The notes below the pieces were generated by a model. It had not been told where the DNA came from. It worked only from the letters and a program-made list of their open reading frames with translations, and made no database searches. Shown piece by piece: positions 1 to 63,429 of a stretch of 63,429 nucleotides of DNA. This stretch comes from Atractiella rhizophila (taxonomy: Eukaryota). The stretch covers positions 1 to 63,429 of the forward strand of contig MU271416.1 of NCBI GenBank assembly GCA_021432655.1, written 5' to 3'. How positions within the stretch are numbered: position 1 is the first letter of the stretch; every line of letters starts with the position of its first letter. A program made the translations under genes and the position numbers.

Positions 1-2058
<2,058 letters not shown>

Positions 2059-2262
2059 CATGTTATTCTTGTGCAGAATGACCTGATTCCCTATATTGTA
2101 TGAAAAGTGCGTTGAACAGTCAACATGAAGTAAGAAATGGAAGTCAACTGCCACCGCAACTTTAATTGAACAAGGAAAGCATAATGGATTGCAGGAGCAG
2201 AATAAAGCGATAGTCCACGAATACCCAACGAACATACACGAGCCAATTAATAGTGAGTCCAT

Positions 2263-3707
2263 TCATACCACCTTTCGCTTCGCCAAACCAGTCATTCCCA
2301 TTCCTACCATCCCCATGGCATGATCTGAGATGGTATTGCCATCTCCATTAAGACGGAATGGCTCTTCATCCGCCGACGATCTCGTTGAACTGGTAGCTGA
2401 GCTAGACGATTCAGTAGGGCTCGTTGTCGCCCTTTGAACCTTCTTCACCGGACTTTTACGTGGCAGACCTCCACTTGATCCAGGGCGTTGAGGCGGTGAG
2501 TCGTAGCCCTGTCGCCGTGTAAAGGACGAGAGGGACGATTTCGGAGACAGGGAATTGATGTTGTTGGGAAAGGCGAGGGGAGATGAAGGGCGGATGTTGG
2601 GAGAGGGAGGACAGTCGAAGTAGCTTCGAGTACGATCATCCAGCATCTGTAAGCTCGGCGACGGGGACAGCATTCCTCCCCATTGTTGATTCCCTTCGTT
2701 CCAATGCGGCGCCGGACTCGAAGGTCGACTTCGTGGCAAAAGTGCTGGAGATGCTATTAATCCATCGAGTTCTCGATGCGACGTCCGTGCCTTGCGTAGA
2801 TTGGGCAATGGGATTGCGGACACAATAGCTCTGAAGATGGAGCCGCCTCCTGTTGACTGGCTGGCTTGAATCGCCGAGAGGTTGAGATTTGGCGGGCGAG
2901 ATTTCGTAGGGTATTGCTCCTGGTTTGGGGCGGTGGCAATGATCTTTGGTCCATATGCAGGATCGTTTAGGTCCACTGAGGTCCTCGTTGGTTCACAAGC
3001 CCAAAGACATATTACCAGAAAGAGACTCACCATTAGACGGTAAGACATTGTCATTCGCGCTCAAACTCAGGAATAAGTAAAATGGCACAAGCCAAACGCA
3101 GACCCCAAAGAAGGTCGCAATCTCCATGATTCCAGGTGGACCCTGCCCAAACCCAAATCCCGAGTTCCTCGCCGCTTTCCTGTCCTCCCAAGATGGCCTA
3201 TAAGGCACTCTCTGGCTCGGATTTCTCCATGCTGCCGGATTCTTGGACTGTTCAGCGAAGAAGAAGAAGTATGCGAAGTGGTCTAATATGACGAGCACGA
3301 TTGAGAGGATAAATTTTGGCGAGGTGAGGGAGATGAATGGCCAGTTGGACGAGAAGTTGGAGAGGTAGACTATGTGGCATATTATGCCTAGGAGAGTGAG
3401 AGAAACGGGGATTCCGTCGAAAACGCAGAGCAGGATCTGCAAGGAGATGATGCCCTGAACAGCAGACAAGCATTCAACAATGGACTTTGCGTGCAGATTA
3501 ACACCCACATATATCAACCGCTTCCCTATTGTCTTTGCTAAGCTTGAGTTCTCCTCTGCATGTATTTCTTTAGTAGGCCTCACAGTCATGGACAGGTGGC
3601 GTACCGATTGCCTCAGCGATGTAGAGGAGGCCACTGGCGAGTGAAAGAGTGACGAATAAGAATGCTACTAGAGCAGCGAAATACGAAGTGAGGTGAAGCA
3701 AAAACAT
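2263..3707 (-). CDS. SVP26: Svp26/Erv26 (TEX261-like) ER-Golgi cargo adaptor with a long Ser/Pro-rich C-terminal tail
   Basis: Spliced N-terminus MFLLHLTSYFAALVAFLFVTLSLASGLLYIAEAIEENSSLAKTIGKR; WPFISLTSPKF; FFGVCVWLVPFYLFLSLSANDNVLP. Confidence 0.85.
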
Positions 3708-3838
3708 TACACGAAAGAAATTTCAAGAGTGACACCCTCAGACCAAAGGACTTCGTCGATTGGTTTGTTCTTCCACAAGTTCAAAGGACTATTGTTACAC
3801 GTGACTGATATTGGCAAATGCATGACACGCCTAGTTGG

Positions 3839-5167
3839 TTACCTCCCTGACGCTCTGAACCACTTAATGACCCCATCTTCGCCACAACTGACCCACTTGC
3901 CACCTCCTCCCGGTGCCATTCCATCAAGCATTCCCGATGCTTCTTCCGGTTTCCAACTCATGGACCAGACGTCTCCAGAATGCTGCCTTGGGTACACTGC
4001 CAACGGCGACGGATTCAAGTTGGAAAGGTCAAAGAGAGCGAGTGACCTAGTACGACTCTCAATTACGACACACTGTGAAAAAAGAACGAACGAACCCGTC
4101 AGAACCTCCGGCGCAAAGAAGTTTTCCATCGCTTTTGATGGCCATACTCGTAACCCACAAGCTGACCTTCGCGGCAGCTGGTCCAAAGCCAAATTGGGCG
4201 ATATGTCCTCCTCCTCCCTTTCTGGACTGTGAATGGGAAGTGCGGATATCGAAGACATTGATCTTCCCATCGTCACCGCCCGAAATCAGAAAATTGGAGA
4301 CGGTGGCCGGAGAGAAGGCGAGGGAGCGGATTGCGTTTGTATGAGCTATTCACTGACGCGATTAGTTATGCATTTGGTGACGAACAAGAGCCGCACCCGG
4401 AAATGTATCTATTACAGCGCAAGTCTCCGCGTTTAGGATCGATATTTGGCCAGCCTCACTGCCCATGCTGAACATGGAGCCGTCACGATTCTGTTTACGG
4501 ATCATTACAACAGAAAAAATAATTATTGGATAACGAACCCATGAAAGTGACATGCCAAAATCGCCTCGACCTTTCGAGCTACCCAATTCTTCTGCAAAGG
4601 CTCCTCCAGTCGCATTTAGCAGCTTTACATTCCCCTGCCTCCCAGTCGTTGCAAATACGCTAGATTTAGGGCTGAGAGCAATTGTGAATATGTCGGCTGC
4701 AACATTCTCACATCAGCGCGTCGTTTCTGGACATGGATAACACTGACCAGCATTGGCAGCTTTCTTCCCGACAAGCTTCGCTCCTCCATCTCCTAGATCC
4801 CAGCGGCACACCGTCGAATCGAGAGAACAGGTAAGCACGTAATCTTCTCTAGAGTCTAACGCGTTGACACCCAAGCTTGAGGGATTCTCGAAGGTGGCCT
4901 GCGGTTGATCGGGTTTCTGAGGATCCCTAAACCATTTCAGATAAGTAAGAGACGGCTGCTAAAGCAAAATTGTACCATATCGATACTTTGCGATCCACTC
5001 CAGAAGTTATAACCAGGGATCCTGACGGCGTGAAGGAAGAATCAATCCATTTACAACACCAGATTGGACCCGATGATGTTGACGCGAACTCCGCTAGATA
5101 CTGTGAAGTCTGCACCACTAGGAAGCATGGGGTAATCCCCTCTTGTGAAAACAATACAACTAACCAT
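3839..5167 (-). CDS. SKI8: WD40 protein Ski8/Rec14/WDR61
   Basis: ATG followed directly by a GTTAGT intron; YLAEF..GPIWCCKWID, ITSGVDRKVSIW, QHSGDVWSMSW, WVSCGEDGVIKWF WD repeats of Ski8 size and layout. Confidence 0.7.
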
Positions 5168-5300
5168 ACTACTGTATAACACCGCAATACTTTCTGCTCT
5201 GCAAGCTTTTGGACAATCAATATTAATCAACACTTTCTGTTGATCGCGACGAACAAATAGGAACAAACGACCACCTCCTGTGAACTCGCAAGACATCATC

Positions 5301-6107
5301 ATGAGCGGCTTAGAAAGTGGGTTTTCTGATTGCCTCTCGCAAGACGCTGATATTAGGGAGCAGAATCTCTTTTCCAGCTGAAAGTGGGTCTTCCTCTGTT
5401 ACAAGAGTGATGCTTATCCCGTTTGCCAGTTCACGACGAAGCAACTGCAGAAGCAATCTGCAAAAGCAACTAAGGACGAGGGACTTCAGAAGCAAAAGCT
5501 CAAGAAAGCTCTCCAGAATAATGACACTGATTCTGCAAGAATCTATGCAAGCAATGCTATTCGAAAGAAGAATGAAGCTCTCAATCTACTGCGGCTAGCA
5601 AGCAAGTACGTACTCTCACTGGACATGGAAAGTTAGGGGTTGATGGGCATGAGAAGGATTGAAGGTGTAACGGGTCGGGTGGAGACTGCTGTCACGATGC
5701 GCTCCGTGACGAAGAACATGAGCCAAGTTGTGCGGAGCATGGACCAGGCCATGGAGACGATGAATTTGGAGAAGGTGGTTGCTTCTCGTCCTCCTCGGTG
5801 ATACTTCTGACGCTCAGCGTAGATTACGGCCGTAATGGATAAGTTTGAGGCCCAATTCTCGGATCTGGACGTCCAGACAAACCAGATGGAGGCATCCATT
5901 GGTGACTCGCTCGCCACCACGACACCTCAAGACCAAGTCGATCTACTTATGCAGCAAGTTGCGGAAGAAGCAGGACTGGAAGTCAAGCACGGCTTGGAGG
6001 AGAGCATGGTTCCCGACAGTCTTGAATCTGCGAAGGCTAAAGAGAAGAATGGCGAAGAGGACGACTTGCTTGCATCCAGGTTGAGGGCTTTGAGACCAGC
6101 CACCTAA
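5301..6107 (+). CDS. DID2: ESCRT-III subunit Did2/Vps46/CHMP1
   Basis: Spliced [65 protein letters not shown] (C-terminal MIM motif). Confidence 0.9.
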
Positions 6108-6183
6108 GTGTGTTTAGTTTCTGTATCCTCAAGGTGGCTGAATTACAGTATGTGTGCTTGTATTTTCAAGGTGTGTTGTAATG

Positions 6184-7992
6184 TCAGGGATCTATTTGAA
6201 AGTTGAATGTGAAAGGTGCCGCATCTTCTTCTACATCTTTCCCTTGTTTTGGCGCAAGCTTCATCACCTTGGTTTGTCGAACATCATTGCCCTGCTCCAG
6301 CACCTTCAGCTGCTCCAAGCCAAGTTTGAGAACTTCTGGCTTGTTGTCAGACAATTTGTCAACAAAGCGTTGGTATAACCCTGAGAGATCGCCTTCTGGG
6401 CAACGAAACCCTGAAATTTGAGATGAGCGATGTTTGAGAAAGTATAATACTTTGCCAAGCTCGTTCGGGCCAACGAAATTTTGCGTAATCTGACCAGAAT
6501 CATTAACATTGACTGCCTTAATGAGTCTGGCACTTACCGCTATGGAGGGTTCAAGGTTTATGACGAAATGCCACCATGCTGATGGGACGTAGAATGTTTC
6601 TCCTGCTCGGTATTAAGCCATTGACACAATTGCTCGAGGATTGACAGACGAACCAGATCTGCAGATGCCTTCCAACATCTTCCCTCGCTTGTTAGGATCC
6701 TTCGCTTTTGGACCATACTCGTTGGCGGCAATTTGATAGTAGTTAATAAGCCACTCTGAACAATTGTGTCACCTATTTCTAGTTATGTACAATGCAAGAC
6801 TCACCTGCGTTGGAAAAGGGACAAGAAACCTCCGCCATGTCATCAGAGATCCTGACACCTGGAGGTGTGACGTCGGGGGGGAACATGATCCACCATTTAC
6901 TACCAGTGATGACTGCGTTCTACAGGTACCATTAACAAATGCCATTAGATCAATAATCATAAAGATACCCAAGCACTGGTGTGGTTAGGATCCTGGTGGA
7001 AACTTGATCCGGAACGTTCGGGTCCAATAATAAGCCATCGATAATCCGGTCGGTCAGCCCCAAAAACTTGGAACAGATCTTCGCTAAAAACCTTTGGACA
7101 TTCCCATCCACGCTCAAGACCGGCTTCTTGCATCCTCGCGACGAACTCACTATCGAATAGATAAAGTGGGCTTTCTTCCAACGGACAGGAGTCATGATAC
7201 GCCTGGTACTCCGCTAATGTAACCCTGACCGCTTCAGCCTGGAATTTTTCATTGGGGAGACTTTTCGAGAGAGATGGAAGTGTCCAATTTCTAGCGGACC
7301 AGTCCTTTGTGAGGTTAGTAAAGATGAGAGGCTTGGAGGGAGGTAACTGAAAATCTGGCGCCCACTCAACGCGCTCCACGATCCCTTTGCCAGCATTGAG
7401 CGAGAGTCGTTTGGTGTTCACCAGTGACTTCGCATCAAATGAAGCTGAGTGGTAAGGAGCGAAGAGGACATCTGAGAAGAAGTTTCGTATTTGAACTGTT
7501 TCTGTTGGAACTTCGATCGTCGGACGCTCTCCTGGTGGAATACGGTTGGCCCGAAAATGTAAAAGGTAAGAATTGCGGAAGGAATGTCGCCAAAATGGCA
7601 AGGCACCTCCCGTTTTCTGCAGGAAAAGGTTCTTCCACAAGCCTTCGTTACGACAGAATACAAAAAATGACTTTGATGTCCGCTGAATCGTGAAGAGATC
7701 TTCTCCAGAGAGGACGTCGTTCCCGAAAATGTATGAAAGTAGCACTTCGTCCTAAACCTTCGTCATCCAGACGTGATTCATACTCTTCCGGTTGAGAACA
7801 CACCGGAAGAGATCCCAGAATTCCTAAACCAGGTTCTCGGCAGTTCTCCGCTTTGATACTTGAAAAGAGCAAATTTCCTAGAGGTTTGACCGGTAAATTG
7901 GTGGAGCTCAGTTTCCGTTTTTTATTCGAACTGTATTCGGAGCGATCATTCACTTGAGATGTCGTGCGCTTCTGAGATTTGACTCTCGACAT
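6184..7992 (-). CDS. F-box plus JmjC domain protein (JMJD6-like family)
   Basis: VKPLGN, F-box-like segment, ESPLYLFD, RPDYRWLIIGPERSGSSFHQDPNHTSAW (HxD iron ligand), YVPSAWWH, C-terminal FTFNF. Confidence 0.85.
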
Positions 7993-8405
7993 TCTACTCG
8001 ATATTTGGGTGCAAATAGGTAGAGTTGAGCAGATGACGAACTGAAGATGTGAAACAATACACTGCTTATCGCAACTGCAACTTGAAGGAATAATACAGCA
8101 GGATGTTGAGTAGTTGATCCACTTCAAGCAGGATTCAAGTAAAATATTTACTCAAAGTGTGAAAGGGATCAAACATGGAGTTGCCATTCAGATTATCGTT
8201 CACTTGAAGCCAGACAAAACTAGAGAATAACCACCGAGAGGAATGCGTGGGCCTTGGATCTCCATTCACCACATTGGGTCAAAGCAATGCTGAGAAGAAT
8301 CTAGCTCAGGATCTGCTGTTCCTTTTGCACCTTCGTCACTGTGTAGTTCGGAGCGGATCAAGATTCGACATTATTGGCAGCAAACCTGCCTCAGGGCATG
8401 CGATT

Positions 8406-9617
8406 ATGAGTTTCAACACTTCAACATCTTTTCTGAAGTTGAATGATGGGCATTCCATGCCGGTGATTGGTCTCGGAGTATTCGAAAATCCAAACTGCGA
8501 GGAGGCATGCATCGAAGCATTTCAGTGCGGCTACAGGTGCATTCCCTCCACTACGCTGTGAAGTCCTCCCATGTTCTCTTCAGCAGGCACATTGATACGG
8601 CTCAGGAAAGTACTCATCCCAGTAGCTCGTGTATCGACTCACTGATGCCAACGAACGATAGATCTACAAGAACGAGACGGCTGTGGGAAACGCGATTCGA
8701 AAATGTTCGCTAGCAAGGGATGAAGTTTTCATCAGTTTGTTGACTGCCACCGTCACATAGGATGCTTGCTCACGGGACTGCAGCAACGAAGCTAAAGACG
8801 AAGTTCTATGCCAAACGGCCCTCCGGGAAGAAACCTCACAGCTATGAAAAGACACTACTTGGGGTCAAGGAGTCTCTTGCAAACTTGGGGGTTGGTAAGG
8901 AAGAACATCACGCTATTCCCAATCTCATTTGTCGTAGACTATATTGACTTGTTCTTGATTCACTCCCCTCATGGAGGAAAGGATGCCCGACTAAAGACGT
9001 GGGAAGGCTTGGAAATATGTAGGAAAGAGGGGAAAATCAAGAGCATAGGCGTTTCCAACTAGTATGACGACGCTCCATCCATTCGCTTACTGATCTAGAA
9101 TGTACAGTGGAGTCCACCATCTTCGAGAAATCGAGATGAACTACCCGGAGACAAAAATATGTGTCAATCAGATTGAATTGAGCCCATTCTGTCAGGTAAG
9201 GAGATTAATTCTAGAATTTTAGCTACCGCCAACAAAGCAAACAGCAAAAGGACATAGTTCAATATTGTCGAAAACATGAAATCGTTGTATCCGCATATTC
9301 ACCCTTAATTCGTGGCCAAAACCACGACCATCCTATTTTGACGGACATAGCAAAGAGGGTAAGCGCTGCTGCTCTGTTCTCGCCGTGTAGGATGTTGAAT
9401 TAACTATTAGAACAATGCAACGGTAGCTCAGGTCCTCATTCGATGGTCGTTGCAAAAGGGATACAATCCTCTCCCGAAATCCGCAACTCCATCACGCATT
9501 AAGGAGAACTTCGACGTCTTTAACTTCACTTTATCCGAGGAAGACATGAAAACGTTGGACACGTTGGATCTGGGGAAAGAAGGGGCGGTAACGTGGAATC
9601 CTGTTGATATTGACTAA
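8406..9617 (+). CDS. Aldo/keto reductase
   Basis: [66 protein letters not shown] across about 8 exons. Confidence 0.9.
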
Positions 9618-9630
9618 GTCTTAATTCCAC

Positions 9631-10585
<955 letters not shown>

Positions 10586-10628
10586 TTTGTCCAGGACGGT
10601 GCAGATGAGTTTGGGATGCCACAACGAA

Positions 10629-10819
10629 GGTTTCCTACGGAGCCGAAGCGGTCGGCTTGATCTTTAACTACTTGTTGGCACTTTCGACTTCAACTCGACC
10701 TACCATTGTCGGAATCAATCAACAAGCGGTAAGGGCATAGAGCGCTGGTTCTAGACTACTAAGCTGCTGAACAGCTCAGTGGGAGAATCGAGCCAACCGC
10801 GTCGGCTCCGTAGGAAGCC
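10629..10819. mobile_element. MITE-like element, about 190 bp with about 30-bp imperfect terminal inverted repeats
   Basis: ttcctacggagccgaagcggtcggcttgat (10632-10661) is the reverse complement of atcgagccaaccgcgtcggctccgtaggaa (10787-10816) with 3 mismatches; non-coding interior. Confidence 0.5.
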
Positions 10820-10821
10820 AA

Positions 10822-12370
10822 CCTGTATATGCCACCTTATCACGAACGGAGAACCTGTGTCTGGTCTAGTGTAAGAGAGTCAACAGTTTCATGAACAAAG
10901 AAGTCGTCACTTCGATATCGCGGTGTAGGGTGAGTGCAATTCTGAGGGAGATTAGGATAGACCATTCGGTTTTCTCTGACCAGTCAACATTTTCCTTGAT
11001 TTTTGTGCAGGAAATGGTGCAGAGGTGGGATCAATGTATATCCCCAACTGCTGTTGAACTTTTCCATCGAATACTTGAGATGAGGAGGCCTAATTTTTCA
11101 TTCCTGAGGTTATCTTTCTTCAATTACGCTGGTGGGGTGGTTTCCCAGGCAGGCTCCATACATATTCCTAAGAGGAATATCAGTGCTACCTGTGACAGGG
11201 CCGATTTGAAGAGCTGAACTGCAAAGCAGCTTGGTTGGGGAGCGAGATCTCTACGTTGTTGATTGGTCCGCAAGGGCAACCATAGACGCTTGATCTATGA
11301 TGAATCTGCATGCGTAACTCACCGAGGGAGTCTGAGAGCCTGATGTTAGATGTTAGAACAATCTAACCTCACATCTTGCCTTCTTCAAATCCGTCACAAT
11401 AAACACTACCAACATCAATAGTGTACTTCAACGACGCGACCCAATCCATTGCTTTGCCTTCGTGTCTACCCATCATCCTAGCAAGATCTTTAAGGTCCCC
11501 GAGAACATCAAGAAAGCGGATCGCAAGGGATTGCGGATCTTTTGCATCGACAATGGAGGAATCCGTTCCTTTTCCGCTCCATACATGTTATGCTGGAACA
11601 GATCGTGCTTTCAAGCTGCACACAACTTCTCAACATGCCGGAAGGCGAGGACCTCCGTCCTTGCGATATATTTGACCTCATTTGTGGAACTTCTACTGGC
11701 GGATGGATCGCGCTCATGCTTGGAAGGCGAAATGACCTTTCGCCAATGCATTGCAGCATATGAACAGATTACACAGAAAGTCTTTGTAGAAAACGACTCC
11801 ATCTCCAGTGGCGAATACGCTTACTCGGTGGAAAAGCTTGAAGAAATTTCATTGCTATCATCCAGCGGCATACAAACTCTTCTCACGATTCTGCTAAATC
11901 ACTATCTGTGAAAGATGATTCTGTGCAAGACAGATGCAAAAATGTTGTCTTTTCTACCAACGAGGCCAATGTCGCCGTTTCCACGGAGATGCACTCCTAC
12001 GATGCAGCATCCTCGCCAGTATTCCCTGCTTCCACTCATAAGGTTTGGGAAGGTGCAAGAGCGACAGCTGCCTATCCTCCCTTCTTTCCTCCAATCAACA
12101 TGGATTCCACTGGTTACGTTAACGTAGCTCGAGACAATCCTACAGCGATACCTGTTGAAGAAGTGAAGGGAATTTGGGGATCCAATATTGAGATCGCCTG
12201 TCTTGTATCCCTCGGTTCTGGCATTATGCCGGCCATCAAGTTGGGCCACACTCGAGATGATGTTGAGCGAGCATTGGAGCGATAGTCATAGATTGCTCAA
12301 GGGTTTCGAACGAGGTGACCGTGATGATGCAAGATCGGAGGGCGGGGCATTGTCACCATCGTTTCTCGGT
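10822..12370 (+). repeat. Inverted, diverged segmental copy of about 57170-58737 (NLR promoter plus patatin-coding region)
   Basis: Colinear matches, e.g. aacaaagaagtcgtcacttcgatatcgcggtgt (about 10894) vs the reverse complement of about 58621-58653, continuing to accatcgtttctcggt at 12370. Confidence 0.9.
11462..12370 (+). pseudogene. Patatin-like phospholipase pseudogene (5' fragment of the NLR gene)
   Basis: Same peptides as 53639-58081 (IDNGGIRSFSAPYML, DIFDLICGTSTGGWIALMLGR, ACLVSLGSG) but ATG changed to GTG, several frameshifts and a stop at 12283; no NTPase or TPR part. Confidence 0.9.
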
Positions 12371-12682
12371 GTGAACCAGAACAGGATAGAGGTCCCGGTC
12401 AGAGAGCAGATGTGCATGCACAAACAAGCGGTACCTTCTCGTTCCCTGCATACGAGTTGTTGACTGTATGGGTAGTGTTTCGATTTGAAGAGCCTCTACA
12501 ACCTGACCAAGGACATTGGATCGTGGAATTGTCCTGTTTGTGCAAAACATGCGGGTCCATTCGATCTTGAACGCGACCCTGTGGTGCAAGGGCTGATCAG
12601 AGAGAATCCAAGGAGTAACGAGATCAACGTGCCGTGGAAGGAGGCAGATCCTAAGACAGTGGTGAAAGAAGAAGAGAACTGA
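12371..12682 (+). pseudogene. Orphan 3' fragment of an SP-RING (zf-MIZ/Nse2/Siz-like) gene
   Basis: NRIEVPVREQMCMHKQ-[intron ending tag at 12476]-CFDLKSLYNLTKDIGSWNCPVCAK matches the SP-RING pattern RIxxPxRxxxCxHxQCFD..WxCPVC; the first Cys and the 5' part are missing. Confidence 0.7.
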
Positions 12683-12878
12683 GCCAATTTTGCAGCTATG
12701 GCGCTGCTAACTTTCTATGCATGTATGGAGATTCTCTTGAGCGAGGAGCTGAACATTGAACTTATTCACAACATATTTCCCCAATTTCTTCCAGAGCCTT
12801 TACTCGGTGCATCACTTTCCCCCTCATCTCTTCAATACACCACTCCAACTCTCGAGCCCTTTTCTTTTGCCATTCCCC

Positions 12879-13334
12879 CTATGTCTCTCTGTTCAGTAAC
12901 TCACCCGTAATACGAAAAGAACAATGCACAGTCATTCCAGGCGGTAGTTCCCATCTCAACCTTTTGATTTCCTCTTCCATAAGCTTGATCGCCGTAATAC
13001 AGTGCCTCATGCTTTGTTTCAGATGATAGACGAGCCGATGAGTCTCCTCAGCTTTCTGGTTGGGATGTTCACATGCGGTGGCATCGCGACGCTTTCCATC
13101 GATATCGTGCCTCCACAGCCTCTTGAATGCTTTGGAGAATACTCGATGCATGCTGATTTCCAGCTCGCCATCTTCAACAGAAGGCAAGCGCAAGCTGCTG
13201 AAGGCCGGTTCGCTGTTCCGACGACGGCGAGGCTGAGTAGGAGCGCAGGTACAATGATGTCTGCAGCAAGAGGTAGGCAGAGGGTAGGAGTCTTTGTAAG
13301 TGAAAGATATGGTCCGGGCGGCGAGTTTAGGCAT
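12879..13334 (-). CDS. Hypothetical protein, 151 aa, Cys/His patch and C-terminal coiled coil
   Basis: ATG-initiated ORF in otherwise unassigned space; no recognised family. Confidence 0.35.
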   Translation of the reverse strand: MPKLAARTISFTYKDSYPLPTSCCRHHCTCAPTQPRRRRNSEPAFSSLRLPSVEDGELEISMHRVFSKAFKRLWRHDIDGKRRDATACEHPNQKAEETHRLVYHLKQSMRHCITAIKLMEEEIKRLRWELPPGMTVHCSFRITGELLNRET

Positions 13335-13890
13335 GATGCTATATGCAAGACATAATACTCAATCAGCCGCTGAATTTAGGAGAGAATGTGGCCAACATAC
13401 CAACAGACGCAGCGTTCCTTTTCGTTCACTCTGTCAACAAGATTATTTTGGAGTTCGGTACAGCCTGTATTTATTGAATTATCTTTGGTGTAAAAGTCAG
13501 TGCGTTCACACGCATTGAAGCGGGAATGGATGCATGGGAAAGGGGCATCAAACGGCCAGTTCTAATCAACATTTTTATCAGGATTAATTCTTCTCATTTA
13601 GTTTTGTTCATGCATTTATGAATTGCCAATTCGCAATTTATTTCCTGATTGAAATGACTGTCCTGAACCGTATAGGATGTTGGTTTGCCTTCTTGAGAAT
13701 CGGGAAGGGTTGCAACATCAGAACAGCTCAGATTTCACTCAAGTTTCACTCAAACTTTTGTTCACTCGATTGTCACAAGAAAAATTGGCCGTCAGTCTCA
13801 CTTCTCACTTGGTTGACCAGCAAGCATCAAGGGTAGCTAGGAGGAAAGAGCTCTGAACGAGACTCTGAAAGAACGAGCGAGATTCTACAA

Positions 13891-16800
13891 AGTGAGTATC
13901 CTGTCCTATCTGGCCACTGGGTCAAATGATTACTCGCTAGTGGGCGGTTCCCAGCTTTCGCAGCTTAAAGCGAAGAACAAACCAGTACTCGAGCCCAAAG
14001 GAAAGAAGAAGTCATCCATCACATCTGTATCCACTCGTCCTCACAAATACTCTCGTGGCTCTGATGCCAGCCCCTTCTCCGTTCAACTGTCGCACAAGAA
14101 GTTTCCCGTGCTCTCGCGCGAATCGATCAAGCAGGGAAAGGCGTACCAGACGAAATCCATTTCAGGGAAGCCCGAGCAGTCCCGTTTGCGCGGTGAGCAA
14201 GTGAGGCGTCAGCAGTTGCTGCCCCAAATCAGGGCTGCAAGAGAGGGAAGGTTCACAGAAGAAGATTCGATCGTGGATCGTCGGTGGGGGGAGAACGATC
14301 CAACTCTGAGTTTAGAGGATAAAGCTGCGAAGCGAAGCGGCTTGGAGAGGCAGATGATGATACAGAAAGGGAAAAAGAGGGGGAGGTTTGATTTAGAGCT
14401 GGAAGAAAAGAAAGGAGACATGACCCATTATGGGAGGAGCTTGGATGAGTGGGATAATGCTGGTCTTACGTTGGAAGATGAGCAGGATCATGGGTGGGGT
14501 GGCAAGCTTGGTAGTGGGGATTGGGAAAGAGTCAAGAAGTTCAAAGTTGACAACGAAGTCGAAGAAGAGGAGGGAGAAGAGGTACGACGTTTTTCAGCCC
14601 AGTGATTTGCAAGAGCTAATGATCTGCCTGATACTGTGTTCAAAGGGTAAGAAGAAGTCTAAGGCGGAAGTCATGTCTGAAATCATTCAGAAATCCAAGT
14701 TCTACAAGAATGAGCGGAGGAAGCAGAAGGATGCAGATGAAGAGCTCAGGATGGATTTGGATGACGAGTTTGACCAACTTCGAAGTCTGTTAGGTTTCCA
14801 AGGACGCCCCAAAAAGGCTATTGATGGCTCGGCGCCGGCACCTCTTTCAGAAAAAGAGCGTAAGAAATTGGAGTCAGAATCAGAGGGAGAGGTCGATGTT
14901 AAAGGGAGACAAGGGGTGGTAGATGAAGAGGGGCAGGAAGAGGAGGGAGAGGAGCAGCAGGAGCAGGGAGAGGAGGAAGAGGAGGAAGAGGAAGAGGAAG
15001 AGGAGGAAGGATCTGAGCTCGAAGAGATGGACTTCGGTGCCAACCTCGACGACCAAGGCGACTCGCGTCCTGATCGCCCGCCTCCTGGTCTTCCCACAAA
15101 AGGAAACACAATAACTATCCCCAACCCCTTCGCTTCTCTATCCGCTGACGCCAATGCAACCGTAACGCTGACCTTCGTCCGTCCCCCTTCTCCGGACGTC
15201 AGTGCACCTTCCCAAGTTGACCCTGGTCTCCTCTCATCTCTCCTAGGACGCTCACGTTCACCATCCCCCACTGTAGAACGTCCGAAATCAGAAGAGAAAG
15301 TGGAGGATAGAGGCGAAGACGATGATTATGACAAGTATGTGAGGATGCTCGCTGCTCTGCCTAAGAGTGCGAAAGCAGGAGACCGCGCGAGAACTGAGGA
15401 GGAAAAATTACGTGATCGGAGGGAGGAACTTATAAAGCGGGAAGAAGAAAGGAGGAGGAGGATGACGGGTGAGGTGAGGGACGATGACGATTTGGAGGCA
15501 GAGATTGAGGAGGATGAGCTGGGAGAGGATGAGCGCCTGAGAAGGATGGAACAGCGGTTAGCGAGGTTGGAGGATGAACAGGGGGATGGGGACAACGAGG
15601 ACGAGGACGAGGACGATGATGTGGTGGAAAATCTATTGGATGAAGAGGAGGATAGTGTGCCGACTGCCAAGATCCAACCACTCATTGCAACTCTCAGTAA
15701 AGCGAAGAATCAACGGAGTGGCCGTTCGGACGCTCTACCCTTTACCTTCCCTTGTCCATCGTCACATGAACAGTTCCTCAAAATTCTTGATGGAAGTGAT
15801 TTGACAGAGAACAGCTCAGAGAAGCTCGACACGATCATTGAACGCGTCCGAACTCTCTATCATCCGAAATTCGCTGAAGGGAACAAGAAAAAGCTGGAGG
15901 CATTTCAAACCGTCTTGATCGATCACTTCCTCTACATGGCTTCGTTTCAGGGACCTAATTCCTCGCTTCTCAACATTGTCACCAAACACATCCTCCCCCT
16001 TGCTGTCATTTATCCCGTTTCGACCAGCACGCACATCATCTCCAAGCTGAAGATAATTCAGTCCAACCTCACAGTCTCACTTGCCACTTCTCCTTCTTCT
16101 TGGGCAGGGAAGGCTGAACTGTCATTATTTAGGCTGATCGGCCTCATCTTCTCAACTTCTGACTATCACCACGCCGTTGTCTCCCCTGCCATGCTGCTCA
16201 TGGCACAATATCTCGGCCAGTGTCGGATTACAGACCTGCGTCATATCACCACTGGTCTGTTCCTCTGTTCATTGGTGCTCCAATACGAAGAAGAGTTCAG
16301 CAAACGGTTCATGCCAGAAGCCATCAACTTCCTCGCCAACGTCGTTGGACTGTTGATGGTACCGCGAGAAAAGGGGAAAGGCAGGAAAGATGAAGATGCG
16401 CTTCCTGGATGTCTTCCGTTTCTGGATTGGAACAAAGACCTGCGACACAAACTAGTGCTGGGCGAAGCCGAACGGCAGCTTGTACCGTCGAAGCTGGCAT
16501 TTGACAGCATTTGGGACCTTCAAGGAAACGAAAGTCAAATCAAAGTTAATCTCTCCTTCATGGTTCTTTCTCTCTCGGGAAGATATGCGAAGATGTGCGC
16601 TTCTCTTCCGGCCTTCCTGGAAATTTTCGAACCCGTGAAGGCCCTTATCGAGATGATTCCAGATGCCATCCTTTCACCTACGCTACAGGTATCACTCTTT
16701 TTGTTACGGTTTTTACGTTGTGCTGAAAGTTGCCCTCTAGAGCGCCAAAACGCAGCTTCTGAGTGACCTCTCGAGGATGATCAACATATCATTCAAATCT

Positions 16801-17175
16801 CGTCGTCCACTACAACTGCAGGATCATCGTCCAGTTGGGATCCCAACTTTTCTTCCCAAGTTCGATGACGACCATAATCTCTCCTCTCATTCCTTCGATC
16901 CAAATGCGGAGCGAGTTGCAGCGCAGAAGTTGCGAGCGCAGTATCGGAAAGAGCGGAAGGGAGCAATTCGGGAACTTCGAAAAGATAACAAGTCCCTCGC
17001 CGCTGAAGAGGCTCGACAGAGGAAGCAGGACGACGAACGGTACAAGAAAAAAGTCAATAGGATTATGGGAGGCTTGGAGATGGAAAGGAAGGAGGAAAAG
17101 GATTTTGCCAGAATTAAGGAACGGGAGAAGAAGAAAGACAAGAAGCGGGCAGGCGGGAAAAGCAAGAAGAAATGA
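13891..17175 (+). CDS. NOP14: Nucleolar protein Nop14 (SSU processome)
   Basis: MGGSQLSQLK start, IVDRRWGENDPTLSLEDK, MTHYGRSL, KKSKAEVMSEIIQKSKFYK, FSTSDYHHAVVSPAMLLM, KERKGAIRELRKD. Confidence 0.92.
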
Positions 17176-17452
17176 AGATGTGTTGAAGCTGGAGGTTCTG
17201 TCTGTTGTCAGAATGATTGGAAATTATATTTCTTTTGCGATGGAACTTGCAAAGTGAGGACGAGGAGAGCCTCAAGCTAACTTATTTCTTTTCATGGCAG
17301 CACACAGCACACATATGAACATGGCTTCTTGGCAAACCCAAGGGGCTTACTCTGACTCATTGAGCCACGTTATGTAATGACTTTATTCTGGCCAGCTTCT
17401 GGGAGAAAGCGGAGCGAAATCAAGAAACAGTTGCACTTCACGCGTTTTCGAC

Positions 17453-20400
17453 ATGGCAGACTGGGCAGAAGACCTCAGGCTCTCAGACTCCGAAGATGAA
17501 GCCGAATTTGAAGGAGAACTGGAGACGTCCGTTTCCTCCACCATATTCCTCATCGACGCCTCGCATGGAATGCTGGCGGGCAAGGACCGAATGCTAGAAA
17601 CTATCCTGAGAGGGTCCAAGGAGCTTATGAAGCGACGGATTGTGGCAGGAACAGGAAGGGATAAGGTGGGCGTGGTGTTCTACAATGTGGTAAGTCATTT
17701 CAACAGTCGATAAATGACATGGAAAGGCCGCCCGTATGAATCTATATGAACTATTGCTGCTTTCGAGCTAATAAAATTAGAACTCTGAGCAGTTCGTCAC
17801 CTATGAGTGTATTTGTCTATGTCTCTAGTCGAATGGTCCACCATTCCAATTGTCCTGAGATAAATTCTCGCAATACCGTGCAGAGTTACCGTGCAGAGTT
17901 TATCGCGATTTATATGTTTCATTTCAGCTGTTTGTAAAGCTGGATGCATTATGCGTGGGCTAGCACATTGTTTTGAGCATATTCATGTTTCCCCGTTGCT
18001 GTCTCACCGCAGAATATCAATACTAAGCAGTTTGTCAGGACGTAACGAGCAATTCGCCCATGAAGCAGTCTCAGGCGACTCAGAGACTGAGGAAGAAGCA
18101 TGTCTATGACCTGCAACCGCTCGCCGCACCGTCTGTAGACAGCATTAAGGGCATGAGCGATGCCATTTTAGGTGCAATGTTTTGCAAGGAGTGTTGGGAC
18201 TGACTGACCATCGTTAAAATTAGATATCTCGCAAATACCTGATGCACTCGTCAAAAGCCTAGGAGTTAATTCATCCGGAGAAGACAGCTTGGTTGACGCT
18301 CTCAAGCATTGTTCAGGAGCTTTCAAAGCTTTGTGCGGTGAATATTTGACGTCTGAGCCTCTGCTAATCGCGATCATAGTGCTCCAAAACTTTCGAATCG
18401 ACGCTTGTACTTCTTCACTGCCAGCGACGATCCTTTCCCCACCTCCGCTCACCCATCGGGAACGAAAAAGTCGAAGAAACAACTAAAAGAGGAACTGGAC
18501 TTTGAGATGAGCGCAATTAACGCGGCTTACACACAGGCGAAGAATTTGAATGAGATGGGCATCGAGCTGGTCCCGTTTTTCATAGGAACGGAAGACAAGC
18601 CTTTCGTTGTTGAGAAGTTCTATTCCGTGAGGCTCTAACTCGTTCTGTCTCCTTCACTAATACCTCATTCGAAGAAATTCCTGATAGAAAATGAGAGCAA
18701 TCTACAAGGCTTGGAGCATGAGGTCGACGAAGACAACAACGTTACGAGGATTCTGCCCATTTCGGTGGATGCGAAGGAAAAGCTCGATCTGCTGTTAGTG
18801 ATTATTGTTCTTACCTATGGGAGCACGCTCACTCATGGCACAGGATGCAACAACTGAAGGTTAAGCAACCAGTAAAGCGTGCTTTATTCAATGTACCGCT
18901 CACATTAGGCGATGGTTTGACCATTAGTATTACTGGGTAAGGGGTCTACTCTCCGTCATATCCCTCGTTCATGTCGGAATAGGTACTCTTACATTCAGGA
19001 GCAACTAAAACCCTCTTACACAAAAGTCGACCTTGATTCACGCACTGGTGCCGAAGTTGTGTCGAAAACTGAGTGGATCGACACGGTGCGCCTTGTTCTC
19101 TCACATGGAGGATTGTGGTCAGAATGTCTTGTTGTAGGATACTGCAGAGGTTCTCAACCCGAAGACGGATATCAAGAGCTGCCTATTCCTGGGAGGAAAA
19201 AGTGAACGTTCAGAGCCGAAGCGTGTTAGTACCAGGTACCCGGCTTTCGACCCGCTCACTCGTGTATAGGTGATCTTCTCGCCTGAAGAAATGAGGAAAC
19301 TAAAAAGCTTGGGAATGGAACCCGGTTTGTTTATCTGGTTAAATCGTCTGTGCTAACAGAGGGTGCAGGAATCAAGTTGCTTGGTTTTAAGGATCCGGAC
19401 GAGCTGAAATGGGAACATAACATCACGACTGCTAAGTTCATCTATCCTTCTGAGAAAGTGAGTACTTCTTGTCTAGGATACCTTTGGGTTTTTAAAAGGT
19501 CATGTGGTAGGTCTATACTGGTTCAACACGCGTCTTTTCAGCACTCTTGCAATCCATGCTCAAGCTCGACAAGATTGGTCTTGCCTTCTGTTATGAAAGG
19601 CGAGCAAGTGCTCCTCGTTTCGTTTATCTCGTTCCCAAGGTCCGTGCCATTCATAATCTCCACGATGATGCTGACACAGGCTTGCAGAAGGAGGAAGTTG
19701 ACGAAGACGGCATACAAATCGAACCACCTGGCATTGTGGTTATCCCGCTACCATACAGTGATGACATACGGGAGAACAAAATTGAAAAAACTGTGACGTG
19801 CATGACACGTGGTAAATCTCTTTTATGCTTTGACTACTGAAAGTTGATGGCCATATCAGGGGAAGGCGATGAAAAAGACCTCGAAGAGGAAGCTGGAAAT
19901 CATCCAGAGATCGAGAAGGCTAAGGAGGCTATTGCGAAAATGCGCATCAAATTCGAGCCGGAGAACTTCCCCAATCCAGGTACCTCCTTGCACTCATCAG
20001 TTCTTTCTCAGCTTTATTGACACGAGCGCGAAAGGCCTCAACCATCACTACGAGTGCTTGTCAGCCATAGCCCTTAATGAAGACATTCCAACAATCGACG
20101 ACAAGACTAAGCCTGACTTCGATCGCATACAGCAGGTATGCCTGTTCTCTGTACATCGCCTTTCTTCGAGTGCTGACTCGATAATAGCGGGTTGGAGAAA
20201 TTATTAAAGATTTTAAGGATTTAATCAATGTGCATCCCAACGCAGAGAACTTCATCAAAGTGGAAACTAAATCGCGCGCAACGAAGCGGAAGGTTGTGGA
20301 CGACGATGATGCGGCAGAGGCGACTGAAAAGGTGATAAAATTGTTTAGTGAAGGGAAAGAGAACAAGGTAGGTCGATTCCGTCCAATTGCGGAAGTTGAG

Positions 20401-20583
20401 ATAACATTCAAACAGCTCACTATTCAAGACCTCAAGACGTTCCTCATCAGCAAGCAGGCAAACATCAACAGCAAGATGAAAAAGGCTGACTTGATTGAGG
20501 CAGCCAAAGAGTATGTAACTCCTGCGAAAGGAATGAAGGAAGAGCCCATGTCCCAGCCTCCAAAGAAGAAGAAGAGGTCATAG
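17453..20583 (+). CDS. KU70: Ku70 NHEJ DNA end-binding subunit, many introns, C-terminal SAP-like domain
   Basis: TIFLIDAS (vWA), DKVGVVFYN, YFFTASDDP, GIKLLGFK, FIYPSE, PPGIVVIPLPYSDDIR, FPNP.LNHHYE, LTIQDLKTFL..KKADLIE. Confidence 0.88.
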
Positions 20584-21358
20584 CAGCTGTTTATTCGTCC
20601 CCAATTCATATTCCTATTCATGATTGTATTGGCCGTGGACAACGTTTTTGGACCTGCAAGTTTTCGCAAGCGTTTCTTCTTCTGAACCGTCTAAAAGTTC
20701 ATCATCGACGGGTAAAACAATCGGCCCAAACTAGATTTTCTCTTTCGTTTGCCTCTCCATGCTCTATGCAAAATAACGTATTGCTGAAGGCAAATGAAAG
20801 GCAGTTCAACAGAGAAGAATTCTCTTGGCGTAAATTTGAGAGAAGCGCAGGTGAGAGAGCGATTATTTTCTCTGAGACAGTTGTTAGAGAATATTTCAGA
20901 GAATAACTCTGGATCACGAGATCTCTTAACGGTCAACTTGCCAATATGAAATTGACAAGGTGACAAGGAAACTTTTCCTTTCGCAGTGCTCCGACAATGA
21001 AAAACAACAAAAAAAAAATCAACGAACGAAAAGGTGAAGGGAATTTGGGAAGGGGTTCCCCGAATTGCAAGGTAAAAAACAGACTCGTAAGTGCATGGTT
21101 TTCAACCCAGGTCTCACGTTTACCAATAACACTCTCATCATTTCCACTCTGCTACATCTGGGCTTGATCGCACTTACCTTCCTATATGCGCCATAGTAGT
21201 TGCACTCACGTTGCACTACTGTTCAAATCTATTCTCATCCGCACCGTTTATTTGGACTCAATGGCATAAGTTAGCTATTTCAAAGGCTTAATCACAGCTG
21301 ATTCGCAGAGCATCCATCCTAAATAACTCTTCGCTGTCGATTTTCCCAATCGAGACGA

Positions 21359-21845
21359 TCAGCAGCCGGAATATGCCTTGTGTATTTACCTGTGAGAACA
21401 TTTCTGGCGGGGGAAGGCATTTCCGCTCACCTTAGCTGAGTGGACGTTGGTTCCCCACTTCAAGCAGCTCCCAGACTTGACGGTGAACAAGAAACCTTGA
21501 CCATCACAATTGGTGCCAGTCCAGGCGCTGAGACATTTCTGATGTTGCCTGTATCAGTCTTGTCTCCTAGTGGTCAACATGTCACTCTGACCTTTTCATC
21601 GTTCGTGTAACTGGTCACGAAAATGCTATCCCCACCAACAGCAGGGATTGGCTGACATCCAGTATCTGAGATTATGCTCGTAAGGGATAGTGACTAGAGG
21701 CAGGAAGGATAGACGCACTATCCAAATTAGTGGCCCCTACAAACGTTCCAGTATTGCAGGCTCCAGTCCAGTAATTGACATCAAACTTGGCAACTGCCAA
21801 AAGGGGCATGGCGGCAAGAGCGAAGGCTACGTTGTAAAGCTTCAT
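21359..21845 (-). CDS. Small secreted cysteine-rich protein (about 110 aa, effector-like), missed by the ORF track
   Basis: Spliced by eye: MKLYNVAFALAAMPLLAVA (signal peptide) KFDVNYWTGACNTGTF..TGCQPIP..KCLSAWTGTNCDGQGF..GSCLKWGTNVHSAK..YSGC*, about 6 Cys, GT-AG introns. Confidence 0.7.
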
Positions 21846-23091
21846 TCTGATCTTTTGCTTGTTCGATTTCCGATTTGAGACTTGGGAGCTGATACTTTTG
21901 CTTCTTCCCTAGCCTGCTTTTATAGTGTCGTCGACATGAGTTGGCACGACCATGGAAAGCGTTCTTGTTGCTAGTTTGAGCTGCGTCACAGGTAGTTGTG
22001 GAAATCCTTCAGAGCTTGCGCGGATGCCACGGAACAGGAAAACCGAAAATCTTTGGGTACTTACTCCTACCCGTTGATAATATGATAATAGAGTATGGAA
22101 CGTCAGTGTACTCTCACGTGGTACTTTTACCATTTCAGGCATGTCAACCAATGAAGGGGTTGTCACAGGACTCCACATGATGTTACCGATGGTACTTCGA
22201 GTGTAGATGTTGTTCCTGTTGGTCTCCGTTTCTTGCGTGACGAGAAATTGTAGCTAGGTCCTTTCTCTGTAAGGAGACGAAGACCCGCGTGATCAGGCTG
22301 GGGCTTGGAACGCTGCTGTAGGCCTAGTGCCGTATTACTTCTGAAAATCAGCTTATATGGAACGCAAATTGCTGTTTGGTACGAGTAAGCGGAGCACACA
22401 CCACTTTTGCTCCTTCAACACCCGTGCTCGACAACTGCGAACCGCTCATTATTCGAGTCAGGACACAATCCGGCATGCCTAGAATCAGCATTGGACGTCG
22501 ACGTCGGACTGCGCGTGCTCTGGATGAATCTCACCATCCAGTGTCTGACGCTTCTCGAAAGGAAGTTTTGAGCTTCCCCCTTCAATTCGATTGTTATTGC
22601 TGGTTGGTGTGCTAGTTATTGCGTTCACAAGCGTCAACTAACACAGGGAGAGCTGAGAGCGAGGTGACAGGCTAGTTCAAGGACATGGAACCGAATTAAT
22701 TTCTGGATGATCGATGAGCATGGTTCGGCGTTGAAGATGAGGAAGTAGGAGGGAGCAAGGGAAGGAAAGGCAAGCGGCCCATTGGAAATATAATGCTTAT
22801 TTTGATCCCGCCGCCTTCTCGTCCTTCAGGGGACCATATCACTGAAGACAGTGACAACCGAGTGGTGTCCTCGTGTGCCTTGTCGAACCACACCATCACC
22901 AACTTTTGTCTTTACTATACTGGGTCCATATGATAGTCATACTCTTACAGTAACACTTCCTTGTAAACTACATCATGCTCCTTTCCTCTCTTGCACAATT
23001 ACTTGATTATGTAATGGATGAGTACCCTGACCCTACTTCTGGACTCAGAGTTGTTGATTATCACTATTCCAGATATTCGATTGGAGTCGGC

Positions 23092-26000
23092 ATGGACTCC
23101 ATCACAGATCCTCTCACGGCTTCAGCATCCTCCATTTTCTCTCCAACTGTCAACCAGAGCGAAGTGACCACTCCTTCAGAACCAGGCAGATCGTTGTCCC
23201 CCACCGCATCCATCCCGAAAAAGAACTACAGATTTTCAACTCAGGTAGCTTCCATTGTTGAGTGTCGCAATGTCTGAACTATTATGTACAGGTTGTGACG
23301 ATTGAATCTCCTGATGCCAGTCATGCAGACCAGCATAACGCCAGCAGCGTACCGATCTACCAGTCGGCCACCTTCAAGGGAATGGGTGGGAAGTATGATT
23401 ATACCAGGAGTGGGAATCCGACTAGGAGTCACCTAGGTCCGTCTTCCTGTTGTTCTTTAGAAGGGATATTCGTTTTGCTCTTTCATTGTCACCTCCTACA
23501 CAAAAATGCTGCGCGTATGGCGTTATGTCCCTTCACACGAACATCATTCATTGAATGGATTCTTACAAGCATTATGAAGAGAATGTTCATGCGTCGTTGT
23601 TTTAGAACACCACATTGCCAAAATCTCTGGCTCTCGCCACGCCTTTGCCGTGACTTCAGGCATGGGAGCCCTTGACGTGATCTTCCGAGTGCTGAAGGCA
23701 GGGGACGAGATTATTGCTGGTATGTTCAGTTTCACCTATTACAAGCTGCTCTGAACTGTATCACAAGGGAATGATCTGTATGGTGGATCAAACCGTCTTC
23801 TGACTTACCTTGGAACGCACTCTGGAATCAAGACGCACCATGTCGACACAACGAATCTGGAAGCTATTCGGCCATTTCTAACAAAAGACCACAATGTTAA
23901 ACTGGTCCTGCTTGAGTCCCCAACCAATCCTCTGCTTCAAATCATCGATATACCAGCCATATGTACGATGATCCATAACTACAAAAGGGAAGCTATTGTT
24001 GTTGTCGACAACACCATGATGAGCCCCTACCTTCAACGTCCTTTGGAACTAGGCGCCGACATCGTCTACGATAGCGGGACGAAATACCTTAGTGGGCACC
24101 ATGATTTAATGGCTGGTTTGGTCTGCTGTAATCGTGACGACCTGGCACAGGTACGCAAACTCATTTATCTTCAGTTATGTGTCTCATGCCGCATTTCAGC
24201 AAATGGCGTTCGTGATCAACTCCATCGGCAATGGCCTCAGCCCATTCGACTCCTTTCTCCTCCTTCGAGGCGTCAAAACCTTGTCCATCCGCATGGACCG
24301 TCAGCAAATGAACTCTATGCGAATTGCGACGTACCTTGATCAGCTTGGATTCCGTGTCCACTATCCTGGACTGCCCAATCATCCAGGGAAAGAGATTCAC
24401 GACCGGATCTCAAAGGGCAACGGGGCAGTCCTCAGCTTTGAAACAGGCGACAAGGAGTTGAGCGAGAAGATTGTGGGCGGAACCAGGCTGTGGGGAATCA
24501 GCGTGAGCTTTGGATGTGTGAACAGCTTGATCAGCATGCCTTGTCTCATGTCGTACGTTCCGATCCTTCCTTTGAATTACTGAGCATTTCAAACTGGTGT
24601 TTTGTAAGCCATGCCTCCATCGATCCTGCAGTGCGAGCAGCTAGGAACCTACCTGAGGATCTCATCCGTCTCTGCGTTGGTATCGAGGATGTCGAAGACT
24701 TAATCGAGGACCTTGAGGCTGCTCTCATCGAAGCTGGGGCTGTTCATTACGTCGAAGGACGTGCTGGTGGGCCATTCCTCCGAAGAACTGGGGCGTCGGC
24801 GATGGCGAAGCTTTCGATTCAAGGAGAGATCAGCGAACTGGTGACTTCGGCTCCAGGAAAAGTTATTTTATTTGGAGAGCATGCTGTTGTGCATGGCATT
24901 GTAAGCTTATTCCAAATTGCCCCTTGTTCATATTTAAGACATGATTCAGACTGCTATTGCCGGATCTGTGGATTTACGATGCTACGCCTACACCCAAAGA
25001 AGGGAAGATTCCAAGATTGTGCTGTCTTTGCCAGATGTAAACGAAGAGTTTGGTTGGGAGGTTGACGAACTTCCTTGGGACGACTTGGAGTTTGATTCTG
25101 TGGAGGACGTTGCGAATCATGCCCTCAGTGCGACCGTCCTCGACCTGTTGGAGAAGCAGCTACGCAAACGGGATAAGGAGATCAAGATAAGTGGAGCGAT
25201 AGCTTTTGCTTATCTGTATATGCACTTGATCGGGAGGGAGAAAGCGTTTGTCCTTTGTCGTAGCATCAAAAACAGTTTTGACCTCGTGAACTAGGCACGG
25301 GATTACGATGACCATACGTTCCTCTCTTCCCATTGGAGCTGGCTTGGGCTCCTCCGCTGCTTTCTCAGTCACCATCGCGTCCGCTTTCCTCTACATGTCA
25401 AAGCGACTCCCCATTGCTTCTCCATCTCCAGAGGAAGAAGCACATCATCAAGGCCGACGTGCCATCCCAGTTGACCAAGCGGACCTCGTCAACGGTTGGG
25501 CTTTTGTTGGAGAAAAGATTCTGCATGGTAATCCCAGTGGAGTTGATAACTCGGTCGCTACTCATGGTGGCGCCATTGCCTTCACCAAAGGAATTGGTGG
25601 CAAGCCAGCTCAAATGGAGGGACTGCACGGGTAAGCTCATGGTTTATGCTCTCAGGGAAAGTGACAAATGGATCTCTAGCTTTAAGTCAATTCGCTTCCT
25701 CCTGACAAATACAAAAGTACCACGGGATACGAAGACTCTCGTTGCTGGCGTCGGAAAGCTGAAGGAACAGGTTTGTTATTTTCCATCCTTAAACTGTATC
25801 CAATACGAAGTCGAATAGGATCCTGAGGGCATCAAGCGTATTTTTGACGCAATTCAAAACATTAGCGACGAAGCTCGGAGGTGTCTCCTCGATACCGAGA
25901 TGCCACGAGATGAGCAAATTGCCACTTTAGAGGTAGATTATCTTTTTGCGTCTCCTCTAGGTTTGACATGCTTCCCAGTCACTCGTCGATCAAAATCATG

Positions 26001-26434
26001 GATATTTGAATGACCTCCAGGTCTCTCATGAAGCTTTAGAGGTTATCAAGCAGACAACAGCGGCGGCACCATTCAACCTTCATACAAAATTGACCGGCGC
26101 CGGAGGGGGTGGCTGTGCAGTGACAATAATCCCTGATGGTGAGCTTCTTCATCAGGAGCGTCTTTAACGGACTAATCTCGCTCCTTTAGATTTCTCGGAC
26201 GCTCTTCTGGGACGTCTGACCACCCAACTTGCGGATAAAGGCTTTGCTCCCTATCTCACGTCTGTGGGAGGTTCGGGTTATGGGATTCAGCTGCCTAATG
26301 GCAAAAGAGATGCCGTCCGGTCTGAAGGAGGAAACGAAGCATTCACGCTGCCTGGCTTGGAACGGTTCAAGCTTGCGCGTCCTGAACAACTATCCGATTG
26401 GGCGGAAAGCAATGGGAAATGGATATATGTGTAG
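23092..26434 (+). CDS. STR3-ERG12: Cystathionine beta-lyase fused to mevalonate kinase
   Basis: PIYQSATFK, YDYTRSGNPTR, YDSGTKYLSGHHD (PLP Lys), LIRLCVGIED then, within the same exon, [48 protein letters not shown]. Start uncertain (in-frame ATGs from 22975). Confidence 0.9.
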
Positions 26435-28090
26435 AGATATCTAAATTGCTCTGCTATCAATTGTATGAAGTCCAATTTCTCCCATCGGCTGAGCTACTCC
26501 AAGTGAGGTATCATACATACACAGAACCCATAACATACATCAAGTAAAAACAGGCAAACGTAAGGGGCATTAAGAACTGATAACTATAAAGTCAGGCTCT
26601 CTTGAGGGGTATTGTTCTCCGCCTGGGTTTGGTTATGCGAGCTTTCGGAGAGAGGGGTTATTGCTTCTTTGGTGGTGGTCTTTCCCTCTTGGTCGAATTT
26701 GATCTTGCGCTCTGAGGTTGACGGAACGGACTGGTCGTTGGACGAGTCCTTTGGATTTCTGGGTGTGGGATGTGATTGGGGTCGTAAAGGTCTCGTTGCC
26801 TTTCGAAGGGCACGGTCGACAGGCCTCCAACACCAAGTCCACAACGTTTTCAAAGATTTGGAGCCTTCACCCTTCAGGACTGCTACTGAATGCCCAAATT
26901 CTTGCAGCTGTGCCAACATGAGCGCGGAGCTCCAGAAGACGGCAATCCCTCGACCAATTCTGGACGTCATGGAGAAGGACTTGTCGATTTCCTTCTGAAC
27001 CGTGCTCGGTGATGTCTTGATTTTTTTCCGTTCTCGCAGTCCACACAACTCGCGGATATAGACGACGCAAGAAACAACACTGACGGTGAGGAGGATGACT
27101 ATGAAGATTAGGAACTGAAGAGCGATCATGATTGGGGAGAAGCAGGCTTGGATGATTCCCTTTGTTATTCGGTGAACTGTTCCGACGCGAAGATACAAAA
27201 TCAGGAAGAGAAGGAGAAGATGTTCTCCCTGTTGACAGAATTTACCCTATGCACCAGAGATGAACGAATGATACGTACGAAAAACATGATTAGCGGTACC
27301 CAGAAAGGCTGCAATGGGCGAATGGGTTGCCATAGCCCAGTCGGTCGATCGATAGCAGCAATCATTGAAAGCACGAGAACAAGGAAAGACCATAACGAAT
27401 GCCAGTCTAGCAGCGTCAAATACGAGGCTCGAGGCAACAGGGAGTACATGGAGATAGAGTACGCCGCTGTAGATATCGACGATCAGGGTCTCCTTAGACA
27501 AAAGCGGGAGAGCACACGAACCTAGGGCAAGGACAACAGTGATAGAAAAAGTAAGGCGAGCAAGTTGCTCATTGGTATCATCGGTTCGGGCTATCAGGAA
27601 AACAGCGAGTGAAGAAATCGTGATCAGGTCTATCGAATCTGTTAGGTGACAACGCAGCTTCTTATGAAAGTAGTTTACCGATTGGGAACACTACTTTGAC
27701 TATCCATGGCATCCAATTCCTGCTGATGCTAATCCGAAGCTCGATGGCTGAATTCCATTGATTGAGCTCCGAAGGTCCAATTTCAAGCTGGGAGACGTCC
27801 TAAAGAGTACCACATTGTGAGCAACCTGTTCCAAGAGCAGCAAAAACGGACGCGGATGGTTGAATCCTTGAGCGACATGAACAAACGATGGAAAGAAACT
27901 TTATGAATCGTCCAATACGGCGCTATCTTTTCAACCATCGCTCTGTGGATAGCTTCACTTGCCCTCACGTGTGGCTTTGTAAATAGAATCTCGTCTGACA
28001 TTTGCTGCAAAACCTGCACAATACATCATTAGCTTCCAAAGGATGCAACGGGAATGCATCTCACAACTCTAACGACGAGGACCTGTTCGT
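24239..28090 (+). repeat. Copy 1 of a 3.9-kb direct duplication
   Basis: Near-identical to 28116-31994; ends at the N gap. Confidence 0.95.
26584..27712 (-). CDS. Hypothetical multi-pass membrane protein (copy 1)
   Basis: GT-AG introns join MPWIVKVVFPI/DSIDLITISSLAVFL../AYSISMYSLLPR../GEHLLLLFLILYLR.. into one frame with several hydrophobic segments. Confidence 0.55.
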
Positions 28091-28115
28091 NNNNNNNNNN
28101 NNNNNNNNNNNNNNN
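28091..28115. other. Assembly gap (25 N)
   Basis: Run of n exactly at the junction of the two duplicate copies. Confidence 1.
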
Positions 28116-30338
28116 AGCCCATTCGACTCCTTTCTCCTCCTTCGAGGCGTCAAAACCTTGTCCATCCGCATGGACCGTCAGCAAATGAACTCTATGCGAA
28201 TTGCGACGTACCTTGATCAGCTTGGATTCCGTGTCCACTATCCTGGACTGCCCAATCATCCAGGGAAAGAGATTCACGACCGGATCTCAAAGGGCAACGG
28301 GGCAGTCCTCAGCTTTGAAACAGGCGACAAGGAGTTGAGCGAGAAGATTGTGGGCGGAACCAGGCTGTGGGGAATCAGCGTGAGCTTTGGATGTGTGTGA
28401 ACAGCTTGATCAGCATGCCTTGTCTCATGTCGTACGTTCCGATCCTTCCTTTGAATTCTTGAGCATTTCAAACTGGTGTTTTTGTAAGCCATGCCTCCAT
28501 CGATCCTGCAGTGCGAGCAGCTAGGAACCTACCTGAGGATCTCATCCGTCTGTGCGTTGGTATCGAGGATGTCGAAGACTTAATCGAGGACCTTGAGGCT
28601 GCTCTTATCGAAGCTGGGGCTGTTCACTACATCGAAGGACGTGCCGGTGGCCCATTCCTCCAAAGAACTGAGGCTTCAACCACCGTAGAAGCGTCGGCGA
28701 TGGCGAAGCTTTCGATTCAAGGGCGAGATCAGCGCGAACTGGTGACTTCGGCTCCAGGAAAAGTTATTTTATTTGGAGAGCATGCTGTTGTGCATGGCAT
28801 TGTAAGCTTATTCCAAATTGCCCCTTGTTCATATTTAAGACATGATTCAGACTGCTATTGCCGGATCTGTGGATTTACGATGCTACGCCTATACCCAAAG
28901 AAGGGAAGATTCCAAGATTGTGCTGTCTTTGCCAGATGTAAACGAAGAGTTTGGTTGGGAGGTTGACGAACTTCCTTGGGACGACTTAGAGTTTGATTCT
29001 GTGGAGGACGTTGCGAATCATGCCCTCAGTGCGACCGTCCTCGACCTGTTGGAGAAGCAGCTACGCAAACGGGATAAGGAGATCAAGATAAGTGGAGCGA
29101 TAGCTTTTGCTTATCTGTATATGCACTTGATCGGGAGGGAGAAAGCGTTTGTCCTTTGTCGTAGCATCAAAAACAGTTCTGACCTCGTGAACTAGGCACG
29201 GGATTACGATGACCATACGTTCCTCTCTTCCCATTGGGGCTGGCTTGGGCTCCTCCGCTGCTTTCTCAGTCACCATCGCGTCCGCTTTCCTCTACATGTC
29301 AAAGCGACTCCCCATTGCTTCTCCCATCTCCAGAGGAAGAAGCACATCATCAAGGCCGGCGTGCCATCCCAGTTGACCAAGCGGACCTCGTCAACGGTTG
29401 GGCTTTTGTTGGAGAAAAGATTCTGCATGGTAATCCCAGTGGAGTTGATAACTCGGTCGCTACTCATGGTGGCGCCATTGCCTTCACCAAAGGAATTGGT
29501 GGCAAGCCAGCTCAAATGGAGGGACTGCACGGGTAAGCTCATGGTTTATGCTCTCAGGGAAAGTGACAAATGGATCTCTAGCTTTAAGTCAATTCGCTTC
29601 CTCCTGACAAATACAAAAGTACCACGGGATACGAAGACTCTCGTTGCTGGCGTCGGAAAGCTGAAGGAACAGGTTTGTTATTTTCCATCCTTAAACTGTA
29701 TCCAATACGAAGTCGAATAGGATCCTGAGGGCATCAAGCGTATTTTTGACGCAATTCAAAACATTAGCGACGAAGCTCGGAGGTGTCTCCTCGATACCGA
29801 GATGCCACGAGATGAGCAAATTGCCACTTTAGAGGTAGATTATCTTTTTTGCGTCGCCTCCAGATTTGACATGCTTTGCAGTCACTCGTCGATCAAAATC
29901 ATGGATATTTGAATGACCTCCAGGTCTCTCATGAAGCTTTAGAGGTTATCAAGCAGACAACAGCCGCGGCACCATTCAACCTTCATACAAAATTGACCGG
30001 CGCCGGAGGGGGCGGCTGTGCAGTGACAATAATCCCTGATGGTGAACCTCTTCATAAGGAGCGTCTTTAACAGAACTAATCTCGCTACTTTAGATTTCTC
30101 GGACGCTCTTCTGGGACGTCTGACCACCCAACTTGCGGATAAAGGCTTTGCTCCCTATCTCACGTCTGTGGGAGGTTCGGGTTATGGGATTCAGCTGCCT
30201 AATGGCAAAAGAGATGCCGTCCGGTCTGAAGGAGGAAACGAAGCATTCACGCTGCCTGGCTTGGAACGGTTCAAGCTTGCGCGTCCTGAACAACTATCCG
30301 ATTGGGCGGAAAGCAATGGGAAATGGATATATGTGTAG
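28116..30338 (+). pseudogene. 5'-truncated second copy of the STR3-ERG12 fusion (allelic contig end or pseudogene)
   Basis: Starts mid-exon at the gap; +2 (tgtgtgtga, about 28392) and +1 (ctccc, about 29322) frameshifts relative to copy 1. Confidence 0.7.
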
Positions 30339-30487
30339 AGATATCTAAATTGCTCTGCTATCAATTGTATGAAGTCCAATTTCTCCCATCGGCTGAGCTA
30401 CTCCAAGTGAGGTATCATACATACACAGAACCCATAACATACATCAAGTAAAAACAGGCAAACGTAAGGGGCATTAAGAACTGATAA

Positions 30488-31616
30488 CTATAAAGTCAGG
30501 CTCTCTTGAGGGGTATTGTTCTCCGCCTGGGTTTGGTTATGCGAGCTTTCGGAGAGAGGGGTTATTGCTTCTTTGGTGGTGGTCTTTCCCTCTTGGTCGA
30601 ATTTGATCTTGCGCTCTGAGGTTGACGGAACGGACTGGTCGTTGGACGAGTCCTTTGGATTTCTGGGTGTGGGATGTGATTGGGGTCGTAACGGTCTCGT
30701 TGCCTTTCGAAGGGCACGGTCGACAGGCCTCCAACACCAAGTCCACAACGTTTTCAAAGATTTGGAGCCTTCACCCTTCAGGACTGCTACTGAATGCCCA
30801 AATTCTTGCAGCTGTGCCAACATGAGCGCGGAGCTCCAGAAGACGGCAATCCCTCGACCAATTCTGGACGTCATGGAGAAGGACTTGTCGATTTCCTTCT
30901 GAACCGTGCTCGGTGATGTCTTGATTTTTTTCCGTTCTCGCAGTCCACACAACTCGCGGATATAGATGACGCAAGATACAACGCTGACGGTGAGGAGGAT
31001 GACTATGAAGATTAGGAACTGAAGAGCGATCATGATTGGGGAGAAGCAGGCTTGGATGATTCCCTTTGTTATTCGGTGAACTGTTCCGACGCGAAGATAC
31101 AAAATCAGGAAGAGAAGGAGAAGATGTTCTCCCTGTTGACAGAATTTACCCTATGCGCCAGAGATGAACGAATGATACGTACGAAAAACATGATTAGTGG
31201 TACCCAGAAAGGCTGCAGTGGGCGAATGGGTTGCCATAGCCCAGTCGGTCGATCGATAGCAGCAATCATTGAAAGCACGAGAACAAGGAAGGACCATAAC
31301 GAATGCCAGTCTAGCAGCGTCAAATACGAGGCTCGAGGTAACAGGGAGTACATGGAGATAGAGTACGCCGCTGTTGATATCGACGATCAGGGTCTCCTTA
31401 GGCAAAAGCGGGAGAGCACACGAACCTAGGGCAAGGACAACAGTGATAGAAAAAGTAAGGCGAGCAAGTTGCTCATTGGTATCATCGGTTCGGGCTATCA
31501 GGAAAACAGCGAGTGAAGAAATCGTGATCAGGTCTATCGAATCTGTTAGGTGACAACGCAGCTTCTTATGAAAGCAGTTTACCGATTGGGAACACTACTT
31601 TGACTATCCATGGCAT
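30488..31616 (-). CDS. Hypothetical multi-pass membrane protein (copy 2)
   Basis: Same exon structure as 26584-27712 with mostly silent or conservative differences. Confidence 0.55.
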
Positions 31617-31686
31617 CCAATTCCTGCTGATGCTAATCCGAAGCTCGATGGCTGAATTCCATTGATTGAGCTCCGAAGGTCCAATT

Positions 31687-34450
31687 TCAAGCTGGGAGAC
31701 GTCCTAAAGAGTACCACATTGTGAGCAACCTGTTCCAAGAGCAGCAAAAACGGACGCGGATGGTTGAATCCTTGAGCGACATGAACAAACGATGGAAAGA
31801 AACTTTATGAATCGTCCAATACGGCGCTATCTTTTCAACCATCGCTCTGTGGATAGCTTCACTTGCCCTCACGTGTGGCTTTGTAAATAGAATCTCGTCT
31901 GACATTTGCTGCAAAACCTGCACAATACATCATTAGCTTCCAAAGGATGCAACGGGAATGCATCTCACAACTCTAACGACGAGGACCTGTTCGTCAAATG
32001 GGAAAAAGCGGAATGTGCCGTAGAACTTAAGTTTGCCCTTGCAATGGGTGACAAAGATCAAATCATCCGGATTGTCCGGAGGGAGGTTCAACTTCTCTTC
32101 AGAGTCTGGCCTTCCTTCAGCTCGCTTCTTCTCCCTGTCTGCTCGCGATGCCCCCTTTCCATAACTGTCCCTGATCGCGCGAAAGGAGCCCTGAAGGACG
32201 GCAAACGGATCCCTCGCCAGCGAAACTGGATCGAACAGAGGGCGGGATAGGTCCTGCCTCAGTTCCGGAAACATCGAGCGGCCCAATCCATTCGTCATTG
32301 CCGGGACCTCCCCTAGCCGAAGCTGACCCATGTATGGATCACCAGGAACCCCATTTTCGTAATAGGTGCGATTCCTGTAATCAAAGTCAAGGCCTTGTCC
32401 GTAAGGCCTTGGTGCGCTGCCGTATATATCTAGATTGCGATGTCGAGACTGTACCGCAATTCGTGGGTCCCAGCGAGCATGCCGTTTCTGTCGGGCTGCA
32501 GAGACGGGGAACTGGGACAGGGTGACATTGAGCCCTGTTGTGGGATAGAGTTGGATGCTAGGAATGAAAGCTTCCGGATTCGGGTGGAGTTCTTCGTCAA
32601 TGGCCGTCTCGGTACGATACTGCTCATACTCCCCAATGTCATCTTTCCATGGCCAATGTCCTATTCTCGCTAGGTGAACGGTCTCCTCACATAGCGATGA
32701 ACAGGCGCACCTTGAGCCATGACATGAATATTCTCACCCTTTCTGTCCCTTACGTTTCTCCCGAAAATGAATTTAGCTCTGATCCTTGGAGGGAGGGTCT
32801 TGGACGGTCCCCCAGTATGGTCGGACTTCATGAACCGGATGACATTTAGGGTCCTCCTCTCTCTTTCACCTGCAACCATCCTCTTTCTCCGCCTCTCTTC
32901 TGGTGACAAGAGCTGATCCCTGATCCTTGAACCGTTCGAATCGTCCGAATTCGCACCCTCATACGGGTCTGCAGCTGCATCATACATCCCCACTGGTACG
33001 TCATCCCATGGAACCCCAACAGACGGTCCACCTCTAAAACCGCGACGGTTGAAACCTACCGGTTCCTGATAGGCCTCAGGGACCTGCCCATATCCATCTT
33101 CCCTCGTGTGAGCAGGGTCAGATCGAGAGGTGAGAACATGAAGGGTCTCCTCGTTCGGAAGGGGTGGTCGTTCACGTTCATTCTGCCCCTCTCCATTTCC
33201 ATTTCCGTCTCGTGCTTCTGTAGGATATGCATTCTGTCCCTCTCCATTTCCATTTCTGTCTCTTGCTTCTGTAGGATCTGCATTCAGCTCGACCTCTTCG
33301 ATTCCTGGCATCCCGCTCGTAGCACTGTCCATCGGTCTTTCCGCATCTCCAACTATTACAGGCTCTGATTCCCTGCTAAACACCACCCGGTGCTCTTCGT
33401 GCATTCCCGAAGGCGGCCAGCTCTGGGGGTTTCTCAACCTGACTGTCTCCGGACTACCCATCCTCGACGTCGGGTCACTCATCGCTTCTGGGGAGCGGGA
33501 CGTGTGGCGGTCGAGGGGGAGGATATGTGATCCTGGGCCTCTGGGCGAAAATGAACCTGTTTCGCGAGCATAGGCGAGATCGTTTCGCTCGTCTATGTCT
33601 TGGAGGTTTATCTCTTGTTGAAGGACCGAGGATACTCTGCATGTCTGCTCGAGCCAGGTTTGGAGACGTGATGGAGGTGGAACGGGCGGCGTTGGGTCAC
33701 TGGAGGGGTCCTGAGGTCCTGTGGTATTTGGAGGACCGTGCTCAGGTCGAGGGGTATGATCGCCGGTGGGTAGCGGAGGGGAGGGGGGATCGTTGGGTTT
33801 CAGTGGAGAGTTATCTTCGTCAGGCTTTGTTGGCGTTGTCCATGAAGCATTCAACTTTGCGAGGTTTTTCCGGTTCAACGGGAGATGCTTTTCTCGAGGA
33901 GCGGTCGCGCTCTCTGGGAGTGGTAGGTCAGAAGCGGAGAGTTGGGTGATGCTAGGATGCTGGAAGCACGTTTGGGGTAAGTTTCTAATTCTTGCCAACA
34001 GGAAAGGGAAGATACCGTCTCAGGCGCGACGGCAGGCGTCCATTGAAGCGCTATCCAAAAACTCAGATTCATAGCTCGTTCCTCCTACAATTATTGGTTA
34101 GTACAGCTGGTCTGACGACTAGCGCCGTATGGAACGGGCCAACGTACGTCGTCAAGAGCTCCAATGTCCTCCAGAAAGAATTGCAAGCCAATGTTCCTAG
34201 CTTATCATCAGAGAACCGAGAGGACTAACAAGGTGAAACGACTGACGAATGTACATTCCCCCTGGACTTGGTGACAGAATCTGGCCTCTTCGCCCAGGGA
34301 TACATTTCGTCGACGTCGAATTCATCCTTCGGCAAACGAGGATGGGCAGGCCCATAGTTGTAGCCTGGACACGAATCATTAGAAAGCTTGAATCAGGGGA
34401 CCTCAAGGTGACACATACCATAGAACTCCTGGTATCGAGAGTGCAACGTC
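31687..34450 (-). CDS. Large hypothetical protein with a Pro-rich disordered middle; boundaries uncertain
   Basis: 442-codon open exon (32670-33998) plus flanking same-strand exon-like ORFs; internal 14-aa duplication TEARD(R/G)NGNGEGQN; family not recognised. Confidence 0.5.
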
Positions 34451-34948
34451 TCCTCTCTTATAGTTGCTCCTGAACAAGTAGCGATATCTGAGCCTTGTTC
34501 GTCTGACATATCCACACCTCAACAGCTCACTCGAATGGGTATACAAGGTGATGAAAGAGCTTGAAGCCTCGAAAGTGGGCTAAGTGGCTTTGTGAGGTGC
34601 AGAGTGGAGGATGCCAGATGTTCTTCTCCGCGTGATTAGGTGTCTAGCTCAAATGCGAACGATGGCAGTTCATTTCGTTCTCTTTGGGCGAAGATCTCCC
34701 CGTTCGACGATCGTGCGGGTTCCTAGCTCTGGTCCTCACCTTCTCACGCGTCAACTCGCAACGTCTGTGGCTGCAAACCACGTGATGCACTTGGTGCAGA
34801 AGACCATAGTGATTAGTATAGTCCTGAATTTATTCCAGAACGAGGACGCGTAACTGGCACAAAGGAACTCTCTTATAAAACGACGACGTTCACTCTAAAT
34901 CCACGCCAATCAACCAAATCCACCTTTAGACGCTTTAAGTAACGAAAA

Positions 34949-37874
<2,926 letters not shown>

Positions 37875-38180
37875 TTGCCCTTTTATGCCAGTGACGATGA
37901 GAGGAACAAAATTAACGAATGTAGAATAATGAGATTTACTTGTCTTCGCAAGCCATCGATTTTGTTCGTCGAAATCATTTCAGGTGTCGCTAAAGGTTCT
38001 ACTTGCAGCTTTACTAGGAACATAATTGTGCAACCGCTCTAAATGCTGAGAGATGAAACTGAGGTATGCACGAAAGAGAGACTGCATTATCCCAAATAGC
38101 GCCGTTTCATATCTACAGAACGGGAAGAGACAGAATTAGAGAACGTGTATAAGTCCGTACAGGAAAGAAGGAGCGAGAGC

Positions 38181-38895
38181 TCATGCAACCGCCTCCGGAA
38201 CCTGATTTACATGAGCGTTGTTATTTGAGAGGTTTAAGATGACGAGAGAGAAGGGGGAAAGACATACGCGCATCTGACTGCTGAAGTAGCCCGGAGCAGC
38301 ATTCCCTTGATTCTGAGCTTCGCGCCTTCGCGCTTCGTTGAGGTTCTATTCAAAGGTCATGGTCAATAAACATTGCTTCGAAAGCCTTGAAAGAGGGCTC
38401 GGAGGAAGAAAGTGGACGGCTAGCGTACCTGCGCTTCGACTCGCGTGAGGCCACACTTGATACAGGTTGCCTGGATGAAGGAAAGAAAGGCGATGTCAAG
38501 CTCTAGATGTAAGGAGAGGAGAGGAAGAGGAAGGGATGCACCTCTTCACCTTCCTTGTGTCTCTTGTTTCCAGTGCATTGTTCGAGCAGGGGATTGGCGA
38601 GCGCTGAGGATTGAGACATTACGAGAGATAGAAAGCTTTGTGGAACTAGTTAGCCATGGAGACTGAGAGAGATTGCGCTACATACATGTAGCAAGGGCAG
38701 CAGGCGACGGCAAGAAAATAGTCGACTGGAGTGGCTGCTTTGTTCCAGACATGCTTACCTCCTTCGTCGCAGATATCTACACATCTCAAACGTCAGAAGC
38801 TGCATCGTTGTCGCATACATGTTAGGCGGCCACAAGGAAAGCGAACCTCCAAGTTCAGAGTCTGCGACAAGGGCTGATTTCTTCTCTTGTGGCAT
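38181..38895 (-). CDS. Small multi-exon Cys-rich protein (BRI3/LITAF-like layout)
   Basis: Exons read MPQEKKSALVADSELG/DICDEGGKHVW..DYFLAVACCPCY/..RKATCIKCGLTRVEAQ/..: C-x5-H, hydrophobic stretch, CxxC. Exon phases and 3' end not fully resolved. Confidence 0.45.
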
Positions 38896-39089
38896 GGTAA
38901 TGAGTGTCTGTTGGCCTAATGATGTGAATGAGTGAGGTGCTGATGGATGTGTGATATGCCCTTCAAGTGATATGCCCTTCAAGAGCACGTAGATTCCTGC
39001 CTAAATTCAGAAATTGTCTTCGTTGTCGTCTGCAACGGATCCGAGTGTGGGTGGTTGATAGTAAGGTTTAACAGGCTGTTGAAAGTTTC

Positions 39090-41121
39090 ATGCTTGTCCA
39101 ACGCCTCCGCCGTTGTTTCTCTGTCAAAAGGCTGTTAAGCAGGAAAAGTCACAGTATGGCTGCTAGAGACTACAAGGTGAGCCTCTCCTTGGGATCACCC
39201 TTTTTTTGGCTGATTTACGCTCACAGTCAGCTGTGGAAGCCCTCAACAGCCTTCAGACCAACCATCAAGTGTTGGACCAGATCCGGAAGACGGGGAGACC
39301 CAACGTGAACGGCAGAAGGAGCATAGACGAAGACAGAGAATATGTTAAGCGGATAGGGTACCAAGTACGCGAATTTCCTCCTCAACATTCACAGAAAGAA
39401 GACTGAGATATCAACAGCTCGAAGACCTCAACAAGCTGAATGTCATCCATATCACGGGAACGAAAGGCAAAGGATCGACATCAGCTTTCTGCGATTCGCT
39501 CTTGCGTTGTATGAAACCTGAGCTCAAGGTCGGAATGTACACATCCCCCCATTTGGTCGCTGTTAGGGAGCGGATAATGATCGATGGTCGGCCTTTGGAG
39601 GAGGAAAAGTTTGCTAAATATTTTTGGGAAGTTTGGGATCGCCTGGAAGAAAGCGCAAAGAAGGTGTGTACTCCTCTTACTCATCTATTGATGAAGAATT
39701 CAATTTCTGACATAACGGTACAATAGGTCGGAGATGAGAGTGACATGAAACCCAAACCAATGTATTTTCGGTACCTCACGCTCCTGATGTGGCACGTCTT
39801 TCTCTCCGAGAAGGTATCCTGCCTCCTCCCTCTCCGTTACGCAAAGATGATTTGATCGTTGAAAATCTAGGTCGACGCCTCAATAATAGAGGTCGGCATC
39901 GGAGGCACTTTTGACTCGACTAACATTGTCCCAAAGCCGAAGATTGCTGGTATCACGAGCTTGGGCATAGATCATGTCACCGTTTTAGGGAAAACTATAC
40001 CTGAGATCGCAGATCAGAAAGGAGGGATTTACAAGGTATTATTCTGTTGCATTTGTCCTGTAGAACGAGCTTTAAAGCTGGGTGTAGCAAGACGTGCCTG
40101 CCTTCACTGTGGAACAGCCACAAGAAGGATTCGAAGTTCTCAAGCGGAAAGCCACAGAAGCCAATGTAGGTCCTTTCTCGACTTTGCTTACCGATTCCTG
40201 TTCATGAGTAAATGAATAGGTCCGCTCCTTCAACGTCGTCACCATCAATCCCGAGCTTCGACACCTAACACTTGGGCTAGCTGGAGTACATCAGCTCTCT
40301 AATGCTTCCCTCGCCGTCTCCATGGTCCTAGCCTTCCTCAATCCCACCGCGGACCTCGCCACCTCTACAACTCCTCCGCATCTCCATTCATCCATCATCG
40401 CTCCTTCTCCCCTTCCTCCTCTCATCGTCAAAGGGCTTGAAGAAGTGCGATGGCCAGGGAGATGCCAGATTGCAGAGAGGGGGAGGCTCAGGTGGTTGTT
40501 GGACGGCGCTCACACTGTGGAAAGTCTCAAGGTCTGTGCTGAATGGTGGGTAGACACAGTAAAGACACAGTGGGTTTCGTCTCCTCTTTCTGTGGTGAGG
40601 TTGCTGACGGTGTACCGTGAAGTCCGAACAGGAAGCGCGTCTTGATTTTCAACTGTACCTCCGGAAGATCGGGGGAGTCGCTCCTCGATTCCTTCCTCAC
40701 CACCGCCGCTGGGGTCGCGTTTGAAGACGGCAAAAAGACGCTCGATCGATTCTTCGACAATGTCATCTTTTGCACCAATGTCACCTACAAAGATGGAGGG
40801 TTCAAAGGAGGTGCGTCTCGCCTTCGTGTGCCCTGAGACGATGCTGACCGCTGCAAATTGATGCTAGATCTGCAGGCGTCGAACATCTCGCCCGAATCGC
40901 TACAGCAGATGACGGTTCAACAGGAGCTCGCGGATATTTGGAGGGTCCTCGTTCAACGCGACGATCTGACGCCATTCAGAGCTTCAGAGACGGCAGTATC
41001 CGTCCTCCCGTCGATTGAAGATGCCATCCAGTTGGTACAGACGGAGGGAACAGTCGATGTCCTTGTTACGGGCAGCTTGCATCTTATTGGAGGTCTTATG
41101 GACGTGGCTAAACTAATCTGA
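39090..41121 (+). CDS. MET7: Folylpolyglutamate synthase
   Basis: AVEALNSLQTN, LNVIHITGTKGKGSTSAF, GMYTSPHLVAVRERI, EVGIGGTFDSTN, WPGRCQ, LDGAHT, VLVTGSLHLIGG. Confidence 0.93.
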
Positions 41122-41523
41122 GTTCGTTTGTTTATAAAAGGAATATAGATGTGTTGTGAATTAGAATGCCAGTTTGTGTCGTGTCACCTGATCCTGCACC
41201 TGATCTCTTGCCCTTGCCCTTCCATCCTGAATTTGAAATTGTTGCGTAATTGCCTTGGGCACGATTCATTGCACTAATACTCGTACTGATTACTAGTAGC
41301 GTCTTCCGCCAACACTTCTTCGAGTTTTCCTCGCACCCTACCGGTCTTATTCCTGCAGCTGCGCCAACATTCCTATATCCTTGCACTCGAGCTATTACAG
41401 GCGACAACGTACTGCTGGTCTGCCTCTTTTAACGTCACGTCTGCTCGGCCAGCTTAACATCACATTATTTCTACTTTACTGGCATTACGACTACCAAACT
41501 ACTCAGTAATCTACACGTTAAAA

Positions 41524-42905
41524 ATGCCCTCATTCCACTTAGAGCTAGAGGTAGACGTGGACGACATAATAGCGCGCTTGCTTGCAGGTCTGTTTCGTCA
41601 AAGTTCACGGCCCAAGGAGAAATCTTTATTGATCCTTTTTTCCCAGTACGCGGTCGTCGAACCCCGAGAGAAGTCTTCTTGCGCGAATCAGAGATACGAT
41701 GGCTCTGTGCGACTGCTAGAGAGATATTCTTAAGCCAACCCATGCTACTTGAGCTTGAAGGGAACGTCAATATTTGTGGTTCGTTTTCCTCTAATCATAG
41801 ACCTGGATGCGCTGATATATGTTGAATCTTCGTGGGAGCAGGCGATATTCATGGCCAATTCAGCGACTTGTTGAGCCTTTTCGAAATGGGAGGGTTTCCT
41901 CCTGACGCCAATTATCTCTTCTTGGGAGATTATGTCGATAGAGGCAAGCACAGCTTGGAGACGATCTGCCTACTTTTAGCTTACAAAATTAAATATCCCG
42001 AAAACATGTTCCTCCTTCGTGCGTTCTGCCTTCTCATTTCCCCACCTAACCATCCCGCAGGAGGGAATCACGAAAGTGCTTCGGTAAATCGAATATATGG
42101 ATTCTACGACGAATGTGTGTTCCTCACTGCTAAACCTCGTTATGGAGATTGAGCGATCTAGTTATAGGCAAACGACGGTTCAACATCAAGCTGTGGAAAA
42201 CCTTTACCGACCTCTTCAACTGTCTACCCGCCGTAGCACTCATCGAAGACCGTATCCTTGCGATGCATGGCGGCTTGAGTCCGGACCTGCACTCCTTGGA
42301 CCAGATTCGTTCGATGATGCGGCCAACCGACATTCCTGATACTGGTTTGGCTTTGGTTCCTCTGCCATGTCCTCCAGACGTGCTGAAATAAATTACATAG
42401 GCCTCCTGTGTGATTTGTTATGGTCCGATCCCGATCCCGATGTTCAGGGATGGGGAGCGAATGATAGAGGGGCGTAAGTCTTTCTCCTCAAAAGGTCAAC
42501 CAATCTAGCTGACGGATCACGTTAGGTCATACACTTTCGGACCGGAAGTGGTTGCGTCTTTCTTAGCAGAACACAACTTAGACCTTATCTGCAGAGCTCA
42601 CCAAGTACGTCTTTCGTAATGCCACTTTGCCCCTCAACACATTTATCGTATGCCGTGATCAGGTCGTCGAAGACGGATACGAGTTCTTCGCCAATCGGCA
42701 GCTCCTGACGGTCTTCAGTGCACCGAACTATGCTGGTCAGTTCGATAACGCAGCTGCAATGCTTTGCGTTGACGAATACCTCGTTTGCAATGTCAAAGCG
42801 AGTGCTTGCTAGACTACCATTGTATATCCTGACGAGCTCTCATAGATTCTTCGACCCTCAGATTCATTAGTTCACGGCAGTCGCAGTTACTTTCTGAGGG
42901 GATAG
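41524..42905 (+). CDS. Divergent PP1-family Ser/Thr phosphatase catalytic subunit
   Basis: [50 protein letters not shown]; last intron appears GC-AG (42798). Confidence 0.9.
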
Positions 42906-43164
42906 TGCCCAGTTTGTTGAGGATATGCATTTCGTGGGATGATGTTTGTTGTGCCATAACTTATCCGTATCAGTATATAGGTACAATGGTAAATCGCAAT
43001 AAGTAGCTACACCCTTATGTGCAATTAATGAGTAGGGACAGATCTTTCCACTTCACTCATCCCCCCTTGGACAAAGGTATATCTACAGACTGTTTTCTAC
43101 TGGGTGTCATGCTCATGAGCAATTGATTAAAAAGAAGTGGCGCCGATCCAATCAGCTTTTGAAT

Positions 43165-44849
43165 TTAATGTCTCTTGAACATGTCCAATGAATTGAACTT
43201 TTGGCCAGTGGGCGGCGCTTGTCCTGGGGTCTGAGCGCCACTCCAGGCGCTATTTCGCTTGGGAGAGATGGAGCCGTTCGTCTTGCTGTTCATGCGTCGA
43301 GCCTTTACTCCTTGACGGAGCATCTCCAGAACCTCGACCGTCTTGGCCCAGGAGAGGCATGCTACAGAGAAACAAGTGTGAGCTTGTTTGAGAAAGCGCA
43401 TAACGAAGCAAGACATACAATCAGTCACACTCACTCCATATTTCAATCCTTCAGGTCCCTCCTGAGGGATGCTCTGCTTGCCTTCATTGAGGTTTGATTC
43501 GATCATCACACCAACGATGTTCTTCGCTGTTCCAGAACCATCAGGATCAGAGAGTTGCTTCATGATATCCTCAGCGACGATAGACTGATTGCGGTAGTCC
43601 TTCTTAGAGTTGCCATGTGAGCAGTCTGTATCCATCTCTCAGGTTATGTTATGGCATGGAATGGAGCTATGACGAACCGATCATGATTTTTGGGGTAAGC
43701 TGGGCCTTTTCCAGCTCCCCAGCTACCTTCTTCACAAATTCCTTTTCATAGTTTGGTCCACTATTACTGCCTCGAAGAATGATATGCGTTGAAGGATTGC
43801 CAGTCGTCTCAAAGATGGCGCTCAATCCCTGTTTTGTGACAGAGAGGAAGACGTGTTCGGAACTCGCAGCCCGAATAGCATCAATAGCGATCGATACGGA
43901 TCCATCAGTGCCGTTCTTGAATCCTACTGGTGCTGAAAGGGCAGAAGCCAGTTCCCGATGCACTTGTGACTCCGTTGCTGGAAAGAAGAATGAGATAATT
44001 GTTAAACGGTTGAGAAAAAACAGACTTCGAGCTCCGATCGCGCCCCATGAGACGAGATCGGCCGTATATTGTGGGCTGATAACATCGAGGAATTCACAAG
44101 CGGTGGGGAGACCACTTGAAACCTGAATCCACGAATTCAGATGGGAATGATGCTGCAACAGATGGTCCTCACGATTTCTAGGAGGAGAGCTCGAGCTAAA
44201 CGTAGACCTGTGTTGATATTGAAAGATCCATCAAGGTGAGGGTCGTTAATCAGCCCTTTCCATCCTACTGTAGTCCGCGGCTGAACAGCTCGATATTGGT
44301 ATTTGTCACAGATCATAGAGAAAAAAGCGGACCTTTTCGAAATATACTCTGTTAACCTGTTAGCGTATTGATATACGGTGAAATGAGAGAGAATCTCACC
44401 TCATCAGGATATGCAAATCGCCTCTCGCCTCTGTAGCATATTGTCGTAATTTTTCGGCTATGGTGCAATGCTCAGCGTAGGACTGAAGCACAGCACGACA
44501 ACATACCATATTCCAAAGCAGCTTTTACATCGTGCACAGAACAAGGTCCAACAACCTGTTTGGACACTTTACCACCGCAACCTAGCAGAATACCTTGAGG
44601 AAATCCACATACCACAAACAACCGATCATCATTCCCATTCAAGATGTCCTCAACTCCCTTCCGTCCTTTTGCTACAGTCTGAATAGCGTTAATATTCGCA
44701 GGGTATTCCTCCATGAGGATCTGGGGTGGAAGCAGAGGACGGTAGCCTTTGATTCTCGTGTCGTCCATCATGTTGAGTCCCAGCCCATTCGGGAGGGTGA
44801 AGTAGCTGCCTCCAGCCGCATTGTCCACTACGGGTGTCATTGGTGCCAT
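43165..44849 (-). CDS. ARO3: Class I DAHP synthase, probably Phe-inhibited type
   Basis: [68 protein letters not shown] has Ser at the position distinguishing yeast Aro3 (Ser) from Aro4 (Gly). Confidence 0.88.
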
Positions 44850-45335
44850 GCTGGTCAAAAAATTCTCTAAGCTATGGAGGAGGAACGTGAGTGCTCGCTG
44901 TTTTTTTGATACTGTTACCCAAAGTTGATCGAGAATCTACGATTACTCGACCAATCTTTGCTTTTTCGGGGATTTAGTTCAGCTTTGTACTTCTTTTGTT
45001 GGTAATAATTAGCTTCTGCTTCCTTGGTGCTTCAACTTTGTACTTTTGAAAACATGGTCCCTCGAGGAGAACGGGGAGAGGTCGAATGATTTCATGGTAT
45101 TAATCCATCCATTTGCAAAATCTGCTGGACGATACGGGGTATTTACTTAGGTAAGCTAATACTAAAGAGCCAGCAGGGATAGGTAGAGTCGTGAATTGCG
45201 ATCTATCGGGCATGCATACGGTTGCGTAGGGAGTGGGAGTAAGATAAATAATGATAACTGCGAAATAGTTCTACCCATTGCTGATCATCAGCCTCATCTT
45301 GTCACACCAAAAAAGTGACGCTGACAGACTCACCA

Positions 45336-46780
45336 TCACTTTTGAAACAATTTCAGCGCGCCTTCATAGACGTAAAACATGACGACAGCATTTGGTATCA
45401 CCCTCATGAGATGCGCGCTCATCCCCCCATAGAAAGCCACTACACCCTCTTCCATGGCTATCACGCGGAAAGTTTGCCACAATCCCTTATACTTCAATTC
45501 CCCATTGACCGGTGGAGCCTGACGGAGTCGGGTGCGGACAACCTATTAGGATCAACATCACGATCAGCATTCCAGAGCATGTTAGAGAACACGCACCTCA
45601 TGAGGATAAGTAATAGCAGTGGCGATAAGCTTCGCCCCTCCACTAGCCAACATCTGCTGAATGGTGCCCACTTCCTTCCTATCCTTCCTCCCCAACCGTT
45701 TAAACTGCTCATAAAGCGTCCACTGCAGCGTTCCCTCCGCACAGCCAAGATACGAAGCTGACAGACCGCGATAGTACCCTTTGATACCTTCATTTTTCAA
45801 GATCTGACGGATGACGATTAGAGAGGTTGTTTTTTGGGGGATGGCTGCTGTAGAGTAGGCGTTTGCGGTTCGTATCGAAGAGGTCGAAGAAACGAGACGC
45901 GAAGACGTCGACGTTGTTGATGATGACGAGGAGGAAGAAGAAACATGTGATGTCGATGGTTTAGCGGCTGACGACTCTCGCTGGGCATTCTCCAACTGCA
46001 GTCGAGTCTTCACCACCCATATCGGGTTCGTGAATGTAGCGGTCGCAAGGCCAGCCGTGAATCCAGCGAGGAGATGGATCGCCGGATTCTCTTTGCCGTC
46101 GTTGAGGTAATGTGCGTAGATTTGTTTGCCGTTCCCGTATGTGAAAAAGTTTATCGAACTGCCTTCCTGCCGTGAGTCCAGCAGAATGTAAGAGGAGAGA
46201 TGGGAACGAACCGGGCGGGCACTACGCCGACTAATGTTGGACCCAAACCTTTGAAGAGTGCACGGGGTCCTTCGTATTTGTAGATATCCCTGCAAACATC
46301 TCATGAATTCGATCCATTCAGGGAGAGATCAAGCGAAAGACAGTGACGAGAGCATCAGCATTATGCTTGGATATCTTCTGGTAACATCCTTGCTCTGGAA
46401 ATTGGAAACAACCGAGTGACAAAGTAGAGGAGACAAGCGTACCTAAGGATCCCTCCTGTCTCCCTAAAATGCATCCAGGCCCTACCGATTCCATTCCGAC
46501 TTGCACCAACAACCTCCTTCCCCTTTCCCTTCAAATCCCTCTTTCCTCCACTACCATCATACAAATCGCTCTGTAACCGCGTCTTGACCAAATCAAAAGG
46601 AGCAGTAGCTATGGCTCCGCACATTCCACCCGTCCTGCAACACAACACACAGAGGGTAAGTGATCAGCGAATCTGAAAGATTGCAAGGCAAAGAGAGGCT
46701 CACCCGCCTGCGACGAAGTGGACCCATGACTGGGCAGGGAAGAAAGATATGGACTTCGAAGAGGAGGCTGGACTGGACAT
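45336..46780 (-). CDS. RIM2: Mitochondrial pyrimidine nucleotide carrier (Rim2/SLC25A33/36)
   Basis: SWVHFVAGG, TAPFDLVKTRLQSD, INFFTYGNGK, TNPIWVVKTRLQL, GLSASYLG, TYPHEV. Confidence 0.9.
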
Positions 46781-47622
46781 AGCTATGCACCGTGATAAGA
46801 TAAATCTGACTATTACTAACTATTACTGGTGCAGGAACGACGGCAAAGGACGCGTGAGTTGGTAGAAAGTGGGAGAAATTTTTGCGAATGCGATGTGTTC
46901 GGCGTTCGCCTTTGGTTCGTCGTGTACGCTGGACGAGTGTGGGATTGATGCAACATTGCATATTGATGGATGGTTGACGGTGTTTACAACGCAGAGTATC
47001 TTAATAGATGAAGGGGCTGTTACATTTGGCATTGACGCTGTGAGCACTCTAGTACCAAATCAGTAAAGAGGATAGTAGAAGTGATGAATCTCTTGCATGC
47101 TAAACAAAATGTTTGAGTGGCATCAAATCAGTCCTTGCGTATAGGGAACACTGTTGCTCAAGAGCTGCAGACTGCTCTTATCATCTACTTTTGATGTTTG
47201 TGCTGACCTCTTTGACCGGCTTGCTGCTGCCTGCGTCATGCCGAAGCTCCTTGTATTGTGCTGATTTACTCTTCGCCCCCTGTCAAGTTCAGTTTGGGGA
47301 CTTGGTACAGTTTGGGACGGTTTAGGGAACCGTCCCAAATCGTCCCATCATGTAGGCTTTTTGAAGCTGTCCTGGAGGTTTGGGATTTCTGGTGTGGGGT
47401 AGACTGTTGAGATTACTCTTGACCTTCAAGGAAGCTGGTTGTTGATGGGCCTGTTTGTTCCAGCCCTAAAGGTAGCTCAAACATCACAATGGGTTCTAGA
47501 AGAGTATAAAGGCATACATTTTCCTCCTTTGGACTGAGCTGTTTATACTAAGCTTTGAACATCGCAGGGAGAGGGAGCTGTTAGGGCTGACACTATGTGC
47601 GGTCGCCGATGGACGATGCGTC

Positions 47623-47882
47623 TGTAGTGGAGGTAAACCTAAGAGAATACTCTGAGGTCACCTCCACTACTCTCAGATCTATATATACAAGCGGAATAAC
47701 ACTGCCACAGAGCGTAGATGAGAGCAGATGAAACATGTAAGAGAATTAAAAAGGGGAATTGACAGTGGGATTACGCGGAGTTAATAAGAAGAAGATAGGC
47801 ACAATTAGGCTAAGTGGTGATGTAGGTGCAAATGGGCGAACGGGTGACCGGGCGCCGAATTGCGTAAGACGCAAAGCTGACA
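47623..47882 (-). repeat. 3' LTR (260 bp, TG..CA)
   Basis: tgtagtggaggtaaacc...gcaaagctgaca, abutting the PPT (acacccccc on +). Confidence 0.75.
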
Positions 47883-50800
47883 ACACCCCCCAGTTTCCGT
47901 GGTGCTTGCTGCAGGCGGAAACTTCTGCTTCGTGAGGTTTGCCTATTTGCCAAAAATGCCAAAAGTGCAAGGCACCGCTTGAAAGGAGATGAAATCGTTG
48001 GAGTAAAGAGACATTATGTACTTTGTAATTTGAGGAATTTGTTCGAAGTTGACCAGGTGTTGTTTTGGTATAATAAGTGTCCATCCTGTGAAAACGGACT
48101 GGACAACTCACCAACAAACCGGTCGCCTAGACCTACGTTCAACAATGTGACTAGGGATTCACCCAGCGAGGCGTGCAGAGGAGTAGGACCTCTTAATGTG
48201 AGGGGGAGGGGACCTCGCAATTGAGGGCAATTTTCGTAAATGTGACATTGGTGATGGTGCGAGAACGCAATGAGCATTTGTCTTTGACGGGCGACGAATG
48301 GACTCACCAACGACCATGTCGCCGACTTGCCCGTTGAGGAGCAAGTCGGCACCTTGCCTTGACCTAAGTATCAAAGACTAGGATTTCACCAGGCAAGGCA
48401 TATGGGGTGTTGGACCCCTTAAGGTGAGGAAGCTGCTTCAGCACGTTTTCGTCAAAGGTTACGAAAATGCGCATTTGAGTGATTTTTGGCGGAGTTTGGG
48501 ATGGAATCGGGACGAACTGCAAGAGGGTGTGCAGTGTAATAGTCTTTTATAGCATCTTGTGAATTTTCTAGCCCTGCGATGTTGATCCACTCGTCCTCAG
48601 ATGGTGAATACCCTTTGTATCGAACGCGATATTTGAAAACTCTATTTCGGGTACCAAATCATTTTCTATCAACAATTTTTTCCACTTCCCATTCTTCAAT
48701 TCCATTCACCAAATCCGGAGGTGGTTTGGGCAACTGGACTCTGCCCGGGATGTCGTCTTCGTCGACTTTTCGTATTAGGCCCACATGGAACACTGGATGT
48801 ATCTTCCATGAGGATGGTAACTCGAGTTTAAGGTGGAGGGGACCCAAACTTGCAAAACGCGAAAGGGCCATGCCATTTGTCGTCCAACTTTTTGACAGGT
48901 CTCGTCGATTTGATGTTTTTCGCGCACAACCAGACGAAATCGCCGACATGATATTCGGGCGCCGGTGCGCGTTTTCTGTCATAATGTTTTGCCATGAGAT
49001 CTGCTGCTTGCTCGAGTGCCGCTTGTGCTTCCCGGTCAGCGATTTGTATCTTTTCTACGAATTGCGCCGCCGCGGGAACGTCCTCGTCGGAGATGGGTTC
49101 AAAGGCCATGTGTGGATGTTGACCGCAATCGAGAGAAAATGGAGTTACGCCCGTCGCCGAACTGATACGATTGTTGAGCGCAAATTTTGCGTTGGGAAGT
49201 CCTTCCACCCAATTATCTTGGAGGTGATTGCAGAAAATGCACAAATATTGTTCAACTTCTTGGTTCATACGATCAGTCTGATCATCACTTTATGGGTGGT
49301 AGGCTGTCGATGGTGAACCCTTGATACCTAATAGGCGAAAAAGTGCGGATGTGAATTTGGACACAAACTCTTTGCCTCAATCGAAAATTGCGACATCAAA
49401 AGTCCATGTAACTTCCATATGTGATCGCGAAAAAGTCTTGCAAGGCCTTCTGCATCCATCGTCGAATGGGTGGGGATGAGATGGGTGCGTTTTGAGAGTC
49501 TGTCTACTATGACGAAAATCATGTTGAATCCCCCAGATTCTAGGAGTGGTCCAACCAAGTCCATGCTGACAATTTGCCATCGACGCGTGGGAATGTCATT
49601 TGGTTGCAAAAACCCGACAGGTGGGGAAGGAAAGTTTTTTGTTCTATGGCAAGTGTGACAGGCGCCGACATAGCGGCGAACATAATGCGCCAAACCTGGC
49701 CACCAGTAGTACCTTCTTACGAGAGCCGTCGTCGATTTTACGCCTGGATGACCGGCGATTTGCAAATCGTGCAGGTCTTGCAAAATCGAGCGGTGAATTT
49801 CGTCATTGCGGGGAATGTAGAGTTTTCCGTGAAAATAGACAGCGCCATCGACTTCTTGCCACTCCTGTCGGCGAATCGGGTCGACTGGTTCGTCTAGGAT
49901 CTCTCTCTCAAGGCCTTGACTACTTGTTCTTCTCGTTCGGGTACCTTTTTCACACGTTCGAGTATACTCAACTCCGACATTGTGTTGTGAGCGCAACTGC
50001 GCTCCCAGTTGCGTTGATCGTGATACGATCTGTGTTGAAAAAACGTTCTGGGAGTAATACTACGTCAAAGTTGTCGCAAGTCGCCGGTTTGTGATCCGGT
50101 CGCCGACTGAGCGCATCTGGTTTTGCGGAGTTCCGCCCAGGACGGTGTAAAAGAGTGAAGTTGAAGGATGCAAGTTCAGTGATCCAACGTGCCTGTCGGC
50201 GATTCAACTTCTGCGGCATTCTGAAATACTCAAGATTTTTGTAATCGGTTAAGATCAGAAGTGGCTCATCAGTACCTTGAAGAAGGTGTCTCCATTCTTG
50301 CAGTCCCCGCATAATCGCGAGCATTTCTTTGTCGTAGGTGTCATAGTTCCTCTGGGCAGAGTCGAGCGATTTTGACATGAAACCGAGAGGATGAAACTTC
50401 CCATCAGGCTTCATTTGCGACAAAACGGCGCCTGTCGCGAAATTTGATGCGTCGACTTCGAGCAAAAACCGTCCTACTTGTTCGGGATGCGCCAAGATGG
50501 GCGCCGAAGTCATGAGCTGTTTCAAAGCGGCGAACGAACGTTGTTCGTCTATCCCCCAGACCCAGGAAACCTCCTTTTTGGTTAGTTCATATAAAGGTCT
50601 TGCGATGTGACTAAATCTGTCGCAAAAGCGGCGATAGAAATTAGCGAAACCAAGGAACATTTGGACTTCCTTCATGTTTTTTTGGTTCCGGCCAATCCAT
50701 CACTCCTGCAAATTTCACTGGATCCGGTTCGATCCCTCTGCTGGAAATGATCAAGCCTAGATACTCCACCTCCTCTTGACACCAAATGCATTTCTGCAAA

Positions 50801-52866
50801 TTTACGTAAAGTCCATTTTCGCGCAAAATTTGACAAACTTGTCGAACACGTTCCCAATGTTCTTCTTCAGTCTCTGTCGCAATGAGGATGTCGTCGATGT
50901 ATATGAAGATGAACACAGCGGCGATCATCGCGCGAAAAATAGAGTTCAGGAAAGCCTGAAAAGTCGCCGGTGAGTTGCAGAGACCAAAATACATCACCAA
51001 TGGTTCGAAAAGTCCGCAATTTGTGCGAAACGCCGCTTTGTGCTCGTCTCCTTCTTTGATGCGAACGTTGTTGAAACCTTTTCTCAGGTCAATCTTGCCA
51101 AAAAATTTCTTACCAGAGACCATGGAGAAGAGGTCAGCTTGGATAGGGAGTGGATTTTTGTCCTTGATTGTGGCTGCATTCAACTTACGATAGTCGAAAA
51201 GGGGACGAAGTTCGGGTGAGTCTTTTTTGTGTGTAAAAAAGACGGAAGCGCCATGTTCACCTGTGCTAGGACGTATACGAACGGCGCTCAGTTCAGCGTC
51301 AATGAATTGGTCGAGCGCCGCTTGTTCGTCTCTTTTCAAGGGGTAGACGGGACCAGCATATGGTTGAGCTTCCGGTTTGAGGTTGATGGCATGGTCCCAA
51401 GGTTGTCGAGGAGGAAGCGAGGTTTTGAATTTTTCGTGGTCGAAAATGTGTGCAAAATCGGCGATTTGCGTCGGTATTTCGACAACGCTTTTTGGTCTCA
51501 TCGCCGCTGCGTCTTTCGCCAGTTTCTGCGATTTTGTCATGGCGGCACGTATTGAGGCAGAGACGATGGAAGTTGGTCATGTGTGGTAGACACATCAACC
51601 GCGTTGCAACTGGTGGGGCAACGAGAGAACTCAACTTTCCCTGACGCCCAGTTAATCTCTGGGTTGTGGTGCCTCGGCCAGTCATGACCCGGAATCATGT
51701 CAACTGTCCCCAACTCCGCCACAGCGAATTGCCAAACTTTGTGATGGGCGGCGATCGAAATGGGTAAATAAGCGACTGAATGGATGGAACCCCCCTGATT
51801 GAGGGATCCGTCGATATTGTAAACGGGCGCCGGAGAAGGGAGTTGAATGACAGGTAGGTTGTATTCGGAAACAAGTTTTGGGGAAATAAAAGAAGTGGTG
51901 GCCCCACTGTCAACGAGCGCCGACGTGGCGTGTCGGCAGTGGGAATGTGGATGATGGAATGCAATTCTGAGCTTCGTCTTCGAACTGACAAGGGATGTTG
52001 TTGTCGAGTGTAAATGGACTTTGTCATACATTTTTGCGACTTCTGCGCATCTTTGTTTCCAGGAGGGAAAACATAATTTTGGGAATAGGGAGTCTCCCTC
52101 AGACGAGGGGAATACTGTGCCGGGCGGCGTTTTGTTGGAAGTGATTTTAGATGACGTAAATGAATTGCAAGTTGGCGATGGGGACACTTCTTTCACCCAC
52201 CGCTGTCCTAAAAAGCCTCTTCTAGATCTTTTGATTGGGTAACACTCGTTTTCGGCGACTGGTTGGCGTTTTACGCAAATTGTCGCTCTTGGTCCATCAT
52301 CTTTGAATCAAAATATTCTCCTTGAGCTCGGAGATATTGTTCTTTGCTCATAGTCGTTCTACACACTCTTTCCCAGTGCCCTATCTTCTGACATCGTCTG
52401 CAACGGTGAGGCCTAGATTTTGTCGCATCGACTTCCATGTCATCACGGTCTTTGGCTCTGTGAGCGTGTGTAGCGGCGTTTGGTGACAGATCGGCGACCG
52501 TTGGCAAAGTGGCACTCGGTGGATACAATACGGGTGTTCTGCTTTCTCTGTGTTTTGTTGATTTTGAACTGTCTCTCCTTGCAGAAAACATATTCTGGGG
52601 TCCGTCTTTCGCTGATGGGATGTTTCGAAAGAAGGTTGAATGTGCAGATTCTTCTGCATCAATTCGTCGAGATTTTTCTTTCCAGTCTTATAGTGATTTT
52701 AGGAACTCTCCTTGGGTTACTTTGAGATGTAGGGCAGGATTGAGTCCTCGTTTGAAGAAGAAAATAAGAGCTTCATCAGGCCAAACACTATGTGCGGTCA
52801 CCGATGGGCGATGCGTCTGTAGTGGAGGTAAACCTAAGAGGATAGTATGGCATGAGAAGACTAACC

Positions 52867-53388
52867 TGTAGTGGAGGTAAACCTAAGAGAATACTCTGAG
52901 GTCACCACCACTACATCTTAATGTATATATACATATGTAAAGGCACTGCCATAAACTGTAACATACGTTTCTTGAAACATGTAAGATAGCTAGATCAGGA
53001 AAGCAATAAAGGGAATACTCGGAAATAAGACATACTGAGCAGTACAAGTGAGAAAGGATAATAAGGCAATAATGGCGACGGTGCAGACCGGCGAAATGTA
53101 TAAGGTTTGCTGAGCGGCGATTCGTGTGAGATGGGGCAAGGCGGCGGTCAGCGCGAACGTGAGCAAAGCGGCGACAGGTAGGCACATGATCCTACGACGT
53201 ACTAAAGTAGGTCACGTGACATCAAATGGTGCATTTCGGTAATGCGTAGGAGCAAGCCTGACATTCATGTAGAACACAAACGGGCAAACAGGCACCGATT
53301 TGCGGGGAATTTGCAGGGAACGCAAATGCGCGATGGGAGACGCAATCCGGCGAACGGGTACCAATTTGTGTAAGATGCAAACCTGACA
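52867..53388 (-). repeat. 5' LTR (about 520 bp, TG..CA)
   Basis: Same termini as the 3' LTR (tgtagtggaggtaaacc...gcaaacctgaca); interior diverged and longer. Confidence 0.7.
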
Positions 53389-53638
53389 GCCTAACACTGA
53401 CTTGCTTCAACTTTTCTGGATTATGGAGGCATGTATCCTGCCTCTTATACCTGTACATCACATCACATCCTTAGAAGTGGCATATTGTAGCAAGATTCCT
53501 CCACTGTCTACAGCATATACAATGATGAAACATGAATGGATTGCCAGAGATCCCTTGATGCACAGAGTTTGAATTGAAATATTCGTTTCCCTTATGTTAG
53601 CTTGTTTAGTTTGCCTGAAGCTTTACCCCTATAGAAGA

Positions 53639-56600
53639 TCAATTTATATGGGGACTGTGAGATAAAACGTACCGAAACAATCCAATAATTCCTTGCCATC
53701 GTAAAGCCTTTTTCATAGCAGTTTCTTTTGTCACACCCATTGCTTTTTCTGCCTGTCCAATTCTGTCAAGCAAATTATCACAGTATTCGATGTCTGAAGC
53801 TGTGCAGCATTCCATGTAAAGCGAACGAGCCTTCACGATTTCCTCCCTTGCTTCAGCATATCTGGACAGTTCGAAGAGTTGTTGTGCCATTGTCTCTCTA
53901 CTGATGGCCTCAAGATAGCCACCCACTGTCTGACTCAAAATGATCGCTTCCTTGTATAACTCAATCGCCTTTGTAAACTGAGAATCCTGAGTCAAAATGG
54001 AAGCATTACTGTAGAGACAATTAAGTTGACCTCCCACATCTTCGAGGCCTAAATAGAGCTGCTTTGCCTCCTCGAACTGTTTTAGTGCTTCCTCATTGTT
54101 CCCGCGACGCTGCTTGATCTCCCCAATGCTGTGAATGCAGTGGGCCAGGCCTTGCTGATCTTCCACCACCAGGTACAGCTGCTTTGCCTCCTCAAACTTT
54201 TTCAGTGCTTCCACATTCTTCCCACGATGCTGCTCGATCTCCCCAATGCTGTGAACGCAGTGGGCCACGCCTTGCCAATCTTCCACCACCAGATACAGCT
54301 GCTTTGCCTCCTCAAATTTTTTCAGTGCTTCCACATTCTTCCCACGATGCTGCTTGATCTCCCCAATGCTGTGAATGCAGTGGGCCAGGCCTTGCTGATC
54401 TTCCACCACCAAATACAGCTGCTTTGCCTCCTCAAATTGTTTCAGTGCTTCCTCACTCCTCCCAAGATGCTGCTCCATCTTCCCCTTGCTGTAAGTGCAG
54501 TGGGCTAGGCCTTGCTGATCTTCCACCACCAGGTACAGCTGCTTCGCCTCCTCAAACTGTTTCAGTGCCTCCTTATTGTTCCCACGATGCTGCTTGATCT
54601 CCCCAATGTTGTGAATGCAGTGGGCCAGGCCTTGCCGATCTTCCACCACCAGATACAGCTGCTTTGCCTCCTCAAACTGTTTCAGTGCTTCCTCATTCTT
54701 CCCAAGATGCTGCTCCATCTTCCCCTTGCTGCGAATGCAGTGGGCCAGGCCTTGCCGATCTTCCACCACCAGATACAGCTGCTTTGCCTCCTCAAACTGT
54801 TTCAGTGCTTCCTCATTCTTCCCACGATGCTGCTCGATCTCCCCCATGCTGTAAATGCAGTGGGCCAGGCCTTGCCGATCTTCCACCACCACATACAGCT
54901 GCTTTGCCTCCTCAAACTGTTTCAGTGCTTCCTCATTGTTCCCGCGATGCTGCTCGATCTCCCCAATGCTGCAAATGCAGTGGGCCAGGCCTTGCCGATC
55001 TTCCACCACCAGATACAGCTGCTTTGCCTCCTTAAACTGTTTCAGTGCCTCCTCATTGTTCCCGCGACGCTGCTCGATCTTCCCCTCGCTGTGAATACAG
55101 TGGGCCAGGCCTTGCCGATCTTCCACCACCAGGTACAGCTGCTTTGCCTCCTCAAACTGTTTCAGTGCTTCCACATTGTTCCCACGACCCTGCTCGATCT
55201 CCCCAATGCTGCGAATGCAGTGGGCCAGGCCTCGCTGATCTTCCATCACCAGATACAGCTGCTTTGCCTCCTCAAACTTTTTCAGTGCTTCCACATTGTT
55301 CCCATGACGCTGCTCGATCTCTCCCATGCTGTGAATGCAGTGGGCCAGGCCTTGACAATCTTCCACCACCAGATACAGCTGCTTTGCCTCCTCGAACTGT
55401 TTTAGTGCTTCCTCATTGTTCCCGCGACGCTGCTTGATCTCCCCCATGCTGCGAATGCAGTGGGCCAGGCCATGCCGATCTTCCACCACTAGATACAGCT
55501 GCTTTGCCTCCACAAACTGTTCCAGTGCCTGTTGTGGATTCCCCTTCTGTTGAAAGGCTAACCCTAGAACCATGTTTAATTCCGCTGTGATTGCTGGAGT
55601 TGATGTAAGCTTCTTGCAGGACAAAGCACACTGGATCAATGGTACTGAGGGGAGGCTTTGAAGATACAGAAAGTTCCCAATGCCTACAATGAAATTGAAT
55701 CCCTTTGTCGGATCTTTGAGATGTTTGAAAGCAGCTAATAGTACGTGTTGAAGGTTTGGAAAATCGTTGCGAAAAGCCAACAGTCCGATCCGTTCAGCGT
55801 CATCTTTGAAACATCGATAATTTTTACAAGCCTTCTCCATCAGACCTTCAGTTAAGGGCTCGAGTGATAAAGTGGTGACTTTGAAAGGAGGAAGAGGACC
55901 CAAGACCAAACGGTTGATATATTCCCGAATTGGAGCCAGCATGCGCAATCGTGAGGTGTGTGTAAGAATGTCATCAACATTTTCAGCAAGTCCAACCTTC
56001 AAGATTGAGGTGACGAGCACAGCAGAATCCTCTGAATGGGGAAGGCTGGAGTTATTGCCAAAGGCGATAATGTCGTCAGCCAGAAGACCATCAGGGGTCC
56101 AAGATAGAAGGGCAAGGATAAAAGCACTGAGGTCCTCATTCTTCTTGAGCAGAGGTGAATCGAGTGAAAAGGATATCGAAGTGGCAAGATTGCGTGTCTC
56201 CTTGCTGTCTTCATTCCAGAGTACACTGGTTTTCTTTTCCTCCCATTCATCCACCAAAACCCTTAGCTCCTTCGTCGATTCTTCATTTGCACGAAGAATG
56301 AAGAGCTTGATGGACAGGGCATGGCGATCCAGTTTGGTAGCAATGGTCTTGACTAGTTGTTCATCATCCGGGCAACCTTCCCGAGCAATGTACATGTATT
56401 TGAACATATCCTGTACGCCATTATTGCTCAAGCCTCCAATCGCTAGCTTTTGCAATCTTATGCCTGGCGAGTTCACACGTTCAACCTGATGGCCTCGATG
56501 TACTACGACAAGAATGGAACCAGAAGGACATTTGGTGGAAAAAAGAGTCTGGAAGAATGACTGTAGGTTATCATTGTCAGACTGTGCCGGAGTTTCAAAA

Positions 56601-58081
56601 TTATCGAGGATAAGGAGACACTTGTGAGCGTTGAAATATTGTTCGACAGCAGTAAGTTCATCTTGGCCAGGCGGAGGAGCTAATCCAAAAACTTCTTTGC
56701 AAAGGTTGGTCGAGAGAGAGGAGAAGTCGGAGAAAGCGTCGCAGCGGGCCCAAAAGCGAAAGTCTGCTTCCTTACCATCCGTGGCGGTCCTGAATGCGTT
56801 TTTGATTTTGTCTGTATGTAGGACTTCCAGTGCAACAGTAGATTTGCCGTTCCCAGCACCACCGATGATAGCGAGGTGCTTCTTGTCGGTAAGGATGAAT
56901 TCTATCGCTTTCTCGATTTCCTCTTTTCTTCCGTAGCAAGCCGCTCGAGGAGGTAAAGGGATCTTCCTGTGCACTGTGACACGATCTTTATGGTCTACAT
57001 AGCAGAATGTTAGCATACAATTACCAATGACGAAGAGTATACCTTTCGCCAGCGATTGAGCAACGCTCAACACTTCATGCTTCATCGCTTCCATGTAAGC
57101 CATCGTACCTCCTACGGCATCATTCTTTCGCCCCCACTCCTGCCACTTGAAATCTCCAAATGTATCGACCGAGAAACGATGGTAACAATGTCCCGTCCTC
57201 TGCTCTTGCATCATCACCTTCACCTCGTTCGAAACCTTTGAGCAATCCATAACTATCGTCTCCAATGCTCGGTCGACATCGTCTCGAGTGTGACCCAATT
57301 TGATGGCAGGCAAAATGCCAGAACCGAGGGACACAAGACAGGCGATCTCAATATTGGGTCCCCAAATTCGCTTCGCTTCTTCAACAGCTATCGCTGTAGG
57401 ATTGTCGCGACCTACGTTAACGTAACCAGTGGAATCCATGTTGATGGGAGGAAAGAAGGGAGGACGGGCAGCGGTCGCTCTTGCAGCTTCCCAGACCTTG
57501 TACGTGGGAGCAGGGAAAAACGGAGATGATGAAGCACCAGGAATATCGTAGGTGCGCATCTCCGTGGAAACGGTGACGTTGGCCTCGTAGGTAGAAACAA
57601 CAAAAGTTTTGCACCTGTCATGCCAGGAGGCATCTTTCATAGAAAGCGATTTCGCAGAAGCGTGAGAAGAGTTCATATGCCGCTGGATGATAGCAATGAA
57701 AGTTTCTTCAAGCTTTTCCGCCGAGTAAGCGTACTGGCCATTGGAGATCGAGTTATTTTCTAGAAAAACTTTCTGTGTGATCTCTTCATATGCCGAAATG
57801 CATTGGCGAACGGTCATTCCCAGCCTCCCAAGCATAAGTGCAATCCATCCGCCAGTGGAAGTTCCACAAATGAGGTCAAATATATCGCAAGGACGGAGGT
57901 CCTCGCCCTCCGGCACATCGAGAAGTTGTGCAGCTTGAAGCATGATCTGTTCCAGCATGTATGGAGCGGAAAAGGAACGGATGCCTCCATTATCGATGCA
58001 AAGGATCCGCAATCCCTTGGGATTCACTTTCTTGATGTTCTCGGAGACCTTAAAGATCTTGCTAGGATGATCAGTAGACAT
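53639..58081 (-). CDS. Fungal NLR-like receptor: patatin-like phospholipase - STAND NTPase (NB-ARC/NACHT-like) - TPR repeats
   Basis: DNGGIR, GTSTG; P-loop GGAGNGKST, Walker B LLILDNFE, RMLAPIREY; 12 conserved 40-aa TPR-like units. Probable 48-nt in-frame intron at 56995-57042 (GTATAC..CTAAC..TAG). Confidence 0.92.
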   Translation of the reverse strand: MSTDHPSKIFKVSENIKKVNPKGLRILCIDNGGIRSFSAPYMLEQIMLQAAQLLDVPEGEDLRPCDIFDLICGTSTGGWIALMLGRLGMTVRQCISAYEEITQKVFLENNSISNGQYAYSAEKLEETFIAIIQRHMNSSHASAKSLSMKDASWHDRCKTFVVSTYEANVTVSTEMRTYDIPGASSSPFFPAPTYKVWEAARATAARPPFFPPINMDSTGYVNVGRDNPTAIAVEEAKRIWGPNIEIACLVSLGSGILPAIKLGHTRDDVDRALETIVMDCSKVSNEVKVMMQEQRTGHCYHRFSVDTFGDFKWQEWGRKNDAVGGTMAYMEAMKHEVLSVAQSLAKGILFVIGNCMLTFCYVDHKDRVTVHRKIPLPPRAACYGRKEEIEKAIEFILTDKKHLAIIGGAGNGKSTVALEVLHTDKIKNAFRTATDGKEADFRFWARCDAFSDFSSLSTNLCKEVFGLAPPPGQDELTAVEQYFNAHKCLLILDNFETPAQSDNDNLQSFFQTLFSTKCPSGSILVVVHRGHQVERVNSPGIRLQKLAIGGLSNNGVQDMFKYMYIAREGCPDDEQLVKTIATKLDRHALSIKLFILRANEESTKELRVLVDEWEEKKTSVLWNEDSKETRNLATSISFSLDSPLLKKNEDLSAFILALLSWTPDGLLADDIIAFGNNSSLPHSEDSAVLVTSILKVGLAENVDDILTHTSRLRMLAPIREYINRLVLGPLPPFKVTTLSLEPLTEGLMEKACKNYRCFKDDAERIGLLAFRNDFPNLQHVLLAAFKHLKDPTKGFNFIVGIGNFLYLQSLPSVPLIQCALSCKKLTSTPAITAELNMVLGLAFQQKGNPQQALEQFVEAKQLYLVVEDRHGLAHCIRSMGEIKQRRGNNEEALKQFEEAKQLYLVVEDCQGLAHCIHSMGEIEQRHGNNVEALKKFEEAKQLYLVMEDQRGLAHCIRSIGEIEQGRGNNVEALKQFEEAKQLYLVVEDRQGLAHCIHSEGKIEQRRGNNEEALKQFKEAKQLYLVVEDRQGLAHCICSIGEIEQHRGNNEEALKQFEEAKQLYVVVEDRQGLAHCIYSMGEIEQHRGKNEEALKQFEEAKQLYLVVEDRQGLAHCIRSKGKMEQHLGKNEEALKQFEEAKQLYLVVEDRQGLAHCIHNIGEIKQHRGNNKEALKQFEEAKQLYLVVEDQQGLAHCTYSKGKMEQHLGRSEEALKQFEEAKQLYLVVEDQQGLAHCIHSIGEIKQHRGKNVEALKKFEEAKQLYLVVEDWQGVAHCVHSIGEIEQHRGKNVEALKKFEEAKQLYLVVEDQQGLAHCIHSIGEIKQRRGNNEEALKQFEEAKQLYLGLEDVGGQLNCLYSNASILTQDSQFTKAIELYKEAIILSQTVGGYLEAISRETMAQQLFELSRYAEAREEIVKARSLYMECCTASDIEYCDNLLDRIGQAEKAMGVTKETAMKKALRWQGIIGLFRYVLSHSPHIN
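54056..55530 (-). repeat. Coding tandem array, 120-bp unit, 12 full units plus a partial unit (high-internal-conservation TPR)
   Basis: Every second 60-nt line repeats; unit consensus GLAHCIxSxGEIEQxRGNNEEALKQFEEAKQLYLVVEDxQ. Confidence 0.98.
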
Positions 58082-58639
58082 GGAGGCGATAGCAATGGAT
58101 TGGATCGCGTTGTTGAAGTAGACGGTTGGTGTTGGTAGTATTTATTGTGACAGATTTGAGAGAAGAGAAGATGTGAGGTTGGATTGTTCTAGCATCAGTC
58201 ACATCAGACTAGCTCCGTGAGTTACGCATGCAGATTCATCCTACATCAAGCGCCTGTGGTTGCCCTCGGGGACTTCCGATCAGCGATGTAGAGATCAAGC
58301 TCCCTAACTATGCTGCTTTGCAGTTCAGCTCTCTAGACGGCTCTGTCACAGGTAGCACTGATATTCCTCTTAGGAATATGGATGGAGGCTCTCTGGAACC
58401 CACTCCCACCAACGTACGTGAAGGTAGGTAAACTTCCGGAATGCAAAATTGGGCCACCTCATCTCAAGTCTGTGATGGAGAAGTTCAACAGCAGTTGAGA
58501 ATATACATCGATCCCACCTTGCACCCTTTCCTGCACAAAATCAAGGAAAAAATACTGACTGTTCACGGAGACAATCAGAACGGCCTGTCCTAATATTCCT
58601 CAGAACAATACACTCGCCCGACACCGCGATATCGAAATG

Positions 58640-58870
58640 ACGACTTCTTTGTTGATAAAACTGCTAGGATACCTTTGACTCTCTTACACTGGACCAAAGA
58701 CAGCTTCTCTGCTCCTGATAAGATGGCACATAACAGGGCAACTCTGATTGGCTGCGTTTGTTTGGGCAATCTCCGCCCATTCGTGCGTGGCATATCTTGC
58801 ATATCTGCACGACCAATCCCAATCCTACAATTTCTGATTCTTATCGTTTTCAATCCTTTCTATCAGATTG
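58640..58870. promoter_or_regulatory. Cluster of HGATAR motifs in the divergent NLR/GATA-factor intergenic region
   Basis: tgataa at about 58653 and 58716, cgataa (minus) at about 58841, atctgatag (minus) at 58860-58868 resembling the SreA site ATCWGATAA. Confidence 0.35.
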
Positions 58871-58936
58871 GGCCCCTGCTCTACCTACCCACCCCTACGA
58901 CTAACAACTTCTCGGCCCAAATCAAAATTCTGCAAA

Positions 58937-60259
58937 ATGCCAGTTCTCACCCCAGCACCGTCACCAGCCATTCTTGCCAGCAAGTCGCTCCCAGACGAAC
59001 CGCCGCTGGGATCCTGTCCCGGAGATGGGCTTTGCAATGGGAAAGGAGGAGCACCGCAATGTCGGGGATGCCCAAGTTTCAACAATTCTGGACGGCTTGT
59101 TCCTGTTTCTGGACCGGGGTCAGCAGAAAAGCGAAGTAATGGGATGCAGACCCCGGAGGGCAGTATGAGCGCTGAGGAGATGGGAGAAGACCAGTTGATG
59201 GAGGATGCTGAGGCTGGAGACAGCGTGAGTGCTTCGTCAGCCGCTGCACCTGGAAAAGTTGCCCCGATGTGTTGTGAAAATTGTGGGACGTTCAATACTC
59301 CACTGTGGAGGAGGGATGGAGAAGGGAGGGTCGCCTGTAATGCCTGTGGTACGTCTCCTCTTTGATATCATTATCAAAAGCTCACGAGGGACTTCAGGTC
59401 TGTATTATAAGGTTCGCTCTCTGAGTGGTCTTAATTGAATTTGAAGTGATTGTATTGGTCGAACAGCTCCATCGCAAACATCGTCCTGTAAACATGAAAC
59501 GACCGGTTATAAAACGTCGCAAAAGAGTTCCAGCCGCCAACTCATCCTCACAATCTCAGACCCCGAAAGTGAGCTATATTTCTCTTTCCTCGCCTCCCCG
59601 AAACTACCAAAGTGATATGCTGATGGAACATTTATCAGAAGCAGCACGCTACCTATACTCCTTACCCACCACCGCAAACGTACGCTCGCCAGCAAACTTC
59701 TTCAGCTCGCCTCTCCCCATCATCCACTTCGACATCATCAGAAGTTATTGATCCCTCTATGCGGAGACGCAAATCTCCTGCTGCTCAACAACTCCAACCC
59801 GAGCCTCAATTCCAACCAAAATCGCACCTCCAACCCCTCGCTCAAATCCAACCTCAAGAACGTCGTTCTCCTTCGAACACTTTGCCAGAACTGGCCGCCG
59901 TAGCTTCAGCTATGCTGCCTTTGCATCATCAAGCAATGAACAGCAGTAATGGGATGGGAGACGATGATAAGGAGCGGTTTAAGGAAGAGCTCGAGCGTTC
60001 TATCGGAAGGGCAGAGGAGGAGAGCAGGAGGTTGAGTCGGTTCTTGGAAGAGGGTAGAGACTTGTTGAGACGCCTCAATTCGTCTAGTGGGAGTTCGGAC
60101 GGCGTGGGCGGGGGAAGTGGAAATGGAAATGGAGAGGTGAGATTAAGCTTGAATGGGAGGAGCGGAAGTGGTAGTGGCAGCCTCTGGCCAACGTCGCCCG
60201 CCGTGGTTTGGGACGCCGGACTCTCTCAACAGATGCAGAGAGTGGAGATGCAAAGTTGA
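58937..60259 (+). CDS. Iron-responsive GATA transcription factor (Cir1/Urbs1/SreA family), single zinc finger
   Basis: Cys-rich box [24 protein letters not shown] followed by [34 protein letters not shown] and a C-terminal coiled coil; 14-nt microexon 59398-59411. Confidence 0.85.
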
Positions 60260-60556
60260 TAGTTGTTGAAACGTTCGTATACACCGCCTTATTGTCCTTG
60301 TTGTTTGTCTCTCTCTTTCCTACCTCGCCTCTTTCCTCTGAAAATCGTAACCTTACCTCGCTCTGTAATTTGTTCCTTTCGTCAGTTGTCTTGGTTGTTT
60401 GCTCTTCGATATTTCTCCGAGATTCATTCATGCCTACTCATTCATATGCCGCTCATATGCTGCCCAGGAATTTGTTCATATGCACTCTGTCTTTGAAATT
60501 ACCATCTCTATTTAATGCTTCACACTAGCTGCTCCATATGAATACCTCAGTAGCGA

Positions 60557-63086
60557 TCAACGCTGTACGCTACTCGCCTTCGCCAACTCCACTCCCCACC
60601 TTCCCACCTCCTCCATCGCCTTCTCATCTCCGCTTCTAACTCTCTCCGCCTCCTCTCCCGGTCCAAGCGCATCAGCGACCAACTTCCACGGATCCCTTGC
60701 GCTCCCCCACCTGAGGAGTTTCTCTTTGAACCACTCCCCACTCTCTCGGTCCAACGGACTGTTATCGAAGATTTTATGAAAAAGTCTCGAAGCGATGGCG
60801 CGGTCAAAGATGTACGAATAATAGGTAGCGCCGTATCCGACAAGATGGGAGAACTGGGTTTGGTGGTGAGTGCCCGCGGCGTGCGGGATGGGATATCGAG
60901 AGTTTTGGACGCGGGAGAATGTAGAGGTTGAGTCGAAGGATGGGGAGAGGGGGAGGGACGAGTGGTATTCTAGGTCGAGGTCGGCGAGCGTGATTTGCCA
61001 AGTGTCCTCCAGGGCTGGGAATGTGCGATGCTGCTTTTTATAGGTTTGGAGTTTGGGGAGGGGAAGGGGTGATTGGTTGGAGAAGTGTGTGAAGAGGGAG
61101 AGGATGGGGGGAGAGGATAGAAAGTGCTCCATTAGGATTGAAGGGAGTTCGACAAAGTCTGTTGCGACCCGGGTGCCGGATGAGTTGTGGTATGGGGTTT
61201 GACCAATCATCGCTGTCGAGAATGTGCACATCAGCGTCCAGCTCAGGAATGGAGAAAGTGAGGGTACAAACAATGAATAGCATGTCCCATCTCGTGGAAC
61301 AATGTCTCTACCTCTCCCCACTTGAGCAGAACTACATTCTTTCCCTCCCTCTTAGACCTTCCGAATCCACAAACAAGCACCACAACCGGTAGCTGGTAGG
61401 TTCCCTCCTCCCCCTTCTTCTTTACGTGTTCAGCATTCAATCCTCCTTCGTCTTCTGCTTCTGCAGCAGATCCAGAAGAGAGATCCAGGTCCGTCCTCCT
61501 TGAACATGTCACTGTGTAGTGAGCCGGCGCAGAATTCTTCCCCTCCCTCCAAAACAGATCCAGATAGACCGTCCCAACCTTCTCATCTTTGTCATCCAAC
61601 ATCGAAAGCTTGAGGACAGAGGGATCCCACGTCTCCCCTAACAGAGGAGACTGGAGTTCGAAGCGCAGTCCATAAATGGATTGGAAGAGGTGAGAAAGAG
61701 CGCGGAAGACAGTACCGAGTGAAAAGTAGGCGCTGAGCTCTTCTTCGATATTTGCGTCTTTTGGTGAGGTGGTTGCGGCGAGGAATAAATTGGTCAGATA
61801 GTCGCGATCCCATGGGTATACCGGTGGAGGGGAAGAGAGGTGTTGTGTTGATTGTTTTAGTCGCTGGAGGATGGACAGCTCTGATGTCGCTTGAGGGAGG
61901 ATGGACGTGGAGATGGCATTCAGGAAGGAGGTGACATTCTCTGGTACCCCCAATGGTCGTGTTAACAGATCAAAGGAGCGGTGAAACTGGAGACGAACCT
62001 GGGGTCTTCGCCATTTTATCATGCAGAGTCAACTCTGCCCAATTCTCATATCCCACCAATCTTGCAACCTCGCATCTCTTTCTTAACATCTCCTCTAAAG
62101 TCTCTAAATCTTCTGGTTCTGCTTTATGGACAGCGAGGTATGCTGCCTTCCTCACTCTCTCATCATCACCATAGCGCAGCCCGTGGATTTGGCTCCCGTC
62201 CCTTCGTAGCCGCATTTTCTTCCCACCATTCCCAAGGTCCAGCTCAACTTGCGCAGATCGACGTCTGTACGGAATCTCCATGATATCTTGTCCTAAGAAA
62301 GAAATCGTGTCGGATTCTTGCACAAAGAGCTCACGCTGATGTGGGGGAAGGTGAATGCCAGACTTCTCGAAGTCTCTCAGGAATTGGAGAGCGATGGTGT
62401 AGGTGTTGAAGAGCTCCGGGTCTGCGGTGTCGGAAGAAGGGAACGGAATAGAACTGATTATCCGTTTGAGCGCCTGGCTTTCTCTCCATCAACATTTGTC
62501 TGAGGTTAAAGGAAGAGGAGAAGCAGAAGACGAACTCGATGGAGCCCAACATGGGTATTCAAAACATTCATATAGTTATGCAACTCAGCATGCGCTACTT
62601 CGCTCGCTTCCACCCATTCCTGAGAAGGATGCACGTTCTTCACGAGCTCTGCAAGGTCGATAACGCCACACAGCAGGTCTGAGACCTTATCCAGCCTCGC
62701 CACGATGGTGAAAAGCTGTTGCCTTATATCCAGAGAAGCGAGCAATGGATCTCTGGTCTGCTCCTGGAACCGTGGTGCTTGGTTGGCAGTTGAAGGGGTG
62801 TAAAGCGTGTCAAAGTCCCGACAGATGCCTTCGACGATTCCAGCCACACGTTGCCCCGTCCATCGTGCTACAGCTGGGAAATCGGCTGGCGTGCGTAAGC
62901 GTGAGTGTCCGAAAAGACCAGTCGTGCGTGTGGGATCGATGGAAGACTTGGGAGCTGGTGATGAGCGGCTGTCGAGGATTGCAAGTAGTTCTGTGTCGGC
63001 AGCGGAGAATCTGGGAGCGGAAGGACGAAGCCGCCGACGTCAAGTACGTCGCCTTTTCAATGCAGAAGAGGTAGGCGTAACCTCAT
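60557..63086 (-). CDS. OCT1: Mitochondrial intermediate peptidase (M3 family); 5' end uncertain
   Basis: TGLFGH, RLDKVSDLLCGVIDLAELV, MNVLNTH, PWDRDY, TLFHEMGHAIH (HExxH), GTRVATDFVELPSILME, HLVGYGATYYSYIFDRAIA. Confidence 0.92.
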
Positions 63087-63429
63087 GCTTGGGACGCGCA
63101 GACCGAGACCTCCTACGCTCCTCCACTCGAACCTCTCCAACCGAAGGCACATCGCGTCTATCATGCTGCCGCCAAGGCCCTTTCCCCTCCATTGCAAACT
63201 CTCTAGGAGAAGTCCCAGGTATGACAAGCAAGTTTAGTACGCGATCGAAAGAACACTCTTGAACTGAACCCGACCGCTGTGCACTGGTGCTGTCGAGGTG
63301 CGGTTTAAAGAACACTTGGTGGTAACGACGAACGAAGACACGCAATAACTACAAGACAACTATCATAGCATTATAAGCATATAGTACGATTAAGCTGGAG
63401 AGGAGGCATGGAGGTTTGCGGAAGACGTA

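Follow-up and report, generated by a model that had tools for sequence, protein, structure and literature searches.

The window, a stretch of 63,429 nucleotides of Atractiella rhizophila DNA, carries on its minus strand a gene whose product is a Patatin-NACHT-TPR NOD-like receptor (NLR) with a conserved-repeat sensor array, and about half of the variation in this array passes through CpG-containing arginine codons. The excess of CpG-type transitions in the array is at most modest and is not clearly above that in controls from the same window. We consider it fairly probable that the gene is a conserved-repeat NLR of the usual kind, whose diversity arises from mutation biased towards transitions, from selection and from the shuffling of units, and for which a dedicated repeat-triggered deamination is not needed.

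Domain organization of the receptor

No frameshift or internal stop was found in the receptor gene (Table 1). The NACHT domain contains a P-loop (GGAGNGKST in the translation), and the C-terminal repeats were recognized in the domain search as TPR_12 (229.8 bits) and TPR_10 (119.5 bits). The product has four features of fungal NLRs (STAND proteins) with conserved repeats: an N-terminal effector, a central NACHT domain with a P-loop, C-terminal repeats and a high internal conservation of these repeats. An earlier note on the same DNA had described the gene as an NLR with conserved sensor repeats, and the Patatin, NACHT and TPR_12/TPR_10 matches confirm this description. The best relatives were two "TPR-like proteins" of A. 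rhizophila, P0035 (KAH8930767.1) and P0019; relatives of the N-terminal part of the receptor, in the protein search, were all at most 32% identical. Reads covering the non-repeat part of the gene in one related sequencing data set suggest that the receptor family is multi-copy.

Table 1. Positions of the receptor gene, its domains and repeat units, and the control sequences
Feature	Position	Strand	Description
NLR gene	53639..58081	-	Single uninterrupted frame, 1500 codons; 53639-58141 from stop to stop; first Met 58081
Patatin-like phospholipase effector domain	57419..58003	-	Residues 47-241; PF01734, E 2.3e-15, 57.8 bits (cut-off 27.7)
NACHT-type nucleotide-binding domain	56396..56875	-	Residues 423-582; PF05729, E 7.5e-9, 36.1 bits (cut-off 26.7)
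Degenerate TPR unit ahead of the array (N-terminal cap)	55502..55621	-	64% to the reference copy; helical in the model
Array of 12 conserved TPR units	54062..55501	-	120 bp (40 aa) each
Unit 1	55501-55382	-	Coding register
Unit 12	54181-54062	-	Coding register
CGA arginine codon	55232-55234	-	Unit 3, codon 10
Degenerate unit 13 plus C-terminal TPR-like helices that have diverged further	53642..54061	-	
Degenerate gypsy-type retroelement adjoining the gene	48543..52900	-	Protease, RT, RNase H, integrase; four broken frames
Paralogue of the upstream region and patatin part of the gene	10822..12370	+	Inverted, truncated, frame-broken; matches 57168-58737

Codon states in the sensor array

TRF placed the array at 54053-55528 (period 120, 12.3 copies, 90% matches, no indels), in agreement with the location given in the earlier note. 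The units differ from each other at 5-21 of 120 nt (82-96% pairwise identity), and 40 of the 120 columns are variable, 30 with transitions and 12 with transversions. Codon 17, which follows AHCI, is CGC in three units, CAC in six, TGC in one and TAC in two, and codon 9, which follows ED, is CGG in six, CAG in four, TGG in one and TGT in one. Codon 25 takes the states CGT (4 units), CAT (7) and GGT (1), and codon 26 the states CGC (4), CGT (5), CAT (1) and CTT (2). The E/K site reads ATC-GAG in six units, ATC-AAG in four and ATG-GAG in two, and the TTC/TTT site reads TTC-GAG in two, TTT-GAG in nine and TTT-AAG in one. The series R/H/C/Y, R/Q/W (plus C), R/H and E/K and the silent TTC/TTT change are therefore present as first described. 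That the variable codons are mostly CpG-transition series holds in part: the share of CpG-type changes is above average, but approximately half of the variable codons (19, 21, 28, 30 and 35) have no CpG link, including the I/M/K/E column (codon 19), for which the earlier note had rightly made an exception. The TAC, TGT, GGT and CTT states can be reached only with non-CpG steps, and the statement that none of the variable arginine codons is CGA proved wrong, one such codon being found in unit 3.

The array contains 39 CpGs in total (6, 2, 4, 6, 4, 3, 2, 3, 0, 1, 4 and 4 in units 1 to 12), none of them at a position constant across all 12 units. On the coding strand, five of the seven recurrent CpGs lie in a TCG, consistent with the TpCpG context reported for several sites. 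The end units 1 and 12 are the richest in shared CpGs (CGT CGC-GGG, TTC-GAG), and the TpG/CpA forms occur in the inner units. Codon 36, however, is TTT in the degenerate upstream unit. Arginine is encoded by CGN and AGG codons in a ratio of 23:1 in the array, corresponding to only six independent positions, and of 30:9 in the rest of the gene; the contrast is too narrowly based to be informative.

Predicted structure and variable positions

The best of five AF2 models of the array had a pLDDT of 95.1 (28.7-54.0 for the other four) and comprised two 17-residue helices per 40-residue unit, with unit positions 9-25 forming helix A and positions 26-28 the A-B loop. Mapping of the variable sites onto this model placed 9 of the 11 positions varying in at least two units on helix A or the A-B loop, a point on which the reading of the earlier note is supported; surface mapping was based on DSSP helices and a hand-made helical wheel, that is, on helix periodicity rather than coordinates. 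Variation is mainly kept where helix A and the A-B loop are exposed, and these positions probably form the ligand-facing groove of the modelled array. The pN/pS ratio was 1.73 in the 12 variable codons, a set chosen post hoc, versus 0.17 in the other 28, with a pS of about 0.13 in both sets. We infer selection, unit shuffling and a ligand-facing role for the variable positions. The modelled fold matches the TPR domains of LGN/Pins (3ro2_A, 4wnd_A and others; Foldseek TM of 0.87-0.90 across roughly 286-290 aligned columns), an animal spindle-orientation scaffold with 18-19% sequence identity, the likeness being one of fold, not function. The likeness bears on where a ligand of the receptor might bind, the ligands of LGN being bound in its inner helix-A groove. 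A sequence search of solved structures matched only designed PPR proteins and was uninformative.

CpG-type transitions in the array and in the controls

An unbiased CpG-type class was defined as a pyrimidine before a consensus G or a purine after a consensus C. Transition polymorphism was found in 12 of the 30 columns of this class and 18 of the 90 others (one-sided Fisher's test, p=0.028; odds ratio (OR) 2.67), and a minor state present in at least two units in 7/30 and 6/90 columns, respectively (p=0.018). The enrichment in CpG transitions suggested by the earlier note was thus recovered within the array to a moderate extent, but it was less clear against controls from the same window: CpG-type columns accounted for 40% of the transition columns of the array versus 24% in the pooled controls (p=0.06), and the array OR did not differ significantly from the control OR of 1.31 (z=1.40, p=0.08). 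Two more striking figures, 10/14 versus 20/106 columns (p=1.2e-4) and transitions at 7/7 recurrent CpG positions (p=0.002 for random placement), are inflated by ascertainment or not polarisable. In the paralogue pair, the same definition, in which either copy has a CpG, raised transversions as much as transitions. The array has the lowest CpG content within the window (CpG o/e 0.40, TpG+CpA 1.62), with its 39 CpGs against 66 ± 6 simulated, although its units are not independent of one another; for the consensus unit, 3 CpGs compare with an expectation of 5.3 ± 1.8 based on codon usage (P=0.15).

The paralogue served as a non-repeat control and the gypsy element as a control for repeat DNA. The paralogue pair (84.6% identity over 1588 bp) displayed no significant CpG decay (29/306 vs 88/1187, OR 1.31, p=0.14) and no TpCpG decay, and its spectrum was symmetric (C>T 36, G>A 26, T>C 30, A>G 25). 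In the gypsy element, neither CpG nor TpCpG sites showed decay (CpG o/e 1.15, TCG o/e 1.47), and the caveat of the earlier note that the neighbouring retroelement still has many CpGs is borne out by these values. A RIP-like signature was not found in either of these duplicated sequences of the 63-kb window. The LTRs of the gypsy element (about 120-160 bp alignable, 80-89% identity) are too short for a spectrum. In a 3.9-kb direct duplicate, 8 of 28 transitions were of CpG type; this is a weak control, since the duplicate adjoins an N-run and might therefore be an artefact of assembly or of haplotypes.

Three further comparisons within the array bear on a repeat-triggered mutation process. Transitions were found at 5/7 TCG and 5/7 other CpG cytosines, both strands considered, so the TpCpG preference expected from the earlier note is absent, and TpCpG-specific RIP was rejected as the cause. 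The excess of CpG-type changes was not significant in silent columns (3/6 vs 9/37, p=0.20; OR about 3 on small numbers, the changes including CGC/CGT and TTC/TTT, each followed by G) and reached p=0.049 in non-synonymous columns (9/24 vs 9/53). Homoplasy was not raised at CpG columns in a four-gamete comparison (9.1 incompatibilities vs 9.3 elsewhere); each informative column was incompatible with 3-16 others, for CpG and non-CpG columns alike, giving a mosaic pattern.

Origin of the variation

In the explanation that we favour, unequal crossing-over or gene conversion would keep the twelve 40-residue TPR units alike, and variation would be retained mainly at exposed sites in helix A and in the A-B loop, several of them specified by arginine codons of the CGN type. 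Point mutation of the ordinary kind, biased towards transitions and with a modest CpG excess at most, would convert these codons into those for His/Cys/Tyr or Gln/Trp, and the variants would then spread by selection and unit shuffling. The transition bias common to all array columns supports this explanation, as do the variable codons that have no CpG link, the mosaic pattern of the units and the small CpG effect in the controls. Counting against it are the CpG enrichment within the array and the CpG-type share of its transitions relative to the controls, together with the lack of fixed CpGs and the transitions at every recurrent CpG. The related protein P0035 also counts against it: across its 15 units, position 17 holds only R/H/C and position 9 holds Q/W/R/L/V, which fits codons toggling by transition.

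The earlier note had proposed instead that repeat-triggered cytosine methylation or deamination, whether RIP-like or as array-targeted 5mC, increases the rate of CpG transitions specifically in the sensor repeats and so provides a supply of mutations for recognition residues. The behaviour of the seven recurrent CpGs, all with a transition and none fixed, is consistent with such a process, as are the higher OR in the array than in the dispersed paralogue pair, the low CpG and high TpG+CpA values of the array, and the distribution of shared CpGs between end and inner units. Precedents exist in published studies: RIP-like TpCpG hypermutation of transposable elements has been reported for Pucciniomycotina (Horns et al. 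2012, PMC3318451), and RIP, a hypermutation process specific to repeats, has been proposed since 2007 as a diversifier of the conserved NLR repeats of Podospora (Paoletti 2007, PMC1805685; Dyrka 2014, PMC4986451; Genome Biol Evol 2026, PMC13449251). Nevertheless, we regard this mechanism as unlikely, because the TpCpG, silent-site and homoplasy comparisons gave null results, neither the 1.6-kb dispersed duplicate, with its symmetric spectrum, nor the gypsy element shows decay, and the TAC, TGT, GGT and CTT states call for non-CpG steps. The array and control ORs are, moreover, not significantly different, and the mutations are unpolarised in units that are not independent.

CpG hypermutability might also act genome-wide rather than on repeats, biasing the residues that arise at selected CGN codons, the array being simply where selection lets such changes persist. 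The window as a whole (CpG o/e 0.85, TpG+CpA 1.10) and the non-repeat part of the NLR gene (116 CpGs vs 141 ± 9 expected from codon usage) are compatible with this, and the paralogue pair and the 3.9-kb duplicate lean weakly in the same direction, but no enrichment in the controls reached significance. Furthermore, among the best-supported 40 of 762 differences from other sequencing runs in the non-repeat part of the gene, 4 of 24 transitions were of CpG type, a class making up 23% of sites. We judge this reading, too, to be improbable.

It is quite unlikely that contact positions in Atractiella-type TPR receptors are deliberately encoded by CGN arginine codons and that their CpGs, methylated on account of the repetition of the array, mutate several-fold faster than neighbouring sites, forming built-in hot spots at recognition residues that toggle R/H/C/Y and R/Q/W by transitions. 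We retain this reading because R/H/C recurs at position 17 of P0035, as does Q/W/R at its position 9, and because the array has no fixed CpG. Antibody variable regions have hotspot codon usage, of which this would be the fungal counterpart.

Selection alone would make Arg, His, Cys, Tyr, Gln and Trp the residues tolerated or favoured at contact positions, their codons being neighbours by chance and the CpG pattern carrying no mutational information. In favour of this reading, position 17 is limited to R/H/C(/Y) in the receptor and in P0035, despite their arrays being only 55% identical, other P0035 columns hold 5-6 residue types, and the CpG enrichment lies mostly in non-synonymous columns. 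This is very unlikely to be the whole explanation, given that the silent columns, too few for significance, share an OR of about 3 that residue selection does not account for.

Comparison with known systems and with the Atractiella relatives

The high-internal-conservation (HIC) NLRs of Podospora anserina (the het-d/het-e/NWD WD40 genes and the TPR and ANK NLRs; PMC1805685, PMC4986451, PMC13449251) share with the Atractiella receptor an effector-NOD-repeat architecture, near-identical repeats with few hypervariable surface positions and a mosaic suggestive of unit shuffling, a neighbouring paralogue that is a truncated pseudogene and an adjoining transposable element, and the idea of a repeat-directed C-to-T process feeding diversity. 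The host here is a basidiomycete (probably Pucciniomycotina) rather than an ascomycete, and the candidate context is CpG, whereas RIP acts at CpA/CpT. A directional C-to-T signature like that of Podospora NWDp1/2 is lacking in the pseudogene fragment, and the units are less alike than the HIC repeats, as judged from their pairwise identity and pS. With the TpCpG hypermutation described in PMC3318451, the array shares the probable subphylum, CpG transitions in repeated DNA and a majority of TCG among its recurrent CpGs. It differs in that transitions are as frequent at non-TCG as at TCG sites, in that the one retroelement of the window shows no TCG depletion, and in that the target is a protein-coding array rather than a transposable element.

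The general idea that hypermutation of repeats supplies diversity to NLR repeat arrays has already been published for Podospora. A CpG-directed, repeat-focused process acting on the recognition residues of fungal NLRs would, if real, be a second and mechanistically different case, alongside RIP in Podospora, of innate receptors with a programmed source of mutations, and would tie basidiomycete DNA methylation to immune-receptor evolution. On present evidence, the locus mainly adds a Pucciniomycotina case of a conserved-repeat Patatin-NACHT-TPR receptor, and it yields a concrete testable prediction for population and methylation data.

A metagenome scan with the array protein identified 17 loci, all at most 37% identical and too distant for a DNA-level CpG test. 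The Atractiella relatives were compared with the receptor as protein sequences only. P0019 is 41% identical to the receptor in the NACHT region, and P0035 likewise has a 40-residue unit, with R/H/C/Q/W-type sets in columns 9, 10, 17, 25, 26 and 28, as in the receptor array. The repeats of these relatives are, however, far more diverged from each other, with many more variable columns and residue sets that have no CpG relation. The C-terminal tail of P0035 is similar to that of the receptor downstream from the array, as aligned by eye.

A conserved-repeat receptor and its relatives

The open frame carrying the array encodes a fungal NOD-like receptor (NLR) of the conserved-repeat Patatin-NACHT-TPR type. 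Pfam identified patatin phospholipase and NACHT NTPase domains and a very strong TPR_12/TPR_10 signal. The array contains 12 units in coding register, bordered on either side by one degenerate unit.

Coordinates of the features analysed
Feature	Position	Strand	Details
NLR open frame	53639-58141	-	1500 codons; first Met 58081
Patatin phospholipase domain	residues 47-241	 	Pfam
NACHT NTPase domain	residues 423-582	 	Pfam
Tandem array	54053-55528	 	TRF; period 120, 12.3 copies, 90% matches, no indels; sole array reported
Twelve 40-residue units	55501-55382 (unit 1) to 54181-54062 (unit 12)	-	
Units 7 and 9	54781-54662; 54541-54422	-	
NLR paralogue fragment	10822-12370	+	upstream region and patatin part; inverted, truncated, frame-broken; 84.6% identity over 1588 bp
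Counterpart of the fragment in the NLR gene	57168-58737	-	
3.9-kb direct duplicate	24239-28115; 28116-32020	 	98.2% identity; copies meet exactly at N-run
N-run	28091-28115	 	25 bases
Gypsy element	48543-52900	-	pol domains split over four frames
Gypsy terminal repeats	47583-47716; 52778-52960	 	only ~120-160 bp alignable; 80-89% identity
GATA-like ORF	58838-59365	+	directly upstream of NLR
AAA ATPase genes	715-2058; 35721-37710	+	

The closest proteins to the receptor were two "TPR-like proteins" of Atractiella rhizophila, one with 41% identity over the NACHT region (P0019) and the other with 55% identity over the array (P0035, KAH8930767.1). The Pucciniomycotina context assumed in the earlier note is reasonable, because these nearest proteins come from A. 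rhizophila. P0035, compared as protein only, has about 15 copies of the matching unit type, but these are far more diverged: its position 17 is occupied only by R/H/C, position 9 by Q/W/R/L/V and position 26 by C/R/E/Q/H, and numerous other columns have residue sets unconnected to CpG. In one public sequencing run (X1), summed contig depth was 900-4000 on the non-repeat part of the NLR gene (55560-58189), versus 280-400 on flanking genes, and 354 contigs matched this part, with identities from <90% to >99%. This raised depth, together with the presence of contigs in all identity classes, indicates that the receptor is a member of a multi-copy family in this data set.

Codon states in the array

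The CpG-transition codon series reported in the earlier note were all recovered in the codon counts for the 12 units. Codon 17 (after AHCI) was CGC in three units, CAC in six, TGC in one and TAC in two; codon 9 (after ED) was CGG (6), CAG (4), TGG (1) or TGT (1); codon 25 was CGT (4), CAT (7) or GGT (1), and codon 26 was CGC (4), CGT (5), CAT (1) or CTT (2). The E/K pair was ATC-GAG in six units, ATC-AAG in four and ATG-GAG in two, and the TTC/TTT pair was TTC-GAG (2), TTT-GAG (9) or TTT-AAG (1). The series are real, and roughly half the recurrent variation in amino acids stems from them; codons 19, 21, 28, 30 and 35, about half of those recurrently variable, are unrelated to CpG. TAC, TGT, GGT and CTT each require a step other than a CpG transition. 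The statement that no variable arginine codon is CGA was incorrect, as CGA is found at codon 10 of unit 3 (55232-55234). CpG was present in at least one unit at 12 dinucleotide positions and fixed at none of them; it occurred in at least two units at seven positions, five of which are TCG on the coding strand. From unit 1 to unit 8, the second base of codon 17 is G in odd-numbered and A in even-numbered units (R,H,R,H,C,Y,R,H). This hints at an older period of two units, although the pattern is not seen in other columns and TRF gives a period of 120 only.

CpG-type transitions within the array

Of the 120 columns, 40 were variable; transitions occurred in 30 and transversions in 12. The fairest column class was that set by the consensus alone (pyrimidine before G, or purine after C), because sites are then not scored as CpG merely for varying. 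With this class, 12 of 30 CpG-type columns were transition-polymorphic, versus 18 of 90 others (OR 2.67, p=0.028); the values for variants in at least two units were 7/30 and 6/90 (p=0.018). Transition polymorphism affected 9/24 CpG-type versus 9/53 other non-synonymous columns (p=0.049), and 3/6 versus 9/37 silent columns (p=0.20). Stronger figures (10/14 versus 20/106, p=1.2e-4; transitions affecting each of the seven recurrent CpG positions, p=0.002 if placed at random) depend on a definition favouring variable sites or on unknown polarity, and a like definition applied to the paralogue pair raised transversions 2.6-fold and transitions 2.8-fold. CpG columns displayed no extra homoplasy: their four-gamete incompatibilities averaged 9.1, versus 9.3 for other columns (p=0.52). 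The CpG o/e of the array (0.40) was the lowest in the window (0.85 overall). The array has 39 CpGs, versus 66 ± 6 predicted from protein sequence and local codon usage, but its units are mutual copies, and the consensus unit has 3 versus 5.3 ± 1.8 predicted (P=0.15).

Controls within the window

The paralogue fragment, 45 kb from the NLR gene, differs from its counterpart by 202 mismatches. CpG-type transitions were barely enriched in this pair (29/306 versus 88/1187 other; OR 1.31, p=0.14), CpGs were lost from both copies (20 and 14), and the spectrum was symmetric, with no RIP-like direction (C>T 36, G>A 26, T>C 30, A>G 25). Because the 3.9-kb duplicate abuts an N-run, it may not be a genuine tandem duplication: its copies could instead be two haplotypes or have been joined during assembly. 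Its 39 real mismatches comprised 28 transitions (8 CpG-type) and 11 transversions. A fragment of a Cys/Met-metabolism PLP enzyme lies within it. The degenerate gypsy element adjoining the NLR gene displayed no CpG decay despite its age (CpG o/e 1.15, TCG o/e 1.47). Contigs from four public runs showed 762 differences from the NLR non-repeat part and downstream genes; the 40 best-supported ones included 24 transitions, four of CpG type.

CpG-type changes made up 40% of transitions in the array (12/30) and 24% in the pooled controls (41/169; p=0.06), and the odds ratio did not differ significantly between array and paralogue pair (p=0.08). The CpG series exceed background only about two- to threefold (p 0.02-0.08, depending on the test), and the excess is suggestive only.

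The earlier note had proposed that repeat-triggered methylation or deamination may diversify the recognition codons. Related processes have been reported or proposed: TpCpG hypermutation was described in TE-like repeats of four Pucciniomycotina, with the authors' own caveat that confinement to repeats was not demonstrated (Horns et al. 2012, PMC3318451), and RIP, a repeat-specific hypermutation, was proposed to boost the mutation supply of the conserved WD repeats of NLR-like genes (Paoletti et al. 2007, PMC1805685), a proposal restated by Dyrka et al. (2014, PMC4986451). In the array, TpCpG was not preferred (transitions at 5/7 TCG versus 5/7 other CpG cytosines), and a comparable signature was absent from the other duplicated DNA of the window. 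The controls therefore give no indication that a repeat-directed process acts on CpG or TpCpG sites in this neighbourhood, and we consider such a generator improbable as the source of the mutations.

Structure, and proposed selection and unit shuffling

In an AlphaFold2 single-sequence model of the cap and six units (one of five models confident, pLDDT 95.1, pTM 0.85; the others 28.7-54.0), 17-residue helices are separated by 3-residue loops, with helix A at unit positions 9-25, the A-B loop at 26-28 and helix B at 29-40, continuing into positions 1-5 of the following unit. The closest matches among solved folds were the TPRs of LGN/Pins, likewise 40 residues long (TM 0.87-0.90). Helix A and the A-B loop hold nine of the 11 positions that varied in at least two units; positions 10, 17, 21 and 25 would lie on the polar face, opposite the L12/I16/I19/G20 core, when plotted on a helical wheel by hand. 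The pN/pS ratio was 1.73 in the 12 variable codons, a set picked post hoc, versus 0.17 for the remaining 28; pS was about 0.13 in both sets.

End units 1 and 12 are near-twins (six differences), with CTA, TTC-GAG and CGT-CGC-GGG in common, mostly missing from inner units; this likeness may reflect the ancestral state of the unit, or an earlier duplication of a block. Units 7 and 9 form a second subtype, in which K19, K21, M22 and L26 occur as a linked block (SKGKMEQHLG replacing SIGEIEQHRG); unit 9 has no CpG. Both likenesses fit unit shuffling.

The variation is probably best explained by transition-biased mutation, which would change CGN arginine codons at selected surface positions, with selection and unit shuffling then acting on the resulting array variants. 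The variable positions behave like known Podospora cases. TPR and ANK repeats are polymorphic, with selected sites on the concave face (Dyrka et al. 2014). In a 2026 Podospora study (PMC13449251), C>T/G>A polymorphisms predominate in conserved-repeat NLRs, and conserved repeats combined with RIP are speculated to accelerate diversity; the term "CpG" does not occur in that article. Our limited literature search found no publication linking CpG deamination to basidiomycete NLR repeats.

Other genes in the window

The window also contains a basidiomycete-like Nop14 gene and two AAA ATPase genes, both encoding Vps4-type C-terminal domains. The ORF adjoining the NLR gene has, in translation, a GATA-type zinc-finger-like motif (C-x2-C ... 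C-x2-C).

What the first reader, a model, noticed from the sequence alone, without database searches (positions are those of the whole stretch)
53639..58081. Intact patatin-STAND-TPR NLR, a candidate allorecognition or immune receptor in a basidiomycete
Seen: an uninterrupted tripartite ORF of about 1460-1480 aa, nearly intron-free in an intron-dense region, between a retrotransposon and a housekeeping gene. Known: the architecture matches PLP-1-type cell-death NLRs of Neurospora and Podospora that respond to SEC-9 variants. Inference: an accessory non-self recognition gene with unknown ligand; basidiomycete incompatibility genes are poorly characterised.
Basis: partly seen in the sequence, partly recalled or inferred. 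Interest (0 to 1): 0.7.

Follow-up and report, generated by a model that had tools for sequence, protein, structure and literature searches.

The report
Patatin-STAND-TPR receptor gene in Atractiella
This is an intact gene for a fungal NOD-like receptor (lipase-like head, ATP-driven switch, repeat sensor) from a root-associated basidiomycete, one of a family that multiplied in that lineage and whose lipase head has lost a key catalytic residue.

Summary
Window 53639-58081 (minus strand) is an open 1480-codon frame with three parts: patatin-like domain, STAND NTPase, and 13 TPR units of 40 residues. It contains one 48-nt in-frame GT..AG intron (56995-57042), so the mature protein is about 1464 aa.

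The neighbouring peptidase gene is 99% identical to Atractiella rhizophila (Pucciniomycotina). All 27 close relatives found are A. rhizophila gene models at 81% identity or less. Their patatin domains form one clade.

Three points change the PLP-1 reading:
- Pfam calls the NOD "NACHT", but profile and fold comparisons place it with NB-ARC/MalT-type STANDs, which is the PLP-1 type.
- The patatin domain keeps the G-x-S-x-G serine but has lost the D-G-G aspartate, in 11 of 11 clade members, and has an altered glycine loop.
- The TPRs are 40-residue units of LGN/Pins type. No SNARE gene was found in the window.

Allorecognition versus immune function remains untested. I rate it a new variant of a known kind, of moderate interest.

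The parts
53639..58081 (-). Whole coding region of the NLR gene, stop codon included. Exon 1 is 57043-58081 and exon 2 is 53639-56994.
   Evidence: ORF list and translation; Pfam architecture.
56995..57042 (-). 48-nt in-frame intron: GTATAC at the 5' end, a TGCTAAC branch-point-like motif, TAG at the 3' end. It encodes 16 residues that the paralogues lack.
   Evidence: Sequence. Gap in the A. rhizophila paralogues P0002, P0014 and P0018. A joint 56994|57043 skipping 48 nt is seen in 2 contigs of run X3 and 1 contig of run X4 (table 5). A 92%-identical contig of DNA run X1 runs through it unspliced (record 8).
57419..58003 (-). Patatin-like domain (Pfam span res 27-221; homology continues to about res 345).
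   Evidence: PF01734, 57.8 bits, E 2e-15. PDB sequence hits to patatin Pat17, CBASS CapV-type patatins and iPLA2beta.
57974..57994 (-). Altered glycine-rich loop D-N-G-G-I-R-S (res 30-36), in place of the D-G-G-G-x-R-G seen in most relatives.
   Evidence: Alignments.
57851..57865 (-). G-T-S-T-G nucleophile elbow (Ser75), retained.
57410..57418 (-). N-V-G (res 222-224) at the place of the catalytic D-G-G motif. The Asp is replaced by Asn.
   Evidence: HMMER alignment to solved patatin 9wn0 puts N-V-G under D-G-G. 11 of 11 clade members lack Asp here.
55592..56971 (-). NOD module (res 371-830): P-loop NBD, helical domain, winged helix and further helices.
   Evidence: AlphaFold model pLDDT 79.5, pTM 0.80. 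Foldseek and VIA-align matches to Apaf-1, NRC2, NRC1 NB-ARC, MalT and PH0952. hhalign to patatin-NB-ARC NLRs 99.8%.
56837..56863 (-). Walker A G-G-A-G-N-G-K-S-T (res 407-415).
   Evidence: Nearly invariant G40, G42 and K43 of alignment A1; coordinates.
56591..56617 (-). Walker B region L-L-I-L-D-N-F-E-T (res 489-497).
   Evidence: Nearly invariant L119 to T127 of alignment A1; coordinates.
53972..55531 (-). TPR sensor: 13 units of exactly 40 residues (res 851-1370). The first 12 are close copies of one another; unit 13 is 50% identical to their consensus.
   Evidence: Register. TRF period 120, 12.3 copies. Mean pairwise identity 0.90 nt and 0.80 aa. Model of res 831-1130 pLDDT 95.4, best match LGN/Pins TPR at TMq 0.89-0.91.
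53642..53971 (-). C-terminal tail (res 1371-1480), apparently degenerate capping helices.
   Evidence: Translation. Not modelled.
10822..12370 (+). Inverted, pseudogenised partial duplicate of the gene's 656-bp upstream region plus its first 914 coding bases (patatin domain only).
   Evidence: blastn 84.6% over 1588 columns. Pieces lie in three frames. 7 indels, 6 of them not multiples of 3; dN/dS 0.34.

Best explanation
The locus encodes a functional NOD-like (STAND) receptor. It belongs to a patatin-NLR family that expanded within the Atractiella lineage (Pucciniomycotina).

Inferred mechanism, by analogy with characterised STAND/NLR proteins:
1. The C-terminal superhelix of 40-residue LGN-type TPRs holds the protein closed and binds a still unknown ligand, probably an extended protein segment.
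2. Binding releases the NB-ARC-like NOD, which has intact Walker A and B motifs, for nucleotide exchange and oligomerisation.
3. Oligomerisation brings the N-terminal patatin-like domains together as the output, most likely acting on membranes or lipids and leading to cell death or another defence response.

The output domain is not a canonical Ser-Asp phospholipase. Ser75 is kept, the Asp is replaced and the glycine loop is altered. It may therefore act with an alternative base, or without catalysis.

Shown here: the gene structure, the three domains, the motif states, the family expansion and the repeat organisation. Inferred: ligand binding, oligomerisation and a death or defence output.
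For: Intact gene:
- A 4.4-kb frame is open, while a partial duplicate 42 kb away has decayed. That relic has 7 indels, 6 of them frame-breaking. dN/dS between gene and relic is 0.34 over 297 codons.
- The single intron has canonical splice signals. An intron-less joined form is present in runs X3 and X4.

Architecture:
- Pfam finds Patatin, a STAND NTPase and TPR_12.

NOD:
- Walker A and B columns are nearly invariant across 17 aligned sequences.
- The model has pLDDT 79.5.
- VIA-align gives NRC2 resting state Z 20.7, PH0952 STAND-TPR 20.2, MalT 19.4 and Apaf-1-ADP 18.6. NLRP9, NLRP3, NLRP1 and NOD2 score 10.5, 9.8, 9.2 and 9.1.
- hhalign against 9 patatin-NB-ARC-TPR proteins gives 99.8%, E 1.8e-28, over 777 columns.

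Sensor:
- There are 13 units of 40 residues. The 12 conserved units average 0.90 nt but only 0.80 aa identity.
- Against the column consensus there are 35 nonsynonymous and 12 synonymous variant codons. The nonsynonymous ones concentrate in unit positions 19-40: 27 of 35, against 4 of 12 synonymous (Fisher P 0.012; the split was chosen post hoc).
- The model best matches peptide-binding LGN/Pins TPR domains (TMq 0.89-0.91, rmsd 2.3-2.7 A).

Family:
- 27 A. rhizophila gene models are related at 81% identity or less.
- All 13 A. rhizophila patatin domains in the tree form one clade with support 0.995.

Literature read as passages:
- Patatin-NLRs control cell death in ascomycetes (PMC12881547).
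- Internally conserved, positively selected TPRs are typical of fungal NLR sensors (PMC4986451).
Against: - No run on record as RNA holds the gene. X3 is of unknown kind and X4 is only guessed to be RNA, so expression and splicing are likely but not shown.
- The canonical catalytic Asp is absent and the glycine loop is altered. PLP-1 death is reported to need patatin activity. The output domain could be inactive.
- No allele at 90% identity or more exists among the annotated A. rhizophila proteins, and the exact ORF product is not in the 15-billion-protein collection. Population data are nil.
- A simple test for clumping of variable positions across the 40 columns was not significant (P 0.31). 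Pooled dN/dS among units is 0.79, not above 1.
- Only 1 of the 5 TPR models was confident (95.4 against 28-38).
- Pfam labels the NOD NACHT, in conflict with the fold result.
Confidence: 0.72

Rival explanations
1. It is specifically a somatic (vegetative) incompatibility determinant. Polymorphic alleles of this NLR, or of its target, trigger death when unlike Atractiella mycelia fuse, as plp-1/sec-9, het-z and vic2 do in ascomycetes.
For: The domain architecture matches the PLP-1/HET-Z class. The repeats are near-identical at DNA level, which favours unequal recombination. X1 holds contigs whose net difference from the window is exactly 5 and 2 repeat units (636-36 and 256-16 nt, tables 5 and 5c). 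No allele at 90% or more is annotated in the reference, although the neighbouring peptidase has three copies at about 98-99%.
Against: No isolate comparison was possible. The repeat-skipping contigs may be short-read assembly artefacts or paralogues. No SNARE partner gene is nearby. Most fungal NLRs are not het genes (abstract of PMC13449251). A family of some 27 gene models argues for a wider recognition repertoire rather than one het locus.
Confidence: 0.15
2. It is a PLP-1-like guard of the SNARE machinery, with a SEC-9/SNAP-25-type target encoded elsewhere in the genome.
For: The NOD is homologous to those of patatin-NB-ARC-TPR proteins. The TPR part scores 84.9 bits on Pfam SNAP (PF14938), as does paralogue P0002 at 69.5 bits. 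That hit was absent at E 0.001 or less from all 13 non-Atractiella NLRs and NLR-related proteins of that scan.
Against: No SNARE domain was found in 98 scanned ORFs of the window. PDB sequence and fold searches with the TPR part return LGN, consensus TPR/PPR and OGT, and no alpha-SNAP in the rows shown. The SNAP hit therefore looks like generic helical-hairpin periodicity. The patatin active site differs from what PLP-1 function is reported to need.
Confidence: 0.07
3. It is an evolutionary left-over. The gene is still open but functionally decaying: a pseudo-lipase NLR drifting after a burst of duplication, with no present role.
For: The catalytic Asp is lost and the glycine loop degenerate. 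A decayed partial copy lies in the same window. A retroelement relic sits next door. Many family members are annotated only as fragments.
Against: 4443 nt are open without a stop or frameshift, while the relic at 15% divergence has 6 frame-breaking indels in 914 nt. Walker A and B, GTSTG and the TPR scaffold positions are conserved; the 26 least variable repeat codons have dN/dS 0.15, though they were chosen post hoc. The Asp-less state is shared by 11 of 11 clade members that otherwise keep the domain conserved. That suggests a maintained, altered function.
Confidence: 0.1

Closest known systems
PLP-1 (Neurospora crassa), HET-Z (Podospora anserina) and VIC2 (Cryphonectria parasitica): patatin/NB-ARC/TPR NLRs
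   Same: Same order of domains. The patatin and NOD regions align with patatin-NB-ARC-TPR proteins of other fungi from the N-terminus into the NOD: phmmer stretches reach query residues about 500-520 and hhalign gives 99.8% over the NOD. A P-loop is present. The sensor is a TPR.
   Different: The Asp of the Ser-Asp dyad is replaced (N222) and the glycine loop is D-N-G-G. The NOD is so divergent that Pfam NB-ARC scores 15.7 bits, below threshold. TPR units are 40 rather than 42 residues. No sec-9-like neighbour was found. The family is expanded, whereas patatin NLRs were reported at 1.7 per species (PMC4986451 passage). PLP-1 itself was not fetched; ascomycete and agaricomycete patatin-NB-ARC-TPR proteins from my searches stood in for it.
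nSTAND1/NB-ARC-TPR NLRs of Agaricomycetes (Mycena and Lyophyllum proteins with an MLKL_N head)
   Same: The NOD and the following helical region align at 21-25% identity, with shared G-x-G-G-x-G-K-[TS], L-L-I-L-D-N-x-E-T and P-I-R-E-Y motifs.
   Different: They carry a different N-terminal effector (MLKL_N, not patatin) and different, non-40-residue repeat regions.
LGN/GPSM2/Pins TPR domain
   Same: Best structural match of the sensor model: TMq 0.89-0.91, rmsd 2.3-2.7 A over about 310 columns, 18% identity. Helices are 17 residues with 3-residue turns, giving a 40-residue period.
   Different: LGN is an animal polarity scaffold with no NOD or effector domain. The resemblance concerns repeat geometry only. 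That LGN units are 40 residues long is my recollection, not a call result.
Internally conserved repeats of fungal NLRs (HNWD WD40 repeats; TPR/ANK of Podospora NLRs)
   Same: Tandem units of high DNA identity (0.90), with differences mostly nonsynonymous and concentrated in part of the unit. This is as described in PMC4986451 (passages).
   Different: Amino-acid identity averages 0.80. Only 20 of 66 unit pairs reach the 85% used in that paper. Positive selection and repeat-number polymorphism are not shown here.

Membership tests
Fungal NLR (STAND receptor with effector, NOD and repeats) | N-terminal domain of a class known as a fungal NLR effector | tested here: met
   Patatin PF01734, 57.8 bits. 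Patatin is one of the 12 N-terminal classes in PMC4986451.
Fungal NLR (STAND receptor with effector, NOD and repeats) | Central P-loop STAND NTPase with Walker A and B followed by a winged-helix module | tested here: met
   Motifs in alignment A1. Model and fold matches to Apaf-1, NRC2, MalT and PH0952.
Fungal NLR (STAND receptor with effector, NOD and repeats) | C-terminal superstructure-forming repeats (TPR, ANK or WD) | tested here: met
   TPR_12 230 bits. 13 units of 40 aa. TPR superhelix model.
Fungal NLR (STAND receptor with effector, NOD and repeats) | Ligand-triggered oligomerisation and downstream output | not testable with these tools
   Needs biochemistry or genetics.
PLP-1/HET-Z-type patatin-NB-ARC-TPR NLR | NOD of the NB-ARC type | tested here: met
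   hhalign 99.8%, E 1.8e-28, to NODs of 9 patatin-NB-ARC-TPR proteins. Fold Z 18.6-20.7 to Apaf-1 and NRC2, against 9.1-10.5 for NACHT proteins. Caveat: the Pfam NB-ARC HMM itself scores 15.7 bits, below its 23.5 cut-off.
PLP-1/HET-Z-type patatin-NB-ARC-TPR NLR | Catalytically competent patatin domain (Ser-Asp dyad), reported as required for death | tested here: not met
   Ser75 is present. Asp is replaced by N222. 11 of 11 clade members lack it. The requirement is taken from review and preprint passages.
PLP-1/HET-Z-type patatin-NB-ARC-TPR NLR | Genetic partnership with a linked polymorphic SNARE gene (sec-9) | tested here: inconclusive
   No SNARE domain in the 98 ORFs of 102 aa or more scanned outside the gene. 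Short exons would be missed, and an unlinked partner is not excluded. [quoted passage not shown]
PLP-1/HET-Z-type patatin-NB-ARC-TPR NLR | Allelic polymorphism that determines compatibility | not testable with these tools
   No isolate genomes are held. Contig-level hints only.
NACHT-clade STAND (Pfam PF05729) | NOD closer to NACHT than to the NB-ARC/AP-ATPase clade | tested here: inconclusive
   The sequence HMM says NACHT (36.1 bits against cut-off 26.7; NB-ARC 15.7). Fold and profile comparisons say NB-ARC/MalT-like. Atlas neighbours are NB-ARC/nSTAND1 clusters, a lead only.
Active patatin-like phospholipase | Glycine-rich oxyanion loop G-G-G-x-[RK]-G | tested here: not met
   The loop is D-N-G-G-I-R-S. 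Paralogues have D-N-G-G-I-C/A-T.
Active patatin-like phospholipase | G-x-S-x-G nucleophile | tested here: met
   G-T-S-T-G with Ser75, aligned to G-T-S-V-G of solved patatin 9wn0.
Active patatin-like phospholipase | D-G-[GA] catalytic aspartate | tested here: not met
   N-V-G is aligned under D-G-G. The count by my regular expression was 108 of 140 aligned relatives with the Asp motif, and at least 3 more have Asp on inspection.
NLR repeats of high internal conservation (Dyrka et al. 2014 criterion) | Units over 85% identical across at least 100 aa | tested here: inconclusive
   Nucleotide identity averages 0.90. Amino-acid identity averages 0.80, and 20 of 66 pairs reach 0.85.
NLR repeats of high internal conservation (Dyrka et al. 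2014 criterion) | Diversifying selection at defined positions of the unit | tested here: inconclusive
   Pooled dN/dS 0.79. For 7 positions picked post hoc it is 2.84. The clumping test gives P 0.31. Unit halves differ, Fisher P 0.012, split chosen post hoc.

The most novel reading that the evidence does not exclude
Atractiella carries a lineage-specific, expanded family of patatin-NLRs whose effector domain has given up the canonical Ser-Asp lipase chemistry. The Asp is lost in all 11 clade members examined while the serine elbow is strictly kept. The family would signal by a different mechanism: a serine-only or alternative-base hydrolase, or a non-catalytic membrane or protein-binding head activated by proximity. 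About 18 further fungal patatin-NLR relatives from other taxa also lack the Asp, and many of those lack the Ser too. 'Pseudo-patatin' NLR effectors may therefore be a widespread, undescribed class. I found no paper combining 'patatin', 'catalytic dyad', 'NLR' and 'heterokaryon incompatibility'.
Probability: 0.3. Interest if true: 0.6.

Novelty: new variant of a known kind. Interest (0 to 1): 0.4.

Why it matters
NLRs of basidiomycetes are poorly annotated (23% N-terminal Pfam coverage against 72% in ascomycetes; PMC9815663 passage). The 2014 survey found no NLR at all in Pucciniomycotina (PMC4986451 passage). 'Atractiella' does not occur in 11 of the 13 supplementary files of the 2022 survey.

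This locus shows three things. A Pucciniomycotina fungus has patatin-NLRs. They multiplied there, although patatin NLRs are usually one or two per species. Their effector domain departs from the enzyme chemistry that the only characterised member (PLP-1) is reported to need.

That gives a concrete test of whether patatin heads of NLRs kill by lipid hydrolysis or by something else. It also gives a tractable candidate set for non-self recognition in a plant-root-associated fungus. The root association is my recollection of the species description plus the title listing.

Tried and rejected
- Whole genome: none is held for this window. Paralogue counts therefore rest on protein databases and run contigs.
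- Expression: no RNA holder is listed. Parts of the gene without cover in X3-X5 are not interpreted.
- Copy number and repeat-number variants: X1 depth (601 contigs laid, 177/181/243 at 99+/95-99/90-95% identity) and the repeat-skipping joints could be paralogues, haplotypes or assembly artefacts. I use them only as hints.
- PDB sequence search with the NOD: nothing significant (best E 0.03, ubiquitin-activating enzyme).
- SNAP/SNARE reading of the TPR part (Pfam SNAP 84.9 bits): set aside, because PDB sequence and fold searches show no alpha-SNAP in their rows.
- Taking Pfam's 'NACHT' label at face value: rejected.
- Clumping of variable repeat positions: not significant (P 0.31). The helical-moment analysis did not place the variation on one helix face (variability moment 0.19). 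I therefore do not claim a concave-face location. Coordinates of the model were not available to me.
- TPR structure: the first job (650 aa) was interrupted. The re-run on 300 aa gave one confident model of five.
- Earlier findings of this scan: three look-ups returned nothing.
- A bacterial-type promoter/terminator scan of the 3' flank is irrelevant to a fungal gene.
- Exact look-up of the unspliced ORF product: not in the collection. The spliced product was not looked up, because that would have needed a joined sequence.

Full report
OBSERVATION. The ORF at 53639..58081 on the minus strand is real: 1480 codons from ATG to stop. The next longest stop-to-stop frame in the window is 780 aa. Pfam finds three modules: Patatin (res 27-221, 57.8 bits), a STAND P-loop NTPase (NACHT 36.1 bits, above its 26.7 cut-off; NB-ARC 15.7 bits, below its own) and TPR_12 (230 bits, 12 stretches). 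Tandem Repeats Finder reports 12.3 copies of a 120-bp unit at 54053-55528, with 90% matches and no indels.

GENE STRUCTURE. Compared with its closest relatives, the ORF carries 16 extra residues between the patatin domain and the NOD. The DNA there reads AAAG|GTATAC...TGCTAAC...TATGTAG|AC. This is a 48-nt in-frame segment (56995-57042) with canonical GT..AG ends and a branch-point-like motif.

Public run contigs were laid on the locus. A joint that skips exactly these 48 nt appears in two contigs of run X3 (kind unknown; about 9% diverged, so a paralogue or another strain). It also appears in one contig of run X4 (guessed RNA; 2 differences in 155 nt). A 92%-identical contig of the DNA run X1 runs through the segment. 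I read this as a spliced intron and a mature protein of about 1464 aa. Because no run is on record as RNA, splicing and expression are likely but not proven. No other GT..AG-type joint was reported within the coding region.

ORGANISM AND CONTEXT. An exon of the neighbouring Peptidase_M3 gene is 99% identical to 'zincin' KAH8920962 of Atractiella rhizophila. That species belongs to Basidiomycota, Pucciniomycotina, Atractiellomycetes. The reference has three copies of this protein, 98.5-99.5% identical to each other, on three contigs. The window matches none of them exactly, at 92-99.5% per exon. The window is therefore A. rhizophila or a very close strain or haplotype, and the reference assembly appears to hold several haplotypes.

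The 3' neighbour is a degenerate gypsy-type retroelement, with PR, RT, RNase H and integrase in four frames at 49331-52307. The 5' neighbours are a GATA zinc-finger ORF and then the peptidase. The rest of the window is housekeeping: AAA ATPases, Erv26, Nop14, Ku, cystathionine-type enzymes, PP1, DAHP synthase and a mitochondrial carrier. No SNARE domain appears in the 98 ORFs of 102 aa or more scanned outside the gene.

FAMILY. An exhaustive phmmer search with residues 1-830 against 1.84 billion cluster representatives gave 5458 hits at E 1e-3 or less, and 55 at 1e-30 or less. Of the 20 top-ranking hits I looked up, 17 are A. rhizophila gene models (10 of 10; 7 of 10). The other three are from Rhizoctonia, Penicillium and Mycena. 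A search among shorter proteins gave 19 hits at E 1e-20 or less, 17 of them A. rhizophila, with at most 81% identity.

In all I saw 27 A. rhizophila models of the family. Given the multi-haplotype reference, the number of loci is smaller. The exact ORF product is not in the 15-billion-protein collection.

In a FastTree of 140 patatin domains (326 columns), all 13 A. rhizophila sequences form one clade with support 0.995. The 11 without the catalytic Asp form an inner clade (0.81). A D-G-G-bearing member (P0023) branches first. This is a lineage-specific expansion, and the Asp was lost inside it. For comparison, patatin was reported as one of the least expanded NLR effector classes, at 1.7 per species (PMC4986451 passage).

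A further trace of turnover lies in the window itself. 10822-12370 (+) is an inverted copy (84.6% identity) of the gene's 656-bp upstream region and its first 914 coding bases. It is broken by 7 indels, 6 of them frame-shifting, and no NOD or TPR follows it. dN/dS between gene and relic is 0.34 with dS 0.25.

PATATIN DOMAIN. The G-x-S-x-G elbow is intact (G-T-S-T-G, Ser75). The glycine loop reads D-N-G-G-I-R-S instead of D-G-G-G-x-R-G. At the D-G-G motif that supplies the catalytic Asp, the protein has N-V-G. HMMER's alignment to a solved CBASS patatin (9wn0) puts N222-V-G under D-G-G. Multiple alignments agree.

All 11 members of the inner clade lack Asp there; most have Ala. Among the 140 aligned relatives, my regular expression counted 108 with the Asp motif, and at least three more have Asp on inspection. 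About 18 non-Atractiella sequences lack it, and many of these also have G-T-G-T-G, meaning the Ser is lost too.

Reviews state that PLP-1-driven death depends on patatin activity (passages of PMC12881547, and of preprint 10.1101/2022.04.03.486892). This family therefore cannot simply be assumed to work as PLP-1 does. I could not inspect model coordinates, so an alternative base near Ser75 is not excluded.

NOD. Pfam's label is NACHT, but three lines of evidence point the other way:
- Nine of nine non-Atractiella patatin NLR relatives examined carry NB-ARC. Phmmer alignments with several of them run from the patatin domain into the NOD, to query residues about 500-520.
- hhalign of the clade's NOD alignment (A1, 17 sequences) against nine patatin-NB-ARC-TPR proteins (A2) gives 99.8%, E 1.8e-28, over 777 columns spanning the whole NOD.
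- The AlphaFold model (pLDDT 79.5, pTM 0.80) matches Apaf-1, NRC2, ZAR1, NRC1 NB-ARC and CED-4 by Foldseek, with no NACHT protein in the rows shown, which run to rank 50. By VIA-align it matches NRC2 resting state at Z 20.7, the archaeal STAND-TPR protein PH0952 at 20.2, MalT at 19.4 and Apaf-1-ADP at 18.6. NLRP9, NLRP3, NLRP1 and NOD2 score 10.5, 9.8, 9.2 and 9.1.

ESM-Atlas neighbours are basidiomycete NB-ARC/nSTAND1 clusters, which is a lead only. Walker A (G-G-A-G-N-G-K-S-T), the Walker B region (L-L-I-L-D-N-F-E-T) and an invariant Arg in P-I-R-E-Y of the winged helix are conserved across the alignment. That this Arg sits where NB-ARC proteins have the MHD histidine is my inference from the secondary-structure order, and is untested.

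The nearest non-Atractiella NODs belong to Mycena and Lyophyllum NLRs with MLKL_N heads, scoring nSTAND1 at 33-40 bits. The NOD is thus a divergent NB-ARC/nSTAND1-type module. The architecture is that of PLP-1, not an unusual patatin-NACHT-TPR combination.

TPR SENSOR. There are thirteen units of exactly 40 residues (res 851-1370). The first twelve are close copies. Mean pairwise identity is 0.90 for DNA but 0.80 for protein, and 20 of 66 pairs reach 0.85. This is because differences are mostly nonsynonymous: 35 nonsynonymous against 12 synonymous variant codons relative to the column consensus.

Pooled dN/dS among units is 0.79. It is 2.84 for the seven most variable positions (19, 27, 29, 35, 36, 38, 40), but those were picked post hoc. 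It is 0.15 for the 26 least variable codons, also picked post hoc. A naive clumping test is not significant (P 0.31). The two halves of the unit do differ: positions 1-18 have 8 synonymous and 8 nonsynonymous variants, and positions 19-40 have 4 and 27 (Fisher P 0.012; post hoc split).

A single-sequence model of res 831-1130 gave one confident model out of five (pLDDT 95.4; the others 28-38). It shows 17-residue helices and 3-residue turns. Helix 1 covers unit positions 39-15 and helix 2 covers 19-35. The variable half is therefore helix 2 and the turn after it.

The model's best matches are LGN/GPSM2/Pins TPR domains solved with bound peptides from NuMA, Inscuteable, Frmpd1/4, Afadin and Whirlin (TMq 0.89-0.91, rmsd 2.3-2.7 A). 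Most fungal NLR TPRs were reported to be 42 residues long (PMC4986451 passage). Paralogue P0022 also has near-identical 40-residue units, while P0002 has nine diverged ones. I could not locate the variable residues on the superhelix surface, and the helical-moment calculation was uninformative.

MECHANISM. The best-supported reading is a working STAND receptor. The TPR superhelix senses a ligand, probably an extended polypeptide. The NB-ARC-like NOD switches and oligomerises. The clustered patatin-like heads deliver the output at membranes. Only the parts list and motif states are shown here. The steps are inferred from characterised NLRs and from PLP-1 (passages).

Whether the gene serves allorecognition, defence against other organisms or management of symbionts is open. 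The size of the family argues for a repertoire rather than a single incompatibility locus.

NOVELTY. Patatin-NB-ARC-TPR NLRs and internally conserved NLR repeats are known. Four things are new here:
- The lineage: no NLR was found in Pucciniomycotina in the 2014 survey. 'Atractiella' is absent from 11 of 13 supplementary files of the 2022 survey. One paper in the library holds Atractiella, genome and NLR together, and by its listing it is an unrelated poplar review.
- The expansion of a normally low-copy class.
- The degenerate active site with a retained serine.
- The 40-residue LGN-type sensor.

I rate it a new variant of a known kind, of moderate interest.

Noticed in passing
window 10822-12370 (+): Inverted, pseudogenised partial duplicate of the NLR gene's upstream region and patatin domain. 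It is 84.6% identical, has 7 indels and its pieces lie in three frames. It keeps D-N-G-G-I, G-T-S-T-G and the Asn in place of the catalytic Asp. No NOD or TPR follows it.
   Followed up: yes
window about 24400-27700 and 28460-31600, around the N-run 28091-28115: Apparent direct duplication of about 3.9-4.0 kb. ORFs of identical length occur at 26587-27246 and 30491-31150 (220 aa each). A C-terminal Cys_Met_Meta_PP piece occurs twice (24442-25062 and 28463-28963). It could be a real segmental duplication or an assembly artefact at the gap.
   Followed up: no
window 60560-63036 (-), with proteins P0164, P0284 and P0285: The A. rhizophila reference holds three copies of the mitochondrial intermediate peptidase, 98.5-99.5% identical, on three contigs. 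The window encodes a fourth variant, 92-99.5% per exon. This suggests a multi-haplotype assembly, or another strain.
   Followed up: partly
window 49331-52307 (-), with short direct repeats 47590-47689 and 52785-52933: Degenerate Ty3/gypsy-type retroelement, with protease, RT, RNase H and integrase zinc finger in four different frames. Only 60-70-bp direct repeats (92-95% identical) flank it.
   Followed up: partly
proteins P0003, P0029, P0040, P0045, P0078, P0121, P0141, P0160 and others: About 18 patatin-NLR relatives outside Atractiella also lack the D-G-G aspartate. Many also have G-T-G-T-G, meaning the nucleophile Ser is lost. Named examples come from Ceratocystis (P0003) and Rhizoctonia (P0029). 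Degenerate patatin heads may be common in fungal NLRs.
   Followed up: partly
protein P0002 (A. rhizophila KAH8928614), res 1128-1171: This paralogue carries a BAG domain (PF02179, 37.5 bits) after its TPR array. Its annotated N-terminus starts inside the patatin domain, so the gene model looks truncated.
   Followed up: no
window 54556-55193 and 54565-54822 (run X1, tables 5 and 5c): Contigs of the DNA run skip 636 nt with 36 other letters in between, and 256 nt with 16 in between. The net differences are exactly 5 and 2 repeat units of 120 nt. These may be repeat-number variants, paralogues or short-read assembly artefacts.
   Followed up: no
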